This document shows, piece after piece, positions 1 to 64,000 of a stretch of DNA of 64,000 nt. Location: the NCBI GenBank assembly GCA_043799545.1, contig JAZDNO010000029.1:20668-84667 (forward strand), written 5' to 3'. Every line of letters begins with the position of its first letter. The first letter of the stretch is position 1. The notes below the pieces were generated by a model that saw nothing but the letters and a program-made list of their open reading frames with translations, was not told the origin of the DNA and did not search any database. The translations under genes and the position numbers were made by a program. This stretch comes from Methanobacteriota archaeon (GTDB lineage: Archaea; Thermoplasmatota; Thermoplasmata; SG8-5; DAIRED01).

Positions 1-1546
1 AACGGTATGCTTTTGGCTTGTCCGAAGTCATGGAGAAGTGCCTCGCCAGCTCGTAGGCGGCCTCGTCCAGCCGCCCGTCGTATGCCCGCTCGTAGTGCTC
101 GCCCAGTCCCTTGTGGTAAACGCTCTTCCAGCGCGGAACGATGTTCCCGTATATGGCATCCCTGTAGAATGCGTGCGAGAACTCTCCCGCGCCAGATTCA
201 GAGATGAGGACAATCCCCGCCTCCCTCAGCTTTTCCAGGGCCATCGGCGAGTCCTTAAGGGAGCGCATCGAAAGCGCGGCAGACACATGGAATTCCTTTC
301 CGGCGCAAGAAGCGTACTCGGCGAGGGCAATGGCGTCGGGGTCAAGGGAGTCCAGACGGCGCTGCACAAGCTCGTCCACCGTCTTTGGCAGCGGTGTGTC
401 TGCGAAGAGCAGGCTGTATCTTCCCTCTGAAAGGCGGATGTTCCCGTCTGCAAGCATCTGCCGCAGCACCTCCGTCAGGAAGAAGGGGTTGCCCTTGCAT
501 TCCAAGGCCATGCGAGATGAAAAACCCAGCGGGAAATCGTTCGGGGAGAATTCCTTGGTCAGAAGGGCGGAAACGGCATCCGCGCTTATCCCGCGCAGAT
601 CAAATACCTCCGCCGCTCCTTCTAATGACAGCTCCTTCAGAGCCCCGTCTACCTTAGGAGACTCGGATTGCCTCGAGGTCGCCACGACCAACAGCCTGGC
701 CTGAGGCGCGTTCCGCGCCAGATAACCCAGGGCGTGCAGCGAACCTTCGTCGGTCCACTGGATGTCTTCGAGTACCAGCAAAACCGGACTCTGGCGCAAT
801 CGGCGCTGCAACCTCGTTAGAATCTGGTCGGCAATCCTCAACCGTTCCTTGTCGAGCTTCACCCCGGCAAGTTCGCGCCTGACGAGGAAGCGCGCGGTCG
901 CGAGTTTCTCTATCTCCCTCTGCACCGCCGTGACCGATTCCGTGCGCCCGCCCCAGGTTTGTAAAATCGTTCCGTACGTCTGGGCGATGCGCTTCGCGCC
1001 GGACTTCACAAAAGGCGCCATCTCCTGGTGCTCTGTCCCCTTGAAGAAGGCGACCAGGATGGCCGGACCCATCGATTCCATGACTATCTTCATCTCCCCG
1101 TACTCGAGCCTGCCGAGGGAGCCCTCTCCGCCGCCGAACGAGTCCTTGACGAAATTTTGGACCGCCGTCAGCATGCCAGCGAAGATGTCGGAGTCCACAT
1201 CCTCCGCGCCCTGTGGCACGGCTTTTGCCACGAGCAGGCCGCTCTCGTCTATCACTAGAATCTGGGCGAACGTAACGTGCTCCTCGCTCTGCACGAGGTC
1301 CTCGCCTAGAGATTTGCAGAAAGCCTCGTACGGGCGCGCGGAATCCTTCGAGAACACCCCCTGCACTACCTCGAACCCTTTGGATTTCGCGGCGCGTTGG
1401 ATTTCTGCGACAAGCCTGGTCTTGCCCACGCCCGGTTCGCCTACTATGGAGACCGTTCGCCCCTCGCCTCCGCTTGCAACGTCCATGATTGCCGAGATGC
1501 GCTCCATCTCGGCCTCGCGTCCGAAAATCCCCCAGTCACGAATCAA
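1..1546 (-). CDS. STAND/AAA_16 (MalT-like) NTPase with inserted Roadblock/longin-like domain; 3' end runs off the window (not in ORF track)
   Basis: Manual minus-strand translation: IFGREAE..GEPGVGKT (Walker A, ~1418-1441), LLVLEDIQWTD (Walker B, ~750-785), GNPFFL, FSHAFYRDAIY..HKGLGEHYE. Probable TTG start at 1546 after GAGG; alternative ATG at 1507. Confidence 0.85.
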   Translation of the reverse strand, partial: MIRDWGIFGREAEMERISAIMDVASGGEGRTVSIVGEPGVGKTRLVAEIQRAAKSKGFEVVQGVFSKDSARPYEAFCKSLGEDLVQSEEHVTFAQILVIDESGLLVAKAVPQGAEDVDSDIFAGMLTAVQNFVKDSFGGGEGSLGRLEYGEMKIVMESMGPAILVAFFKGTEHQEMAPFVKSGAKRIAQTYGTILQTWGGRTESVTAVQREIEKLATARFLVRRELAGVKLDKERLRIADQILTRLQRRLRQSPVLLVLEDIQWTDEGSLHALGYLARNAPQARLLVVATSRQSESPKVDGALKELSLEGAAEVFDLRGISADAVSALLTKEFSPNDFPLGFSSRMALECKGNPFFLTEVLRQMLADGNIRLSEGRYSLLFADTPLPKTVDELVQRRLDSLDPDAIALAEYASCAGKEFHVSAALSMRSLKDSPMALEKLREAGIVLISESGAGEFSHAFYRDAIYGNIVPRWKSVYHKGLGEHYERAYDGRLDEAAYELARHFSMTSDKPKAYR

Positions 1547-1669
1547 ACGAAACCTCGCACCCAGTAATGGTCATGTTGGGATTAATAACTGTCGCACGGC
1601 ACGGGCGAATGCGATTCGCCGCAGATGCCGGCGGCGCGACTATGGCAAACTCTTAATCCCCGTATACGG

Positions 1670-2947
1670 ATGAACCCTCAGATGTTGCTCTTCACCAATT
1701 GGCTCGGCAGTTTCCTCGTCGAGAATGGCCAGCTAACGGACAAGCGGCTCTTCCCGAAGGACGCCAGGGAGATAGCCCGCCGCCTGGCCGCCGTCCAGGA
1801 CTTCGAGGTTCTGCCCGAGGAGCTGGAGCTTTCGCGCGGGCTGGAAGGTCTGGAAGTCTCAGAGAAGCGGCTTGCAAAGCTGGGGAATTACATACGCCAG
1901 CCTGTTCCTTTCGTAGCGCCGGAGGAGCACGGGTTCGAAGCAAGGCTGCTGCACGAGGCGATGCTAATAGTGGCGAAGGAACGGACCCGCGCGGCGGTAG
2001 GTCCCGACGTGCACCTGATCCATGCGATAGACGCTCTGGACGAGCTGGCGAAGCAGCACAATTACCAGCTGGAGCGCCTCCGCGAATGGCACGGCGCGCA
2101 CTTTCCGGAATTCTCCGGCCTCGTCGGCGATGAGAGATACCTGGCGATGCTATGCGCGGGCCCCGAGCGCGAGCGCCTGTCTGTGGAACTCGGTCTCGAA
2201 GGGGAGAGCCTCGGAGCGGAGGCTTCGGAGGAGGACCTCGCAGCCATCAAGGAACTGGCCGTCGCCGCGAGCGGGACGATGAACGCCAGAAAATCCACGG
2301 AAGAATACATCCGTTCAAGGGCGCGCCAGCTTGCCCCGAACACGTCGGACGTCGTGGGAGAGCTTCTTGCGGCGAGGCTCATAGCTCTCGCTGGGGGGAT
2401 GGAGCGCCTGGCAAGGATGCCCTCAAGCACTGTGCAGGTGTTGGGAGCGGAGAAGGCGTTCTTCAAGCACATCAAGACCGGGGCGAGGCCGCCGAAGCAC
2501 GGAGCGATATTCCAGCACCCCCTGGTTCACCGCGCCCCCTACTGGCAGCGCGGAAAGGTCGCACGCGCTATGGCCGGCAAGATATCCATAGCTGCGAAGG
2601 TCGACTTCTACCGCGGAAAAATCGACGGTGGAGACCCGAACATTGGGAAGGACCTGGCGGCGGTGGTCGAGGCGCGGGCGAAAGCGGTTGGCAGGCAGTT
2701 CCCCGTGGCTCCGAAAAGGATGAGAATCATCAGGCAGGATACGAGGGGCGGAGGGCGCAACGAAGGGAGGCGCGGCGACCGTCAGGGCGGGAGGGGAAGT
2801 CACGACCGGGGCGGGCGCGGCAGGGGCGACAAGCACCGCGGCGTGAATTGGCGCGATGACCGGGGGGGCAGCGAACGCCCTATTGTCGGCAAGTCTGATG
2901 GTCATCCGGATTGGCAGAAGGGCAGAAGGATGAACAAAAGGCGTTGA
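1670..2947 (+). CDS. nop5: C/D box sRNP core protein Nop5 (Nop56/58 family) with RGG-rich C-terminal tail
   Basis: Nop domain motifs LARMPSSTVQVLGAEKAFFKH, PPKHGAIFQHP, RGKVARAMAGKISIAAKVD. Start taken at ATG 1670. Confidence 0.93.
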   Translation: MNPQMLLFTNWLGSFLVENGQLTDKRLFPKDAREIARRLAAVQDFEVLPEELELSRGLEGLEVSEKRLAKLGNYIRQPVPFVAPEEHGFEARLLHEAMLIVAKERTRAAVGPDVHLIHAIDALDELAKQHNYQLERLREWHGAHFPEFSGLVGDERYLAMLCAGPERERLSVELGLEGESLGAEASEEDLAAIKELAVAASGTMNARKSTEEYIRSRARQLAPNTSDVVGELLAARLIALAGGMERLARMPSSTVQVLGAEKAFFKHIKTGARPPKHGAIFQHPLVHRAPYWQRGKVARAMAGKISIAAKVDFYRGKIDGGDPNIGKDLAAVVEARAKAVGRQFPVAPKRMRIIRQDTRGGGRNEGRRGDRQGGRGSHDRGGRGRGDKHRGVNWRDDRGGSERPIVGKSDGHPDWQKGRRMNKRR

Positions 2948-2980
2948 AGTGCTGCCATTTGAGCCCGTAACAATTATCGT

Positions 2981-3079
2981 CTATAAGGCCGATAGAAACT
3001 CGTCGGTGGATATTTCCGAATCTCTGAGTATCGCCTTGAGCGTCCCTCGCGCAAGCTCTGAGTGGTTCGGAAAATTCAT
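2981..3079 (-). pseudogene. hicA: HicA-family toxin remnant (C-terminal half only)
   Basis: Manual translation MNFPNHSELARGTLKAILRDSEISTDEFLSAL* matches the HicA pattern P-x-H..L..GTL..IL...S.DEF. In-frame TAA just upstream removes the N-terminal half. Confidence 0.7.
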
Positions 3080-3231
3080 GGAGGCACATTAATATCATAA
3101 CGCTGGTGGATTAATTTATTGGTAGTACATTTAACCAGCCATTTCCAATCATTTTAATGAAACCATAAGGTATAACTGCACTTCGATAAAACCATGAGTA
3201 ACTCACATGTGACAAATTCATTTATATTCTG

Positions 3232-3948
3232 ATGCGCACAATATCTGACTTAATGCAGCCTCGAATCATAGTCAAAATCGCCCGATTGCTATTGGCATTC
3301 AGCATTACCGTGGCGCTCCTCCTCCCTGCGATAGACTGCGCGAAAGGTGAATCTGCGCGAACCGTCCTAATTAAAATCACCCAGGAAATCGACGGATGGC
3401 ACGTAACGTTCGGGGAGCCGACAATGCCTGTATCGCTGTCTGAAATTAATATGCGATACTATACGCCGTACAGCGGTTTTGGCAGCCAATTCAACTTGTA
3501 TACTTTAGAAGAACTCACCGCTCTGGATAATTCTACCATCTATGTAAAATATGTCCAGATAAATGAGGGGGCGAGTAATCTCACACAAGGGGATTACCTA
3601 TGGTTGAACTCTAATTATTTTTTCAATAATGATACTATTTGGCTCAATAACATTCACTCAGACCGCATTTCTTACCCCTGGATTTATCTGATAAACGATA
3701 CCTTGATGGTAATTTCCCTAGACCCGAATATCAATTATAACAACCGTTTGGCCGATTATTATGGAATGATAGGGGGCATCGTTTTCATTTGCGGCGCATC
3801 CCAGTTCGCCGTCGGGGTCCCCATCCTGCTACTGAAAAGAAAAACAGCGTACGATCGGTGGCTTCTGGCGCTGTGCCTGGCATCAATTTTGATGATGCTT
3901 TTCGGAGGTGCCCTACATTTCATTTCAATGACATCGTATTATACATGA
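3232..3948 (+). CDS. AT-rich hypothetical membrane-anchored exported protein
   Basis: 238-aa ORF with signal-like N-terminus, Asn-rich extracellular region (NLTQGDYLW) and two C-terminal hydrophobic helices; much lower GC than its flanks. Confidence 0.7.
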   Translation: MRTISDLMQPRIIVKIARLLLAFSITVALLLPAIDCAKGESARTVLIKITQEIDGWHVTFGEPTMPVSLSEINMRYYTPYSGFGSQFNLYTLEELTALDNSTIYVKYVQINEGASNLTQGDYLWLNSNYFFNNDTIWLNNIHSDRISYPWIYLINDTLMVISLDPNINYNNRLADYYGMIGGIVFICGASQFAVGVPILLLKRKTAYDRWLLALCLASILMMLFGGALHFISMTSYYT

Positions 3949-3995
3949 TTACACAAAGGAGTGCCATGTTCGTTACTCTCAATCAATTGATGGCA

Positions 3996-4802
3996 TTAAA
4001 CCAATTTTTCGACCTTCCAGGCAATTCCTTTCCCCGATTTTCGCGCGCTCAGCAAATCCCCGTTCCCCATCACGCGCCAGCTCCCCTTGCGCGACTTCTC
4101 GGACATGACCACGAGCTTCGTTTTTCCGGGCAGGTAGCACATGGTGTAGTATCCCTGGTCGCCCATGCACAGCGAATATGGCCGCTTCTTGGGTTGCGTG
4201 GAATACCTGCACCAGGCATAAAGCTCGTTCTCTCGCGCCAGCACGATATTCAGGCTCGTGAAAGGGCCCTCCTTCAGCGTGCAGCCATCCTCCAGACGCT
4301 TTTCGACGAGCTCCAACGCCTGTGCCACGTCTCCTTTCTCCTCGAAAGCCCTGATGAAGTGCCAGAAGTAAAGCTCGCTGTCGTTCGTGCCCTGCACAAG
4401 TTTCGCATATTTTCCCAGCGCCTTCTTCGCTCCTGCGGAGTCGTTGACCTGACCGTTGTGAACGAAGGCCCAGCCGTGTGCGCAGAAAGGCTGCACATTC
4501 TCCGGGACACGCAACTTAGCCTTGGTGAGATTCATCGGATTGCTCGCCCGGCGCAGATGCGCTAACCCGACGGAAGATTCAAGGCCACGCGCCACAGACT
4601 CGAATGCTGGGCGCTCGCGGTACGCGGCTCCTGTGCTGCGGACCCAGAACAGGGTATCAGACGGTGCGGCGAAGCCCCAGCCGTCAGCCTGGGGTTTCTC
4701 CTTCGCGGCGTTCGACTGGGCAAGGAGTGAGCAGGGGTCGCCAATTAGGAAACTTACGTAACGCGAGGGTTTTACAGATAGCGCGCCGAAGAGCCGGCAC
4801 AT
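3996..4802 (-). CDS. Class II (Ntn) glutamine amidotransferase, YafJ/EgtC-like
   Basis: N-terminal MCRL nucleophile Cys, DGWG, HLRRAS, NVQPF, FVHNG, GTNDSE. Confidence 0.88.
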   Translation of the reverse strand: MCRLFGALSVKPSRYVSFLIGDPCSLLAQSNAAKEKPQADGWGFAAPSDTLFWVRSTGAAYRERPAFESVARGLESSVGLAHLRRASNPMNLTKAKLRVPENVQPFCAHGWAFVHNGQVNDSAGAKKALGKYAKLVQGTNDSELYFWHFIRAFEEKGDVAQALELVEKRLEDGCTLKEGPFTSLNIVLARENELYAWCRYSTQPKKRPYSLCMGDQGYYTMCYLPGKTKLVVMSEKSRKGSWRVMGNGDLLSARKSGKGIAWKVEKLV

Positions 4803-4807
4803 GCAAT

Positions 4808-5860
4808 TCAGAGCCCCAGCGCCTTCGCCACATCCACGTTCTTCCGTATCCCCTTCTCGATTTGGGCAATCTTCGCTTCCTCCGTGGGCCTGACCTCCGG
4901 GACGATTCGCTCGACGAGCTTCGCTGTTGTGTATGTGTCGGTCTGGACCGAGAGAATCGGAACGCCGACCTCCTCTGCCTTTGCGAGTATGTTCGAATGC
5001 GGGACCACGCCGTTCGTGAGGATAATCCCCGAAGTGTTGCTCTCAAGGGCCAGAAGGATGAAGTCCACCCTGTCGCCGCTTGTGATGATTAGCTTGTGAG
5101 GCTCGTGGAACGCCCGCACTGCGATGGCGGACTCCGCGCTCATCGCCCCGACCCGCACCCTTTCGACAGCCCTCCCGAGCCCGCCGCCACCGGCCAGGAC
5201 CTTCGCGGAGAGCTTTTCCACGACAGTATCCATGGTCAGACGCCCTATCTCCGGCAGCTCGGGCACCATGCCGTAGATGTTCATGGAGAAATCGTCCTTG
5301 AGCGCATCGGCGGCCCAGCCCATCTTCTCGCTCCAGGCCGGAGATATCCGATTGATGATGACGCCGTTCAGTTTGATTCCAGCGTCGCTTGCGCATTCGT
5401 TGAAGACAGCGCATTTGTCATAGACTATGCCTGGGTCGCCGTCCGCGACAAGCAATATCTCTGCGTCCAGCGCGCGCGCTATTGAAATAGCATCCAGCCC
5501 CGCCCACCTGCCGTACGAGAAGTTGAACGCGCTCTCTACCAGAACGATGTCCCGGCCGGCAGAGACGGCTTTTAGGTGGCGCCTGAGCTCCTTGGACATG
5601 TCCGTCGTCTTGCTCTGCTTCCAAAGCAGCTCGTAATCGAATCCGAGGCAATGTCCCTCGGGGGCTCCGGGCGCGCCCAGAACGCTGCGGAAAAGGATGG
5701 CGTCGCTATCAAGAAGGTGTTTCTTTTTGTAGACCATCCTGTCGCCGAAAGGCTTCAGGTAACCGATTTTCACGCCAATCGAGGCGAGGGCGCAGCCCAG
5801 GCCCACCGTCGTCTTGCCTGCAGACGTTCTCGTCGAAGTCACGACCATGGTTTCGCTCAA
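4808..5860 (-). CDS. Phosphotransacetylase N-terminal-like protein (BioD-like P-loop plus DRTGG domain), no Pta catalytic domain
   Basis: SAGKTT P-loop, YLKPFG, VGAMS, ITSGDR..LALE..TSGIILT, VPILSVQTDTYTT. Overlaps the stop of the upstream acyl-CoA synthetase. Confidence 0.85.
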   Translation of the reverse strand: MSETMVVTSTRTSAGKTTVGLGCALASIGVKIGYLKPFGDRMVYKKKHLLDSDAILFRSVLGAPGAPEGHCLGFDYELLWKQSKTTDMSKELRRHLKAVSAGRDIVLVESAFNFSYGRWAGLDAISIARALDAEILLVADGDPGIVYDKCAVFNECASDAGIKLNGVIINRISPAWSEKMGWAADALKDDFSMNIYGMVPELPEIGRLTMDTVVEKLSAKVLAGGGGLGRAVERVRVGAMSAESAIAVRAFHEPHKLIITSGDRVDFILLALESNTSGIILTNGVVPHSNILAKAEEVGVPILSVQTDTYTTAKLVERIVPEVRPTEEAKIAQIEKGIRKNVDVAKALGL

Positions 5861-7983
5861 GTTTCCTCACCGCCTTCGTCTTTTAGAGTTATTCGAGCGT
5901 CAAGAACGACGCACCCCTTCCCTGCGTCGAGAACCATCAGCGGGTTGAGGTCCATCTCCAAGACGTCACGCAGGACATCCATCAGCCTGCCGACCTTGAA
6001 AATGGCCGATGCCGCGGACTCCACGTCCTTCGGGGGTTCGCCGCGAGCGCCGTAGAATATCGGTGCGCTCCTGATTCCCCGCACCATCGCCCTCGCCTCG
6101 CCCTCGCCGACTGGGGCCACCCTGAATGAGATGTCCTTCAGCACCTCGACGTATATCCCCCCCATCCCGAACATCACTACGTGGCCGAAGGCCGGGTCCG
6201 TCGAGCCGCCGACGATTGTCTCGACGCCACCAGTGACTTGCTCGCTGACCTGGATTCCCTGGATGGATGCGCCGGGGTAGCGCTGCTTGCACGAGGTCAT
6301 TATCGCTTCGTACGCTATCGCAACCTCTTTTGCATCGTCTATGTCAAGCTTCACGCCGCCAGCGTCGGTCTTGTGAACTATCTCCTTCGAAACGACCTTG
6401 AGGACGACTGGATACCCCATCGCTTCGGCCGCCTCGACGCACTCCGCAACGGTCCTGCAGACCTTGCTTCTAGGCTGGCGCAACCCGAGCAGCGATATGA
6501 CCTCGGAAACCTCCTGCGCAGAGAGCTGGGTTCGCTTCTCCGCCCGGGCATTTTTCACGATCGCCTTCGCGCGCCTGAGGTCGCAGTCGAAATCGCCAAC
6601 GGGCTCCTCAGGCTTGTTGATGAAGCGCCAGCGTTTGTAAAGCGCCCCTAGCGATGAGACTGCGTCGACGGGATTCTGGTACGCCGGGTGCCCGGAATCG
6701 TTCAGGAAATCGAGCGCGCCTTTGACCGGGCCGCCGCCGATCATGGAAAAGACGCACGGCTTGCCCGAGTCCGTCTCGCGAATCACCCGGTCCATGGTCT
6801 TCGCCAGGTTCAGGGAGTTTGCATCGACTGTCTCGCAGTAAAGGCTGAGTACGGAATGCACGACTTTCTTGTCCGAGAGTCCAATCCTCATCACGCGCTC
6901 GTAGTCCGCGTCGCGGGCCTGGCCCGTCATGTCGACGGGATTCTTCGTGCTTCCGAACGGCAGTATCTGTCCTCCGAAAAGCTTGTCCAGGTAGGGCTGG
7001 TCGTCGAGCAGCGTCACCTCCGAGCGCTCGCACGCGTCCGTCGCCAGCACGCCCATACCCCCCGCGTTTGTGATTATTAGCGTGCGCTCCCCCTTTGGTT
7101 GGGGCTGCGTGGCAAGAACCCTTATCCAATTGAATGCCTCGTCCAGGTCCGAAGCGCGTAGGATTCCGCACTGGAGGAACGCCGCGTCGAATATCGCGTC
7201 GCTGCCCGCGAGCGAGCCCGTGTGGGAGGCGGCGGCCCTTGCACCCTTCTGCGAGCTGCCTGACTTGACAGCGACGATAGGCTTCCTCTTGACCACGCGC
7301 TTCGCCACATCCATCAGGTCCCGGCCCCGCTTCGTCCCCTCAAGGTAAAGGAAGATGACCTTGGTGTGCGGGTCCGCGTCGAAATGCTGGATGAGCTCCA
7401 CCTCGCTCAGGTCGGATTTGTTGCCAAGGCTGACTATGCCGGAGAGGCCAATCCGCTCCTCGATTGTCTTGCCGATGAGGGCTATCCCGAGCGCCCCGCT
7501 CTGTGTTATTATGGCGATGTTGCCCTTCGCCACCTCCGCAGGACCGAACGTGCAGTTCAAATCGCTGGCGCGGGAGAAAAAACCGAAGACGTTTGGCCCA
7601 AGGATGCGCGAGCCGTACTTGCGCGCCGCCTGCACGACTTCCGCCTCTTCCTTTCGCTTGCCGATTTCCTTGAAGCCTGACGATATCACCACGATGAATT
7701 TGATGCCCTTGCGCCCGCAGTTCTCGACCTCATCCCGGACGCATGGAGCGGGTACTGCGACGACCGCCAGGTCAATGATCCCGGGCACATCAGCCACAGA
7801 AGGGTAGGACTTCTTCCCGTAAACATCCTCGGCGTTGGGGTTGATTGGGTAGACTTCCCCCTTGAAACCGTAGCCGACGATGTTGCGCACCAGGGTGTTG
7901 CCAATCTTCCCCGGAGTCCTCGACGCCCCGATGATCGCGACAGAACGTGGGCTGAACATCCTTTCCAGCAGCGATGCCGTCAT
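5857..7983 (-). CDS. acdAB: Acetate/acyl-CoA ligase (ADP-forming), fused alpha-beta subunits
   Basis: CoA-binding FSPRSVAIIGAS, ILGPN, SQSG-like TQSGALG, SHTGSLAG phospho-His, ATP-grasp GYPVVLKVVS..HKTDAGGV, DPAFGHVVMFGMGGIYVEVLKD. Confidence 0.93.
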   Translation of the reverse strand: MTASLLERMFSPRSVAIIGASRTPGKIGNTLVRNIVGYGFKGEVYPINPNAEDVYGKKSYPSVADVPGIIDLAVVAVPAPCVRDEVENCGRKGIKFIVVISSGFKEIGKRKEEAEVVQAARKYGSRILGPNVFGFFSRASDLNCTFGPAEVAKGNIAIITQSGALGIALIGKTIEERIGLSGIVSLGNKSDLSEVELIQHFDADPHTKVIFLYLEGTKRGRDLMDVAKRVVKRKPIVAVKSGSSQKGARAAASHTGSLAGSDAIFDAAFLQCGILRASDLDEAFNWIRVLATQPQPKGERTLIITNAGGMGVLATDACERSEVTLLDDQPYLDKLFGGQILPFGSTKNPVDMTGQARDADYERVMRIGLSDKKVVHSVLSLYCETVDANSLNLAKTMDRVIRETDSGKPCVFSMIGGGPVKGALDFLNDSGHPAYQNPVDAVSSLGALYKRWRFINKPEEPVGDFDCDLRRAKAIVKNARAEKRTQLSAQEVSEVISLLGLRQPRSKVCRTVAECVEAAEAMGYPVVLKVVSKEIVHKTDAGGVKLDIDDAKEVAIAYEAIMTSCKQRYPGASIQGIQVSEQVTGGVETIVGGSTDPAFGHVVMFGMGGIYVEVLKDISFRVAPVGEGEARAMVRGIRSAPIFYGARGEPPKDVESAASAIFKVGRLMDVLRDVLEMDLNPLMVLDAGKGCVVLDARITLKDEGGEET

Positions 7984-8059
7984 CGTCGCGAGGAAAACAC
8001 GGAGCGCTAATAAGTTTATCGGGGGCGGCTTTGAAAAATGGCTTGGAGAAAGAGAGGGC

Positions 8060-8067
8060 TTTTATAT
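8060..8067 (+). promoter_or_regulatory. TATA box for probable leaderless XPD transcript
   Basis: TTTTATAT ending 23 nt upstream of ATG 8090. Confidence 0.5.
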
Positions 8068-8089
8068 CGTCCGGCCATCGCGCATCCAT

Positions 8090-10099
8090 ATGCCGACGGC
8101 CATGTTCTGCCCGCTATGCAAATCGCTCCTCACGCCTTACGGCAGGGGCAAAGGACAGACGCGGGTCTGCAAGGCCTGCGGCTACTCCGAGGGGGCGAAG
8201 GGCAGGGGAGCACCGCCCGCGCCACCGAATCCCAAGCACGCCGCCTTTCCGCTTTTTCCGTACGAGAGAATCCGCGACGGCCAGTGCGAGTTCATGGAGG
8301 ACATGCGCGCCGCGGCGGGCGAGGGAAAGGTCATGGTCGCCCAGGCCCCGACAGGAATCGGGAAGACCGTCGCCACCCTGGCAGTACTATTGGAGTACTG
8401 CTTGGAGAAAAAGAAGAAGCTGCTGTTCCTCACGTCCAAGCAGAGCCAGCACACGATGGTCGTCAACACCCTCCGGGAGATTTCCGAAGCCTCGGGGAAG
8501 AGAATCCGCGCCGTCGACATCATCGCGAAGCAGGCGATGTGCCCGGAGAGCGAGTCCTCTTTGCCAGGCTACGCCTTCGCGGCATTTTGCTTCATGCGCA
8601 TCAAATCGAAATCCTGCCCGTTCTACGAGGCGGACGGCGAGGCCGCTGGCAAGCTGATTCTCCAGAAAATCATGCACGTTGGGGAACTAAAGCGCTCATG
8701 CATGCGGCTCGGCGTATGCCCTTACAAGGCGGCTCTGGATGCGATTCCTGACGTCGACGTGGTCGTCTGCGACTACAACTACATGTTCGACGTCATGCGC
8801 GACAAGATGCTCGATAAGGTCGAGGGCGGCTTGCAGGGGATGGTGCTCGTCATAGACGAAGCCCACAACCTGCCAGACCGGATAAGGTCGAACCTGAGCC
8901 GGGAGCTGAACCATTACGGGATGGCGGAGGCCGCGAGGGAGGTGGGCACGGGCGCGCAGAGGGGCCAGCGCTACACAGGCTCGCTGAAGCGGGCGCTCAA
9001 CGGATGGGCGAAGGGCTCGATGGACGAGCCAGAGGAGTACGTCCAGAAGGAGCGCCTGACCGGCGCGCTGGACAGCGCCCTGTCCGAAACCCTCGGCGAG
9101 AGGGACGCGCCGGAGGATTACATCAAGTGGCTTGTGGACGTGGGCACGAAGACCATGCTGTCCGGAACCGGGGTCTCCCACGCCCTGGAGCTGGCGGAAT
9201 TCCTGAAGAGCTGGATGGAATCCGGGGAGGCGAGCGCAAGGATACTCGCGCGCGGCGAGGGCGGCGCGTGGGGACTGAAGCTCTACCACATGGACCCGGC
9301 GACGATGGGCGCGCCGGTTTTCGCGGAAATCCACTCGGCGGTGCTGATGTCCGGCACTCTGTGCCCTCCGGAGATGTACGCTGACATCCTGGCAATCCCC
9401 GAGGGGCGTCGGATGCTGAGGGTCTACGGTTCGCCGTTCCCGCCGGAGAACAGAAGGGTGCTCGCGCTGAAGGGGGTGAGCAGCGAGTGGACCCGGCGCG
9501 GGGAGGCGATGTTCGCCAAGTACGCACAGACTTTGGCGGAGCTGGCGAAAGCAACGAACGGAAACGTGGCCGTGTTCTTTCCTTCATATAAATACGTCGA
9601 GGAGGTTTCGAGCCGAATGGCGGGAAAGGCCGAACCGCAAAACCTGCTCGTCGAATCGCGCTGGATGACGAAAGGCGACAGGGACGACATCCTCGGAAGG
9701 CTGAGGGCGCGCGACGGGCCGAAGCTCCTGATGGCTGTACAGGGCGGAAGCCTGGGCGAGGGCATAGACTACGAGAAGAACCTGCTGTCGGTCCTCGTCG
9801 TCGCGGGGATGCCGCTGGCGCCACCGAACAAGGAGGTGCTCGCCCTGAGGGCGCACTGCGTCAAGCGGTTCGGGCGCGAGAAGGGCGAGATTTACGGCTA
9901 CTACGGCCCGGCGTTCAACAAGGTCGTCCAGAGCGCTGGCAGACTGATACGCAGCGAGACTGACAGGGGCGTCGTCATATTGATGGACGAGCGCTTCGCG
10001 CAGCAAAGGTACGCGGCGTTCCTGCCGCCCGAGTTCCGGCCGAAGGTCTTCGACAGGCCCATGCAGATGGTCGATGAGGTCCGGGAATTTTTCGGGTGA
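8090..10099 (+). CDS. xpd: XPD/Rad3-family 5'-3' DNA helicase (4Fe-4S) with N-terminal Zn ribbon
   Basis: Q motif RDGQ, APTGIGKT, four Fe-S Cys (MCP, AFC, SCPFY, VCPY), VIDEAHN, SGTL, EGIDY, QSAGRLIRSETDRG. N-terminal CPLC..CKAC. Confidence 0.92.
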   Translation: MPTAMFCPLCKSLLTPYGRGKGQTRVCKACGYSEGAKGRGAPPAPPNPKHAAFPLFPYERIRDGQCEFMEDMRAAAGEGKVMVAQAPTGIGKTVATLAVLLEYCLEKKKKLLFLTSKQSQHTMVVNTLREISEASGKRIRAVDIIAKQAMCPESESSLPGYAFAAFCFMRIKSKSCPFYEADGEAAGKLILQKIMHVGELKRSCMRLGVCPYKAALDAIPDVDVVVCDYNYMFDVMRDKMLDKVEGGLQGMVLVIDEAHNLPDRIRSNLSRELNHYGMAEAAREVGTGAQRGQRYTGSLKRALNGWAKGSMDEPEEYVQKERLTGALDSALSETLGERDAPEDYIKWLVDVGTKTMLSGTGVSHALELAEFLKSWMESGEASARILARGEGGAWGLKLYHMDPATMGAPVFAEIHSAVLMSGTLCPPEMYADILAIPEGRRMLRVYGSPFPPENRRVLALKGVSSEWTRRGEAMFAKYAQTLAELAKATNGNVAVFFPSYKYVEEVSSRMAGKAEPQNLLVESRWMTKGDRDDILGRLRARDGPKLLMAVQGGSLGEGIDYEKNLLSVLVVAGMPLAPPNKEVLALRAHCVKRFGREKGEIYGYYGPAFNKVVQSAGRLIRSETDRGVVILMDERFAQQRYAAFLPPEFRPKVFDRPMQMVDEVREFFG

Positions 10100-10227
10100 G
10101 CCGCTCTTTGGGCAGCGCCACAAATGAGTATATATTTGGAGCATCTAGCAATTAAAGTAGTTTTTTTCTCTTATTTTGCTGTGCAATACAATATGCGATA
10201 TTGTAGTATAAAAGGTGCGGTCGGTGT

Positions 10228-10641
10228 TTATTCGACAAGTCTCTGAATGAAATCCTTCGGAGTAATTATCTCTATGCCTCTCACTCTTTTCAAGGTAAGC
10301 AGATGTTTATCGCCAGTCACTATGTAACCAGCCTTGCCCGCAATGGCCGCTTCTATGACCTTGTTGTCATCGGGATCGTCTTTGACCAAATTCACTTTGG
10401 ATTTCGGGTGGACCACCTCTGAAATCTTGATAGTCATGGCTAGGATTTCTTTGATCTGCTCTTGTGAGTAAGGAAATTTTGGCCTAGACAGGACTTCCTC
10501 GAACTCGAACAATATTTCCGGGGAAATGACCAACCTCACCTTTTCCCTGTAGACCGCCCGGAGGGCCATGTACGGAGGCCCCTGTCCGTTCAACGCCGAA
10601 ACCAGAACGTTCGTGTCGTAGATTGCCCGTATATCGGCCAT
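10228..10641 (-). CDS. PIN-domain toxin (VapC-like, TIGR00305-type)
   Basis: YDTNVLVSAL, EFEEVL.RPKF, DDPDDNKVIEAA..GKAGYIVTGDKHLL. Confidence 0.9.
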   Translation of the reverse strand: MADIRAIYDTNVLVSALNGQGPPYMALRAVYREKVRLVISPEILFEFEEVLSRPKFPYSQEQIKEILAMTIKISEVVHPKSKVNLVKDDPDDNKVIEAAIAGKAGYIVTGDKHLLTLKRVRGIEIITPKDFIQRLVE

Positions 10642-10642
10642 G

Positions 10643-10909
10643 TCACGCGGCCTGCCTCTTTTTCCGGTATTCCCGTATCTCCTCCATGACTACTTCCTCG
10701 GTTATTCCGGCCTCTTTCGCCAGCTTGGAAGTCGCCTTCACCAGCTTGTCGAATTCCTTTTCCACGGAAGGGAAATCCACTCTCTTGAAAATAACGTAGT
10801 CCTTCTCACCGTACGCGATGAACCTGTCCTCCGCATTCAGTCCCAGGAGCGCCCTCAGCTCCGCAGGAATCACAACCTGGCCTTTCTTGGACATCTTCAC
10901 GAATTCCAT
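10643..10909 (-). CDS. AbrB/MazE/SpoVT-family antitoxin
   Basis: MEFVKMSKKGQVVIPAELRALLGL; ends 1 nt before the PIN start. Start trimmed to ATG 10909. Confidence 0.88.
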   Translation of the reverse strand: MEFVKMSKKGQVVIPAELRALLGLNAEDRFIAYGEKDYVIFKRVDFPSVEKEFDKLVKATSKLAKEAGITEEVVMEEIREYRKKRQAA

Positions 10910-11151
10910 CTGTATCACCGTTGAACAGTTATACGGTTCAACACTTAAATAACTTCCCACTAACGCCCTTGGGACTTGCAAAACATCTTTACGACCATAG
11001 CCAGCACCCAGGAAAACCGCAAATGGCATCTTCGCTGCGATTCCCAACGCAAAGCTGCCTATTTGGGGTTTTCAGCCCTCGGGCCACCGCATCTATTTCA
11101 CCCTTGCTCCCAACAAGCCCGCCACAGCTTCCAACCGACCTCTAGGACTTC

Positions 11152-11188
11152 GCCATTTTCTCTCCGCATTAGCTGGTGAGAAAATGGC
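11152..11188. repeat. Perfect 11-bp inverted repeat with 15-nt spacer
   Basis: GCCATTTTCTC (11152-11162) and GAGAAAATGGC (11178-11188). Confidence 0.8.
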
Positions 11189-11200
11189 ATCGTCCACCTC

Positions 11201-11383
11201 ATGCAACTGCCAGAGGTTGCCAAGGAAATATCTGGAGAGTTCGAGCACCCCTTAGACCAAGTGCTTAGGAGCCTGTCTTTCGGTCTTTGCCCAATCACGG
11301 GGTTCGTAATCTGCCACTATCCAGACGATTGCCCGGGCTGCATAGATATCACAGACGAGATGCTGAGGAGCGTGCTGCAATGA
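11201..11383 (+). CDS. Small Cys-rich hypothetical protein
   Basis: 60-aa ORF with four Cys; its TGA overlaps the next ATG (ATGA at 11380-11383). Confidence 0.45.
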   Translation: MQLPEVAKEISGEFEHPLDQVLRSLSFGLCPITGFVICHYPDDCPGCIDITDEMLRSVLQ

Positions 11384-11759
11384 GGAAAATCATAGACCAC
11401 AGGGGATACAAAATGCGCGGAATCCTCTACCTCCCGCAAGACCTCAACCGCCTGAAATGCACAACACCGAAACGCTGGACCACTGGATTGCGAAAGCCCT
11501 AGTCTTTCGCATCCTACGGAGGCTGGGGCATGACCTCGTAACAGAGTTCGAAATCACCGGCATGGGCATCGGGGACATATTCGATCTGACAAAATCGGTC
11601 CAGTACGAAATAGAAACCGTCAGTTACCTAAAAGCTGTCCAGCGAAGGGGCGAGCAATACGCCAGGATGGGCGTCGAGGTCATCGTGATACCGATGGGAA
11701 GGCTGCCGGAGGACATCGTGGAGCGGGAGAAGGCACTGAGGGAGTGGATGTGGGAGTAA
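11380..11759 (+). pseudogene. Possible frameshifted PD-(D/E)xK-like protein (or intact CDS 11457-11759)
   Basis: MRKIIDHRGYKMRGILYLPQDLNRLK joins MHNTETLDHWIAKALVF by a one-base shift at CTGAAATG (11452-11459). Downstream E..GDIFD..QYEIET resembles a nuclease core. Confidence 0.4.
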
Positions 11760-11764
11760 TTGAA

Positions 11765-11838
11765 GGCATCCCCGACCACGGTTTGTCGGGAAGGCTCACG
11801 CTGCCAGCCAGGCTTTTTTGGCGTTTGCGGCGACAGGT
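11765..11838. repeat. 74-bp cassette-boundary direct repeat, copy A
   Basis: Ungapped match to 13815-13888 (57/74 identical by manual count; exact 19-mer CGGGAAGGCTCACGCTGCC). Contains hairpin CCCGAC/GTCGGG. Confidence 0.9.
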
Positions 11839-11855
11839 GTAAGGGTTACGGTTGG

Positions 11856-12293
11856 TCATTTTTCAGCATCTCCCAGATATTGTCCAGTGATGCCTCCCCA
11901 GTAGCCATCAAACTTTACTGCTAAATCCATTGGTTGATCCAGCTCATATCGATTGAAAGTCACTGAAAATTGGTCACCATTAGTAAAAGTACCTCCGCCA
12001 TCAGTATCTATATAATCCCACACAAAGTCTGTATTATTCAGATAAGTACCATTGCATTCAATAATCACATTGAAATTCACAGCGTTTAGATGAACCCTAG
12101 CTGGATTTAAATAAATGTATGTGACATTAAAAATAATGGTCTTTGAAGTGTTATTTATGCTATATGGCGTCATCGTCCCAGAAATTTCTGGTTGGTCCTC
12201 AATGATCCCATCGTAGTAATTTACGGCGAAATAGACAACTAGAATTGTCACTATAGATACAATCGCCATAATTACACCTGTAATTTTTTTCAT
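11856..12293 (-). CDS. Membrane-anchored hypothetical protein; cognate partner of the orphan metallopeptidase cassette
   Basis: MKKITGVIMAIVSIV.. N-terminal TM helix, DYIDTDGGGTFTNGDQF; ATG overlaps the upstream TAA (TAATG); AT-rich. Confidence 0.8.
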   Translation of the reverse strand: MKKITGVIMAIVSIVTILVVYFAVNYYDGIIEDQPEISGTMTPYSINNTSKTIIFNVTYIYLNPARVHLNAVNFNVIIECNGTYLNNTDFVWDYIDTDGGGTFTNGDQFSVTFNRYELDQPMDLAVKFDGYWGGITGQYLGDAEK

Positions 12294-13819
12294 TATATCA
12301 CATCCCAATGCATACTTAACGTCACATCCACCGTCGGAGGTTCAATATTATAAACCTGCGAGAATAGAGCATTGCTAGTAGTGAACCAATATATCCTGGT
12401 ACTAAAATCGAAATTTACGTCATTGGCGTCTAAGTTTTCGTCAAGTAACGCTGCAAAGGGGATGTAATTTGGGGAATAGGCAAATTCATCAAACGTAATT
12501 ATCCCCTTTCGGTCCCCCATTTGCTCAACAAACCATTCCCAGCAAGATACCCCCCGTTCATCCCAGTGTGCAGGTTCTGGCCAATAATGATTGTCGAACC
12601 ATTCATCGTACCACTGATGATAGCTCATATAAGATATATCGCTTGTCATAAGCGTGTTCCAATCAACTGAGTAGCCGACATCATGGTAAGGTATCACATT
12701 TGGCCATCCTGTTGCATAATACCCATATTCATCTCCGAATCAGAAAACATAATGGCCTAACTCGTGAACAATTGTTGGTATCATATAACAACTATCAAAT
12801 GAATATCCATTATACGTCCTAGGTAAACTTACTTCGCCATCTGGGAATCCCCAGTTAATGCCGTTCCAATATCCGTTTAAGTTTTTAACATGTGGCCAAT
12901 AAGTGTCACTAGTTTCGTCCGCATCCTGGTCTCCAACCCTGATATTGACATTGTTCCAATTCTGCATATTATTATAGATTGTGACATCAGAGATATAAGC
13001 GTATCCATCTGTGCAGGTCATTAGATAAAGACTAGCGCCTTTGAACCCATCTTTTATTTGATTAATTTCTGCTATTGTTGCCTCCCAGCCGATGGAAACA
13101 GATAATTTAATTTTATAGACATTCGATGAATCCCGTGGGTTCTTCCAGCCAATTAAATATTCCCATTTGCTCAAGAGACCATCTCCATCATAATCATAAT
13201 CCGCATCTGATGGGTCAAATATGTTTAGACCATATTTATATTCATACCAATTTTGTATTCCATCTCCATCAGTGTCTATGTGAGCATCATTATGAATCGG
13301 GCTCAAGCCATTTTGTATTTCATACGGGTATGGTATTCCGTCCCCGTCCCCATCGTTCTGCCAAACATCAAACCACACCTCGCAGTCGTCCTCGTCGTCA
13401 TCTCCGCTCGTCCCCGTGCTCCCGTCCTCGTTCCCGCTGACGTGCCCGTAGCCGTCGCTGTCCCAGTCCGTCGGGCCGTTCGCCGTCCCGTCCCCGTCCG
13501 AATCCCCGGGGAGCATCCAGCCGCCGCCGATTCCGTCCTCCAGCTCGTCCCCGTCCATCAGGCCGTCGTTGTCCGTGTCCCCGTATCGCGGGTCGGTGCC
13601 GCTCTGCTTCTCCATATTGTCGTCCAGGAGGTCGCCGTCGGAGTTCACCTTCGTCGGGTCCGATGTGGCGGTGTAGGTCACGTCCGCAACGGGCGCGTTG
13701 TCTATCTCTACCTGCACCAGCCAGCCGGAGACTTCCTCGCCGTCGGAGAGGCCGTTGAACGGAGGATACACCAGGACTAATTCATCAACCAGGAGTGTCG
13801 GTTGTTCCACCGGTGGCAT
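12293..13819 (-). pseudogene. Orphan C-terminal cassette: GC-rich copy of the giant-protein pre-tip region fused to a CLCA-like HExxH zinc metallopeptidase with one in-frame TGA
   Basis: No signal peptide. GLSDGEEVSGW, GGGWM, NGPTDWDS and GYGHVSG.EDG..DEDDC..WFD are shared with 14606-24004. ASLYLMTCTDG..HELGHYVF*FGDEY; ORFs 12740-13969 and 12293-12697 are in the same frame. Confidence 0.85.
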
Positions 13820-13888
13820 ACCAGACCAAGGTTTGCCGGGAAGGCTCACGCTGCCGCATAACGCCTTTTGGCGTTTTCTTCGGCAGGT
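13815..13888. repeat. 74-bp cassette-boundary direct repeat, copy B
   Basis: Offset exactly 2050 bp from copy A; nested hairpin CTGCCG..AACGCC-TTTT-GGCGTT..CGGCAG. Confidence 0.9.
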
Positions 13889-13898
13889 TCGGGGGTTT

Positions 13899-14594
13899 CT
13901 AAACTGCATCCTTTTTCCTCCGCTTCCGCATGAAGTATATGGCAATTCCCGCGCCAGTAACAGTAACACTCACAGCGACGCCAATTATTACCAAGAGGGA
14001 ATCGCCATTAAAGTCTGGTTTCGATGTTCTAATTTCATTATTCGTTCTGCCCGGGGTCGGGTTTGCATCCGCATAAAAATCATCCGTCACGTTGTCCGTG
14101 TCGTATCCATATTCATATCTCGCCCATGAGTAATTCATGGGGGGATAATCATCGCCGTCAAATACATCAATATGCCCTGTCCAATCAGTATTGTCAACAA
14201 TAAACCGTCCTAGGTATCGAAGATCTAATTGAAATATATTTACAGATTGTCCTATTACCCAATCATTCTTCATTACTTCAATATCGGAAGTAAAAATAAC
14301 ATATTTATCCGGCTTAATTATCGCACATGTCTCATTTAATGGATATGGGCTAATTGAACCTATACCATCAAAGCTTATAGGATGAAAGTATAAATCCATT
14401 AAATTCACTGATTTCGCTGTAGGATTATATAATTCCACAAATGAACATTTATCCTCCATACCAGTTATGGAGTAATATATTTCATTTATCACAATATGTT
14501 TCGCGGATTGTGGTACTTCTTCAGATAATACTATCTGACTACATACATTTATGAGACACACACCCACACAGATTGCTATTATATTTTTTTTCAT
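13899..14594 (-). CDS. Exported lamin-tail-domain (LTD)-like protein with C-terminal TM anchor; cognate partner of the giant peptidase
   Basis: GGAGGAG SD overlapping the upstream TAG; signal peptide; IVINEIYY..FVELYNPT..VNL..ATPGRTN (LTD pattern); TM followed by RKRRKK. Confidence 0.82.
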   Translation of the reverse strand: MKKNIIAICVGVCLINVCSQIVLSEEVPQSAKHIVINEIYYSITGMEDKCSFVELYNPTAKSVNLMDLYFHPISFDGIGSISPYPLNETCAIIKPDKYVIFTSDIEVMKNDWVIGQSVNIFQLDLRYLGRFIVDNTDWTGHIDVFDGDDYPPMNYSWARYEYGYDTDNVTDDFYADANPTPGRTNNEIRTSKPDFNGDSLLVIIGVAVSVTVTGAGIAIYFMRKRRKKDAV

Positions 14595-14605
14595 ATAATC
14601 TCCTC

Positions 14606-17600
14606 CTAAAGATATGTGAACATATCTATCGACACAGTATCGAATAAAGGAGAAGCCCGTTGAGGTGTTTGCCACGCAATAGCTGCCGATTCGCCACAAA
14701 TATATGCCTCATATAGGCTGATAATACCATTACCATTAATATCGACTGAAGGATTGCAGCTAATCGCCCCTGTCGTTATATCTCCAGATAATGGAACTAA
14801 AGCATTCCGGAAATTATAATTAAAAAACCATTTAGAATCTGCCACGGTATTTACACCATAAGCATCTTCATCTGAATCTGCTGATGTATACACAATTCTC
14901 TTCGGCGACGAGAGTTCATCGATAAAACGACCACTTGAACATGTTTCCATCAAGATGACCATCCTTTCATAATTATTTAATTTTCCGACGTATGAACTTC
15001 CTGCGAATTCATCTTCATCAATGGTTTCTCCACTATCACCACCCCATAATTTAATAACACAATTACCCCATTGATTATCACCTGAGTGCCCGATTACTAT
15101 CGTAAAAAGAAAGTCATGTGGCCCCATTACGTTACTTAACCGAATAAAAGCACCAGTTATAGCTGCACAACTAGAAGGTGCATCAACCATATGTTGATGC
15201 TCATTAACTAATATTGCTGCATCGGGTATACCGTCATTATTATTATCATCGTCTGCTGGCCATTGTGAATTATAGCAATTTGATGTACTAATGGCGCTCC
15301 CATCTGCATAAAATACCTCGATATCCCTTTTCTGATAACTGTAATCCTCAATTAATAGGTCATACCATCTGACAATGTCATTCCATATGTTCGCATAATT
15401 ATATGCTGGTCCTGTGTTTGCCCCTATTATCAATGCATATCTTCCATTATAAATTGCAGGATCCTGCCAGCCCAAGCCTCCGGCTATGGCATTCACTTCG
15501 TATAAATCAGACATTCTATCGCCATCGGAATCCGCGATGTCTGGCCTAGTGCCATAGATTCTTTCACTGTTTCCGTCTAATCCATCTCCATCAATGTCGA
15601 TATTGGTAAATTCTATTGGATTAGTATTGTATGCTGGTTGACCTGGTTGTCGTTCTTTGACTTCCTCCCAATAAGTTAACCCATCATCATCGTTATCATT
15701 CTGTTTAATGTCAAACCATAAATCGCAATCATCCTCGTCATACGTTGTACCCCAACTCCCGTCTTCATCGCCGCTGACGTGCCCGTACCCGTTGGCGTCC
15801 CCGAGAGTATCATCTCCCGACCACTGACCGGTCTTCAAATCGTACCACATGCTCGCGTATGGCCACGCGCCCCCGACATCGCAAACGTCGTCGCCATCCG
15901 GCGGTGAGTGCCCCTGGTCGTCGTCGTAGAGAACGATTATGACCTCAATTGGATTGTTCGTGACCCAGTCCGACAATCCGCTAGACGGGAACGTAAATCT
16001 GCTCCCTATCTCGTTCGGGGTCTTGTGTGCGTCGTCGTCCCAATTCGTCACACCGTCCGCGTTCTTCCAGTTCGCGCCATTCGGGTCCTTCGTGTTGTCC
16101 CGCCCGTCGTCTTTATTCTGCCCGTACATCATTTCATCGATGAACACTTTAAGATAGAAATCTCCAGCATACGAGCCGTCCGGGTCCACCTTGTCCAGCG
16201 CCAGTATCTCCGTTATCTTCACTGTTAACTCAAGGTCCGTGATCGGGTCTACGTCGTACCCGTCCGGCGCCCCGTCCAGGTCCATGTCATGGTTCAGCGG
16301 GTCGGTCTCGCCCTCCGCCAGGTCCACGACTATGTCCCCATCCGGGTTCTCGCCCCTGTACGTCTCGGGACTGCAATGCTTCGCCACCTTCACGGAGCCG
16401 ATATAGAATACCGTTCCCGTCGAGCTGTAAACAGGCACCGTCCTCACGACCTCCGGGAGCGTCACAGGACCGCCGTCCCAGAACCCGTCGCTGTCCGTGT
16501 CAGGGGTGAGCCATGACGTTCCCTGCACGCCGACCAATCCAGGCCGGTAGTCGGTGGTCCATTCGTAGATGTTAGTCAGGCCGTCCCGGTCATAATCTTT
16601 GTCGTAATCTGCGGCGGGGAACGGCACGACCGCGTCTCCGTTCTCTCCCCTAATCACGAACCTCTCCTTGTCCGAAAGGCCGTCGCCGTAGCTGTCCCAG
16701 TCCGTCGGGCCGTTCTTCACGCCGTCCGCGTCGTTGTCGAGCCCCTTCACCATCCACCCGCCGCCGAACGCGTCTATCAGCTCGTCCCCGTCAGCCAGGC
16801 CGTCCCCGTCCGAGTCCGCGTTTCCAGGGTCCGTCTTGTATTGATACTCCCAGTAATCGTTTAAGGCGTCGGTATCAGTATTTTTCCTCAACGGGTCCGA
16901 CCTGATATGGTATGTATTGTCGATTCCGAGTTTGTTGTTGAACTCGATTGAGACGTTCCAACCTTTGACTTCGAAGCCGTCCATCAGACCATCCCTGTCA
17001 CTGTCCGCTATCAGGACACCGGTACCGTACCTCGCCTCGTCGCAGTCAAGTAGACCATCCCCGTCATCGTCGGCGTCGGCGTTGTTCCCGGTTCCGTCCC
17101 CGTCAGTGTCTAGCCATTCCGTCGAGTCGAGGGGGAATGCGTCCGAGGTATCGAAATGACCGTCGTTGTCGTCGTCGTGATCGGCAGTCAGAACGGTTCC
17201 CGAGAACCACGAGGGCTTGGAAAACGCAACGTCCGGCTTGTTATCGCCATCGGTATCGATGGCTCCGGTGGGGTTCAATCGCCATTCCAGTTTCTCCTGA
17301 ATGTCAAGCACCCCGTCATTGTCGTCGTCCAAATCTAAGACGAGCATTGGGGGTGAAGGCTTGTACCAATTAGAGAATGGCTCGACATAGACCTCGTCTG
17401 GTTGACCGTCCCCATCAGTGTCTGCCCATGCCCGGGGGTTGCGCGAAAATGCGTCCGCGTCATCCAAAACCCCATCATTATCGTCATCCTGGTCTTCATT
17501 ATCTCCTAACGGAGTTATCCCGTCAGGCTTGAAATCCCCATCAGTGTTACGAGATTCTAGGGGATTGCGCGAAAATTCCGGAGGATCTTCCTCGACATCG

Positions 17601-20600
17601 GGTACACCATCATTGTCGTCATCAGAATCTCCGTTGTTCCCGATACCATCTTTGTCTGTATCAAGCCACTCCGTCGCGAACAACGGTAACTCGTCGTATT
17701 CCACACCTGCATCATAAATGCCATTGTTATTGTTCTCAGCGTCTCGGATGAGCCCGACTATGTGGTCTGGCACCCCGTCATTGTCGTCGTCCAAATCCTC
17801 CAAGAGCGGCGTTTCGACGAACCACCATGGGACTGATAAAAATACGTTCGGCATTCCGTCGCCATCGGTGTCCTCAGCTCCTGTTGGGTTCCAAGGAAAG
17901 GCGTCTTCAATGTCCAACACGCCATCGTTGTCATCATCCGCATCGCTGTTGTTCCCGATGCCGTCGAAATCCGTGTCCACCCACTCGGTCGGGTCGACCG
18001 GGAAGGCATCCGCCAAGTCTCCACACGGGTCACCGTCAGAGTTGTAGTTGACCGGGTTTGTGACATAGTTGTCCAGTCCCTTAACGGATTCCTCATAATC
18101 GCTCAGGCCATCTTCGTCCGAGTCGTCCTTGGTTGGATCCGAGCCTATTATCTTCTCTTCATCATCAAAAATACTATCCGAATCAGAGTCACTCATCCCA
18201 GGATTTGAAATGACCATGTATTCCAACGGCGATTCGTATCCTTCGATGATGGCATCCGTAATCCACCCAGACAGCTCTTCGCCATCAGACAGTTTGTCAC
18301 CATCACTGTACTCGGTCGTCGGATTCGTGATTAATATATCCACTGTCACGGAAAAATCGATTATATTGATATGCCCATACGACATCGTTGTAAACTTTAT
18401 CGGAATGAAAAGATTTTCATCTATGTTATCTCCTTGTGTGGCGATGTAGTGTTGTATGTCGTTCGTCATGTCGATGTTAAATAATGTAGATTCGTCTAAG
18501 TCGAAAACGAATGATCGGCTCTCGTCTGAACCTATATCTACGCCAAGCGTCAAAGGATATTTAAATCGTTTATAGTGGATATTTATCGGATCAAATCCGC
18601 AACTGAAACACCATATTACAACCACTCTACCGTCGATGCATGTGTCGACGCTCATCATGCCCCCAATGGTTCCACTCTCAGAGCAAATGATTTCAGGCTC
18701 CGACCAAACATTGTCGCCATACATTTGATAATAGTAATTCCATTCTGTCCCCGTTCGCCCCATCCACACAAGATGAATTTTTCCATCCTTATCAATTGCA
18801 ATCGATGGCATCCTGGATTCATCAAATTTACCGACCGGATTTAAAGGACTCCATCCGATTCTGTTCCAGGTCCGCTCGATTATACCGAACTGGTAACCCG
18901 TTAGCGGGTTAATATAGATGCCTCCCCAAAATAGATGCACATTATTATCGGGAGTGATCGAAATCGTTGGGTTTCGGCAATGACCTTTAAACCCAATTTG
19001 ATTATTTATCCACTCAGTATTGCTCCACATCGCCCCATCCAATCGTCGATAAAACAATTCATCACTTACTGACTGCAAAAACTCATTCCACGCGATATGC
19101 ACAACATTCATCGAATCCACGGCAATCGATGGATAACGCGAGATGGCGGAACCAGTACTAACGACCATCGTCGTCCCCCACGACAAACCGTTCCACTGTT
19201 TATAATATATATCGCAATCAGTGCCGCTGCCAGCATAGTTCGAGTTGTCGACCCATGCCACGTGGATGCCGTCGTTCTCATCAATCACCATCGCCACCAT
19301 ATTATCGGCCCAATATGAAGGAACCGAGTTCCCTTCGCTTTCCGTGCTTATTCGTTCGATTGGCAGCCAGACCATGCCATTCCAACATCTGTGGAATACG
19401 TCAATGTCGTTTCCCGAGTCCATGAAGTTGGATGTGTCGGCCCATACCACATGAATATTGTCATGTGAATCGGTCGCAATGACGGGATATGTTGGGTTTG
19501 CATCCAGATCCCCACCGTCCAGTCTTTCGACAGCGCTCCAGGCATCTCCCGTCCCAGATTTATAATATATTGTATTGATATAATTTGGATATTCTCCCGT
19601 TCGATGTGCCCACACAATGTGGGATATCCCTTGCGAGTCTGTTGTGATGCCTTGCCTCAGACCGACTGAATCGTTGGGAGCGTTGTCAGTAATTCTCGTG
19701 GAATCTGGCACCCATTGAAATTCGAGCTTCGTTCCTGAGACATACTCCAACGAGTTATCCGCTTGAGGAATATTCAAAGTTGGCATAGCTAGATCATTCC
19801 CATGAAAACTTATGACCGGGGTGGGCGAGGGCAATCCTTCGTATGTCAGCTCAGTTATTGTTTGTGTGGTCCGCCGGGCGACATTCAATTCTTCCCCGTC
19901 GCTCAAGCCGTCGCCATCGGTGTCACTTCTTACTGGGTTGGTTGTCAGAATTTCTACCCTCATTGAGAAATCCGATAGTTCAATTATTCCAGAGCAAGTC
20001 GCCGTCAAGGTTAATGGTATCCATATCAACCCATCTTCTCCACCCATATCGGCACCATCCTCACTTATTGTCAAAATATAATTTAATGCATTTGTAAGTC
20101 CTTCTTGGAAAACCCCATCATGATATTCCTCAATCTCAAAGTCATTGAAACCATCATCGCCAATGTCCAAGTAGCTTACTCCTCCGGTCTTGTCAACAAT
20201 ATGAAGACAAGCCTCGCTGATATATTCCATGGCAACAATATTATCTGGAACTGTTACGAAGACGACCTTGCTCTCTCCACTGTAAAAAAATAGGGTCGCA
20301 TCTTCCGTCTGTATTCCATCACTGATAAAACTATCCGTAGTTTGCGGATGGACACAGTTGATATTGAACTCCACTCCGTCTGATATACCATCGAAATCTG
20401 TATCATCGGATACCGGGTTCGTGTCGAATGCACCTAACAAGATGGACACGTATTCGATATCAATTGATCCCCGTCTTTCGGAGTGGAACACTAATGGGAT
20501 TGAAATATTCCAATCCTCATCAACTACGAGGTCCGGGTGGGATAATAAATATTCATTCATTGGAACAACGAGGTTAGGCGTGGTCACGGAACCTTTCACA

Positions 20601-23600
20601 GGGAAAATCTCACAATCCGAGACACCGTCATCACCGATGTCAATGGATATATCTGGATATCCAAGGGGGGCGTCGTAGCAGAATATCGAGCTTGCTTCGA
20701 GATTTGCAGCAACAAGTTCTGGATACCCATTATTATCCACGTCGAGAGTTGCGACCGTCTTCGTTGTACCACCTTCTAATGCCGGGATACAGATGAGTTC
20801 TGGTTCGAAAAACCCCCTCCCGATATTTCTATAAATCGAAATTCGCCCGTCCAATCCAGTTTGACCAGATACAACGACATCCACATATCCATCGCAATCA
20901 ATATCCGAACTGCATATGTCATAAGGCCAGCACGATAAATAGTAATCAACTTTCGGGGCGAAGGCCCCATCACCATTGTTTGCGAAAAGGGAAATCGACT
21001 TGAAACCGTCTGTTGACAAGCGATCAACATTGCATACCACAATGTCTTGGTCTCCATCTTTGTCGTAATCCACGTTAACACCCTTGAACGGGCTGGATCC
21101 GGACATATAATCTACAGGTGATGCAAACGTTCCATCGCCTACATTTTCGTAGTATGATACTGCATCCACCATGTAATCATGAACCACGATATCTGAGTCG
21201 CCGTCACTGTTGAAATCGTTGGTTGAGGTCAGTATTGGATACCAACCGGTCGTCTGCAATGCACAAACCATGCTAAATTGGCCCGCCCCATCATTCTCGA
21301 ACAGTTCTAGCAATCCATGCCCATATTTTGAACCCAACATAGAGCATATGATGTCAATATTTCCATCGTTGTTGAAATCGATAGTTCCAGCACTCAGGGA
21401 AGCTCCACCGCCTGGTTGCCCGAGCATTAGAACGGAAAATACGCCGTCTCCGTTATTTTGTAACCAACCGAATTTTCCTTCATTAAGTGATGCCACAATA
21501 TCATAATCACCATCTGTATCTATGTCTGCCAGACAAATATTATTAATAATATTATCCAGTTGACAAGAAACCGGTTCGTTGAATACCCCATTTCCGGCAT
21601 TAATATAGCAATCGATTCGTGTTTGGGAAACAGCAACAATATCGCTATCACCATCCCGATCAACATCAAACGTTTCAATATCCCCGCATGTTCCATCTCC
21701 TGGTGCCAGAAGTCTAGATCTTTCCACAAGATTCGTCCATCCCTGCGTTATTGCAGGAACCCCGGACAACTGTAATTTCGCATCTACCAGATAGTCCATA
21801 GATGCCATATAATCCGGAACGTCAATGAAAACTGTCTCCCCATTACCGCAATCATCAAAGGTTAATCGCTTTGTCGCTTGACCGTCTGAAAATGTATTTA
21901 TTGCTGCATACGGGGCTTTATCAAGATTCATTTCCTCCGCATCGTTCAATCCATCGATGTCACAATCGTTGCGAGTTGCTTCCGCAATTGCGAAGATACT
22001 GAAATGATTGGTGCGCCCCCAAACGTACATGTTGTTTATGTCAATAGATGTTGCTTCCCCTGCAGATTTGTTGCCCAGTACATGCCATCCTGTTTCAGAA
22101 TATGTGTAAAGACATAGGTATTTTTCGTAAACTCCGACCGGAAGCGAATTGGGATTGTATCTTATTTTTATCACTGCCTCGAATGAATCTACGCTCGTTG
22201 TAGATATATTGAAACAATGCCCGATACCACATTCAAGCCCTACCGGGATGTTATCAGCCAGACTCACCGTCGGTTGAGTCGTCGATTCAACAGTGTAATC
22301 GACAGCCAATGTCACGCCTAGCGTGTCATTTGTGATAACGACATCGGAACTGAAATCATTCCCAAAAGATATGTCGAAGGCTAAAATATTATCATCTATC
22401 GAATCCGGGATGAAGTCGCCATCCAAATCCGGCATCAAGTTGATTGACTCCCCCTCTGACCATGTGATTGATATTTTTCCATTAAATACTACCATGTTCA
22501 AAGAGAGCGCGTTGACAGACGAATCGGGGATAGCGCCACCGATTCGTGGGGTCGCCCAAGAACCGTTACCTCCGGAGTACCATAATTCATCAATACCATT
22601 CACTTCATCTTGTATCCATGTGACATACATGATGCCCGTCGCGACATCCATCGATATTTGTGGTTGGCATACGTCCACCGATGCATGACTCAAAAGGACG
22701 CCCTCTGAGTTTATTTTCAATGTGACGACAGCGCCGACCCCACCCTCGTCAGTGTATGAAATTGCATAAACGTCACGCCCAATCGCAATTATATCGGGGC
22801 TCCTGCATTCCTCTGTGCTGAACGTGAGTAGTTCTCCTTCAGGACTGGAAATCGTACCGTCGGAGAGTACCTGGACAGTTTTCAGATATCCATCGCCATC
22901 AATCCCAGAATACGAAATCGCAAAGATGTCACCAGAAACCCTAATCATCTCCGGGAAACGCCCCCTCTCCGTGTCGAACACGTAAGAATCGATAACAGTA
23001 TCAGAAATGCAACCATCGGCAGATATCCGTATTGTTTTTAAACACCCATCATTGCCTGGGCCAGTGTATGCTATCGCATAAACACCATCAAATACATAGC
23101 TTACGTCGGGAGTTAAACCAGTCAAACAATCAAACTCTAGTATATCTATCGCAGAATTCGATATATTGCCCTCTTCGCTGATTGTGTATGTCTGGATATA
23201 TCCTTTAGAATTAAAATCAGAAAATGCGATCGCAAATGTGCTCCTGCCTATTGGTATGATATCTGGCGTATTGTAATTCTTCGTGTAATACACCATTGTA
23301 TCTATACCCGTAGTGGCTATCGTGCCGTTGCTGGCAATCCCTATGGTCTTCACGTAGCCGTCGTTGTTCGCGCCCTCGTAGGCTATTGCGAATACCTCGT
23401 CCGCCGTGGGTATTATCTCCGGGTTGTTGCAGATGCCGTGGTCGAAGACATAGGAATCCACCAGAGGCCCCGCTATGCTGCCGTTGTCCGCTATTCCCAG
23501 CGTGACCAGCTTGCCGTCGTTGCATATCGTGCTGTAGGCTATCGCGTAGACGCCGTCGCCCGCGCGGACGATGTCCGGCACCTTGCATATGCCAGTCTCG

Positions 23601-24004
23601 AACTTGAACCAATCTATCATCGCGGCAGATATATCCCCGCCCGGGCTTATGCCCACGGTCTTGATTATCCCGTCGTTGGAGGCGCTCCTGTAGACGACTG
23701 CGTAAACGTCACCGCTTATCGGGATTATCTCTGATTCCACTCCCCTATTGGTGTCGATTTCCAGCCTGTCCAGGACACTGTTGTTCGAGATGTCGGTGTA
23801 GTTGTCGTGGAGATTGTCGTCGTAGAACACCTGATAAACGCCGTTCACCTTCTCTCTCCAGACCTTGCGCTCGTACCCGTTCTGATCGATGAAAACGTCC
23901 ACCTGCTTCTCATAGTCGTCCTCGTAAGCAAAGACGTTCTGGAATGCGGTCACGCACATCACGCTCACGCACAACAGCGCCAGCCATTTTGTTAAAACGC
24001 TCAT
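14606..24004 (-). CDS. Giant secreted multidomain protein (7-blade repeat, PGF-pre-PGF-like, FG-GAP/VCBS, second propeller, TSP3-like Ca-binding repeats, C2-like) with C-terminal clan CD (caspase/legumain-fold) cysteine peptidase
   Basis: 3132-aa ORF; signal peptide; TNHFSIFAI; DFNNDGNIDI repeats; DAFPLD.TEWLDTDGDG repeats; C-terminal RYALIIGA, VIGHSG (His) and METCSSG (Cys). Confidence 0.85.
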   Translation of the reverse strand: MSVLTKWLALLCVSVMCVTAFQNVFAYEDDYEKQVDVFIDQNGYERKVWREKVNGVYQVFYDDNLHDNYTDISNNSVLDRLEIDTNRGVESEIIPISGDVYAVVYRSASNDGIIKTVGISPGGDISAAMIDWFKFETGICKVPDIVRAGDGVYAIAYSTICNDGKLVTLGIADNGSIAGPLVDSYVFDHGICNNPEIIPTADEVFAIAYEGANNDGYVKTIGIASNGTIATTGIDTMVYYTKNYNTPDIIPIGRSTFAIAFSDFNSKGYIQTYTISEEGNISNSAIDILEFDCLTGLTPDVSYVFDGVYAIAYTGPGNDGCLKTIRISADGCISDTVIDSYVFDTERGRFPEMIRVSGDIFAISYSGIDGDGYLKTVQVLSDGTISSPEGELLTFSTEECRSPDIIAIGRDVYAISYTDEGGVGAVVTLKINSEGVLLSHASVDVCQPQISMDVATGIMYVTWIQDEVNGIDELWYSGGNGSWATPRIGGAIPDSSVNALSLNMVVFNGKISITWSEGESINLMPDLDGDFIPDSIDDNILAFDISFGNDFSSDVVITNDTLGVTLAVDYTVESTTQPTVSLADNIPVGLECGIGHCFNISTTSVDSFEAVIKIRYNPNSLPVGVYEKYLCLYTYSETGWHVLGNKSAGEATSIDINNMYVWGRTNHFSIFAIAEATRNDCDIDGLNDAEEMNLDKAPYAAINTFSDGQATKRLTFDDCGNGETVFIDVPDYMASMDYLVDAKLQLSGVPAITQGWTNLVERSRLLAPGDGTCGDIETFDVDRDGDSDIVAVSQTRIDCYINAGNGVFNEPVSCQLDNIINNICLADIDTDGDYDIVASLNEGKFGWLQNNGDGVFSVLMLGQPGGGASLSAGTIDFNNDGNIDIICSMLGSKYGHGLLELFENDGAGQFSMVCALQTTGWYPILTSTNDFNSDGDSDIVVHDYMVDAVSYYENVGDGTFASPVDYMSGSSPFKGVNVDYDKDGDQDIVVCNVDRLSTDGFKSISLFANNGDGAFAPKVDYYLSCWPYDICSSDIDCDGYVDVVVSGQTGLDGRISIYRNIGRGFFEPELICIPALEGGTTKTVATLDVDNNGYPELVAANLEASSIFCYDAPLGYPDISIDIGDDGVSDCEIFPVKGSVTTPNLVVPMNEYLLSHPDLVVDEDWNISIPLVFHSERRGSIDIEYVSILLGAFDTNPVSDDTDFDGISDGVEFNINCVHPQTTDSFISDGIQTEDATLFFYSGESKVVFVTVPDNIVAMEYISEACLHIVDKTGGVSYLDIGDDGFNDFEIEEYHDGVFQEGLTNALNYILTISEDGADMGGEDGLIWIPLTLTATCSGIIELSDFSMRVEILTTNPVRSDTDGDGLSDGEELNVARRTTQTITELTYEGLPSPTPVISFHGNDLAMPTLNIPQADNSLEYVSGTKLEFQWVPDSTRITDNAPNDSVGLRQGITTDSQGISHIVWAHRTGEYPNYINTIYYKSGTGDAWSAVERLDGGDLDANPTYPVIATDSHDNIHVVWADTSNFMDSGNDIDVFHRCWNGMVWLPIERISTESEGNSVPSYWADNMVAMVIDENDGIHVAWVDNSNYAGSGTDCDIYYKQWNGLSWGTTMVVSTGSAISRYPSIAVDSMNVVHIAWNEFLQSVSDELFYRRLDGAMWSNTEWINNQIGFKGHCRNPTISITPDNNVHLFWGGIYINPLTGYQFGIIERTWNRIGWSPLNPVGKFDESRMPSIAIDKDGKIHLVWMGRTGTEWNYYYQMYGDNVWSEPEIICSESGTIGGMMSVDTCIDGRVVVIWCFSCGFDPINIHYKRFKYPLTLGVDIGSDESRSFVFDLDESTLFNIDMTNDIQHYIATQGDNIDENLFIPIKFTTMSYGHINIIDFSVTVDILITNPTTEYSDGDKLSDGEELSGWITDAIIEGYESPLEYMVISNPGMSDSDSDSIFDDEEKIIGSDPTKDDSDEDGLSDYEESVKGLDNYVTNPVNYNSDGDPCGDLADAFPVDPTEWVDTDFDGIGNNSDADDDNDGVLDIEDAFPWNPTGAEDTDGDGMPNVFLSVPWWFVETPLLEDLDDDNDGVPDHIVGLIRDAENNNNGIYDAGVEYDELPLFATEWLDTDKDGIGNNGDSDDDNDGVPDVEEDPPEFSRNPLESRNTDGDFKPDGITPLGDNEDQDDDNDGVLDDADAFSRNPRAWADTDGDGQPDEVYVEPFSNWYKPSPPMLVLDLDDDNDGVLDIQEKLEWRLNPTGAIDTDGDNKPDVAFSKPSWFSGTVLTADHDDDNDGHFDTSDAFPLDSTEWLDTDGDGTGNNADADDDGDGLLDCDEARYGTGVLIADSDRDGLMDGFEVKGWNVSIEFNNKLGIDNTYHIRSDPLRKNTDTDALNDYWEYQYKTDPGNADSDGDGLADGDELIDAFGGGWMVKGLDNDADGVKNGPTDWDSYGDGLSDKERFVIRGENGDAVVPFPAADYDKDYDRDGLTNIYEWTTDYRPGLVGVQGTSWLTPDTDSDGFWDGGPVTLPEVVRTVPVYSSTGTVFYIGSVKVAKHCSPETYRGENPDGDIVVDLAEGETDPLNHDMDLDGAPDGYDVDPITDLELTVKITEILALDKVDPDGSYAGDFYLKVFIDEMMYGQNKDDGRDNTKDPNGANWKNADGVTNWDDDAHKTPNEIGSRFTFPSSGLSDWVTNNPIEVIIVLYDDDQGHSPPDGDDVCDVGGAWPYASMWYDLKTGQWSGDDTLGDANGYGHVSGDEDGSWGTTYDEDDCDLWFDIKQNDNDDDGLTYWEEVKERQPGQPAYNTNPIEFTNIDIDGDGLDGNSERIYGTRPDIADSDGDRMSDLYEVNAIAGGLGWQDPAIYNGRYALIIGANTGPAYNYANIWNDIVRWYDLLIEDYSYQKRDIEVFYADGSAISTSNCYNSQWPADDDNNNDGIPDAAILVNEHQHMVDAPSSCAAITGAFIRLSNVMGPHDFLFTIVIGHSGDNQWGNCVIKLWGGDSGETIDEDEFAGSSYVGKLNNYERMVILMETCSSGRFIDELSSPKRIVYTSADSDEDAYGVNTVADSKWFFNYNFRNALVPLSGDITTGAISCNPSVDINGNGIISLYEAYICGESAAIAWQTPQRASPLFDTVSIDMFTYL
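15480..18330 (-). repeat. Asp-rich TSP3-like / DxDxDG calcium-binding repeat tract
   Basis: Many DTDGDG, DDDNDGVPD and DSDGDGLSDGEE units. Confidence 0.85.
22700..23790 (-). repeat. Seven ~52-aa tandem protein repeats (predicted 7-bladed beta-propeller)
   Basis: Consensus ID..xFD...G..PDII.x..DVYAIAY.G..NDG.xKTx.I...G.I read directly in the translation. Confidence 0.8.
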
Positions 24005-24293
24005 CTCAGGTCAACCCCTCTACCACTCTCAGAACGACAATGCAATATTTAATAATAAAGATAATGAGATTGTGTATATACTTCTTTATTCAAATAATAT
24101 TCTTCGATTAGATATATACATGCGCATTGTAAATGCGCCTACATAACTATTGGAATATACCGAATGCAAAAATACCTAGTTTATGGATTTGAGCCAGACC
24201 GTAAAAGTTCAGATTTCTGATATAAATATAAAAGAATGCGCTCAATATATACTTAAATTAGTTATTAGCCAGATAGAAAAATGATCGACTTAG

Positions 24294-24493
24294 CGGTATT
24301 ATCCGAAGGCACTAGGTTTGATGAGATACATTGATCCAGACGATGCGCCGTTCATCGCTCTCGCATTATCTTTTGACAACGATGGCATATGGACTAACGA
24401 TTCCCATTTTAACAACAGAACCAGTTGAGAATCTGGAATACGAAAGACTTGATCGAAGAATTGCGCGGGATGGAAGAAGAATCGCATTTGTGA
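24294..24493 (+). pseudogene. Truncated, frameshifted PIN-domain toxin remnant
   Basis: Manual translation IDPDDAPFIALALSFDNDGIWTNDSHF, then after a frameshift QQNQLRIWNTKDLIEEL. No intact N-terminus. The track lists only the antisense ORF. Confidence 0.72.
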
Positions 24494-24564
24494 GTCAAAA
24501 GAAATGAAGGGACTTGCACAGAGCGCTCGTCACGTTAATCTACTCATTGGGCATTTAGGGGACG

Positions 24565-25287
24565 ATGAAAGTCGTGGAAATGGTCCGCCTCCAGAAGTTC
24601 CTCGCCGATTCCGGCGTAGCCTCCAGGCGCGCGGCCGAAGAGCTAATCCTCGCGGGGCGGGTCATGGTGAACGGCAAGCTGGCCGCCAAGCTCGGCACGA
24701 AGGTCGACCCTGCGAGGGACTCGGTGAAGGTCGACGGCAAGCTGATACGGAAGCGCGTGGCGAAGCTATACGTTCTCCTGAACAAACCCGCCGGGTACGT
24801 GACCTCGACCGAGGAGTCCGAGGGCGCGCCGGTCGTCACTTCCCTCATGCCAGCGCACTTCGGCAGGCTCTTCCCAGTCGGTCGCCTCGACCTAAACTCC
24901 GAGGGTCTATTGATAATGACCAACGACGGAGAGCTGGCGCAGCAAATATCCCACCCCAGGAACAGGGTCGTGAAGACCTACGAGGTGAAGGTGAGGGGGC
25001 GCGTGGACGAAACGGTCTTGGAGTCCATGAAGCACGGCGTGTTCTCCGAAGGCGAGCGCCTGGTCCCGCTAGGGCTGAGGCGCGCGAAGCCCTTGTCCGG
25101 CGGCGCCTGGCTGGAGTTCAGGCTCGTCGGGGGTAAGAACAGGGAAATCCGCAGGATTTGCGAGACGATGTCCCTGCGCGTCGGAAGGCTGAGGAGAATC
25201 TCAATAGGCCGGCTACGACTGGGCTGGCTCGCGCCGGGCGAATGGCGGCTCGTGTCGCGGGACGAAATCGTGGCCGCGCTGAGATGA
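24565..25287 (+). CDS. rluB: RsuA/RluB-family rRNA pseudouridine synthase (S4 domain plus catalytic domain)
   Basis: RLQKFLADSGVASRRAAEELI..GRV.VNG, LNKPAG, FPVGRLD..SEGLL.MTNDG, KTYEV, GKNREIRR. Confidence 0.88.
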   Translation: MKVVEMVRLQKFLADSGVASRRAAEELILAGRVMVNGKLAAKLGTKVDPARDSVKVDGKLIRKRVAKLYVLLNKPAGYVTSTEESEGAPVVTSLMPAHFGRLFPVGRLDLNSEGLLIMTNDGELAQQISHPRNRVVKTYEVKVRGRVDETVLESMKHGVFSEGERLVPLGLRRAKPLSGGAWLEFRLVGGKNREIRRICETMSLRVGRLRRISIGRLRLGWLAPGEWRLVSRDEIVAALR

Positions 25288-25293
25288 TTTTTC

Positions 25294-26235
25294 TCATCTG
25301 AGCAGCTGGCGCCAGAGGTTCGCCATCCACGCGAGCCCGTGGGTCCTCTCGACGCCCATGACCTCGTTCCACATCTTGCGCCCCCTGTGGCGGACGAGCC
25401 CCTCGCCTATGGCCCCGGCAACGAGGGGGAGCGGTGTCGAGGCGTACAGAGCGGAGCCTGCGAGCGCGATGGCCTTGTTGTGGCTGCGCATCTGATAAAT
25501 CCTTCCGAGCGGGTCGTCTTTGACCCTGTCCTCGTCCGGAGTCAATATCTTGCGCGAGACCTCGTGCGCGACCTCGACGCTCCAGCCGATGTAATCGCCC
25601 AGGGTGTTCGCGTCCCCGCATGGCTGGGTTCGGCCCCACTTGACCGCCTTGAAGAGCTCCTCCGGGTCGTCGCCCGAAAAGGTCGTCCAGGCGTTCCCCA
25701 GCGTCAGGGAGGTGTGCGCGTCGCTGCTGCCCACGCGGGCGCAGCCGGAACCGCATTGCAGTCCAGCAATCTTGTTGACGTAATGGTCCCTGTGGCCCGC
25801 GTTGAGTATCTCCACCCCGTCGAGCGGAAGGCTGGAAATCTTCCCCCCTAGGCTCGGGCACTGGTAGCTGAAAGGGTGGGGCGCTATCGCCAGCCCTCCT
25901 TGCCCGTGTATCAGGTCGATTGTCTCCCACGCCGAGAGGCCTCTGGGTATGAAATCCTCTATGAATAGCCCCAGTATCTCGCCGTCGAGGGTGGAAACCT
26001 CCTCGCCGACGACGACACGGATGTCGAGCCCGCTGCCTGAAGCGTATGAACGGGCGATGTGGGCTCCTTTAACTGAGTTGTGGTCTGTGATGCAGAGGAC
26101 GTCCAGTCCCGCCTTGGCAGCGGTGTCTACCATGGCCGAAGGAGGGGTGACGGATTCCGGGAACGGCACGAAGCCGACCCTGTTGAAACCCGAGTGGTTG
26201 GTGTGGCAGTGGATGTCCGCGCGGCCCATGTTCAT
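25294..26235 (-). CDS. PHP-domain metal-dependent phosphoesterase
   Basis: DIHCHT, ITDHN, GEEVST..GEILG, IAPHP, GSSDAH. Confidence 0.88.
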   Translation of the reverse strand: MNMGRADIHCHTNHSGFNRVGFVPFPESVTPPSAMVDTAAKAGLDVLCITDHNSVKGAHIARSYASGSGLDIRVVVGEEVSTLDGEILGLFIEDFIPRGLSAWETIDLIHGQGGLAIAPHPFSYQCPSLGGKISSLPLDGVEILNAGHRDHYVNKIAGLQCGSGCARVGSSDAHTSLTLGNAWTTFSGDDPEELFKAVKWGRTQPCGDANTLGDYIGWSVEVAHEVSRKILTPDEDRVKDDPLGRIYQMRSHNKAIALAGSALYASTPLPLVAGAIGEGLVRHRGRKMWNEVMGVERTHGLAWMANLWRQLLR

Positions 26236-26329
26236 GGCAAAGCCCTCATCCTCTATATTGATTTCCGCTAGAGGTACATTCTTCCCGCACTCAGCGCCAT
26301 TTATTACCTAGGAGGGTTTCACGCGCCCC

Positions 26330-27487
26330 GTGAAAGGCTACCGCCTGGTCCTGCTCTCGATGGCGCTCACGTCCGTGATAAACGGCCTGCTTTATTCGGT
26401 GCTGGCGCTATACGTCTACAGTGCTAGCGAGGACTTCTTCCTCGTTGGGCTGATGATGGCCCTGCCGTTCCTGGCGGCTGTGCCGATGACGTTCGTCTGG
26501 GGGGCTGTGTCCGACAGGATAGGCAGCAGGAAGATGGTGATCGCCGGCGCGGGCCTCGCGGGGGGGGTCCTGTTCTTTCCGATGCCGTTCCTGGGAACAA
26601 CGTGGCTCATAGCCCTGCGCTTCGTCCAGGTGGCGCTGACGACCTCGATAGTCCTGCTGAACGCGACCGTGACGGAGTTCTTCCCTGCGAAGAAGGGCAG
26701 CTCCGTCGGAGACCTGGCGCTCGTAGGCGGAGCGGGCCAGATGGCGGGGGCGCTCGCGGCCGGATTCTTGCTGCCGTACGGCGAGATGCACCAGGGCTCG
26801 GCAGCGCTGATGTCGGTATTCTTCCTTTCGGGGGTGCTGGTCATCGTCGCCTCACTCGCCGTCCTACCGATAGAGGAGGCCGGAAAGAAGGCGGTGGGCG
26901 TGAGGGCGAGGGACCTCCTGAAGTTCGGGGAGCGGAAGGGGATGGTTCCGGTTGTGCTCGCGGCGCTGGTCATCCCGCTGTCGGGGTACATAGTCTTCTC
27001 GGTATTCCCCGTTTACATAGGGAATCTGGACATCCCCTGGGACGCGACTATGAAGGTGGGCGTCTTCACAGCGCTCTCGGCGGTCACGGGCATCTTCGCT
27101 TCTGGGTTCGCGGGACGGGCTTGCGACAGGTGGGGGCGCAGGTGGGTTCTCGTGGGCTCGGGTATCGCATACGTGCTCGTCTGGCTCGGCATGGGTTTCA
27201 CACGCGACCCGTTCGTCACTGCGTTCTTCTGGGCCATGCCCGTGTGGTCGTTCTTCTACGTAAGCTCGACTGCGATGGTTTCAGACCTCACGCGCGAGGA
27301 CGAGCGCGGGCGCGGAATCGGTCTCGTCAACTCGGCCATGAACCTCGGCGGTGCGGTCGGCGCAATCACCGCCGGGTACCTGCTGTCCAAGGGCGTTGTG
27401 GACAACGTATTCTTCGCAGCCGCGTTCGTTGCGGCAATCGGGACTTGCGCGGCATTCGCGTGCAGGGAAACGCTTGCCCGCGATTGA
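26330..27487 (+). CDS. MFS transporter
   Basis: About 12 TM helices; WGAVSDRIGSRK and GRACDRWGRR motif A; GTG start. Confidence 0.9.
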   Translation: MKGYRLVLLSMALTSVINGLLYSVLALYVYSASEDFFLVGLMMALPFLAAVPMTFVWGAVSDRIGSRKMVIAGAGLAGGVLFFPMPFLGTTWLIALRFVQVALTTSIVLLNATVTEFFPAKKGSSVGDLALVGGAGQMAGALAAGFLLPYGEMHQGSAALMSVFFLSGVLVIVASLAVLPIEEAGKKAVGVRARDLLKFGERKGMVPVVLAALVIPLSGYIVFSVFPVYIGNLDIPWDATMKVGVFTALSAVTGIFASGFAGRACDRWGRRWVLVGSGIAYVLVWLGMGFTRDPFVTAFFWAMPVWSFFYVSSTAMVSDLTREDERGRGIGLVNSAMNLGGAVGAITAGYLLSKGVVDNVFFAAAFVAAIGTCAAFACRETLARD

Positions 27488-27578
27488 GGCAATGGATGAG
27501 AGATAGGACGCATGGAGAATCGCTACAGGCATTCCGGGCCCGACAACCGTTAAATATCATTGCGCTCATGTTAGTATC

Positions 27579-30500
27579 ATGTGCGGGTTGCTCTGTCGCC
27601 TTTCTGCAGGGATATTGGCCATCGTCATGATATCCGGCGCCATATTTCCATTGGCGAACGAATCGGCTGGCTCGGCGGTTCCGCGCGACGGAGGCGAGGC
27701 GTTCGGCCGCCGGATGGGGCTGCTGAGGGAGGACCCCAGGAACTCGCCGATGCTGACGGAGGTATCCGCTGAACGAATCTGCGCGGCGTTCCCGGGTGCA
27801 TTGCCGGCCTCGGTCGATAACTCCGCGGGCCTGCCCCCCATAGGCGACCAGGGCCACCAGGGTTCCTGCGTGGCATTTTCAGTCGGTTACTATCACACCA
27901 CTTACATCGAAAACAAGGAGAACCCAATAAACATGAAGAATCCGGCCAACCAGGTCAGTCCCGCGTTCGTGTACAACCATATAAATGGAGGCGAGGATGG
28001 CGGAGCGTACTTCGGCGATGCCGCGAACTTCATAATGAGCCATGGAGCCTGCAGCATGGCAGAGATGCCCTACAACGACCATGAATGCACATCGTGGCCG
28101 TCGGACGACTGGAAGTACGTAAACGCACTCAAGAGGAGGGCAGCGGGGGCGTACTGGATAAACGTCGGTTGGAGCCCGGGGATTGAAGCTCTCAAGGCTC
28201 ACCTAGCCAGCGGCAACACTGCTGTCTTGGGCATAGAGTGCTGGGACACCTTCTTCGATATTGAATTCTACAACAACACCTACAGTTCGGCAGATCTCAT
28301 CGGCAGCGATTGGGGCGGGCATGGCGTGTGCGTCGTGGGCTACGATGACTCCATGGAGACGCCGGACGGATACGGAGCTTTCCGGATAGCCAATTCATGG
28401 GGCACATACTGGGGGGATGACGGCTACTTCTGGATGACTTACGAGGCCGTGATGGACCCCAGGATTTCCCAGCTATCGGTGATTTACCTCGAGAGCTTGG
28501 TGGATTACGAGCCTTTGATGGTGGCGAAGGCAACATTCGACCATTCGCGCCGCGGCGACGTGACCAAATCTGACGGGCTCTGGATGGCCCTCTCAGTCGA
28601 CGGAGAAGAGGCGTGGTCAAAACCGTTTTTCAACGCTTCCGAGATGGAGGAATGGATGGAATATATTGGAGAGGACTACCAGGCAATTCCATTCCCTGAC
28701 GGCCCCGTAGTTCTTGACCTCACAGAGGCGTACTCCGAGCTGGGTCCTCCCGGTGCGGAAAACATTTTTTACCTGGTTGCAATGGATTCTGGGGCAACGG
28801 GCGGAGCCATCACCTCGCTCCAAATAATCGACGTTCCCGACTGGTCTGGAAACTGCACCCCCTGGGGCTCAAAGGAAATTCCTCCCGGAGGTTTCGCGGA
28901 GGTAGAGTTGTCGCTGGATAGAACAACATTCAAGCATCTGCCAATAAAAATCGAGGAATACCAGACGATGAAGATGAAAGCCATATCGGAGTTCTGGCAA
29001 GGCGCCGGGACTGTAGATGACCCGTACGTATTGTCCAGCTACGATATAGATGGTTCGGGATGGGGATTCTGCCTGGACGTGGCTTCTAAAAAAGATTGGG
29101 TTGTCGTGGAGAATTGCTCATTTTACGGCGCGAGCGGAACCGGATACGACCCAGTCGACACGGGGGTCCTCTTGCGCAACGTTTCCAGATGGTCGCTGTC
29201 TGGAAGCGATGTCTCCGGATGCGACTGCGGTGTCCTGATAATCGAAGGATGCGACGACAATTATGTTATAAACAATAACGTGCACGACAATATCCAATAC
29301 GGGATATTCCTTGATATTACATCGGGGAACGCTGTTTACAACAACAACATCATTAACAACAGAATGCAAGCCGAGGACTACAGCGGTTTGAACCGTTGGG
29401 ACGACCAGTATCCTGGGACTTACGCCGTGCCCTCCGAGGAAGCCGACCCGATAACAACCAGAACCGAGGAGACGCAATGGCTGGTCCCGGTCCACCAAGA
29501 CTCGATATGGGCCCAGAACAATACAGAGGACTTCGTCAGGATGCTCGCGGGTGCAAATTATTCGCTCGCGATAAATTCCACGAACCTCCAGGCATTCGAC
29601 GTATGGGTGAATGGGTACACGGACGCGAACGACCTGGACATCGCAGTCTTCCTCGACGGCAACAACGGCCAGCCACTCGATGGAGCGGTACAGTGGCAGG
29701 AAGTACTTTCCGATTCCTCATTCGAATTCGATATTTTCAACTCGTCAATCCCACTGGGCCATTATAGCTATTGCGCCGATGCCGACGCGAACGAGGGGAT
29801 TCGCGTGCTGCATCCTGTGGACGGCACGTACTTCGTCAAGGTTCTGGGGTTCGACGTTCAAACCCCGCCAGGCGGTCATTTCGACATCCGGGTCGGGACT
29901 GAAACGGTCGAGGGCGCAATCCTGGCGAACCGTAACGTCATCACGGGAAGCGTGAACGTCACAAAAAACGAGATTTGTCGTTGGAAGGCATACCGCGAGG
30001 ATGCCATTGACAACAATGCGGTGTATGACATGGATGGAACCGAGGTCGTTACGTGGTACTTCGAACTTCCATGCATCCCCATGGCCGGAACGGTCGACCT
30101 CAGCTACTATTCCGATTCTGGAACGCCCGGAGACGCGTCGGACGATTTCTGGGAATCGTTCGAAAGCATAGGCTTCGTCGAAGGTCTTGACTATTCAATC
30201 TACCCCGACGGGACGGTGGCAATATTCGCTTTTGACGGGACGGCAGGCGAGTCCTTGTATGCGAACTTTTCATACCTTTCTAGCATAGCAGTCCCGCCGT
30301 CTGGGTATACTGTGTTCGAAGAAGCCGGCGCATTAATTTTCGATGAACCGCTCAGCTCGCATTTGTGCAATATCACTGTGATGTATTCGTATGTGAGTGT
30401 GGGTGGGGGGAATTACTGGTCGGATTACGCGGGCGAGGACGAACTCTCCGGGCCAGCCCAGGACCAGCCAGGATGCGATGGCTTCGGAGATTGGCCGTAT

Positions 30501-31100
30501 ATTGATATTCTCGGAGGCTATGGAGTCTGGGACCTTTACCCTCTGATGGAGCCTTGGGGCGCTCCTCCGCCGTTGCCTCAGAGCTACTTCAGAGTGCCGG
30601 TCGTCGCCGGGTGGAACCTGATCTCAGTTCCGCTGACGCTCGCCGGTTCAAGCTTGCCCGCGCAGCTTCTCGACACTGACGGCGATACCTTCTGGGACCG
30701 CGCGGCGAGGTACGATCCCAACGACGCAGCCGACAGATGGAAGCAGTACTACGATGCATGGCCGGTCAGTTTCAACGACTTCACATGCGTCGATTGCGCC
30801 GCCGGATTCTGGATAAACGTGACCGATGTCGGCGACGGATACATCAACCTGAGCGGAACCGTTCCAGTCTCGACGCATGTCACCCTCCGGGCCGGATGGA
30901 ACCTCGTGGGGTATCCTACTTTAAACCCAAGCGTGATCGCTGCCGACGCATTCTGGGGTACTGGCGTTTACACGGTGGAGACCTTCGACCCGGGCGAAAC
31001 GTACCTGACGAGCGCTGTGGGGCCGGGTCATGTAATGACCCCTGGCAGGGGTTATTGGGTGCACGTCGCCGCGGATACGGTCTGGACCGTGGATTGGTGA
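27579..31100 (+). CDS. Secreted papain-family (C1A) cysteine peptidase with NosD/CASH beta-helix, PPC-like insert and C-terminal GWNL repeats
   Basis: GDQGHQGSCVAF, GGHGVCVVGYDD, ANSWG..WGDDGYFW; pectin-lyase-like NN repeats; GGNYWSDY; GWNLISVP and GWNLVGYP. Confidence 0.88.
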   Translation: MCGLLCRLSAGILAIVMISGAIFPLANESAGSAVPRDGGEAFGRRMGLLREDPRNSPMLTEVSAERICAAFPGALPASVDNSAGLPPIGDQGHQGSCVAFSVGYYHTTYIENKENPINMKNPANQVSPAFVYNHINGGEDGGAYFGDAANFIMSHGACSMAEMPYNDHECTSWPSDDWKYVNALKRRAAGAYWINVGWSPGIEALKAHLASGNTAVLGIECWDTFFDIEFYNNTYSSADLIGSDWGGHGVCVVGYDDSMETPDGYGAFRIANSWGTYWGDDGYFWMTYEAVMDPRISQLSVIYLESLVDYEPLMVAKATFDHSRRGDVTKSDGLWMALSVDGEEAWSKPFFNASEMEEWMEYIGEDYQAIPFPDGPVVLDLTEAYSELGPPGAENIFYLVAMDSGATGGAITSLQIIDVPDWSGNCTPWGSKEIPPGGFAEVELSLDRTTFKHLPIKIEEYQTMKMKAISEFWQGAGTVDDPYVLSSYDIDGSGWGFCLDVASKKDWVVVENCSFYGASGTGYDPVDTGVLLRNVSRWSLSGSDVSGCDCGVLIIEGCDDNYVINNNVHDNIQYGIFLDITSGNAVYNNNIINNRMQAEDYSGLNRWDDQYPGTYAVPSEEADPITTRTEETQWLVPVHQDSIWAQNNTEDFVRMLAGANYSLAINSTNLQAFDVWVNGYTDANDLDIAVFLDGNNGQPLDGAVQWQEVLSDSSFEFDIFNSSIPLGHYSYCADADANEGIRVLHPVDGTYFVKVLGFDVQTPPGGHFDIRVGTETVEGAILANRNVITGSVNVTKNEICRWKAYREDAIDNNAVYDMDGTEVVTWYFELPCIPMAGTVDLSYYSDSGTPGDASDDFWESFESIGFVEGLDYSIYPDGTVAIFAFDGTAGESLYANFSYLSSIAVPPSGYTVFEEAGALIFDEPLSSHLCNITVMYSYVSVGGGNYWSDYAGEDELSGPAQDQPGCDGFGDWPYIDILGGYGVWDLYPLMEPWGAPPPLPQSYFRVPVVAGWNLISVPLTLAGSSLPAQLLDTDGDTFWDRAARYDPNDAADRWKQYYDAWPVSFNDFTCVDCAAGFWINVTDVGDGYINLSGTVPVSTHVTLRAGWNLVGYPTLNPSVIAADAFWGTGVYTVETFDPGETYLTSAVGPGHVMTPGRGYWVHVAADTVWTVDW

Positions 31101-31182
31101 CGGGCGTCGCGGGCTGACGTAAGGCAGGGCTGACGCCCTCCACATCTGAACATTAAAATATCCCGACGGTTTACCAGCCCCC

Positions 31183-32136
31183 ATGACCGGAATGACCGTC
31201 GCAGTGGTTGGCGACGCTCTGTTCGCAGCGGACCTGGGAAAGAAGGGAACTGTCTCCGACATCTCGTTCTACAACCTCAAGCGCGGGGACGTCGGCATCA
31301 CTTACGTCGAGCCGTCGAGGTATCCGGAGAGAATCCAGTCGCTCCTCACCGCGCTGGCGATGGCTGACTCGGTCGTTCTCGTCATCGAGAAGTTGGACCG
31401 GCTGGTCGGAGAGGCGATTGTAGCCATCGACTCTGTCGGCGTGCCGCGCGGGCACATCATCCTGAAGAACTTCGTCCAGCCGGAGGAAATCGCGCCGTAC
31501 ATTAAGGGCACGGTACTGGAGAGCTACACCCAGGAAGAGCCGGACACGAACAAGATGAACGACCGCCACGTCAACGCCGTTCTTCCGCCGTGCGACGGGC
31601 CTGTAAAGATACCCGTGGACCACCATTTCAACGTGAAGGGTGTCGGCGTTGTCATCCTGGGGTGCGTCAAGAGGGGTCAGGTGAAACTTCACGACGAGCT
31701 GCAGATTTACCCGACCGAAAAGACTGCGATGGTTCGCTCCATTCAGGTCCACGACACGGACGTCAAGCAAGCCGTCCTGGGAAACCGCGTCGGGCTGGCC
31801 GTGAAAAACGCGGAGGTCGAGGATTTTGACAGGGGCTACGTTCTGGCTCCCAAGGGCTCGCTCTCGAGCGCGGACGAGCTCTCCGTGGATTTCGCCGCGA
31901 GCAAGTTCTGGAAGGGCGAGATTGCAAAAGACTCGATAGTCCACGTCGCAGTCGGTCTGCAGATCCGGCCAGGCAAGGCAGTCGCTGTCGATGGAGGCTC
32001 CCTGAAGCCAGGGGCGACAGCGGCGCTCAAATTGAAGCTGGACAAACCAGTCGCTTACGAGAAAGGGGACCGCGCGATCGTCCTGGATCTCGACTCGAAG
32101 GGATTGAGAATCGTCGGGCGCGGAACGCTGGCCTGA
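31183..32136 (+). CDS. EF-Tu/SelB-like protein with degenerate G domain (EF-Tu domain 2/3 protein)
   Basis: KKGTVSDI in place of a P-loop; PVDHHFNVKGVGVVILG, VRSIQVHD..GNRVGLAVK. Confidence 0.8.
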   Translation: MTGMTVAVVGDALFAADLGKKGTVSDISFYNLKRGDVGITYVEPSRYPERIQSLLTALAMADSVVLVIEKLDRLVGEAIVAIDSVGVPRGHIILKNFVQPEEIAPYIKGTVLESYTQEEPDTNKMNDRHVNAVLPPCDGPVKIPVDHHFNVKGVGVVILGCVKRGQVKLHDELQIYPTEKTAMVRSIQVHDTDVKQAVLGNRVGLAVKNAEVEDFDRGYVLAPKGSLSSADELSVDFAASKFWKGEIAKDSIVHVAVGLQIRPGKAVAVDGGSLKPGATAALKLKLDKPVAYEKGDRAIVLDLDSKGLRIVGRGTLA

Positions 32137-32145
32137 GCGCCTTTC

Positions 32146-34068
32146 TCACGCCGCCTTCATTTCCACGCCCTTTGATGAAAGTATCCTGCAATTTCCCGGC
32201 GGCATCACCTGCATGATGTCGTCGAGCGGGAGGCCCAGCGCCTTCGACGCCTCCTTGGCAATGTCGGATTTCTTCACCTCGCCGGGGTCGAGGACGATGT
32301 ACTTCGCGCAGTTCGCTTCCACGGCGGTTACCGGGCCGCACATTGCGAGGCTCTGCCCGCCGTATTCCAGCACTCCGAGAGCGCACCTCACCCGTATCTC
32401 CTGGGCGTAGTTGCGCTTGCCCCGGATGACGAATGCGCCCTTCGCCAGATACTCCCCCGGATTCGGGGTCTTGCTGACCTGGTCGGGCGTCACCCAGTAT
32501 GATGCCCCGGTTGCGAGCCCGGCGTTCCAGAGCTTCGAGAAGGTGAGCGAGAATTCGCAGGCCTCGCGCCTCGAGGAGTCGCCTATGTCGCGCGGCGAGC
32601 CGTCCGGGCCGAGGGCTTTCAGGATTGCGCTGGGCGCGCCATGGACCTCGGCGTGCGCGTATAAGTCCTGCTCCTTGAGGTGCTTCTTCACGGCCTGCTC
32701 GTTGGTCTTCGAGTCCTTTCCGGCAATCACCAGGTTCCCCTCGGATGTGACGAACCACCTGAATCTCTCAAACCAGAACAGCCTCCTCGCAGCCTTCTTG
32801 GGCTCGTGGTGCACCTTCGCCTGCTCCGCTCCCTTTGCCATGGTTTCTTCTAGGGCGCGCCTGGCCCCGTCGAGCCGTTCGCGGGATTTCTTAGCCACCT
32901 CGTACAGCCTGCCCGCGTTCTGGTTTATGTCCTTCCCCTTCTGGAGGATGGTCTCCCCGCCTTCGGGCGAGGGGATGGAGTAGAGGTGGTTGCGCGCGTC
33001 GACTATCTTCGCGCCTGTGATCATGGAGGACACGTCCTCTAGCGGCACCGTCTTTATGCGTTCAATTATATGATTGTAATACTGATAGTTCGTGTACACG
33101 ATTTCGGCCTTCTTTTCCAGTTCGGCTGTTTCCGTCTCCAGCCGCGCGATGGCGTTTCGCTGCTGCTCGATGGTGCGCTCCAGCGTGGCGCTCCTCTCCT
33201 CCGCCACCGTCTCCTCCCCCTCGTCCGCCATCCTGGGGTGGCTGTCGAAGTAGAACTGGACGGCCTCGCCGAACGTGACGAACACGCGCTCCAGCGCGCC
33301 CTCGTGTGTGCGTAGCCTGAAAGGCGAGAAATCTGTGGGATTCTCCATAGACATTATCGCGTAAGGCTCGATGGCGCCTGTCTCCGCAGCGGCCAGGAGG
33401 CCCATCACGGCCTTGTGCAGCCCTGCCACTTCTTCGCGCGTGAGCTGCGAGGCCTTCGCAGATTTCTCAATCCCGGCGATGGCGCACGCCTCCTCGGCGA
33501 ACGGCCCGCCAAGGCCGGCAACTGAAGCGAGCGTCCGGACGATGTCGGACTTTGAGCCGGCGAGGACTTCGGCGGTCTTTTCCTCGGTCAGCTGCGTGAT
33601 GTCCAGCGGTGGCGGTGGAGGCAGGTACGTCTCCTGGGATTTCAGGGTGCGCTTGGCCCACGAGCGGACAGTGAGCGGCTGGACGATGACACCGTCCTGT
33701 AGCAGTATCACGTTCCCGCTGCCGAACAGCTCGACGACGAGCTCGCGCACTCCTTCCGCACCCGAGAAAGTGAAACGCACGATGCGGTCGAAGCCCTCCT
33801 GGCGCACGTCGACGAGCCTGGCGCCGGAGAGGTGCTTGCGCAGGAGCATCGCGAACGAAGTAGGCAGAGCCCCCTCGGGGAGGTCGGCGTCTCCGGCTAT
33901 TACGAAGCTTCCGCTGGAGATGAGTATGGCCCCCTTGCGCTGGCCCTTGAGACGGACCAGCACGTTGAATCCGCCGAAGTGGTACGCCTTGTCGACGGTA
34001 AGCCCCACGAGCTCCCGCAGCTCGCGTATGACGCACCGCAGTTCGAGCGAGGACAGTTGCCTGCGCAT
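32146..34068 (-). CDS. rqcH: Ribosome quality-control protein Rqc2/NEMF (aRqcH; NFACT family)
   Basis: FAMLLRKHL, Q.GFDRIV, ELFGSGNVIL, WFERFRWFVTSEG.LVIAGKD...NE, HAEVHGAP, VSKTPNPGEYLAKGAFVIRGKRNY. Confidence 0.93.
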   Translation of the reverse strand: MRRQLSSLELRCVIRELRELVGLTVDKAYHFGGFNVLVRLKGQRKGAILISSGSFVIAGDADLPEGALPTSFAMLLRKHLSGARLVDVRQEGFDRIVRFTFSGAEGVRELVVELFGSGNVILLQDGVIVQPLTVRSWAKRTLKSQETYLPPPPPLDITQLTEEKTAEVLAGSKSDIVRTLASVAGLGGPFAEEACAIAGIEKSAKASQLTREEVAGLHKAVMGLLAAAETGAIEPYAIMSMENPTDFSPFRLRTHEGALERVFVTFGEAVQFYFDSHPRMADEGEETVAEERSATLERTIEQQRNAIARLETETAELEKKAEIVYTNYQYYNHIIERIKTVPLEDVSSMITGAKIVDARNHLYSIPSPEGGETILQKGKDINQNAGRLYEVAKKSRERLDGARRALEETMAKGAEQAKVHHEPKKAARRLFWFERFRWFVTSEGNLVIAGKDSKTNEQAVKKHLKEQDLYAHAEVHGAPSAILKALGPDGSPRDIGDSSRREACEFSLTFSKLWNAGLATGASYWVTPDQVSKTPNPGEYLAKGAFVIRGKRNYAQEIRVRCALGVLEYGGQSLAMCGPVTAVEANCAKYIVLDPGEVKKSDIAKEASKALGLPLDDIMQVMPPGNCRILSSKGVEMKAA

Positions 34069-34147
34069 GGTTGGGTGAAGGGCCGCGCATACAATAACTT
34101 TGTCAAAAGGATATTATCCAACCTCTGCTTTAGGGCGCTTCGCGAGC

Positions 34148-34219
34148 GCCACTGTGGCTTAGTGGTATAGCGACTCCTTGGTAAGGAGTAGGTCGAGGGT
34201 TCAATTCCCTTCAGTGGCT
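34148..34219 (+). tRNA. trnT: tRNA-Thr(GGT), CCA not encoded
   Basis: Acceptor GCCACTG/CAGTGGC, D-arm GCTT/TAGC, anticodon stem ACTCC/GGAGT with loop TTGGTAA, T-arm GAGGG-TTCAATT-CCCTT. Confidence 0.97.
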
Positions 34220-34222
34220 CAG

Positions 34223-34229
34223 TTTTTTT
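34223..34229 (+). terminator. Oligo-T archaeal terminator after the tRNA
   Basis: T7 tract 3 nt after the discriminator base. Confidence 0.6.
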
Positions 34230-34242
34230 CTCTTCTATTCGC

Positions 34243-34258
34243 CTGAAGGGAATTGAAC
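34243..34258. repeat. Perfect 16-bp inverted copy of the tRNA-Thr T-arm
   Basis: CTGAAGGGAATTGAAC is the reverse complement of 34199-34214 (GTTCAATTCCCTTCAG). Confidence 0.9.
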
Positions 34259-34433
34259 TTGACGAACACATGGGACGAAGGTTGCTTCTGGCCAAGTGTT
34301 CGTCGGTTCAAACGATCAGTGGCTCCTTCGCTTTGGTTTGAATCCTTGGATATGTAAACAATTATATCTCCGTCCATCCTTATTGACTTTGGATGCATTC
34401 GCTCTGTCGGCTCACGGCGTCGTGTTTTTGCGC

Positions 34434-35741
34434 ATGGGAGGCCGGCCTTTGGAAGTAGTCACCCTGATTATCATGCTCCTGGTCATCCTCGTTGCCGCGC
34501 GTCTCGCGGGTGAGGCCTCGGAGCGCTTCGGGCAGCCGGCGATTATCGGGGAGCTGCTGGCAGGGATAATCCTCGGTCCGACGCTGTTGGGTTTCCTCGA
34601 CCCGCTGAGCTTGCCGCCCGAGGACTTGATGAAGGTCGTGCTGGATGTGGTTTCGACGCTGGCAATATTCTTCGTCGTGTTCTACGCCGGGCTGGAGATG
34701 AGCGTCAAGGACCTCACGTCGGCCGTGTGCGGCAAGGGGCTCTATTTCGCTGTGGGGAGCTTCGTCGTTACATTTCTGGCTGGATATGCCACCGGATTCT
34801 ATTTCATGCAAGACCATGTCGGCGCCTCGTTCCTGGGCCTTTGCGTGGCGATAACGGCCCTCCCAGTATCGATAAAGCTGCTCGCGGACCTCGGCCGCCT
34901 GCACACGAGGACTGGCAACGCAATCATCGGCACGGCGATGGTCCAGGACATCATCGCGATAACTGTCCTGAGCATCCTCATAGGCCTCAACGTCAAGATA
35001 GGCCATGCGACCCCGTTCACCATATTGATGATGGTAATGAAGATAACCATCTTCCTGCTCCTGATTTTCGCCCTCGAGAGGTCCTTCCACATCAAGGATG
35101 GCTGGCTCGCGGGGAAGCTCACGGCGACGATGTCGAAGGTCAAGAGCAAGGAGGGCCAGTTCTCGATAGCGGTGATAGTGGCCATGTACTTCGCAGTCAT
35201 CGCCGAGTTCTTGGGGCTCAGCTACATCATCGGCGCCTTCTACGGCGGGCTCATATTCTCGAAATTCGCAGTGGGGGAGATGAACTTTGCGGCTATAAAA
35301 CGAGGGACGTCTGGAATCGCCATGGGCTTCTTCGCGCCGATTTTCATCTGCTACATCGGCCTGATGTTCAACCTGAGGGAGCTGCTCCCCATCCTCGGCA
35401 TGTTTCTTGTGGTCCTGATTGTCGCCGTCGTGAGCATGTTCGGGAGCGGCTACCTGGGGGCGCGGATGGCCGGATACAACGAGAAAGAAGCAAGAATCAT
35501 TGGTGTGGGTATAAACACCCGCGGGATGATGGAGATGGTCGTGGCTCTCGTCGGTTACAATTACGGTTTCATAGATAAAAATTTCTTCTCGATACTCGTC
35601 GGAATGGCGCTTGTTACGACAATGGTGACTCCCTCATTACTGAAATATCTCTATGCCAGATTGCCCGAGGAAAAGGCGGCATCCGCAGAGGAGCGCGAGG
35701 AGCAGATCCTGAAGGAAATGCGCGAGTGGTTGAAGGGGTGA
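34434..35741 (+). CDS. Cation:proton antiporter (CPA2/Kef-type Na+/H+ exchanger)
   Basis: GQPAIIGELLAGIILGP, FYAGLEM, AITALPV, AMVQDI, GFFAPIF, G.NTRG.ME. Start trimmed to ATG 34434. Confidence 0.9.
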   Translation: MGGRPLEVVTLIIMLLVILVAARLAGEASERFGQPAIIGELLAGIILGPTLLGFLDPLSLPPEDLMKVVLDVVSTLAIFFVVFYAGLEMSVKDLTSAVCGKGLYFAVGSFVVTFLAGYATGFYFMQDHVGASFLGLCVAITALPVSIKLLADLGRLHTRTGNAIIGTAMVQDIIAITVLSILIGLNVKIGHATPFTILMMVMKITIFLLLIFALERSFHIKDGWLAGKLTATMSKVKSKEGQFSIAVIVAMYFAVIAEFLGLSYIIGAFYGGLIFSKFAVGEMNFAAIKRGTSGIAMGFFAPIFICYIGLMFNLRELLPILGMFLVVLIVAVVSMFGSGYLGARMAGYNEKEARIIGVGINTRGMMEMVVALVGYNYGFIDKNFFSILVGMALVTTMVTPSLLKYLYARLPEEKAASAEEREEQILKEMREWLKG

Positions 35742-35895
35742 TTGTGAGCGGCGAGCGCAGGTCGACCCCCTACGGGGACGCTCGACCGACTTTGTGCGAG
35801 CCAGTTTCGAAGCTCGGAGGCATTCCCCGCCGGCACGGAAAACGAAGGTTGCGCCTGGCTCAGCGAAGGCCGCCCGTTGGCCCGCCCGAGGGCAC

Positions 35896-35909
35896 CGAAA
35901 GTTTATTAA
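35896..35909 (+). promoter_or_regulatory. BRE plus TATA promoter for the downstream surface protein
   Basis: CGAAAG-TTTATTAA matches the archaeal BRE/TATA layout. Confidence 0.55.
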
Positions 35910-35984
35910 CGTAGAGTTGTTGTCCGACTTTACCCAAAACCATTCCAACGTAAGTAGAAATATTACAAACCAGAGGGATTTGAA

Positions 35985-38900
35985 ATGCGAAATACGAACA
36001 CATGCAAGCTCGGGGTCATAATATTGACCCTCGCGATGCTGGCGACGGCGTTTGCGGTGCTCCCGAACACGGGGGCCGGAAACGCGACGAACGAGACGAT
36101 GCCGGAAGACTACGGAGTCTACCACATAAAGGGAAAGGTAATCAGCTTCTCCAATTCGTTGCCCGTATCGGGAGTCAAAGTCACGGTCAACAACAGAACA
36201 TCACCGACACCGCTACCAGAATCTGTGTACACGGATTCGAGCGGGTCGTTCGATATCGTAGTATCCGCATGCAATCAGACGGTAACCTTTGAGGACACGA
36301 AGTACCAGACCGAAACAAAAAAGGTCGCCTGGACAGATTTCAACCTGACGACAAGGATTGCCAACATCGGCGAGGTCGGCCTCACGCGGCTCTCCTCGAT
36401 TTCGGGAATCGTCAAGAACCGAGCCGGAATTGCATTGGCGGACGTGGCAGTCAAAGCCAAGGATTCTAACGACAACATAACTGGAGAGGGTACCACAACG
36501 TCTGTGGGAGCCTTCACAGTTTACGTTGGTTCGCAATCAATCGACGTGACATACAGAAAGATGGGTTACTTCGACAAGGTCGTGCACTACGAGCTCACAG
36601 GTGACAAGAGCGTCGGCACCGTGTACATGGACGCCATCGTTCCGGAGCCGTCCGTCCTCGTTTTCGGAGTTGTCCAGAACCTGACCGGAGTCGGAATTGA
36701 AGACGTGACCGTATCCGTTTCGCGAGATGGTATTAACTGGATTAGCAACCTCACGGACGAGCACGGATATTACGAGATGTTCACATATTCAGGAAGGTTC
36801 AAGGTCAAGTCCGAGCTCAATGGATATTACACCAAGGAGTTCTGGGCGAGCGCCCCCGAGGTCGACCGATACAACATCGACATCAACATGACGGAGACCC
36901 CGGCTGAAACAAATTCACTGTGGGGAATCGTCACCGATTTCACCAGCGGCCTCCCAATTGAGGGTGCGACCGTCAAGCTCATGCGATACGACTCGGTGAA
37001 CGGCATTTACGAAACCAAAACCTCGGTGACAACGATAGCCAACGGGAGTTACTCCCTCATGTTCCCGGATGGCACGTTCAGGCTCTGCGTCAGCCTGGAA
37101 AAGTACTTCACGAACTCAACGTATTGGATTGACCAAACCATCAGCCAGAAGGACGTAAAGCTGACCTGGATTCCACAGGACCGCACGCTGTCCGGGCGCA
37201 TCCTGGACGCGAAGGACAACTTCCCGATTGCTGGCGCGACCGTGACGATATACGAAAAAACCACGACGCGCCTATACGAAAACAGCACCGAATCGCTCTC
37301 GCCGAACGGATTCTATTCAATAAACGCGTACCAAGGTAGTTTTGCGATTCTCGTCGACGCCCCTGGTTACCAGGGAAAGCTGGTGTCCGCGACCATCGGC
37401 CTCGTCAACCTCAACAAGGACGTCAAACTGATGCCGTCTGGAATTGACATGATAACGAAGACCTATACATTCTCCTCAAACTGGAAGAACGTTTCTTACC
37501 ATGAGAGCAGAACCCTGAGCGTCGACAACGCCACGCTGAGGGCGATGGCTGACATCGCACATGGAAGGGGCAACCTGACGCTGAACCCGAACACATGGAC
37601 GCTCACCGCGGGGACTGTCAACATCTGGAGCGCCTACATGGAGGCAGAGGGTCTTCCGATGATATACACGACCGACATTCTGGCTCTGGACAACAACTAT
37701 TATGAACTCGTTGGCTCGGCGAAGGTCAACATCTCCAATGCAATCGGCAGCGTCGAGACTTCGATGGCCGCCATCGGTCTTGAGATATTCGCAAACTACA
37801 CGATGGTCGGAACCGTGGCCGCGGGAACGGAGCACGAACTATTGTTCAACGCGAGTTACGACACGGAAACAACTGACAACGTGTACATGATAAACCTCCT
37901 TGAAGGATACGAGATGACTGCCAACACCTCAAGCAGCAAGGTCAAGATGGCCGGTTTCACCGCCATAACCGTGGACACGCTCAACGGAACGGGAGCCGAG
38001 AAAATCTCAATGACGATCATGGAGAGCGACAACGGAACCGCGAAGATCCGCCTCACCGACGGCACGTTCTACGAGAAGAACTCCACATACAAGGGTTACG
38101 AAGTCATTGTCAGGAAGGCCGATGCGACGGCATTCAACTCAACCGTCAAGTTCAGCGCCTCCGAATCCACAGACCCTGTCGGACAGATATCCCTTGCAAA
38201 CTTCACGTGGAACTTCAAGGATGGCTCAAACTTGGCGTACGGCATCACAGCCACCCACAACTACACCACAGCGGGAACTTTTAAAGCCATTTTAAATGTA
38301 ACTGAGACAGGCGGGAACAAGACGAATCACACAGCCATCGTCCATGTTGACGAGGCAAAGCCAACGGCAGTGATAAACGTCCTGTACCACACCATCTCCA
38401 CGTCCAACGCCATTACAATCAACGAGGACAACCAGACCTCTTTCACCGGAGGCAACTCGACAGACACGATAACCGGCACGACCGCAGGAATCATACAGAC
38501 CTGGCAGTGGTCCTGGGGCGACGGCTCCGCGAACGACACCATGACGAAGGGAGGCGAGGCCAACATCAACCACACCTACCTTGAGCCTGGAACGTACACC
38601 CTTAAAATGAATGTGACCGACGTCGTCGGGCACGTCAGCGTGGACAAGAGCGTCAATGTCACAGTCATGGACGTCACCAAGCCCACCCCGGACTTCAAGA
38701 TATTGAACTCCACCTACGCAATCGTGACAGGATGCAGGGAGAACGTCTCGTTCTACTTCAACTCGACCTCGACGGACAACCACTACTCATACGACAACCT
38801 GACATACACATGGAACTTCGGAGACGGCTCCGCTGTCGAGACCGCGATGAACACAACGCACACGTTCACCAAGATAGGCACCTTCAACGTCACGCTCAAC

Positions 38901-39476
38901 GTCACGGACCTGGCGGGCAACTGGGATGTGAGGACGACCCCGGTGAGCATAAGCCTTGGAATCAGGCCGGACCTCATGCTCTACGCCAACACGCTCAAAA
39001 TCGACCCGAAGACCGTAGACGACGGGCAGAGCGTCAAGCTCTCTGTCAACATCACGAACAAGGGCGAGGCCGACGCGACTGGAACGGTCGTGACCTTCTT
39101 CATCCGCAACTCCGACGGCACCAACGACAGGATTTCCGGAACGGTAGTGCTCACAAACACAGACGGGACGACAAACTCCGGAACCCTGTCGCCGAAGAAG
39201 AACGCTACTGCAAGCCTGAGCTGGAAGCCTTCGGGCAAGGGCAACTACACGATATACGTCACGGCCAACTGCACGGGCGAGCACTCGTCCACGATGTTCG
39301 ACAACAACAACGGAGCGACGCTGAACGCGTATGTGAAGGTCAACGCCTCGCCGATGATACAGTACGCCATAGCCGGCGTAGCAATCGGCGTGTTCATCGT
39401 CGGAGCCGTGGTCTACTTCTTCTGGGTGAGGGGCAAGAGCGGCGGACCGATAGACGACAAGCGCAAGAAGAAGTAA
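35985..39476 (+). CDS. Large cell-surface glycoprotein (carboxypeptidase-regulatory-like repeats, PKD domains, CARDB, C-terminal TM)
   Basis: Signal peptide; repeated G.V....PI.GATV..TD..G.Y; WNFGDGS/WSWGDGS PKD motifs; PDL..NITNKG CARDB; TM plus basic tail; many N-x-S/T sequons. Confidence 0.85.
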   Translation: MRNTNTCKLGVIILTLAMLATAFAVLPNTGAGNATNETMPEDYGVYHIKGKVISFSNSLPVSGVKVTVNNRTSPTPLPESVYTDSSGSFDIVVSACNQTVTFEDTKYQTETKKVAWTDFNLTTRIANIGEVGLTRLSSISGIVKNRAGIALADVAVKAKDSNDNITGEGTTTSVGAFTVYVGSQSIDVTYRKMGYFDKVVHYELTGDKSVGTVYMDAIVPEPSVLVFGVVQNLTGVGIEDVTVSVSRDGINWISNLTDEHGYYEMFTYSGRFKVKSELNGYYTKEFWASAPEVDRYNIDINMTETPAETNSLWGIVTDFTSGLPIEGATVKLMRYDSVNGIYETKTSVTTIANGSYSLMFPDGTFRLCVSLEKYFTNSTYWIDQTISQKDVKLTWIPQDRTLSGRILDAKDNFPIAGATVTIYEKTTTRLYENSTESLSPNGFYSINAYQGSFAILVDAPGYQGKLVSATIGLVNLNKDVKLMPSGIDMITKTYTFSSNWKNVSYHESRTLSVDNATLRAMADIAHGRGNLTLNPNTWTLTAGTVNIWSAYMEAEGLPMIYTTDILALDNNYYELVGSAKVNISNAIGSVETSMAAIGLEIFANYTMVGTVAAGTEHELLFNASYDTETTDNVYMINLLEGYEMTANTSSSKVKMAGFTAITVDTLNGTGAEKISMTIMESDNGTAKIRLTDGTFYEKNSTYKGYEVIVRKADATAFNSTVKFSASESTDPVGQISLANFTWNFKDGSNLAYGITATHNYTTAGTFKAILNVTETGGNKTNHTAIVHVDEAKPTAVINVLYHTISTSNAITINEDNQTSFTGGNSTDTITGTTAGIIQTWQWSWGDGSANDTMTKGGEANINHTYLEPGTYTLKMNVTDVVGHVSVDKSVNVTVMDVTKPTPDFKILNSTYAIVTGCRENVSFYFNSTSTDNHYSYDNLTYTWNFGDGSAVETAMNTTHTFTKIGTFNVTLNVTDLAGNWDVRTTPVSISLGIRPDLMLYANTLKIDPKTVDDGQSVKLSVNITNKGEADATGTVVTFFIRNSDGTNDRISGTVVLTNTDGTTNSGTLSPKKNATASLSWKPSGKGNYTIYVTANCTGEHSSTMFDNNNGATLNAYVKVNASPMIQYAIAGVAIGVFIVGAVVYFFWVRGKSGGPIDDKRKKK

Positions 39477-39559
39477 ATCCCAAAAGAAACCCCATCAGAA
39501 GGCTCAAAAACCTTTTTAAATTCCTTACCTATGCAATTTTCAACGGTCCAGGGTGACCT

Positions 39560-40315
39560 ATGCAACGCCTTCGAGTCATAGACACGGACCTAGCGCATCC
39601 GTTCAGGACAGGGGCGCTCGACGAGGCGATACTGAGGACCCGCGCACGAGACGAAACGCCGGACACGCTGCATTTCTACAGGCGCGAACCGCCAGGAGTC
39701 TCGCTGGGTTATTTCGGGAAGGCTGGCAACGAGGTCGACCTGGATTACTGCAAGGGGAACGGAATCTCGCTGCTTCGAAGGCTGAGCGGCGGGAGCGCTA
39801 TCTACACAGACCGAAACCAGCTCGTGTACGCCTTCGCGAGCAAGGGGGCGCTGCCCACGAGCCCGAACGCCGCTTACGCGGTAGTGTGCGGGGCGCTGGT
39901 GTTTGCCTTCGAGCGATTGGGCGTCGAGGCCGAGTTCAAGCCTGTGAACGACGTCCAACACATAGGGAAGAAACTCTCTGGCAGCGCGCTCACGCGGCGC
40001 TGGGGCGCGCACCTCGTCCACGGGACCGTGCTGGTGGCTGTTGACAGGGAAAAGATGTTCCGCGCGTTGAGGGTCGATGCGGGGAAGGTCCGCTCGAAGA
40101 ATCTGCCAGAGCCTGGGGCGCGGGTAACCTCGCTGGCGGAGATACTCGGGAAGGCTCCGGCGATGGAAAGTGTCAAAGCGGCGGTTGTTGCAGGGTTCGA
40201 GGAGCAATTCGGCATGAAAGCCGCGTTAGGAAAGCTGGCGCCGCACGAGAAGGAGCTTGCAGACAGGCTCGTCGCGGAGAAGTACGGAACGGACGAGTGG
40301 AATCTGAAGCGCTGA
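39560..40315 (+). CDS. lplA: Lipoate-protein ligase A family protein
   Basis: DEAILR, SLGYF, RRLSGGSAIYTD, NDV..GKKLSGSA, HGTVL. Confidence 0.88.
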   Translation: MQRLRVIDTDLAHPFRTGALDEAILRTRARDETPDTLHFYRREPPGVSLGYFGKAGNEVDLDYCKGNGISLLRRLSGGSAIYTDRNQLVYAFASKGALPTSPNAAYAVVCGALVFAFERLGVEAEFKPVNDVQHIGKKLSGSALTRRWGAHLVHGTVLVAVDREKMFRALRVDAGKVRSKNLPEPGARVTSLAEILGKAPAMESVKAAVVAGFEEQFGMKAALGKLAPHEKELADRLVAEKYGTDEWNLKR

Positions 40316-40340
40316 GATTTGCACATCGTCCGGCGGCAAA

Positions 40341-42062
40341 TCACATCTCTGCGGGTGCCGCCAGCCCCAGCATCCCGAGCGCTGACGCCAGCGCCCACCT
40401 CGCGCCCACGGCGAGCGCGATGCGGAACTCTCGGACCTCAGGCTCCGCGGTGATGACGGGGCAGTCCCTGTAGAACTGGTTGAACTCCGATGCGAGCTGG
40501 AGGGCGTACGATGCCAGCGCGTGCGGCGTCTTATCCTCGGCGCACTTCGAGACGACCGAAGGCATCTGGGCGATTGCGCGCACCAGCCGCGTCTCGCCGC
40601 TTTCGAGGACGGATGGGATTGAGCCTGCTTCGGCCCGTCCCGAGGGCGGGGGGGCGGGACGTTCGTTGCTCGCCCTCGCCAGGATGCTGCAGGCCCTCGC
40701 GTGGGCGTACTGGATGAACGGCGCCGAGCATCCCTCGAAGTTCAGCGCCTCCTCCCATTTGAACACCATCGGTTTTTCCGCCTGGACGCGCACGATGTTG
40801 TACCGGACCGAGGCGATTCCGACCGCGGTCGCTATCTCGCGCTTCTTGTCTTCGGGCAGCTCCGGACGGCGCTTTTCGACTTCGGCCTGCGCCCTCACGA
40901 TGGCTTCGTCCAGCAGGTCGTCGAGCAGGACGACTCGTCCTGCGCGGGTAGACATCTTGCCCTCCGGCAGGGACACGAAGGCGTAGAACAGCACTTCCGG
41001 AACTTTCTCGGAGCCTAGCAGGCGCAGGCCGATTTCTACTCCCTTGGCCTCCAGCTTGTGGTCCTCCCCGAGCACGTTCACCGCGCGGTCGCAGCGAGAG
41101 AGCTTCCACTGGTGGTAGGCCACGTCTCGCGCTGCGTAGAGCGACGTTCCGTCGGTCCTGGAGAGGAAGTATTTCGAGCTGCGGCCCGAGATGCCGTGGT
41201 TCTCCAGGTCGATGTAGAGCGCGCCGTTCTCGTCAGGGAGGCCGCCACCTCGGAGCGCGTCCAGCGTCCGTCCGACGCTCCCGTCGACTACGAACTTCGA
41301 CTCGCTCACGTAAGAGTCAACCTCCGCCCCGATGCGGCGCAGCGTGGGCGATATAGTCTCTCCCATGACGTTGGAGCAGATTCGTATCATCTCGTCGATG
41401 ACGGCCTTGTCGCCGTGCTCGGCGCCAGACACGAGCGATGCCAGCTCCTCCTTCAGGGCTGGGTCGCCCGGAGACTCTCCCTCGCGCTCGCCTGTAGCGG
41501 CGGCGGCCCACTGGTAGGTCTGCCCGTGCCGCACTGCGAGGGTCTTCATTGCCGCCTGGCGCCCCATGTCGTCCACGTAGTACTGCGTCTCGACTGAGTA
41601 TCCCGCTGCGCGCATTATCCGCGCCAACGTGTCTCCGATAATCGGGTTGCGCCCCCTGCCCACGCTAAGGCGGTCCGTCGGGTTGACGCTCGTGTGCTCC
41701 AGTATGACCCGGAGGCCTTTGGGCGGGAGCGTCCCGTACCGGTCTCGAAGCTCGGCGAGGGCTTCGAGGGTCGCGCGCGCCATTTTCTGCGAATCGAATG
41801 TGAAGTTGACATACGGCCCTGCGGGCGCGTGGGTGAAAAGCGCGGACTGGCCGATTGCCGCGTCGAGGGATTTGGCAATCTCGACTGGATTCCTGCGCAG
41901 CAGCTTGGCGAGCCTGTGGCAGGGTACGGCGATGTCCCCCATGCCCTCGGGGGGGGCTTCGAGAGGCAGGTTGCGATGCTCCTGTGGTATCTCCAGTTTG
42001 GCTAGACCGGCCTGGACGGCTTCCCCGACGGAGTCTCTCAGGCTCAGGATGGGGTCGTTCAT
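40341..42062 (-). CDS. argS: Arginyl-tRNA synthetase (variant HIGH motif)
   Basis: EHTSVNP, YYVDDMGRQ, RTDGTSLYAARDVAYH, VLGEDH, GKMSTR, FEG..APFIQYAHARACSIL, FNQFY..CPVI. Start trimmed to ATG 42062. Confidence 0.93.
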   Translation of the reverse strand: MNDPILSLRDSVGEAVQAGLAKLEIPQEHRNLPLEAPPEGMGDIAVPCHRLAKLLRRNPVEIAKSLDAAIGQSALFTHAPAGPYVNFTFDSQKMARATLEALAELRDRYGTLPPKGLRVILEHTSVNPTDRLSVGRGRNPIIGDTLARIMRAAGYSVETQYYVDDMGRQAAMKTLAVRHGQTYQWAAAATGEREGESPGDPALKEELASLVSGAEHGDKAVIDEMIRICSNVMGETISPTLRRIGAEVDSYVSESKFVVDGSVGRTLDALRGGGLPDENGALYIDLENHGISGRSSKYFLSRTDGTSLYAARDVAYHQWKLSRCDRAVNVLGEDHKLEAKGVEIGLRLLGSEKVPEVLFYAFVSLPEGKMSTRAGRVVLLDDLLDEAIVRAQAEVEKRRPELPEDKKREIATAVGIASVRYNIVRVQAEKPMVFKWEEALNFEGCSAPFIQYAHARACSILARASNERPAPPPSGRAEAGSIPSVLESGETRLVRAIAQMPSVVSKCAEDKTPHALASYALQLASEFNQFYRDCPVITAEPEVREFRIALAVGARWALASALGMLGLAAPAEM

Positions 42063-42138
42063 GAGCGGACCACCTCGCTCGTTGCGCGCAAGGAGATTTT
42101 GCATGCAAGCCATTCAGACGCCGTGGGGATATGCAACA

Positions 42139-43383
42139 TCAAGCCACCCTGTACCTCAGAATGGCCGCTATCCCCCCAAACGCTTTCATTAGCATGTCCC
42201 CCTCCTCCGAATCGCCGGAAACCATCTCTATGACCGTGCCGACGCTCTCCGCCGCCTTGTAGAGGTCGGAGACCAGGGAGCTGCGCTCTCTCTCAGATAA
42301 GGATGCGCCGCATTTCTTGCAGGCGCGGTTGGCGCCTGCGTCCGCTTCCTTCGAAGTCGCCGACTCCTCGGCGCCGCAGGACTGGCATTTGAAGGCTATC
42401 CGCACGGTATCCAGCCTTTCGGAGACGAGCAGGGTGTCGACCGCACCGAGCTCCAGCGCGTGCCTCACCTCCTTTTCTCCATAAGCGGCCTTGCCGCCGT
42501 CCGGCTTGCGTATCTCGTCGACGAACCGCTGCATCAGGCGCTTCTCCTTTGCGAGGTCCATCTCCGTCAACACGCCGGAGGCTTTCTCCATCAGCTCGCG
42601 AAGGCCGTATTCGTCTGTGTATCCGGTGTCGAAGGTGTTCAAAACCTTCTTCGCCAGCTCGTGGTGGAGGTATCCCTCCTTGACGAAGAAATCCTTTGTG
42701 GGGCCTGGGCCGCCTACAATTATGCCTGTCAAGTCGGGGTTGTTGAGGAAGGTATCGTTCATCACGCCAGCGACCTTCTTGTAGTACTCGTGGGCGGCAA
42801 TCTCGATGAGCCTCTCGAACCTTAGCGCAGACTGGCCTCCCCTGCTGTGCTTCCCCATCACGTGCGATTCGAAGGACTTGATGAGCGTTATGCGCTTTCC
42901 TTTCAGCATACCGATTGTCGCCTCGTTCCGATCTATGACCAGCAGGGCGAAGGTCTCCTTCTCGGTCAGCTGATCCTCGAGAATCTCCAGGAAGAACGTC
43001 GAGTCGCAGCGGTAGAGGAACGAGTTAATCGGCTCCGGGGGCTCTATAACATAGCTCACGGGCTCAGTCTGGTCCCCGCCCTTCGGTTTGTGGCCCACGA
43101 AAAGCACGACACCGTTTGCGGGCGGTTGCTTGTAGTTTTTCAACCGTCCTATAAGGGACTCTATGGCCCACGTGACGTTCTTCTTAGTGGTGCGGGACTT
43201 GATGTTGCTGGCCTGGGCGTACTCGTTCCGCAGGTAGTTGGTGACGTCGGAGATTTGCTTCGAAGGCGGGACGTAGAGAGAGATGCACTCCGTCGCCCGC
43301 CCGCGCACGCCCCTGAGCTCCTCTAGCTTGCGGCGGAACTCGTACCGGGCCAACGCATTGTCGTCTGCCATTCTTACCAGCAT
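42139..43383 (-). CDS. prf1: Peptide chain release factor aRF1
   Basis: TECISLYVP, ASNIKS, YRCDSTF, HSRGGQSALRFER, C-terminal CQSC..CKKC insert, AFGGIAAILRY. Confidence 0.96.
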   Translation of the reverse strand: MLVRMADDNALARYEFRRKLEELRGVRGRATECISLYVPPSKQISDVTNYLRNEYAQASNIKSRTTKKNVTWAIESLIGRLKNYKQPPANGVVLFVGHKPKGGDQTEPVSYVIEPPEPINSFLYRCDSTFFLEILEDQLTEKETFALLVIDRNEATIGMLKGKRITLIKSFESHVMGKHSRGGQSALRFERLIEIAAHEYYKKVAGVMNDTFLNNPDLTGIIVGGPGPTKDFFVKEGYLHHELAKKVLNTFDTGYTDEYGLRELMEKASGVLTEMDLAKEKRLMQRFVDEIRKPDGGKAAYGEKEVRHALELGAVDTLLVSERLDTVRIAFKCQSCGAEESATSKEADAGANRACKKCGASLSERERSSLVSDLYKAAESVGTVIEMVSGDSEEGDMLMKAFGGIAAILRYRVA

Positions 43384-43474
43384 CCATCCAAAGATTTATT
43401 ACCCGTATGCCAATACCGTTTATCTAGATTGTGGGTGAACCATGAACCGGTCAAGGGCCAGAAGTCCCGGCGGT

Positions 43475-44158
43475 ATGGAAACAGTTGTGGTTTCTATAGG
43501 AGGCTCGGTCCTCCTGCCGCGAAGCGTCGATGCGCATTACATCAAGAAGCTCGCGAGGATGCTGGAAGGCGCCTCCCGCGATGTGAACATCTTCGCGGTC
43601 GTCGGTGCAGGCTGGATTGCCAGATTCTACAAGGACCTCGGTCTTGAGCTCGGGTGCAAAGAACTGACGCTTGATGAGAATGGCATCGCCGTGACGCGCC
43701 TGAACGCGAGCCTCCTTATCACCGCCCTCGGGGCTAAAGCGAACCCTAAGCCTGCATTTACAGTGGAAGAGGCGATTTCACTGGCCAGCAGGTACGACAT
43801 CGTCGTGATGGGCGGAGAGACGCCTGGCCAGACTACGGATTCGGTGGCGGCGCAGATTGCATCCATGACCGGCGCAGCGCGGGTCGTCAACGCGACCGAC
43901 GTCGACGGCGTCTACGACAGCGACCCGAGAAAAAATCCGAAGGCGAGGCGCCTCGACACAATGACCTTCGCGCAGTTCGCGGAGCTGTGCGGGAAGGCGA
44001 GGCACAGCCCGGGGATGCATGTTCCGTTCGACCCCTCGGGGGCGAGGCTGGTTTCAAAGAAGAAGATTGTGACGGTTATCTTGGATGGAAAGGACCTCGC
44101 ATCTTTCAAGGGCGCCATTTTGGGGCGCAAGTTCAAGGGAACTGTCGTGGGGGGCTGA
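43475..44158 (+). CDS. pyrH: Uridylate kinase (archaeal type)
   Basis: VVSIGGS, VVGAG.IAR, GI.VTRLNA, PGQTTD.VAA, NATDVDGVYDSDP. Confidence 0.92.
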   Translation: METVVVSIGGSVLLPRSVDAHYIKKLARMLEGASRDVNIFAVVGAGWIARFYKDLGLELGCKELTLDENGIAVTRLNASLLITALGAKANPKPAFTVEEAISLASRYDIVVMGGETPGQTTDSVAAQIASMTGAARVVNATDVDGVYDSDPRKNPKARRLDTMTFAQFAELCGKARHSPGMHVPFDPSGARLVSKKKIVTVILDGKDLASFKGAILGRKFKGTVVGG

Positions 44159-44160
44159 AA

Positions 44161-44718
44161 ATGGTTTACAGGGCGTTCATCGCGGTCGAAGTAGGCGGCA
44201 TGTCAAGGTTGCTAGACATGGACGAGGAGCTGAAGAGGACTCACGGAGACCTCAAGATAGTCGATGCGGACAACATCCACATGACGATGAAGTTCTTGGG
44301 CAACGTCGATGAGGCGGCGGGGGAAAAGATTGTCAAGGCCATGAAAGCGGCAGTCAAGAAATTCGAGCCGTTCGACATGGTAGTGAGGGGTGTGGGGGTA
44401 TTTCCCAGCGAGGACGACATAAAAATCATCTGGGTCGGCGTGGACGACCCCAAGCCTTTGGCGAAGATTTACGACAATCTGGAAAAAAGCCTGAAGAAGC
44501 TGGGATACGAGCCTGAGAGCCGCGCCTTCACGCCCCACGTCACGATTGCCAGGGTCCGGAGCCCGAAGAACAGGCTCCGGGTCAAGGAAATCGTGGATGC
44601 GCACAAGGAAGACGAATTCGGGGTGATTAAGGTCGACACCCTGTTCCTGAAGAAGAGCTTCCTTACCAACGAGGGGCCAGTTTACACGACTGTCGGGACC
44701 GCGAGGCTAGGGGAATAG
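44161..44718 (+). CDS. thpR: RNA 2',3'-cyclic phosphodiesterase (2'-5' RNA ligase, 2H family)
   Basis: RAFIAV, HMTMKFLG, IIWVGV, FTPHVTIARV, GPVY. Confidence 0.92.
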   Translation: MVYRAFIAVEVGGMSRLLDMDEELKRTHGDLKIVDADNIHMTMKFLGNVDEAAGEKIVKAMKAAVKKFEPFDMVVRGVGVFPSEDDIKIIWVGVDDPKPLAKIYDNLEKSLKKLGYEPESRAFTPHVTIARVRSPKNRLRVKEIVDAHKEDEFGVIKVDTLFLKKSFLTNEGPVYTTVGTARLGE

Positions 44719-44728
44719 GCGGTTGAAG

Positions 44729-45430
44729 ATGGTCGCCGAGTGGAAAGTCGATCCTGAAGTCGAATCTGCGCTCTGGGCGGAGATAAGGGCCGATGCCATC
44801 CGCGCTGCTCACGAGGCAGGCGGAGGGAGGATGCTCGATCTGGGCGGGGCGGCTGGTAGCTTCACGCATTATATATCGAGCAAGGTTCCAGGTTACAAAT
44901 GCGTTTCTATAGACATAACCCGTCCGAACGTCGAGCCAGTGTGCGATTTCGTGATGGGTGACGCGCTTCGACTGCCTTTCAGGGATTCTACGTTCCAGGT
45001 CGTCGCGGCCAGGGCCGTTCTCCACCACTTTCCTCGGAGCCTGGGCGAATCGATGGCAGAGCTGCGCCGCGTGCTGGTTCCAGAAGGTCGGTTGATTATC
45101 GAGGAGCCCTGCTCTGGCAACCCCCTGGCAGCGATTGCTAGGAAGGCCTTTCCAACGGACAGGCACGACCCCGGGGAGCGGCCCGTGGCAGCTGGTGTGA
45201 TGGCAGAGGCGGTGAGGGCATGTTTCAACGCCGTGGAGGTCAAGCATTACTTCCTCGCTTCATACCTTGTCCCGCACGTGGTCTCCAGAATGCCAGATGC
45301 ACTGAAATCGCTCGCGCGGCACCTCGGGATGGCCGTCTACAGGGCTGACAGGCGCGTGTTAAATTCCTCCCATCTAGCCAGGCGTGCGGCGGCTTACGTC
45401 CACATCTCCGCCATCAAGGGTAAGAAATAA
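44729..45430 (+). CDS. Class I SAM-dependent methyltransferase
   Basis: MLDLGGAAG, GDALRLPF.DSTF, VLHHF, RRVLVPEG. Confidence 0.85.
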   Translation: MVAEWKVDPEVESALWAEIRADAIRAAHEAGGGRMLDLGGAAGSFTHYISSKVPGYKCVSIDITRPNVEPVCDFVMGDALRLPFRDSTFQVVAARAVLHHFPRSLGESMAELRRVLVPEGRLIIEEPCSGNPLAAIARKAFPTDRHDPGERPVAAGVMAEAVRACFNAVEVKHYFLASYLVPHVVSRMPDALKSLARHLGMAVYRADRRVLNSSHLARRAAAYVHISAIKGKK

Positions 45431-45507
45431 ATACCCATATCGATTCGGGGGGTTGCTCTGATATATAGATTATATTGGGGAACCATAAATAACGCAACGG
45501 TGAGGCA

Positions 45508-48500
45508 ATGCAATCGGATCTCAGCACTGACACACACACAGGGCAGACCCACGACCAATCGGGCCAGCCCGAGGCAAGGCAAGCGAAAGCTGAGAGAAAG
45601 GAACCATCCAGCATTGCGGCAAGCCAAAGCTCGGCAGGGGCGAAGTTGCCGCGCAAGGACTTCAGGCACCACGCGGGGAAGGCCGTAAGCTACGTCCGAG
45701 GGACGTGGTTCGGGAGGAACTGGTACACGATAACCGTGCTGTTCTTCCTCGTCGTACTGGGATTGTTCGTCAGGTCGTACTTCGGCGTCCAGCCGGCGAC
45801 CCAGGACGGATTCCTGCTGTCTGGAGGTTCCGACTCTTACTACCACCAGCACGCCTACCTCTACGGATACGAAACAGGGCATCACCTGCACCTTGAGGAC
45901 ATGCTCAATTACCCGATGGGCACCAGGAACCCGCGTCCCCCGCTCTACGATTGGTCCATATTCATAGGCGGCGAGGCGCTATCTCCCTTCTTCGGCGGGG
46001 ACGCCATAGAATCGATGTGGTGGGTATTCATCTTCTCCACGGCATTCTGGGGCGCAATAACAGTAATACCGACGTATTTCCTGGCAAAGGAGGCCTTCGG
46101 GAAGAAGGCGGGTTACGTCGCAGCGTTCATGATTGCGATAATGCCGGGTCATATCCAGCGTAGCGTTTTGACCAACGCTGACCACGATGCCATTGCGCTT
46201 TTCTTCATAGTTACTGCTTTCTATTTCTTCCTCAAAGCGTTGAAGAATCTAAAGGCAGACGTTTACGTCGATTCCTGGCGCGATTTGAAAGGCGCAGCCG
46301 GAGGGCTCAGGCGCATGGTTTCGGAGAATCAGGTCTCGGCTCTGTTCGCGCTGCTGTCCGGTTTCTCTTTCCTTGCAGTCGCGCTTACCTGGCAGGGTTA
46401 CGCCTACATGCTGGTCATCGTGACGCTTTACTTCGCAATCCAGATACTCGTCAACAGATTCAGGAACGTCGATTCGATGGGCGTGATAATGGTCTACGGT
46501 ATTTCCGTAGGAATAATCACGCTGCTGGCATTCCCGTATTACTACCTGTCGGTTCAGATAGCGAGCTGGTACGATGCGCCGACGTACATGTTCCTCGGGG
46601 CGCTGGCCTTCGGCATGACCCTTCAAATCACGAGGAAGTATCCATGGCTGCTCGTCCTCTCGATTCTGACAATAGGCGGCGTCGTGGCCGTTCTGTCGCT
46701 TTACCTCTTTTGGGACTCGATGTACCACACCCTGATAGGGGCCATAGCCAGCGGTGCTGGATACTTCGTCAGGAACAAGCAGTACGAGACCATCGCGGAG
46801 GCGCAGGCTCCGCCGTTCAGCAACCTGGCGATGTCGTTCGGGGTCATGACTTTCTGGCTCTCCCTCGTTGGAATAGGGTACGCGATATACCAGCTTCCGA
46901 AGAAGCTCAAATTCGACTACATATTCATCGTGGTGTGGGCCACGACCTCGATATACATGGCAGTGAGCGCGGCGAGGTTCATGTTCAACGCCGCTCCGGC
47001 GTTCGCCGTCACCGCGGGTTGGATAATCGCGATAATCATTGCCAAGCTCGATTTGCGAGGAGCGTTGGAGCAGCAGAGGCGGAACGCGAGCGGGTTCAGC
47101 AACGACTGGACCGTCTTTCAAACATCTTTTGCAGTCGGTGTGATAATAGGGATTTCGGGTTTCGGGGCTTACCTATACATGGATAGCCTGGCTCCCCTCG
47201 CAATCGCGGCTGTCGCCCTTATGACCCTCGCCTACTCAGTCTATGCCTATGGGATGAGGGCAAAGTGGTACTTCTTCGCCCTCGGCCTTCTACCGATGGT
47301 GATAACCCTCGCCTTATACGCGACGGCCTACGACGGGTTCCACAAGACTGCGGACCACCTCGCCATCCCGCTAATCACTGCATTCGCCCTCGTCATACTT
47401 ATCGTACAGCTCAGGGGAGCAAAGCTCAGGACAACCGCCGGAGTTCTGTTCCTGGCGTTCCTCGTCGTACTGCCAAATGTCTGGGGCGGTGTCGATGCGG
47501 GGATACCGTATGAGGTGAAGTCCGATTACGATAAAAATATATACGATGCGATACCCAGCGCGTTCACCCCCGACAGTTACGATGCGCAGAATGGAACGAA
47601 CTGGTATCTTGGCGGATTTGGATACTCGCTGCCTTTGAATACGAGATATTACCCTGCGGCATACGATTGGCTTGCAACGCAGGACGATGGGATATACCCT
47701 GTGGCAAACCGTCCCGCGTACCTGAGCTGGTGGGATTACGGTTTCGAAGCGGTCAACGAGGGCCAGCACCCGACCGTCGCGGACAACTTCCTTGGCGGTC
47801 ACCAGCTGGCAGGCAACTTCATCATGGCGCAGAACGAATCGAACGCGGTGGCATTGATGACCATCAGGATGATTGAGGCGGATTGGGCGCGAAACAGGAA
47901 CTCCATCAAATGGGGAGACCCGAGCATCGAGGGTTTCTTCAGCCCTGAGTTGCTAAACGTGTTCGAATCGCACGGTCTCGACCCCGATATTTTCGCAAAC
48001 ATGATTAAGAACCCGAGCGAATACGTCGACTACATCAAGGCGCACCCGGAGATATACTCGCCCAGGGACTCCGTCATCCAGGATGTCAACGCTCTGTACC
48101 TGGCCGCAATGGGATACATCTCGATGTCCAGGAACACCGACGGCGTTGTGTCCCTGTACCACGATGTCAGCGAGGCGACCGGCTGGTCGATACGCTACTT
48201 CGCGATAGACAGCAGGCTTTTCCCGTTCTCAGGCGACAACACGGGCATCTTCTACGCTCCGGCCAAGCTTTCTGACCACAGGATAAAAGAACCTAACCAG
48301 CCATACGACTTCTTCGAGATAAAGGCTGTCGGGGAGTACGGCGGCGAATACTCCTTGGAGGAAATCCCGGATGACGTCAGGGTCGTCGATTACAAACTTC
48401 AATACAATGACATGTTTTACAAGACGATGCTCTACAAGTGCTTCGTCGGGTACAGCGGCGCGGACATAGGCGGAACAAACGCCGACGGAATCCCCGGGCT

Positions 48501-51500
48501 CAACGGTACCCTGGAAAGCAACGAGCCGATGCAAGGCTGGAACATGACCCATTTCAGGAGGGTCTACAGGACTGCCTATTACAATCCGTATCCCAGCGAG
48601 GAAGTGCGCAACCACTCCGATGCCTGGCGAGCCATGAACTTCGACGAAGCAGCGAAGCTCCAGCAAGACATCCAGGCCGGAAAGGCGACAGGCGTCGTCG
48701 ACGGCAGCGCCCGCTCGTCAATGTACCAGGGAGTCACATTCCTCAAGTATTACGATGGTGCGATCGTAAGCGGGCGAGTCGCTTTGCCGGATGGCACGCC
48801 ACTTCCGGGGGCGCACGTCACAGTGTATGACGAATACGGCATCCCCCACAACATCGTAACCACTGACCAGGATGGTAAATATCAGCTGATAGCGCCGTTC
48901 GGCAACGTTTCCGTCGTCGTATCGACCGGAGCGCTCACAATGGACAAGCTCGTGGGCACGGAACTCAACGGCACGCAGTTCTTCGTCAGGGACGACCAGG
49001 CGATGCGCGAGAATGTGGACCAGGACGCCAACGGCGTTTGGGACTACTACATCACCAAAGACATCCAGGTAAACGGCGGAAACCTGACCGGCGTCGTATT
49101 CGCGGATGCGGATTCCGACAGCACGTACAGCCCGAACGATTATTACCTGAGGGGGGCGCTGGTCACCGCGACCCCGGTTTCGAGCGGCGAGGCCGCCACG
49201 GCCATAGTTGCCGAGAACGGCACCTACACATTCTCATCTCTGCCTCCCGGCAGCTACAGGGTCAACATTTCCCTGTTTGGCTACGAGCTGGTCAATCAGA
49301 CCACCGTCGATGTCGGAGGAACCGCCTCGGGGACCCAGGATTTTCCTGTCAAAACGGCACTTATTTCGGGGTATGTTCTTCAGTACAACCAGGCCCCGGC
49401 TGTCAACGCGACAGTCGCAATATCCGACGAACTCACAAACATTGTGGACATAATAGATACAGAGGAGAGCGGATATTACAACACATCCCTGATTCCCGGA
49501 CGCTATTACATCATGTCGAATACAAAGGGCGGGGATTGGAGCCAGACGAGGACAATTGAAGTCAAGGGAAGCTTCAACATGTCTGTGAACATAACCGTAT
49601 ACCACTCGGTCCTGATAAGTGGAATCGTCAAAGCCGGGAGCGCCCCAGCAGCAAACGTCTCCGTGTCTCTTTTCAACCTTCGCCAGCAAAACCAGGATAT
49701 TTCCATTTTAACGGACAGCAGCGGCAGATTCAGCCAATACATTCCATACGGCGACTACATGGCGTACGCCTCTTTCCGAACGGCAGACGGCAGGGGATAT
49801 GCATACTTGAAGAAACTGTTGGTAGACGGCAACCTCAACAACCTGACCTTGGAAATGTCCCGCTCCGGCAGGATATACGGCATGGCGAAGGACAGAAGCG
49901 GGATTCCGGCGCAAAACGCGAAGCTCTCGTTCCACGGAGAAGGTTTGTACAGGGCGACCACGAATTCCACTGGCGGCTATTCCGTGCTCCTGCCTGCAGG
50001 CAACTACGCGGTCCATATGGAACTCGCGACGATGGATGGGATTTCACTCACATCTGTAAACGTACCGGCCGGTGGGACAGCCCACCATGACATGACAGGC
50101 CGCGCTGGATTGCAGGTATCGGGGACCGTCTTCAAGGACCTAGACGGAGACGGGCTAGCGGGCCAGAACGAATCGCTGCCGTTCTCCAAGGTCACCTTTT
50201 ATGCGGCATCCGAGTCAGGAATATCGTTGCCATTCTATACGGATGACGCTGGTGCATTCAGCGGCATCGTTCCGTCGAGTGAAACGTACATAATAGTTTC
50301 AGAGAGCGCTGGTTACACGGCGGTGATGTATGGCCCTCTCGACAAGAAAACGGCCCAGGCGACTCAGAGTTTCCCCATGGACAAAGGCGCCGTCAGGGTC
50401 AGCGGGATGGTCACGGATTTGTCTTCCGAAGCTCCGTTAGGCGGGCAGACCATCAGATTCCAACCTCAATACGGTTCGGAAATTTTTGTCCCGGTTCTGG
50501 CAGACGGAACGTATTATATCGACCTCGCGCCTGGCTTGGTCGATGCCAGTATCAACTGGGACGTCTCAGGTGACGGTTCTATGGACGAGGTATACCAGTT
50601 CGCGATGGAGACCGTCAGGTTGGACGTCGGCGTTGGAATGGCGGGCATCGAAATCGATTTCCAGGCGGTCAAACGCGTCAGAGTAAACATCTCCGCGACG
50701 AGCCTAGGCAACAACATCAGTGCAGACGTGGAATTCATCGGGCCCGAGGAATACCAGTATTCCATCCAGAATCCCGAGGGCGAAGATGTCTACCTAATGC
50801 CCGGAGAGTACGCGATGGTGGCCCGATACACACCGGAATCCGCGGGAAACGTCACATTGGACGAACGGATGGCCTTCTTGAATCAGACGTTGTCCAAGGG
50901 CACAAACATCACCTTCAACCTCTCGGCAACAATCTCTTTGAAAGGCACCGTGCGCTACTCGGGAACTGCCAAACCCGGAATGAACATCACGTTGACGGAT
51001 GTAGAAACTGGAGTGGCCATTTGGGGAAATTCCTCCGAGACTGGGCAGTACGAAATCCGGACCCTCCCTAGCCGAGTTTACAAGCTCGCGGTCAACCAGA
51101 GCATGAACGAGCCTTCCAGCCTTGCGCTGAGGCAATACCTGTATGTCGCAGAACAAACGGTAAATATGAGCGCCTCCGGGATTCTTGTGATCAACCTGGA
51201 CCTTGTGCGGTCGATGGACAACGCAACCGTAGCCGGAGCGCTGGATTCGAGGGGGTATGGTTCTCAAAGGCTCGATTTCATATCCGCCGACAACTCGGCC
51301 ATCGATGCCAAAGCCACGGTGGGAGAGGACGGGCGGTTTTCCATCGGGCTCGCGCCTGGCGAATACTTCCTATACGCTTATGATTCAGCGGAAAAGAAGG
51401 TAGCGCTTCAAAAGCTCAACGTGACGACCGAGGGCGTATCGAACCTTACAATATCCATGGTCGGTGGCTTGAAACTCTCCGGCAACCTCTACTTCAGGGA

Positions 51501-52584
51501 TTCGACGCCTGTGGAGACTAACGTCACGATTTTGGTCGGCGGTCAATCCAAGCTCAGCGTGTACTCTTCAGCGGGCTATTACGAAATCTGGCTTCCCACG
51601 GGGTCTTACAACATAAGCGCGCAGCGCAACGTAACTGAATTCAGCACAGACGTGTTGTACACGTACAATGCGACGGTGGCGCTCTCCAGCAACCTGAGGT
51701 ACAACATTCAGCTGGCCAGGCAGGACAGATACGGTGCAAGGATAGACTGGAACCCCGCGCAGAACGTGCCAGTTGCGCCAGGAGCGAACCAGACATACTC
51801 ATTCACGCTCACCAACACAGGCAACCTCGTCGACACCTACGTGATGGATGTCCTTGGTGACGATGGATGGATCCTTTCGGTCAGTATGAAGGAGGTCACC
51901 CTCGTTCCAGGAGCGAGCGCGTCTATGCTGCTCAACATGACGATTCCCGAGAAAGTGAAGGTCGAGCACGTTCCAATGACGGTGACGGCCGAGTCGAAGG
52001 GCAACCCGGCAGGCGCGGCCGTCTCGAAGGAGATGGAGGTCAACACAACTCAGCGCCACGAAGTCTCGTTCACGCCTACTGCCATCCCTCCGGTCGAGAA
52101 GGCCGACGGTTACTCTTTCGCAATTTCAATAACCAATTCAGGGAACGGCAAGGATATATACGACGTATCCGTCGCGAACATCGAAGACCTGGCTGAAAAG
52201 GGATGGGGCATAGATTGGAACGCCAGCGCAGCGGTCGCGGAAAATGCCAACGGGACGGTGCTGAAAGGCGTGTCCGTGGATTCCAATGCCAGCGTGGAGC
52301 TAAGATTCACACTCGTAAGGAACGTGACTTCGGCTGTGCCCCCAAGCGAGGTAATCCTCTATGTTCGTTCAATCGCAGAGCCTAACGCCTTTGCCACGTA
52401 CATAGTGGACGTGCGTTCCGGCGTGGCTGTAGAGGGCGCAAGCGTTCCGTCCGCTTCAGGCGACGTCGTGGCGGACATAAATCCCGCCACCGGACATCTC
52501 ACGGACGCCATCGGAGCGTTCTCCGCTGTCGGAATAATACTAGTCACTTACTATTACATGAGGAGAAGGAGGTGGCTGTCATGA
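45508..52584 (+). CDS. aglB: Oligosaccharyltransferase AglB (STT3) with very long C-terminal extension of carboxypeptidase-regulatory-like repeats and a TM anchor
   Basis: GSDSYYH, RPPL(Y)DW, DHDA, TIAEAQ, SWWDYG, VADNF; repeated G.V..ANV..TD.SG.Y units; C-terminal TM. Confidence 0.92.
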   Translation: MQSDLSTDTHTGQTHDQSGQPEARQAKAERKEPSSIAASQSSAGAKLPRKDFRHHAGKAVSYVRGTWFGRNWYTITVLFFLVVLGLFVRSYFGVQPATQDGFLLSGGSDSYYHQHAYLYGYETGHHLHLEDMLNYPMGTRNPRPPLYDWSIFIGGEALSPFFGGDAIESMWWVFIFSTAFWGAITVIPTYFLAKEAFGKKAGYVAAFMIAIMPGHIQRSVLTNADHDAIALFFIVTAFYFFLKALKNLKADVYVDSWRDLKGAAGGLRRMVSENQVSALFALLSGFSFLAVALTWQGYAYMLVIVTLYFAIQILVNRFRNVDSMGVIMVYGISVGIITLLAFPYYYLSVQIASWYDAPTYMFLGALAFGMTLQITRKYPWLLVLSILTIGGVVAVLSLYLFWDSMYHTLIGAIASGAGYFVRNKQYETIAEAQAPPFSNLAMSFGVMTFWLSLVGIGYAIYQLPKKLKFDYIFIVVWATTSIYMAVSAARFMFNAAPAFAVTAGWIIAIIIAKLDLRGALEQQRRNASGFSNDWTVFQTSFAVGVIIGISGFGAYLYMDSLAPLAIAAVALMTLAYSVYAYGMRAKWYFFALGLLPMVITLALYATAYDGFHKTADHLAIPLITAFALVILIVQLRGAKLRTTAGVLFLAFLVVLPNVWGGVDAGIPYEVKSDYDKNIYDAIPSAFTPDSYDAQNGTNWYLGGFGYSLPLNTRYYPAAYDWLATQDDGIYPVANRPAYLSWWDYGFEAVNEGQHPTVADNFLGGHQLAGNFIMAQNESNAVALMTIRMIEADWARNRNSIKWGDPSIEGFFSPELLNVFESHGLDPDIFANMIKNPSEYVDYIKAHPEIYSPRDSVIQDVNALYLAAMGYISMSRNTDGVVSLYHDVSEATGWSIRYFAIDSRLFPFSGDNTGIFYAPAKLSDHRIKEPNQPYDFFEIKAVGEYGGEYSLEEIPDDVRVVDYKLQYNDMFYKTMLYKCFVGYSGADIGGTNADGIPGLNGTLESNEPMQGWNMTHFRRVYRTAYYNPYPSEEVRNHSDAWRAMNFDEAAKLQQDIQAGKATGVVDGSARSSMYQGVTFLKYYDGAIVSGRVALPDGTPLPGAHVTVYDEYGIPHNIVTTDQDGKYQLIAPFGNVSVVVSTGALTMDKLVGTELNGTQFFVRDDQAMRENVDQDANGVWDYYITKDIQVNGGNLTGVVFADADSDSTYSPNDYYLRGALVTATPVSSGEAATAIVAENGTYTFSSLPPGSYRVNISLFGYELVNQTTVDVGGTASGTQDFPVKTALISGYVLQYNQAPAVNATVAISDELTNIVDIIDTEESGYYNTSLIPGRYYIMSNTKGGDWSQTRTIEVKGSFNMSVNITVYHSVLISGIVKAGSAPAANVSVSLFNLRQQNQDISILTDSSGRFSQYIPYGDYMAYASFRTADGRGYAYLKKLLVDGNLNNLTLEMSRSGRIYGMAKDRSGIPAQNAKLSFHGEGLYRATTNSTGGYSVLLPAGNYAVHMELATMDGISLTSVNVPAGGTAHHDMTGRAGLQVSGTVFKDLDGDGLAGQNESLPFSKVTFYAASESGISLPFYTDDAGAFSGIVPSSETYIIVSESAGYTAVMYGPLDKKTAQATQSFPMDKGAVRVSGMVTDLSSEAPLGGQTIRFQPQYGSEIFVPVLADGTYYIDLAPGLVDASINWDVSGDGSMDEVYQFAMETVRLDVGVGMAGIEIDFQAVKRVRVNISATSLGNNISADVEFIGPEEYQYSIQNPEGEDVYLMPGEYAMVARYTPESAGNVTLDERMAFLNQTLSKGTNITFNLSATISLKGTVRYSGTAKPGMNITLTDVETGVAIWGNSSETGQYEIRTLPSRVYKLAVNQSMNEPSSLALRQYLYVAEQTVNMSASGILVINLDLVRSMDNATVAGALDSRGYGSQRLDFISADNSAIDAKATVGEDGRFSIGLAPGEYFLYAYDSAEKKVALQKLNVTTEGVSNLTISMVGGLKLSGNLYFRDSTPVETNVTILVGGQSKLSVYSSAGYYEIWLPTGSYNISAQRNVTEFSTDVLYTYNATVALSSNLRYNIQLARQDRYGARIDWNPAQNVPVAPGANQTYSFTLTNTGNLVDTYVMDVLGDDGWILSVSMKEVTLVPGASASMLLNMTIPEKVKVEHVPMTVTAESKGNPAGAAVSKEMEVNTTQRHEVSFTPTAIPPVEKADGYSFAISITNSGNGKDIYDVSVANIEDLAEKGWGIDWNASAAVAENANGTVLKGVSVDSNASVELRFTLVRNVTSAVPPSEVILYVRSIAEPNAFATYIVDVRSGVAVEGASVPSASGDVVADINPATGHLTDAIGAFSAVGIILVTYYYMRRRRWLS

Positions 52585-53348
52585 AGCTGACGCAGTTGTT
52601 GTTGGTCGCGACGGTCGCCAGCATGTTAGTTATTGCGGCGTCGCCCCTTTCAGCGAGGGCCGACGGGGGCGCGAACCTGCGCCTTTACATCAAGGGCGCG
52701 GACGTGGCGGGCATCGGCTCGGGCATGGCCTACGAAGTCGTCGTAATAGGCGCTGACACGGGTACGTGGAAGTACGATTACTATTTGCTGGGAAACAACC
52801 TCACGGGTGCGAACCCCATCAAATCCAGCCCAAACACAGGCAACATTTCAGGCACGTCGTTCTCCGCAACAGTCACGATGCCGAGCGTCACGGGGACTGT
52901 CGAACTGCTTGTGAACATCAGCTCCACAAGCTCGGCTACGCCTCTCTGGCAGACCGTAATCAAGAAAATCGACGTCGTCAAATCCATCAACCTCGTATGC
53001 CAGGTGAAGAACCCCACGATGACGGACATGAACAGCATACCGTACCACGTATACGTGGACGGAGTGATGACGGACAACAGCACCCTCGAAACACTGGCTG
53101 CCGGCTCGACCGTTAACGTGAGCTCGGAATGGTACGTCAAGGATCCCGCCGAAGGTGCGCACGAGGCCGTGTACAAGTTCGACGTCGACGGGGACGGAGT
53201 TTTCGGCTCTAACGGCGACCTGGTCGTCTCGTTCACGTTCTACACCAAGGCGCAGAGCACGAACATCGCGCTGGTAATGACCGTAGTGGGCGCATTGGCG
53301 GCGCTGGGCATCGGGCTGATACTCATAAAGCGCAAGAGCTTCAAGTGA
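52581..53348 (+). CDS. Exported Ig-like/CARDB-like protein with C-terminal TM anchor
   Basis: Signal peptide, beta-rich body, TM plus KRKSFK; overlaps the aglB stop. Confidence 0.75.
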   Translation: MKLTQLLLVATVASMLVIAASPLSARADGGANLRLYIKGADVAGIGSGMAYEVVVIGADTGTWKYDYYLLGNNLTGANPIKSSPNTGNISGTSFSATVTMPSVTGTVELLVNISSTSSATPLWQTVIKKIDVVKSINLVCQVKNPTMTDMNSIPYHVYVDGVMTDNSTLETLAAGSTVNVSSEWYVKDPAEGAHEAVYKFDVDGDGVFGSNGDLVVSFTFYTKAQSTNIALVMTVVGALAALGIGLILIKRKSFK

Positions 53349-53353
53349 TGCAG

Positions 53354-53515
53354 ATGGCAAAGATGGTTTGCACCATATGCGGATGGGTTTACGACCCGGA
53401 ACAAGGAGGACCCGCCAAAGGCGTCAAACCGGGAACTGGTTTCGACCGCTTGCCACCGGATTTCAGGTGCCCGAAGTGCGGCGCGGCGAAGAAGTGGTTC
53501 AAAGAAATGCAGTGA
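53354..53515 (+). CDS. Rubredoxin (not in ORF track)
   Basis: Manual translation MAKMVCTICGWVYDPEQG..GVKPGTGFDRLPPDFRCPKCGAAKKWF; alternative ATG 53348 overlaps the upstream TGA. Confidence 0.93.
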   Translation: MAKMVCTICGWVYDPEQGGPAKGVKPGTGFDRLPPDFRCPKCGAAKKWFKEMQ

Positions 53516-53521
53516 CCGCTT

Positions 53522-53788
53522 TCACTTGTCCATGCGCGGCCTATCAGACCTCTGAAGCGCCTTGGATTCCTCCAATATCATCGCGTAGAGAGCTCCTGTG
53601 AAATCTGGGCGGAGAAGCCCGATCGACTTTGCGCGGACGCTCCTCAGGACCTCGGCTTCTCTCTCGTGGTCTTCGACTTTCTCCTTCGCGCGACACGCCA
53701 ACAAGGCGAGCTCGAACCGCCGGCCCAACGCTCCCAGTATCTCGGTGTCGACGCGGTCTATCTCCTTTCGAATCAGTTCCAGTTCCAT
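53522..53788 (-). CDS. aroQ: Chorismate mutase (AroQ type, monofunctional)
   Basis: LELIRKEIDRVD.EIL..L.RRFELA, D.EREAEVL, ILEES. Confidence 0.88.
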   Translation of the reverse strand: MELELIRKEIDRVDTEILGALGRRFELALLACRAKEKVEDHEREAEVLRSVRAKSIGLLRPDFTGALYAMILEESKALQRSDRPRMDK

Positions 53789-53792
53789 GGTC

Positions 53793-54788
53793 TCAACTCC
53801 TGGCCACCCTTGGCCGCTCCTGGTTAATCAGCATGAGGTCCGCAAGCACTATCGCTGTTACTGCCTCGACTACAACTGGCACCCTCAACGCTATGCAAGC
53901 GTCGTGCCTGCCCGAGTAGGCTGCAATCGTTGGCTTGCCGGTGCGCGTATCTAACGTGTGCCTTGGTTTCTTGATGGTCGAAGTCGGCTTGACGGCGATT
54001 CTGAGAACCAGCTCGTTCCCGTTCGTAATTCCGCCGTGGATGCCTCCGGCGTGGTTCGTCAGGGTTTTGCCGTCCGCGCTCGCGTATTCGTCGGAGCACT
54101 CGCTCCCGAGCATTCTAGCGGCCCCGAAGCCAGCACCGAACTCCACGCCCTTGACCGCGGGTATTGCGAAGAGCGCGTGGCTCAGGACGGACTCGACCGT
54201 GTCGAAGAAAGGCTCCCCCAGTCCGACCGGCAGGCCTTTCGCCCTGCACTCCACTAACCCACCTATCGAGTCTCCTGCCTCCATTGCGCACTTCAACGCC
54301 TTTTCGCCGCGAACCTTGCCCCCGGCCTCTACCAACCTGGCTTCAATCATTGCCGGGCGGGCAATCTTCTTGGCCACCACTCCAGCGGCAACGAGAGGCA
54401 GGGTCAACCGCCCGGAGAAATGCCCCCCTCCGCGGTGGTCGTTGTATCCTCCGTACTTCGCCATCGCTACAAAGTCGGCATGGCCTGGCCTGGGTAGGTT
54501 TTTCATATTGTCGTAGGCCGAGCCATCCGCGTCCTCGTTTTCAAAGAGGATTAGAAGAGGGGCGCCAGTCGTCCTGCCTTGGAGCACACCGCTCATTATC
54601 TTCGGCGCGTCGCTCTCGCGCCTCGATGTGGTGCCCTTGGCGCCGGGCTTGCGCCTGGCAATGTCTTTGGTAAAATCTCTCTCTGCCAACTTCATCCCTG
54701 CCGGGCAACCGTGCAAGAGCGCTCCGACGCATTCGCCGTGCGACTCTCCCAGAACCGACACTCTGAAAATCCTTCCGATGGTGTTCAT
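53793..54788 (-). CDS. aroC: Chorismate synthase
   Basis: GESHG..GALLHGCPAG, RPGHAD, GGGHFSGRLT, AIPAVKGVEFG, NHAGGIHGGI, RHDACIA. Start trimmed to ATG 54788. Confidence 0.95.
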   Translation of the reverse strand: MNTIGRIFRVSVLGESHGECVGALLHGCPAGMKLAERDFTKDIARRKPGAKGTTSRRESDAPKIMSGVLQGRTTGAPLLILFENEDADGSAYDNMKNLPRPGHADFVAMAKYGGYNDHRGGGHFSGRLTLPLVAAGVVAKKIARPAMIEARLVEAGGKVRGEKALKCAMEAGDSIGGLVECRAKGLPVGLGEPFFDTVESVLSHALFAIPAVKGVEFGAGFGAARMLGSECSDEYASADGKTLTNHAGGIHGGITNGNELVLRIAVKPTSTIKKPRHTLDTRTGKPTIAAYSGRHDACIALRVPVVVEAVTAIVLADLMLINQERPRVARS

Positions 54789-56068
54789 TTCATCACCTTC
54801 AACCTTGCCAAATCCCCGAAGAATCCTGGGTAGGACTTCGAGACGCACCCGTGGCCCTTTATCGCGACCCCCTTCTCGGACACCAGCCCAGCGACTACGA
54901 GCGCCATCGCAATCCTGTGGTCGCCCTCGGAATCTGCCGCTCCCCCCCGAAGGTAGAACTGGCTGGATGCGCTCGTTCCAAAATGGCTTCCCCGCACAAT
55001 CATCGTATCGTCCCTGACATGGATGTCCGCGCCGAGCCCGCTTAACTGGCGGCAAAGAGCTTCCGCCCTGTCGCTCTCCTTCGCCCTCAGCCGCCTCGCG
55101 CCCTTGATGCGGCTGGTCCCCCTGCACCCCACAGCTAGAACCGCCAGCGGAGGAAACAAGTCGGGGCAGTCCGTCGCGTCGAAGTCGAATCCCTCGAGCA
55201 CTGCGCTCGCGACTGTTACCGAGCTACGAACGGTCTCGACCTCGGCGCCGGCCTCTTTCAGCGCTCCCACGATTGCCCTGTCGGCCTGGAGAGACTTCGA
55301 ATCCAGGTTGCCTACAGTAACCCTGCCGGCGAGCGCGCCTGCCACTAGGAGGAACGCCGCCCCGGACCAGTCGCCTTCTATCGCGACCCGGGCGGGTTTG
55401 AGCTGCCGTCCGCCTTCGATTTCAAAGGAAGAGAGCCCTTCGTCGCAAACGATTTTCGCGCCGAATATACTGGCGGTATCGCTTGTCATCCTAACGTATG
55501 GTTTGCTCTTCAGATTCGACACGGACAGCTCGGAATCTTCGGGACAAACCGGAAGCGCCATCAGCAGGCCGGACAGGAATTGCGAGCCGTGCGAACAATC
55601 CAGCGCCGCCCTCCCGCCCTTCATCGGGCCGCTCACTTTTGCGGGCAGAAGCCCGCCAGTCAAGCCGCATTTGGCGCCGAGGCTCCTCATCGGCCCTTCG
55701 ACAGGCCCGATTGGCCGGCTCGCCAGTGTCCCACTGCCCGTCACCTTGAATTTACCGTCGTAGGTCGCCGAGAGCGGTATCGACACCCGAGCGCAGAAAC
55801 CCGATTCCGCGCAATCAAGCGCCGCACCGATTGGTTTTGATGAGAGTCCGTCCACGACCAGCCGGCCTTTCGCGGCGCCAACTTTCGCGCCGAGCATCCT
55901 CGCGATGCGGATTGCCGACGCAGCGTCATAGCACGTTGATGGAGAGAGGATAGTCGATTGCCCGTCCGCCAGCGAAGCCAGGAGAACGGCGCGCTGAGTC
56001 AGGCTTTTCGACGGGGGTGCACGCACCGTGCCGCAGACTTCACATGGCTTCACGCGTTTCAAAGGCAA
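54785..56068 (-). CDS. aroA: 3-phosphoshikimate 1-carboxyvinyltransferase (EPSP synthase)
   Basis: PPSKSLTQRA, ESG, SQFLSGLL, SKPYV.MT, EGDWSGA, RAKESDR, DHRIAMA, VSKSYPGF. Confidence 0.95.
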   Translation of the reverse strand: MPLKRVKPCEVCGTVRAPPSKSLTQRAVLLASLADGQSTILSPSTCYDAASAIRIARMLGAKVGAAKGRLVVDGLSSKPIGAALDCAESGFCARVSIPLSATYDGKFKVTGSGTLASRPIGPVEGPMRSLGAKCGLTGGLLPAKVSGPMKGGRAALDCSHGSQFLSGLLMALPVCPEDSELSVSNLKSKPYVRMTSDTASIFGAKIVCDEGLSSFEIEGGRQLKPARVAIEGDWSGAAFLLVAGALAGRVTVGNLDSKSLQADRAIVGALKEAGAEVETVRSSVTVASAVLEGFDFDATDCPDLFPPLAVLAVGCRGTSRIKGARRLRAKESDRAEALCRQLSGLGADIHVRDDTMIVRGSHFGTSASSQFYLRGGAADSEGDHRIAMALVVAGLVSEKGVAIKGHGCVSKSYPGFFGDLARLKVMK

Positions 56069-57368
56069 TCACCTCCGCGATTTTGGATGTGCTTCCATTG
56101 GAATCGACGACTATGTCCGCGCTCTCCAGGTAAATCGGAGTCCTCCCGGGCAGAAGTCCGAGGAATCCGGCGGGGCCATCCTGTTTTCTTCGTCCGGATA
56201 AGAGCGGCCTGTCATCCTTTCCGGTAAGGCGTTTCCCCAGGGTTTCGCCGTCGGCCCAGAGAAAGACGACCGTGCCGTGGTCTTTGAGCGCCCGCACATT
56301 TTCCGCATCCAGGATGCTGCCTCCGCCCGTCGCAACGACCGAAGGCTTGCTTCCCGCAAGGATGGAGATTCGTTTCCTCTCAAGCTTTCTGAAACCGGCT
56401 TCGCCGCGCTTTCTGAATATCTCGTTTATCGTCATGCCCGCTTCGCGCGCTATGTCCGCGTCCGTGTCTATGGATGGCAACCTCAGCCTTTTCGCAAGTT
56501 CTTTCCCGACCGCGGATTTGCCAGCGCCCATGAATCCGATGAGAGAGATGCCATTTCCCCTGTTCCCGGTTTCGCGGGAGTAAATCGCATCGCGCATCGT
56601 GTCCAGAGGCGCGTCCCGGCCCGTGAACAGCTCGAACGCTTTCGCGCCCTGGTGGAGCAGCCATTCGCGCCCGTCGACCACGTTGCACCCGGCTTTCCGC
56701 GCGTCGCGGACGAGCGCGCTCTCGCGCCGATAATCGGCGTCCATAACCGTCATGCCTTTACTCAAAGCGCCAATGGGGACGCGGACATCCGCCCCGCCCG
56801 AGCAGGAAACAATCGCCGAGCACGAGGGAACCGTCTTCTCGATTGCGCTCTTCGCCGGCGAGACGCTGCATCCGAATTCGCGCGCGATTGCCGCAGCTTT
56901 TGCGGCCGTCCTGTTGGCGACTGTGACTTTGGCCCCGGCTCCCATGAGCCCGAAGACTGCCGCGCGCGCCGCGCCGCCCGCGCCCATCACCAGGATATTG
57001 GCCCCCCCGACGCAGACGGAGTTCGCCCGCAAGGCTTCAACGGCACCATGCGCGTCGGTATTGTGGCCAGTTAGGGTGCCGTTTTTTACGCAAACTGTGT
57101 TGACAGCGCCGATTTTTCCAGCCTCCGAATCGACTTTGTCTACGAGCCGCAGCATCTCGACCTTGTACGGCGACGTGACATTGAATCCCCGCGCATCCAT
57201 GCGCTTCAGAGTCCTCACCGCGGCTTTCGAGATCTCGGAAGCGAGGCGTATGTAAGCCGCTCTGATACCGAGCCTGTCAAATGCAGCGTTGTGCATCTGT
57301 GGGCTGAGGCTGTGAAGGACTGGTCTTCCGGCGACAGCGAAAATGTCGGGCTGCCCGCGCGCGCTCAT
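56040..57368 (-). CDS. aroE: Fused shikimate dehydrogenase and P-loop (AroK-type) shikimate kinase
   Basis: HSLSP.MHN, NVTSPYK, GAVNT, NTD, GAGGAARA, WLLHQG..F.LFTG; then LIGFMGAGKS.VG..LA, D.DI, GE..FR..E, TGGG, RPLL. Confidence 0.92.
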   Translation of the reverse strand: MSARGQPDIFAVAGRPVLHSLSPQMHNAAFDRLGIRAAYIRLASEISKAAVRTLKRMDARGFNVTSPYKVEMLRLVDKVDSEAGKIGAVNTVCVKNGTLTGHNTDAHGAVEALRANSVCVGGANILVMGAGGAARAAVFGLMGAGAKVTVANRTAAKAAAIAREFGCSVSPAKSAIEKTVPSCSAIVSCSGGADVRVPIGALSKGMTVMDADYRRESALVRDARKAGCNVVDGREWLLHQGAKAFELFTGRDAPLDTMRDAIYSRETGNRGNGISLIGFMGAGKSAVGKELAKRLRLPSIDTDADIAREAGMTINEIFRKRGEAGFRKLERKRISILAGSKPSVVATGGGSILDAENVRALKDHGTVVFLWADGETLGKRLTGKDDRPLLSGRRKQDGPAGFLGLLPGRTPIYLESADIVVDSNGSTSKIAEVIAFETREAM

Positions 57369-58009
57369 TTCCCCTTCTCCCCCATGGCCGCGTATACGCG
57401 CCGCATGTCTGCGCCATTCATCTGCCCGTCAGCGGTCTCCTTTCCATCATCCAGGGAAGCGTAGGTGAACGGGCTGCCGAGCAGCGGGGCTGCGATGCGG
57501 ACCATCCGCCCCAGCGGCCCGATGCCGACGACGATGAGCTTCGCGGTCGAATCCAGCAACCCGAGGAGCCTGGCTCCGTCGCGCTCGCCGTTCACCTTGC
57601 AGGCTATCTTGACGAGGTCCGGTTCCATGTCATGGCAGCGGCGCATGATTGAGGACAGCTCCTCTTCCCCAGGAGTCCTGTTGAAATCATGGAACGAGAC
57701 TATCACCTCGCATCCCGATTTTCTCGCAGCCGAGAAGATGTCTGCCTTGTAAGCCCTGTCGGCATCGACCTCGACGTCGACGTAGGCCGCGCCGGCCTCT
57801 ATCGCCTCCAGCAACAGGGATTTTCTGGTCGAGTCCGTTTGTTTTCCGGGCCTGCAGGTCGCAATTAGGTTCAGCGGCTTCGAGAACACCTCGCCTACCT
57901 GGCCGGGCTCGATTTGCATCGCGTCGAGCCTGATTTCTGCGAAATCGAGTCCCTCCAGCGCCTTCAAGCACTCTTCGACTGTCGGCGTGGCGATGCTAAT
58001 GCAAATCAT
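57365..58009 (-). CDS. aroD: Type I 3-dehydroquinate dehydratase
   Basis: EIRLD, IATCR, YVDVE, IVSFHDF..TP, VKIA, TA.GQ. Confidence 0.92.
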   Translation of the reverse strand: MICISIATPTVEECLKALEGLDFAEIRLDAMQIEPGQVGEVFSKPLNLIATCRPGKQTDSTRKSLLLEAIEAGAAYVDVEVDADRAYKADIFSAARKSGCEVIVSFHDFNRTPGEEELSSIMRRCHDMEPDLVKIACKVNGERDGARLLGLLDSTAKLIVVGIGPLGRMVRIAAPLLGSPFTYASLDDGKETADGQMNGADMRRVYAAMGEKGK

Positions 58010-58045
58010 CGAGGGCCTCCTTTCCCGCCCATCGAACGGAACCCA

Positions 58046-59065
58046 TCACATCGCATCGCCGAGTGCCTCCCTCAGGTCTTCCAGGTTCGCGCGGACGATT
58101 GTGCATTTGCCCAATCCCGAAAGCACTGGCATCATGATTCCGACGCCCCTGCGCTTCTTGTCCATGGAGATGGCGTCGCAAATCGCGTCTTTATCGGCGC
58201 GGGGCATGCTCGTGGGCAGCCCCAACGAGCCAAGGACGCAATCCAGCTTCTCCATGTCCGACCTCGCCGCATTGCCCATAGATACCGCCATCCGGGCTTC
58301 GACCGCCATTCCGATTGCGACAGCATTTCCGTGTGGCAAACGACAGACCTTCTCGAGGGCGTGGCCGACGGTGTGCCCGAAGTTGAGCTTCGTGCGCTCC
58401 CCCGACTCGTTCTCGTCCCTCTGGACGATGGCGCATTTGACAGCTATCGAATCCGCGACGATTCTCCGGAGCGCGGAAGGCTCCCTAGCGAGTATCTTCT
58501 GCGAACTTGATTCTGCGAACCTCAGCAACGGAAGCGACGCTATCGCCCCGTGTTTTACCACCTCGGCCAGTCCGTTCCCCATCTCCGCGCCGCTCAGGGT
58601 TTTCAGGAAGGCAACGTCGCAAACGACCATCGTCGGCTGCCTGATAATTCCTATCTGATTCTTGTATCCCCTGAGGTTGACGCCGCTTTTCCCGCCTATC
58701 GCGGCGTCGGCCTGCGCAAGGAGAGTCGTCGGAGCAAGGCACAGGTCGAGTCCCCTGTGATACGTCGCGGCTGCATAACCTGCAATGTCGCAGACGAGAC
58801 CGCCTCCCATCCCGACTACCATCGCCGAGCGGTCGATTTCCAGCTCGGAAAATCTCTCGTAAACCTTCTCGACCGTGGCGAGCGTTTTCGAGCGCTCGCC
58901 CCGACCGATTACTATGACTTCGCCTTCGGGTATCTTGGCGGAGTGAAGCTTCTCGACCCGAGCGTCCGTGATTGTCACCAATCTGCGGCCCCTCGCGAGC
59001 CTTCCTATCCGACCGATCGGCGCCAGTGCAATCGCGCAATCGCCCCCGGCCCCCTTTTGAATCAT
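58046..59065 (-). CDS. aroB: 3-dehydroquinate synthase
   Basis: [75 protein letters not shown]. Confidence 0.94.
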
Positions 59066-59883
59066 CGCCTCATGCTCCCCTTGTCCATGAAGGACCTGAG
59101 CTCCCTGACCTTCTTCACGATGCCCGAGAACTGCTCCGGTCCGAGGGCCTGTTCCCTGTCGCTGACCGATTGCTCCGGGTGCGCGTGAACCTCGAGAATG
59201 ACCCCGTCCGCCCCGGCGACCACGGAGGCGAGGGACATGGACTCTATCAGGCTAGCTTTGCCGGTCCCGTGGCTCGGGTCTGTTATTATCGGCAGGTGGC
59301 TCAGTTCTCTCACTGCCGGCACAGCGCTCAAATCCAGGGTGTTCCTCGTGTAAGTCTCGTGAGTTTTTATCCCCCGCTCGCAGAGTATCACGCCGCTGTT
59401 GCCCCCGTTCAATATATATTCGGCGCTGTTGAGCCATTCATCGATCGTGGAGTACATGCCGCGCTTGAGGAGGACTGGCTTGTCCGCCTTCCCCACCTCC
59501 TTCAGGAGGGCGATGTTCTGCATGCTGCGCGTCCCTATCTGAAGCATGTCCGCGTACTCGCAAACCAGCGCGACGTCCCGCGGGTCAACCACCTCGGTCA
59601 CGACGGGTAGGCCCGTCTCCTCCCTGGCTTTCCAGAGGATTTTGAGACCGTCGAGGCCCAGCCCCTGGAACTCGTAGGGGGACGAGCGGGGCTTGAAGGC
59701 CCCGCCCCTAAGCATGTTGGCTCCGGCCGACTTGACCGCTCGCGCGGTCTCGAGCATCTGCTCCTCGCTCTCGACGGAGCAGGGGCCGGCAACTACGACG
59801 AAACCTTCGCCCACAGTGACGGGCCCCACCTTGACCCTGCTTCTGGAGCCACCTTTAGCGGACGCGAGCTTCAGACCTTTCAT
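59062..59883 (-). CDS. aroF: DAHP synthase (type I-beta, no regulatory domain)
   Basis: [55 protein letters not shown] 59883 after GGAGTG. Confidence 0.94.
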
Positions 59884-60041
59884 ACATGACACTCCGTCAC
59901 CTACTCGACCAGCCGCTTAAGGTGTATATATATTTTTCCGACATCCACTCGTCGAAAACGACGGGAAATGCCGATTTTTAACAAACTATAAATAGCGACC
60001 TGCCATTCACAAATCGGTCTCATCCAGACGAGGGGAGCGAA

Positions 60042-61220
60042 ATGACGGAAATTGTTATCGTGAGCGCGGCAAGGACCGCTATGGGAAAGTTCGGCGGGGC
60101 GTTGAAGGACATCCGAGCGCCAGAATTGGGCTCGGTAGCCATACGCGGCGCGGTCGCCAAGGCAGGCTTGCAGCCTGGCGACATCGAAGAGGTAATCATG
60201 GGGAATGTTGTAGGCGCTGGCATGGGCCAGAACCCCGCGAGGCAGGCCATGATACATGCAGGTCTGCCCAACACCATCGGGGCTTACACGGTCAACAAGG
60301 TCTGCGGCTCGGGGATGAAGGCGATTGTGAACGCAGCCCAGGCTATAAAATCCGGCGACGCGGAGATTATCGTTGCCGGAGGCATGGAGAACATGGACCT
60401 CGCGCCGTTCCTGCTGGACAAGGCGCGGTACGGTTACAGGCTCGGCAACTCGGCGCTCGTGGACGCGATGGTCAACGACGGGCTCTGGGACATCTACAAC
60501 AACTTCCACATGGGCATGACCGGCGAGATTGTGGCGGAGAAGTTCAACGTGTCCCGCGAGGACACGGACCGCATGGCTCTGGCTAGCAACCAGAAGGCCT
60601 GCAAGGCAATCAAGGAAGGCCGGTTCAAGAGCGAAATCGTTCCAGTGGAGATTCCGCAGAGAAAGGGCGCTCCGCTCAGGTTCGAGGTCGACGAGGGGCC
60701 GCGCGAGGACACGACGATGGAATCCCTCGGCAAGCTCAAGCCAGTCTTCAAGAAGGATGGCCTCGTCACGGCCGGGAACGCCTCGCAGATAAGCGATGGC
60801 GCGTCCGCGCTGGTGATCATGAGCGCTGACGAAGCGGCGAAGCGAGGAATCAAGCCGATGGCCAAAATCCGGGCGTACGGCACAGCCGGGCTCGCGCCGG
60901 AGCTGGTCATGGAGGCGCCCATCCCCACGACGAGGATGGTTCTGGAGAAGGCGGGCCTCAAAGTCGGCGACATAGACCTCTTCGAGCACAACGAGGCTTT
61001 CGCGAGCGCGTCCTGCGCTGTCGTGAAGGAGCTTGGAATCCCAATGGAGAAGTTCAACGTGAACGGCGGCGCCGTAGCCCTGGGACACCCGATAGGCTCC
61101 TCGGGTTCTAGGATAGTCGGAACGCTGGTCCACGCTATGAACGACCGGCAGGCGAAGCGCGGCCTGGCTACGATTTGCCTCGGCGGCGGCAACGCCGTCA
61201 CGATGATTCTGGAGAGGTGA
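60042..61220 (+). CDS. thlA: Acetyl-CoA C-acetyltransferase (thiolase)
   Basis: [52 protein letters not shown]. Confidence 0.95.
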
Positions 61221-61225
61221 TTGCA

Positions 61226-62083
61226 ATGGAAATCAAGACAATAGGAGTAATAGGGGCTGGCCAGATGGGCGCTGGAATCGCCCAGGTCGCGGCCGTGAGC
61301 GGGTACAGCGTGATACTCAACGACATCAAGAAGGAGTTCGTCGACCGCGGGATTGGCGGCATTCAAAAAAGCCTCGGCAAATTCGTGGAGAAGGGCAAGA
61401 TGGACTCCGCCGCGAAGGATGCCGCGCTGTCGAGGATTAAGACGACGCTCGACCTTGGCGAGATGAAGAACGCCGACCTGGTTGTCGAGGCGGTCATCGA
61501 GGATTTGGAGCTGAAGAGGAAGATATTCAAGCAGCTGGATGAAATCTGCCCCGCGCACGCCATCCTGTCGAGCAACACCTCGTCGATATCCATCACGAAG
61601 CTTGCGTCAGCGACGAAGCGCCCGCAGAAGTTCATAGGAATGCACTTCATGAACCCGGTCCCCATGATGAAGCTGGTGGAGGTCATCCGGGGGCAGCTCA
61701 CGGACGACGAGACGACGAAGGCGATCATCGAGGCGTCCAAGAAGCTGGACAAGACCCCTGTCGAATGCAACGATTACCCTGGGTTCATATCCAACAGGCT
61801 GCTGATGCCCATGCTGAACGAGGCCGTCTACTGCGTCATGGAGGGCGTGGGGACGCCGGAGAACATCGACCAGATTATGAAGCTCGGGATGAACCACCCG
61901 ATGGGGCCGCTCGCTCTGGCCGACCTGATAGGGTTGGACACATGCCTGCACATCATGGAAGTCCTGCACGGCGGGCTCGGGGATTCAAAGTACAGGCCGT
62001 GCCCCCTGCTCGTGAAGATGGTCGACGCCGGCCTGCTGGGAAAGAAATCAGGAAAGGGGTTCTACGATTACGGGGTGAACTGA
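61226..62083 (+). CDS. hbd: 3-hydroxybutyryl-CoA dehydrogenase
   Basis: [65 protein letters not shown]. Confidence 0.95.
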
Positions 62084-62086
62084 GCC

Positions 62087-62863
62087 ATGGAAAATAAATT
62101 CATCAAAGTCGAGCAGAAGGGCGCGGTATGCCTGGTGACGATGAACAGGCCGCCGATGAACGCGCTGAGCTCCGAGATGCTGGCGGAACTCAAGTCCGCG
62201 TTCCACGACATCAAGCGCTCCAAAGAGGCGAAGGTCGTGGTCCTGACGGGCGAGGGGAAGGCGTTCGTCGCGGGTGCCGACATCGCCGAGATGAAGGACA
62301 TGGACGCGCTGAGCGCGAGGGAATACGGCCTGCTCGGACAGAGCGTCTTCTTCCACGTAGAAAAGCTCCCCCAGCCAGTAATCGCAGCGGTGAATGGCTT
62401 CGCCCTGGGCGGCGGTTGCGAATTGGCGATGTCGTGCGACATGCGCATCGCGTCCGAAAAAGCCAAATTCGGCCAGCCCGAGGTCAGCCTGGGCGTGACC
62501 CCCGGCTTCGGCGGCACTCAGCGCCTGCCAAGGCTCGTGGGCCGTGGAAAGGCGAAGGAGCTTATCTTCACGGGCGACATGATAGACGCCGCGGAGGCTT
62601 ACCGAATCGGGCTCGTCAACAGGGTCGTGAAGCCGGAGGAGCTGATAGCGGAATCAATGAAGCTGGCGGAGCTCATCGCGTCAAAAGGCCAGGTGGCCGT
62701 AAGGCTCGCCAAGAAGGCAGTCAATTCGGGAATCGAGGTCGACCTGAAGAGCGGGTGCGACATCGAAGCGGAGATATTTGGCGTTTGCTTCTCAACCGCT
62801 GACCAGAAGGAGGGGATGGCGGCGTTCCTGGAGAAGCGGAAGGCGGAATTCAAGGAGCGGTGA
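62087..62863 (+). CDS. crt: Enoyl-CoA hydratase (crotonase)
   Basis: NRP..NALS, AFVAGADI, AAVNGFALGGGCELA, FGQPEV.LG..PGFGGTQRL. Confidence 0.95.
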   Translation: MENKFIKVEQKGAVCLVTMNRPPMNALSSEMLAELKSAFHDIKRSKEAKVVVLTGEGKAFVAGADIAEMKDMDALSAREYGLLGQSVFFHVEKLPQPVIAAVNGFALGGGCELAMSCDMRIASEKAKFGQPEVSLGVTPGFGGTQRLPRLVGRGKAKELIFTGDMIDAAEAYRIGLVNRVVKPEELIAESMKLAELIASKGQVAVRLAKKAVNSGIEVDLKSGCDIEAEIFGVCFSTADQKEGMAAFLEKRKAEFKER

Positions 62864-62866
62864 AAT

Positions 62867-63442
62867 ATGACCGTGAAGGCTTCGAGGGAGGACGTGCTCG
62901 AGGTTCTGAAGATGTACAAGGAGCGCGTCCACGTGGACTTCGACTCCGGCCAGCTCATGCTAGACAGCCTGCCGATAATCTGGGCGCGCGCGGAGCTCCG
63001 GTTCAACATGTACGCCGAGATGGAGAACCTGATTGGCGAGCCAGCGTCGGCGGTTATTCGCCGGATGGCGAAACCGTACGGCGCGAGCTTCTGCAAATTG
63101 CTGCACCAGGGATTCCTCAAGGCGGGGCGCACGCCTTCGCGGAACGAGCTTTTCAAGGACGTATGCGCGGAGAATCTGGCGATAGGCTGGGGCGGCATCG
63201 AGATAGACGAGAAGCCCGGCGAGATAACAGTCACCAGCAAGACGGGATTGCCTGTCGGTGTCGAGTTCGCGCTGCGGAAGGTCAAGTCAGAGCGGAGCGT
63301 GGACTCGTACTTCCTCGGGTACATGGAAGGCTTCCTGTCTGCGCTGGACAACTCTTCATACCACGGCGAGGAGACGTTTTGCAAGGCGAAAGGGGACGCA
63401 GAGTGCGTCATGGTCTTCAAGAAGGCGCCGGGGGCGCGCTGA
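62867..63442 (+). CDS. Stand-alone V4R-domain protein
   Basis: GWG..E, Y..G.MEG..S, EETFCKAKGDAECVMV (V4R Cys pattern). Confidence 0.75.
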   Translation: MTVKASREDVLEVLKMYKERVHVDFDSGQLMLDSLPIIWARAELRFNMYAEMENLIGEPASAVIRRMAKPYGASFCKLLHQGFLKAGRTPSRNELFKDVCAENLAIGWGGIEIDEKPGEITVTSKTGLPVGVEFALRKVKSERSVDSYFLGYMEGFLSALDNSSYHGEETFCKAKGDAECVMVFKKAPGAR

Positions 63443-64000
63443 TGCTCGCGCGCGGAAGGATCCAGGACATCGTGAAATCTTACAAGCCGGAGAAATGCTC
63501 CGTCGGGCTCGTGGCGTCCCATTCGGCGCTGGACGTCTGCGACGGCGCTGTCGAGGAGGGGTTCCGGACATTCGCCGTGTGCCAGAAGGGTCGCGAGCAG
63601 ACCTACACGAAATATTTCAAGGCCAGACGGGACGCTAAAGGCCGCGTCTTGCGGGGGATGGTCGACGATTTCGCAATAGTCGACAGGTTCTCGGAGATGA
63701 TGGCTCCGAAGTTCCAGGGGCGCATGAGGCGGGACAACGTCCTCTTCGTGCCGAACCGCTCGTTCACATCGTACGTGGACTTGAAGTCCATAGAGGACAA
63801 GTTCGAAGTGCCCATCGTCGGGAGCAGGAACATGCTCCGCACGGAGGAGCGCGGCGAGGCTAAGGATTACTACTGGCTGCTCGAACAAGCGGGTCTGCCG
63901 TTCCCGAAGAAGCTGAAAAAGCCTGAAGACATCGACAGGCTCGTCATTGTGAAGCTGCACCACAAGGTCAAGAAGCTGGAGAGAGGATTCTTTACCGCCG
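63442..64000 (+). CDS. purP: PurP-family formate-dependent ATP-grasp ligase (3' truncated by window edge; not in ORF track)
   Basis: Manual translation MLARGRIQDIVKSY..VASHSALDVCDGAVEEGFRT..FVPNRSFTSYV..GSRNMLRTEER..LERGFF; ATG overlaps the upstream TGA. Confidence 0.9.
   Translation, partial: MLARGRIQDIVKSYKPEKCSVGLVASHSALDVCDGAVEEGFRTFAVCQKGREQTYTKYFKARRDAKGRVLRGMVDDFAIVDRFSEMMAPKFQGRMRRDNVLFVPNRSFTSYVDLKSIEDKFEVPIVGSRNMLRTEERGEAKDYYWLLEQAGLPFPKKLKKPEDIDRLVIVKLHHKVKKLERGFFTA

Follow-up and report, generated by a model that had tools for sequence, protein, structure and literature searches.

A candidate polymorphic C-terminal-module locus with exchangeable enzyme heads in an uncultured Thermoplasmata archaeon

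Bacterial polymorphic toxins are secreted multidomain proteins in which an N-terminal trafficking signal is followed by central repeats and then by a variable C-terminal domain, and the toxin domains listed for them include peptidases, C-terminal caspase-like domains among them (Zhang et al. 2012, PMC3482391). The archaeal locus described here resembles the CdiA-CT/CdiI, Rhs and MafB systems (PMC3482391) in its large secreted repeat-rich protein with a conserved junction and a variable C-terminal domain, in a small gene closely linked downstream, which changes along with the tip, in 5'-truncated orphan tip/partner cassettes downstream (orphan modules, PMC3150448), and in the AT-rich, horizontally circulating nature of its modules; peptidase domains, caspase-like ones included, are also among the known toxin domains of those systems. 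Archaeal polymorphic toxin systems have already been predicted as a class (Makarova et al. 2019, mBio, cited in PMC8416519). So far as PMC8416519 describes them, these predicted systems and the VARTIG proteins of Thermococcales share with our locus a large secreted protein whose C-terminus is diversified by recombination, variable downstream genes, and a function without experimental characterisation. VARTIG differs in that it varies an Ig domain, without enzyme heads or truncated orphan arrays (PMC8416519).

The locus lies in a window of 64,000 nucleotides (the whole stretch of DNA analysed, to which all coordinates refer) from an uncultured Thermoplasmata archaeon. It occupies a 14.5-kb genomic island (10095-24579), identified as an insertion by comparison with G001, a genome of the same genus: homology to G001:C18 stops at 10094, the end of an XPD helicase gene, and restarts at 24580 in an RluA-like gene, and the corresponding points in G001, where the island is absent, are only 125 bp apart. 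GC content is 0.31-0.63 in the island and about 0.65 in the flanks. All genes and features given below read on the minus strand. At the left end of the island stands a toxin-antitoxin-type pair of PIN-domain and MazE/AbrB-like genes (10228-11047; Pfam PIN_3, 4.7e-24, and MazE_antitoxin, 1.9e-4, the latter under the curated cutoff). The open reading frames bear out the order originally predicted, namely the giant gene P0001 (14606-24004, a single unbroken frame of 3132 aa), partner 1 (13899-14594, 231 aa, with its ATG 11 nt past the giant gene's stop), repeat B, an orphan cassette gene (12293-13909), partner 2 (11856-12293, 145 aa, its start overlapping the orphan stop as TAATG) and repeat A. 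The system is patchily distributed, being present in six of the 22 genomes of the order.

In the giant protein a Sec-type signal peptide, read from the translation, is followed by FG-GAP and BNR-like propellers, Ca-binding repeats of the TSP3 type, a C2-like domain, a short TSP3 linker and a clan-CD peptidase tip (Pfam FG-GAP_3, 4e-25; BNR_4 and TSP3_bac both under the curated cutoff). It thus combines the secretion signal, central repeats and variable C-terminal domain by which Zhang et al. (2012) recognise polymorphic toxins. The GC-rich TSP3 repeat arm (residues 1991-2583; 16256-18034; GC 0.57) carries repeat families D1-D6 and is 55% identical at the amino-acid level, over 105 residues, to the arm of the orphan. 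A paralogue of 3591 aa on contig C12 (P0006) has the same N-terminus and pre-tip domain as P0001.

Between arm and tip lies a domain of about 190 residues (2584-2782; 15659-16255) that no Pfam model matches; Pfam likewise gave no C2 match on the window's copy, and a weak precomputed Pfam C2 match exists for the relative P0024. An AlphaFold model built from a 28-sequence alignment (pLDDT 78.5, pTM 0.81) is a beta-sandwich for which the top 50 VIA entries were all C2 domains, as were all but one of the top matches listed by Foldseek; the best structural match reached Z 9.2, with an rmsd of 2.4 Å over 110/111 residues. On this modelling the domain belongs to the C2 superfamily at the level of fold, with Ca and lipid binding putative. 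The C2 domains of perforin and cytosolic phospholipase A2 (Z about 8.2) are likewise beta-sandwiches beside an effector or catalytic domain; they bind lipid in a Ca-dependent manner, which for the archaeal domain is only putative. The resemblance is one of fold, at 13-17% identity, and the archaeal setting differs in being extracellular. Here a prokaryotic C2-like domain forms the constant link that joins a stalk to exchangeable enzyme heads, which bears on the origin of Ca-dependent membrane-targeting modules. Modelling the C2 domain together with the tip (nine sequences) gave a pLDDT of 53, too poor for structure searching, and a PDB sequence search with the same segment returned nothing meaningful.

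The junction motif, D.NGYGHVSG.EDGS...DEDDC..WFDI.QND.D.DGL (HMM match at residues 2736-2776; 15677-15799), had been proposed as a delimiter. It does act as a breakpoint in other genomes as well; it is, however, not a free-standing signal but forms the final two strands of the C2-like domain (E159-161 and E176-185 in the model). Among 1.84 billion representative proteins 92 carry the motif or domain, the motif HMM matches 87 of 94 proteins, and in motif-carrying proteins the distance from motif to C-terminus is typically 230-430 aa.

What follows the motif is highly variable. Tip 1, at the end of the giant protein (14609-15454, AT-rich), scores 24.8 bits with the Peptidase_C13 profile (residues 2867-3052; cutoff 22.8), and an alignment of nine sequences (A5) shows no variation in the catalytic His (HSG) or Cys (ETCSSG); with a profile match and a His/Cys dyad in conserved order, it is by sequence a legumain/caspase-like clan-CD cysteine peptidase. 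The P0006 tip matches Peptidase_C14 (7.6e-8). By blastp, 66 post-motif regions fell into 16 clusters, eight with at least two members and eight singletons, and at least eight families among them are unrelated. Their Pfam matches comprise C13, C14, C11, C25, CHAT, reprolysin-like/M66/M10/CLCA, Metallophos, PAD_porph and Transglut_core. The view of the tips as unrelated proteases, clan CD versus Zn-dependent, therefore fits the window; elsewhere the repertoire extends to a metallophosphatase, a peptidyl-arginine deiminase and a transglutaminase. Cataloguing what follows the motif thus shows many enzyme families beyond a recurrent breakpoint.

Homologous scaffolds do carry different C-termini, as had been anticipated. 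P0006 (C14) and P0029 (metallophosphatase) are colinear for about 3300 residues until the motif; P0001 (C13) and P0011 (Zn peptidase) share 54% identity across the pre-tip domain and are unrelated beyond it; P0011 and the L037 giant (clan CD) are alike before the tip and then unrelated. The scaffold pairs compared are 30-54% identical and hence do not represent strain-level variation. In one pair of genomes, the main-gene tip of the first and an orphan tip of the second share 47% identity.

The same boundary is visible in the DNA. The exact 17-mer (15771-15787 = 13434-13450) and 25-mer (16691-16715 = 13457-13481) shared by giant and orphan were verified, and the reported fall in GC at the shared motif is real and is seen in GC3, so it reflects more than amino-acid composition. 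In the giant gene GC3 is 0.69 in the TSP3 arm and 0.68 in the C2 domain, and falls directly 3' of the junction motif to 0.35 in the linker and 0.28 in the tip; in the orphan the corresponding values are 0.88 (arm), 0.31 (linker) and 0.40 (tip). The partners lie at 0.32-0.33 and flanking core genes at 0.83. The conserved junction marking a recombination breakpoint, a further hallmark of polymorphic toxins, is accordingly seen here in the HMM, in the collapse of DNA identity and in the GC3 break.

A coupled small gene follows the tip at every locus examined. Partner 1 has an N-terminal membrane or signal segment (residues 3-21), a lamin-tail-like domain (LTD, 2.3e-6, under the curated cutoff), a C-terminal membrane segment (195-213) and a basic tail, and was its own sole match when 5.8 billion proteins were searched by a word-based method. 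Partner 2, for which Pfam gives no match, consists of an N-terminal membrane segment and an exported domain of about 120 aa. Each of 16 distinct partners (17 entries, two of them 99.6% identical) has an N-terminal membrane segment, and we found no homology among the 16. A complex prediction for the tip (2851-3132) with the partner 1 ectodomain scored 0.00 and is uninformative either way.

The order of giant, partner and 5'-truncated orphan is found again in seven other loci, which represent at least two lineages (L006/L032, L037, L038, L068, L069, L071, L074), usually with a partner for the orphan and in some cases with a second orphan; orphan cassettes of the toxin/immunity type downstream of the main gene are likewise a feature of polymorphic toxin loci. 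Two orphans of one MAG exemplify the exchange: their arm DNA is identical at 181/207 nt (87%), with homology extending upstream of the called ATG, and the identity collapses directly after WFNI into unrelated tips.

The window's own orphan comprises leader, TSP3 arm, motif, linker and putative Zn-peptidase tip. An in-frame TGA (12740-12742) falls inside HELGHYVF*FGDEYG, with 148 further in-frame codons, and most of the C2 domain is deleted, the motif being kept at 13334-13462. The window orphan is therefore broken, and is best explained as an inactivated stored cassette for a putative Zn peptidase. Its tip clusters with 27 other Zn-type tips, the nearest relative being an orphan of another lineage (P0045, 43% over 292 aa). 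The earlier CLCA-like HExxH label is tentative: it goes back to the motif HELGH...(TGA)FGDEY, which the TGA interrupts, and Pfam gives nothing significant for the window copy (best match Peptidase_M64, E 0.08-0.1). Relatives of the tip have weak reprolysin-like, M66, M10 and CLCA matches in Pfam, and a PDB sequence search with the Zn tip found nothing meaningful.

Taken together, recombination breaks recur at the 3' end of the C2 coding region, and the linker, head and partner gene beyond it are exchanged as one block; these blocks have a foreign-like codon composition, and those that were displaced or stored remain downstream in the form of 5'-truncated orphans. The organisation proposed by analogy with CdiA, Rhs and MafB is thus recovered in its layout, variable tips and breakpoint, with the orphan order repeated in the seven other loci; the toxicity and immunity roles are predictions. 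With moderate confidence, we read the locus as an archaeal system of polymorphic C-terminal modules whose construction follows that of Sec-dependent polymorphic toxins. The giant stalk would project from the cell, the C2-like domain may dock the head on the membrane of a neighbouring cell in a Ca-dependent manner, and the head would damage or modify surface proteins of non-kin cells, while the hypervariable co-encoded partner, anchored at the outer face of the membrane, would protect the producer and its kin. To our knowledge, archaeal antagonism and kin recognition have had almost no experimental characterisation; with its defined tips, candidate protectors and breakpoint, this locus family offers a testable candidate for archaeal antagonism.

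The differences from the CdiA, Rhs and MafB systems are nonetheless substantial. The host is an archaeon and the locus has no partner of the TpsB, T6SS or T7SS kind; in place of VENN, PxxxxDPxGL or a PT domain, its junction is formed by the C-terminal edge of a C2-like domain; and the heads found so far are surface-acting enzymes, with no nuclease or pore-former among them. The partners, ORFans that are exported or anchored in the membrane, lie outside the known Imm families and have a candidate immunity role, and orphans of this archaeal lineage begin with a conserved, apparently translated leader.

Several observations weigh against the polymorphic-toxin interpretation. Classical toxin domains (nuclease, deaminase, pore-former) were absent from the 66 tips and the partners examined, and the partners scanned (P0003, P0005, P0007) matched no known immunity family. 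A possible, though rather unlikely, alternative is that the locus displays nutrient-scavenging enzymes, surface-tethered or membrane-docked hydrolases digesting extracellular protein and organic phosphate, with the partner as membrane anchor, chaperone or self-protecting inhibitor and with cassette exchange widening the digestive repertoire. Clostripain-, gingipain- and legumain-like tips (C11, C25 and C13), Zn peptidases, an arginine deiminase (PAD) and a metallophosphatase, with no nuclease or pore-former, would also suit a protein-scavenging archaeon. Sediment Thermoplasmatota reportedly encode extracellular clostripain- and gingipain-type peptidases for the degradation of detrital protein, and in Porphyromonas gingipains work together with a PAD enzyme. 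Furthermore, another lineage has stand-alone signal peptide-C2-Zn-peptidase genes, each followed by a small gene, which in two genomes occupy syntenic positions among core genes; given this conserved setting, the basic module is not intrinsically a mobile weapon. Were the nutritional explanation true, recombination would diversify the exoenzymes displayed by sediment archaea. Against it stand the orphan arrays, in which 5'-truncated genes share nearly identical arms but end in unrelated tips, and the hypervariability and tight coupling of the partners; the composition break at the motif, the patchy distribution and the island insertion are hallmarks of conflict systems, unlike housekeeping exoenzymes.

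A self-processing adhesin, in which the clan-CD tip is a maturation or release protease of the giant protein and the downstream gene encodes an unrelated membrane protein, seems to us very unlikely. In MARTX-type proteins a cysteine protease domain does act in maturation or release. Caspase-like domains in large bacterial surface proteins and toxins are mostly releasing peptidases (PMC3482391). The tip of the giant protein is its last domain, with nothing distal to it; a releasing peptidase, however, normally lies upstream of a cargo domain, of which there is none here, the heads of homologues at the same position include metallophosphatase, arginine deiminase and transglutaminase-like domains, and the coupled partner gene recurs at each locus examined. 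That the orphan is a mere decayed tandem duplicate of the giant's 3' end, with repeats A and B as duplication scars and no cassette system, accords with its in-frame TGA, the loss of most of its C2 domain and its homologous TSP3 arm, but is hardly tenable, and in its simple form is ruled out by the clustering of the Zn tip and by the tip's closest relative in another lineage, tip and partner both being unrelated to those of the giant, and G001, L037 and L038 showing giant, partner, leader-orphan and terminal leader with intact orphans.

Repeats A (11765-11850) and B (13815-13900), 2050 bp apart and 90% identical over a 41-nt core, are real, with a third copy on contig C12; they prove to be not independent elements but the starts of a conserved leader of about 32-50 codons, predicted to be translated, that heads the orphans of this lineage. 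Leader B (13763-13909) covers repeat B and heads the orphan frame with an SD-like GGAGG and an ATG; its conserved peptide is M.FRNPRTCRRKRQKALCGSVSLP.KPWSGMPP..P.LLVD..VLVYP. Leader A (11764-11859), a terminal copy covering repeat A, is conserved over its first 32 codons; beyond them its frame is divergent, with a stop after about 59 codons. We dropped the idea that the repeats act as a terminator or an RNA: the hairpin of repeat A (CCCGAC/GTCGGG) is not kept in B, and variable sites in six leader copies number 12, 9 and 23 at the three codon positions, on which two grounds we prefer a coding reading. Within the window and L004, Rfam recognises tRNAs and nothing else; the repeats therefore have no match among known RNA families. 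Intact orphans of other genomes (P0102, P0103, P0104) begin with this leader too. Orphan cassettes had been called silent; truncated orphans they are, but carrying a leader that appears to be translated, those of this lineage are not simply silent. We know of no counterpart to such a leader on the stored modules of bacteria.

It is conceivable, if improbable, that the leader is both a recombination and an expression site, with cassettes integrating at a translated site of about 95 nt with a 19-nt invariant core in an integron-like system whose heads are docked to target membranes by the archaeal C2 domain. Each insertion would then leave a leader copy on either side of the module, and the incoming module would gain a ribosome-binding site, a start codon and a conserved basic N-terminal peptide. 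Searched exactly in genome contigs, the 19-nt core gave 15 matches, every one of them in a Methanocalculus MAG or in GC-rich bacteria that are unrelated; by our estimate, a 19-mer would match a few times by chance in a collection of this size, with which the count roughly agrees. As in the window, the arrays in G001, L037 and C12 are closed by a terminal leader copy.

On the minus strand of the window, between 11.7 and 24.0 kb, lie in order a 3132-codon giant ORF (14606-24004, encoding P0001), partner 1 (13899-14594, 231 codons), whose ATG stands 11 nt past the giant's stop, an orphan tip gene (12293-13969; a 409-codon ORF, then 148 more codons read in frame past a TGA) and partner 2 (11856-12293, 145 codons), whose ATG overlaps the orphan's stop (TAATG). 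The source assembly (G000) is 2.06 Mb in 31 contigs, the window being G000:C31:20668-84667. Pfam places FG-GAP_3 (4e-25) and, as sub-cutoff matches, BNR_4 and TSP3_bac in the giant protein; Peptidase_C13 at residues 2867-3052 exceeds the gathering score. The His/Cys dyad of this tip is conserved, and both the giant gene and partner 1 appear intact.

Alignment of P0001 with P0006, a paralogous giant on contig C12, delimits a pre-tip domain that starts at D.DPLVDL.VTV.I.EI.ALD and runs for about 190 residues to WFDI.QND. The motif GYGHVSGxEDG..DEDDCxxWFD, proposed in the original prediction as a conserved delimiter, is real and tips do change after it, but it belongs to this larger domain as its final 40 residues. 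No Pfam model matches the domain, and one relative has a weak precomputed Pfam match to C2. An AlphaFold model built from 28 homologues (pLDDT 78.5, pTM 0.81) is an all-beta sandwich to which the motif supplies the last two strands. C2 domains, those of dysferlin, cPLA2, perforin and synaptotagmin-type proteins among others, make up nearly all of its top Foldseek matches and 50 of the 50 best VIA entries, the best structural match reaching Z 9.2 and rmsd 2.4 Å over 110/111 residues. On the strength of this model and its matches, the delimiter marks the C-terminal end of a C2-like domain.

Searching 1.84 billion representative proteins with a profile of the domain found 92 proteins; the motif is present in 87 of 94 sequences examined, usually 230-430 residues from the C-terminus. 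Cataloguing what follows it, as had been suggested, gave 66 post-motif regions that fall by blastp into 16 clusters and span many enzyme families. The largest cluster is of Zn-peptidase type (28 members, the window's orphan among them); a clan-CD cluster (9) holds both G000 giants, and the remainder have 9, 4, 4, 2, 2 and 2 members, with 8 singletons. Pfam peptidases C13, C14, C11 (3.5e-51), C25, CHAT and reprolysin-like/M66/M10/CLCA bear out the expectation of unrelated clan-CD and Zn proteases; proteases are not the whole repertoire, however, which includes Metallophos (1.5e-17), PAD_porph (3.4e-29) and Transglut_core. Giant homologues are colinear as far as the motif and differ thereafter: P0006 (C14) against P0029 (Metallophos), and P0011 (Zn) against the clan-CD giant of locus L037, while P0001 (C13) and P0011 share 54% identity over the pre-tip domain before their tips diverge.

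The reported fall in GC at the motif was upheld. In the giant gene, GC3 is 0.69 in the TSP3 arm and 0.68 in the pre-tip domain, dropping to 0.35 in the linker and 0.28 in the tip; the orphan's arm stands at 0.88, its linker at 0.31 and its tip at 0.40. Partners have 0.32-0.33 and flanking core genes 0.83. This compositional break is real, and Asp/Gly-rich repeats are not its cause.

The exact 17-mer and 25-mer common to giant and orphan were both found again. Between them the orphan lacks about 290 residues, most of the C2 domain included, and its TGA falls within the zinc-binding motif; the window's orphan is, for these reasons, dead in its present form. Its Zn tip is closest to an orphan of a second lineage (43% over 292 aa), not to the congener's Zn tip.

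Arrays of giant, partner and orphan recur at other loci. In the same-genus genome G001 (L006/L032), a Zn-tipped giant of 2285 aa is followed by a partner of 229 aa that has two membrane segments, a 759-aa orphan comprising leader, TSP3 repeats, full C2 domain and clan-CD tip, and a second leader copy. L037 has a 2410-aa giant, whose tip is 47% identical to that of the G001 orphan, then a partner of 192 aa, a PAD-tipped leader-orphan of 851 aa, a beta-helix protein and a leader ORF; L038 has a giant's end, a partner with four membrane segments, a 993-aa leader-orphan and an IS element. In the second lineage (L068, L069, L071-L076, including two contigs of MAG GCA_964601625.1), one or two truncated orphans come after a giant's end and partner; they begin within the C2 domain or the motif and mostly have their own partner. 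Two of these orphans, from one MAG, match at 181/207 nt in the arm, with homology extending 5' of the called ATG; directly past WFNI identity is at background and the tips are unrelated.

All seventeen partner entries, of which two are copies with 99.6% identity, carry a membrane or signal segment at the N-terminus, and several have one at the C-terminus too; apart from the identical pair, no homology was found among them, and a word-based search of 5.8 billion proteins with partner 1 returned partner 1 alone. A C-terminal anchor of the partner 1 type recurs in several partners 3' of giant genes and may represent a shared signal for sorting or anchoring. Partner 1 (13899-14000) and the L037 beta-helix protein (L037:12653-13891) resemble each other at the C-terminus, in membrane segment and basic tail (46% over 24 aa, E 0.001).

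We consider it probable that the locus is a recombination-diversified tip/partner cassette system. Of the six features that define polymorphic toxin systems, which include toxicity with immunity function and strain-level polymorphism, four are found here, namely architecture, breakpoint, coupled variable downstream gene and orphan arrays. In bacterial polymorphic systems peptidases, including C-terminal caspase-like domains, serve as toxins (PMC3482391), and archaeal systems have been predicted but are uncharacterised (PMC8416519). We lean slightly towards contact-dependent antagonism or kin discrimination as its role, in which the partner would protect. The main rival is nutritional enzyme display: the tips belong to families typical of enzymes that process proteins extracellularly, the tips examined included no nuclease or pore-former, and another lineage has small signal peptide-C2-Zn peptidase genes, each with a small gene 3' of it, syntenic among core genes. 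From this synteny, the basic module predates the cassette system and is broader than it.

Repeats A and B, noted in the original prediction, are real, 2050 bp apart and each about 85 nt. Together with a C12 copy, each opens with an SD-like GGAG and ATG and encodes M.FRNPRTCRRKRQKALCGSVSLP.KPWSGMP; a 19-nt core is invariant inside G000. The alignment takes in ten copies, drawn from four genomes of the order. Among six close copies, variable sites number 12, 9 and 23 by codon position and synonymous changes exceed non-synonymous ones in all pairs, which argues for a leader translated under purifying selection. It is not a Sec signal peptide. The leader occurs in 4 of 22 genomes of the order, heads the intact orphans of G001, L037 and L038, closes as a further copy each array traceable to its end, and is absent from orphans of the second lineage. 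A 100-codon ORF without a Pfam match (11457-11759, plus strand) is convergent with leader A, whose ORF extends into its 3' end. G003 belongs to a different family of this order, and there divergent leader-like ORFs (L035:813-3803 and L034:9431-10000; ..KACRRKQ.KLRGGSAS..GKPWSGM..) lie 3' of two paralogous genes with acylphosphatase-like starts rather than of giant genes, so the element may be a unit of its own, mobile or regulatory. In G015/G016, of another family, motif ORFs (L064:6464-7987, L062:3142-3495) have a different, conserved basic N-terminus (MFD..LRR.TEQRRK.IR) immediately ahead of the last C2 strands, which may represent another type of leader for orphan cassettes.

In G001 125 bp separate the XPD helicase gene from the RluA-like gene, which makes window 10095-24579 a 14.5-kb insertion; this also carries a PIN/MazE-like gene pair. 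The pre-tip domain occurs in 6 of 22 genomes of the order, and the nearest Atlas clusters are without exception archaeal (Methanobacteriota and Thermoplasmatota). The second G000 giant locus (L004:3077-17080 = C12:61076-75079) encodes P0006 (3591 aa), which has the N-terminus of P0001, a Peptidase_C14 tip and PKD domains. After it come a partner coupled through ATGA and a 93-aa ORF that is a terminal leader, then two small genes on the minus strand, one of them winged-helix, and finally a tyrosine integrase and a tRNA. The locus has the look of an integrative island. On contig C22 (L005:5778-12671), a third large secreted protein (2297 aa; CARDB, FG-GAP, beta-helix/NosD) gave no junction-domain match in the search and no peptidase among its Pfam matches; it has the N-terminal region common to the giants, and its gene adjoins that of an 891-aa BNR protein. 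A gingipain-type protein (L082:11703-13608; Propeptide_C25 and Peptidase_C25), with a large PQQ-propeller protein close by, is encoded on the contig that bears a stand-alone C2-Zn-peptidase.
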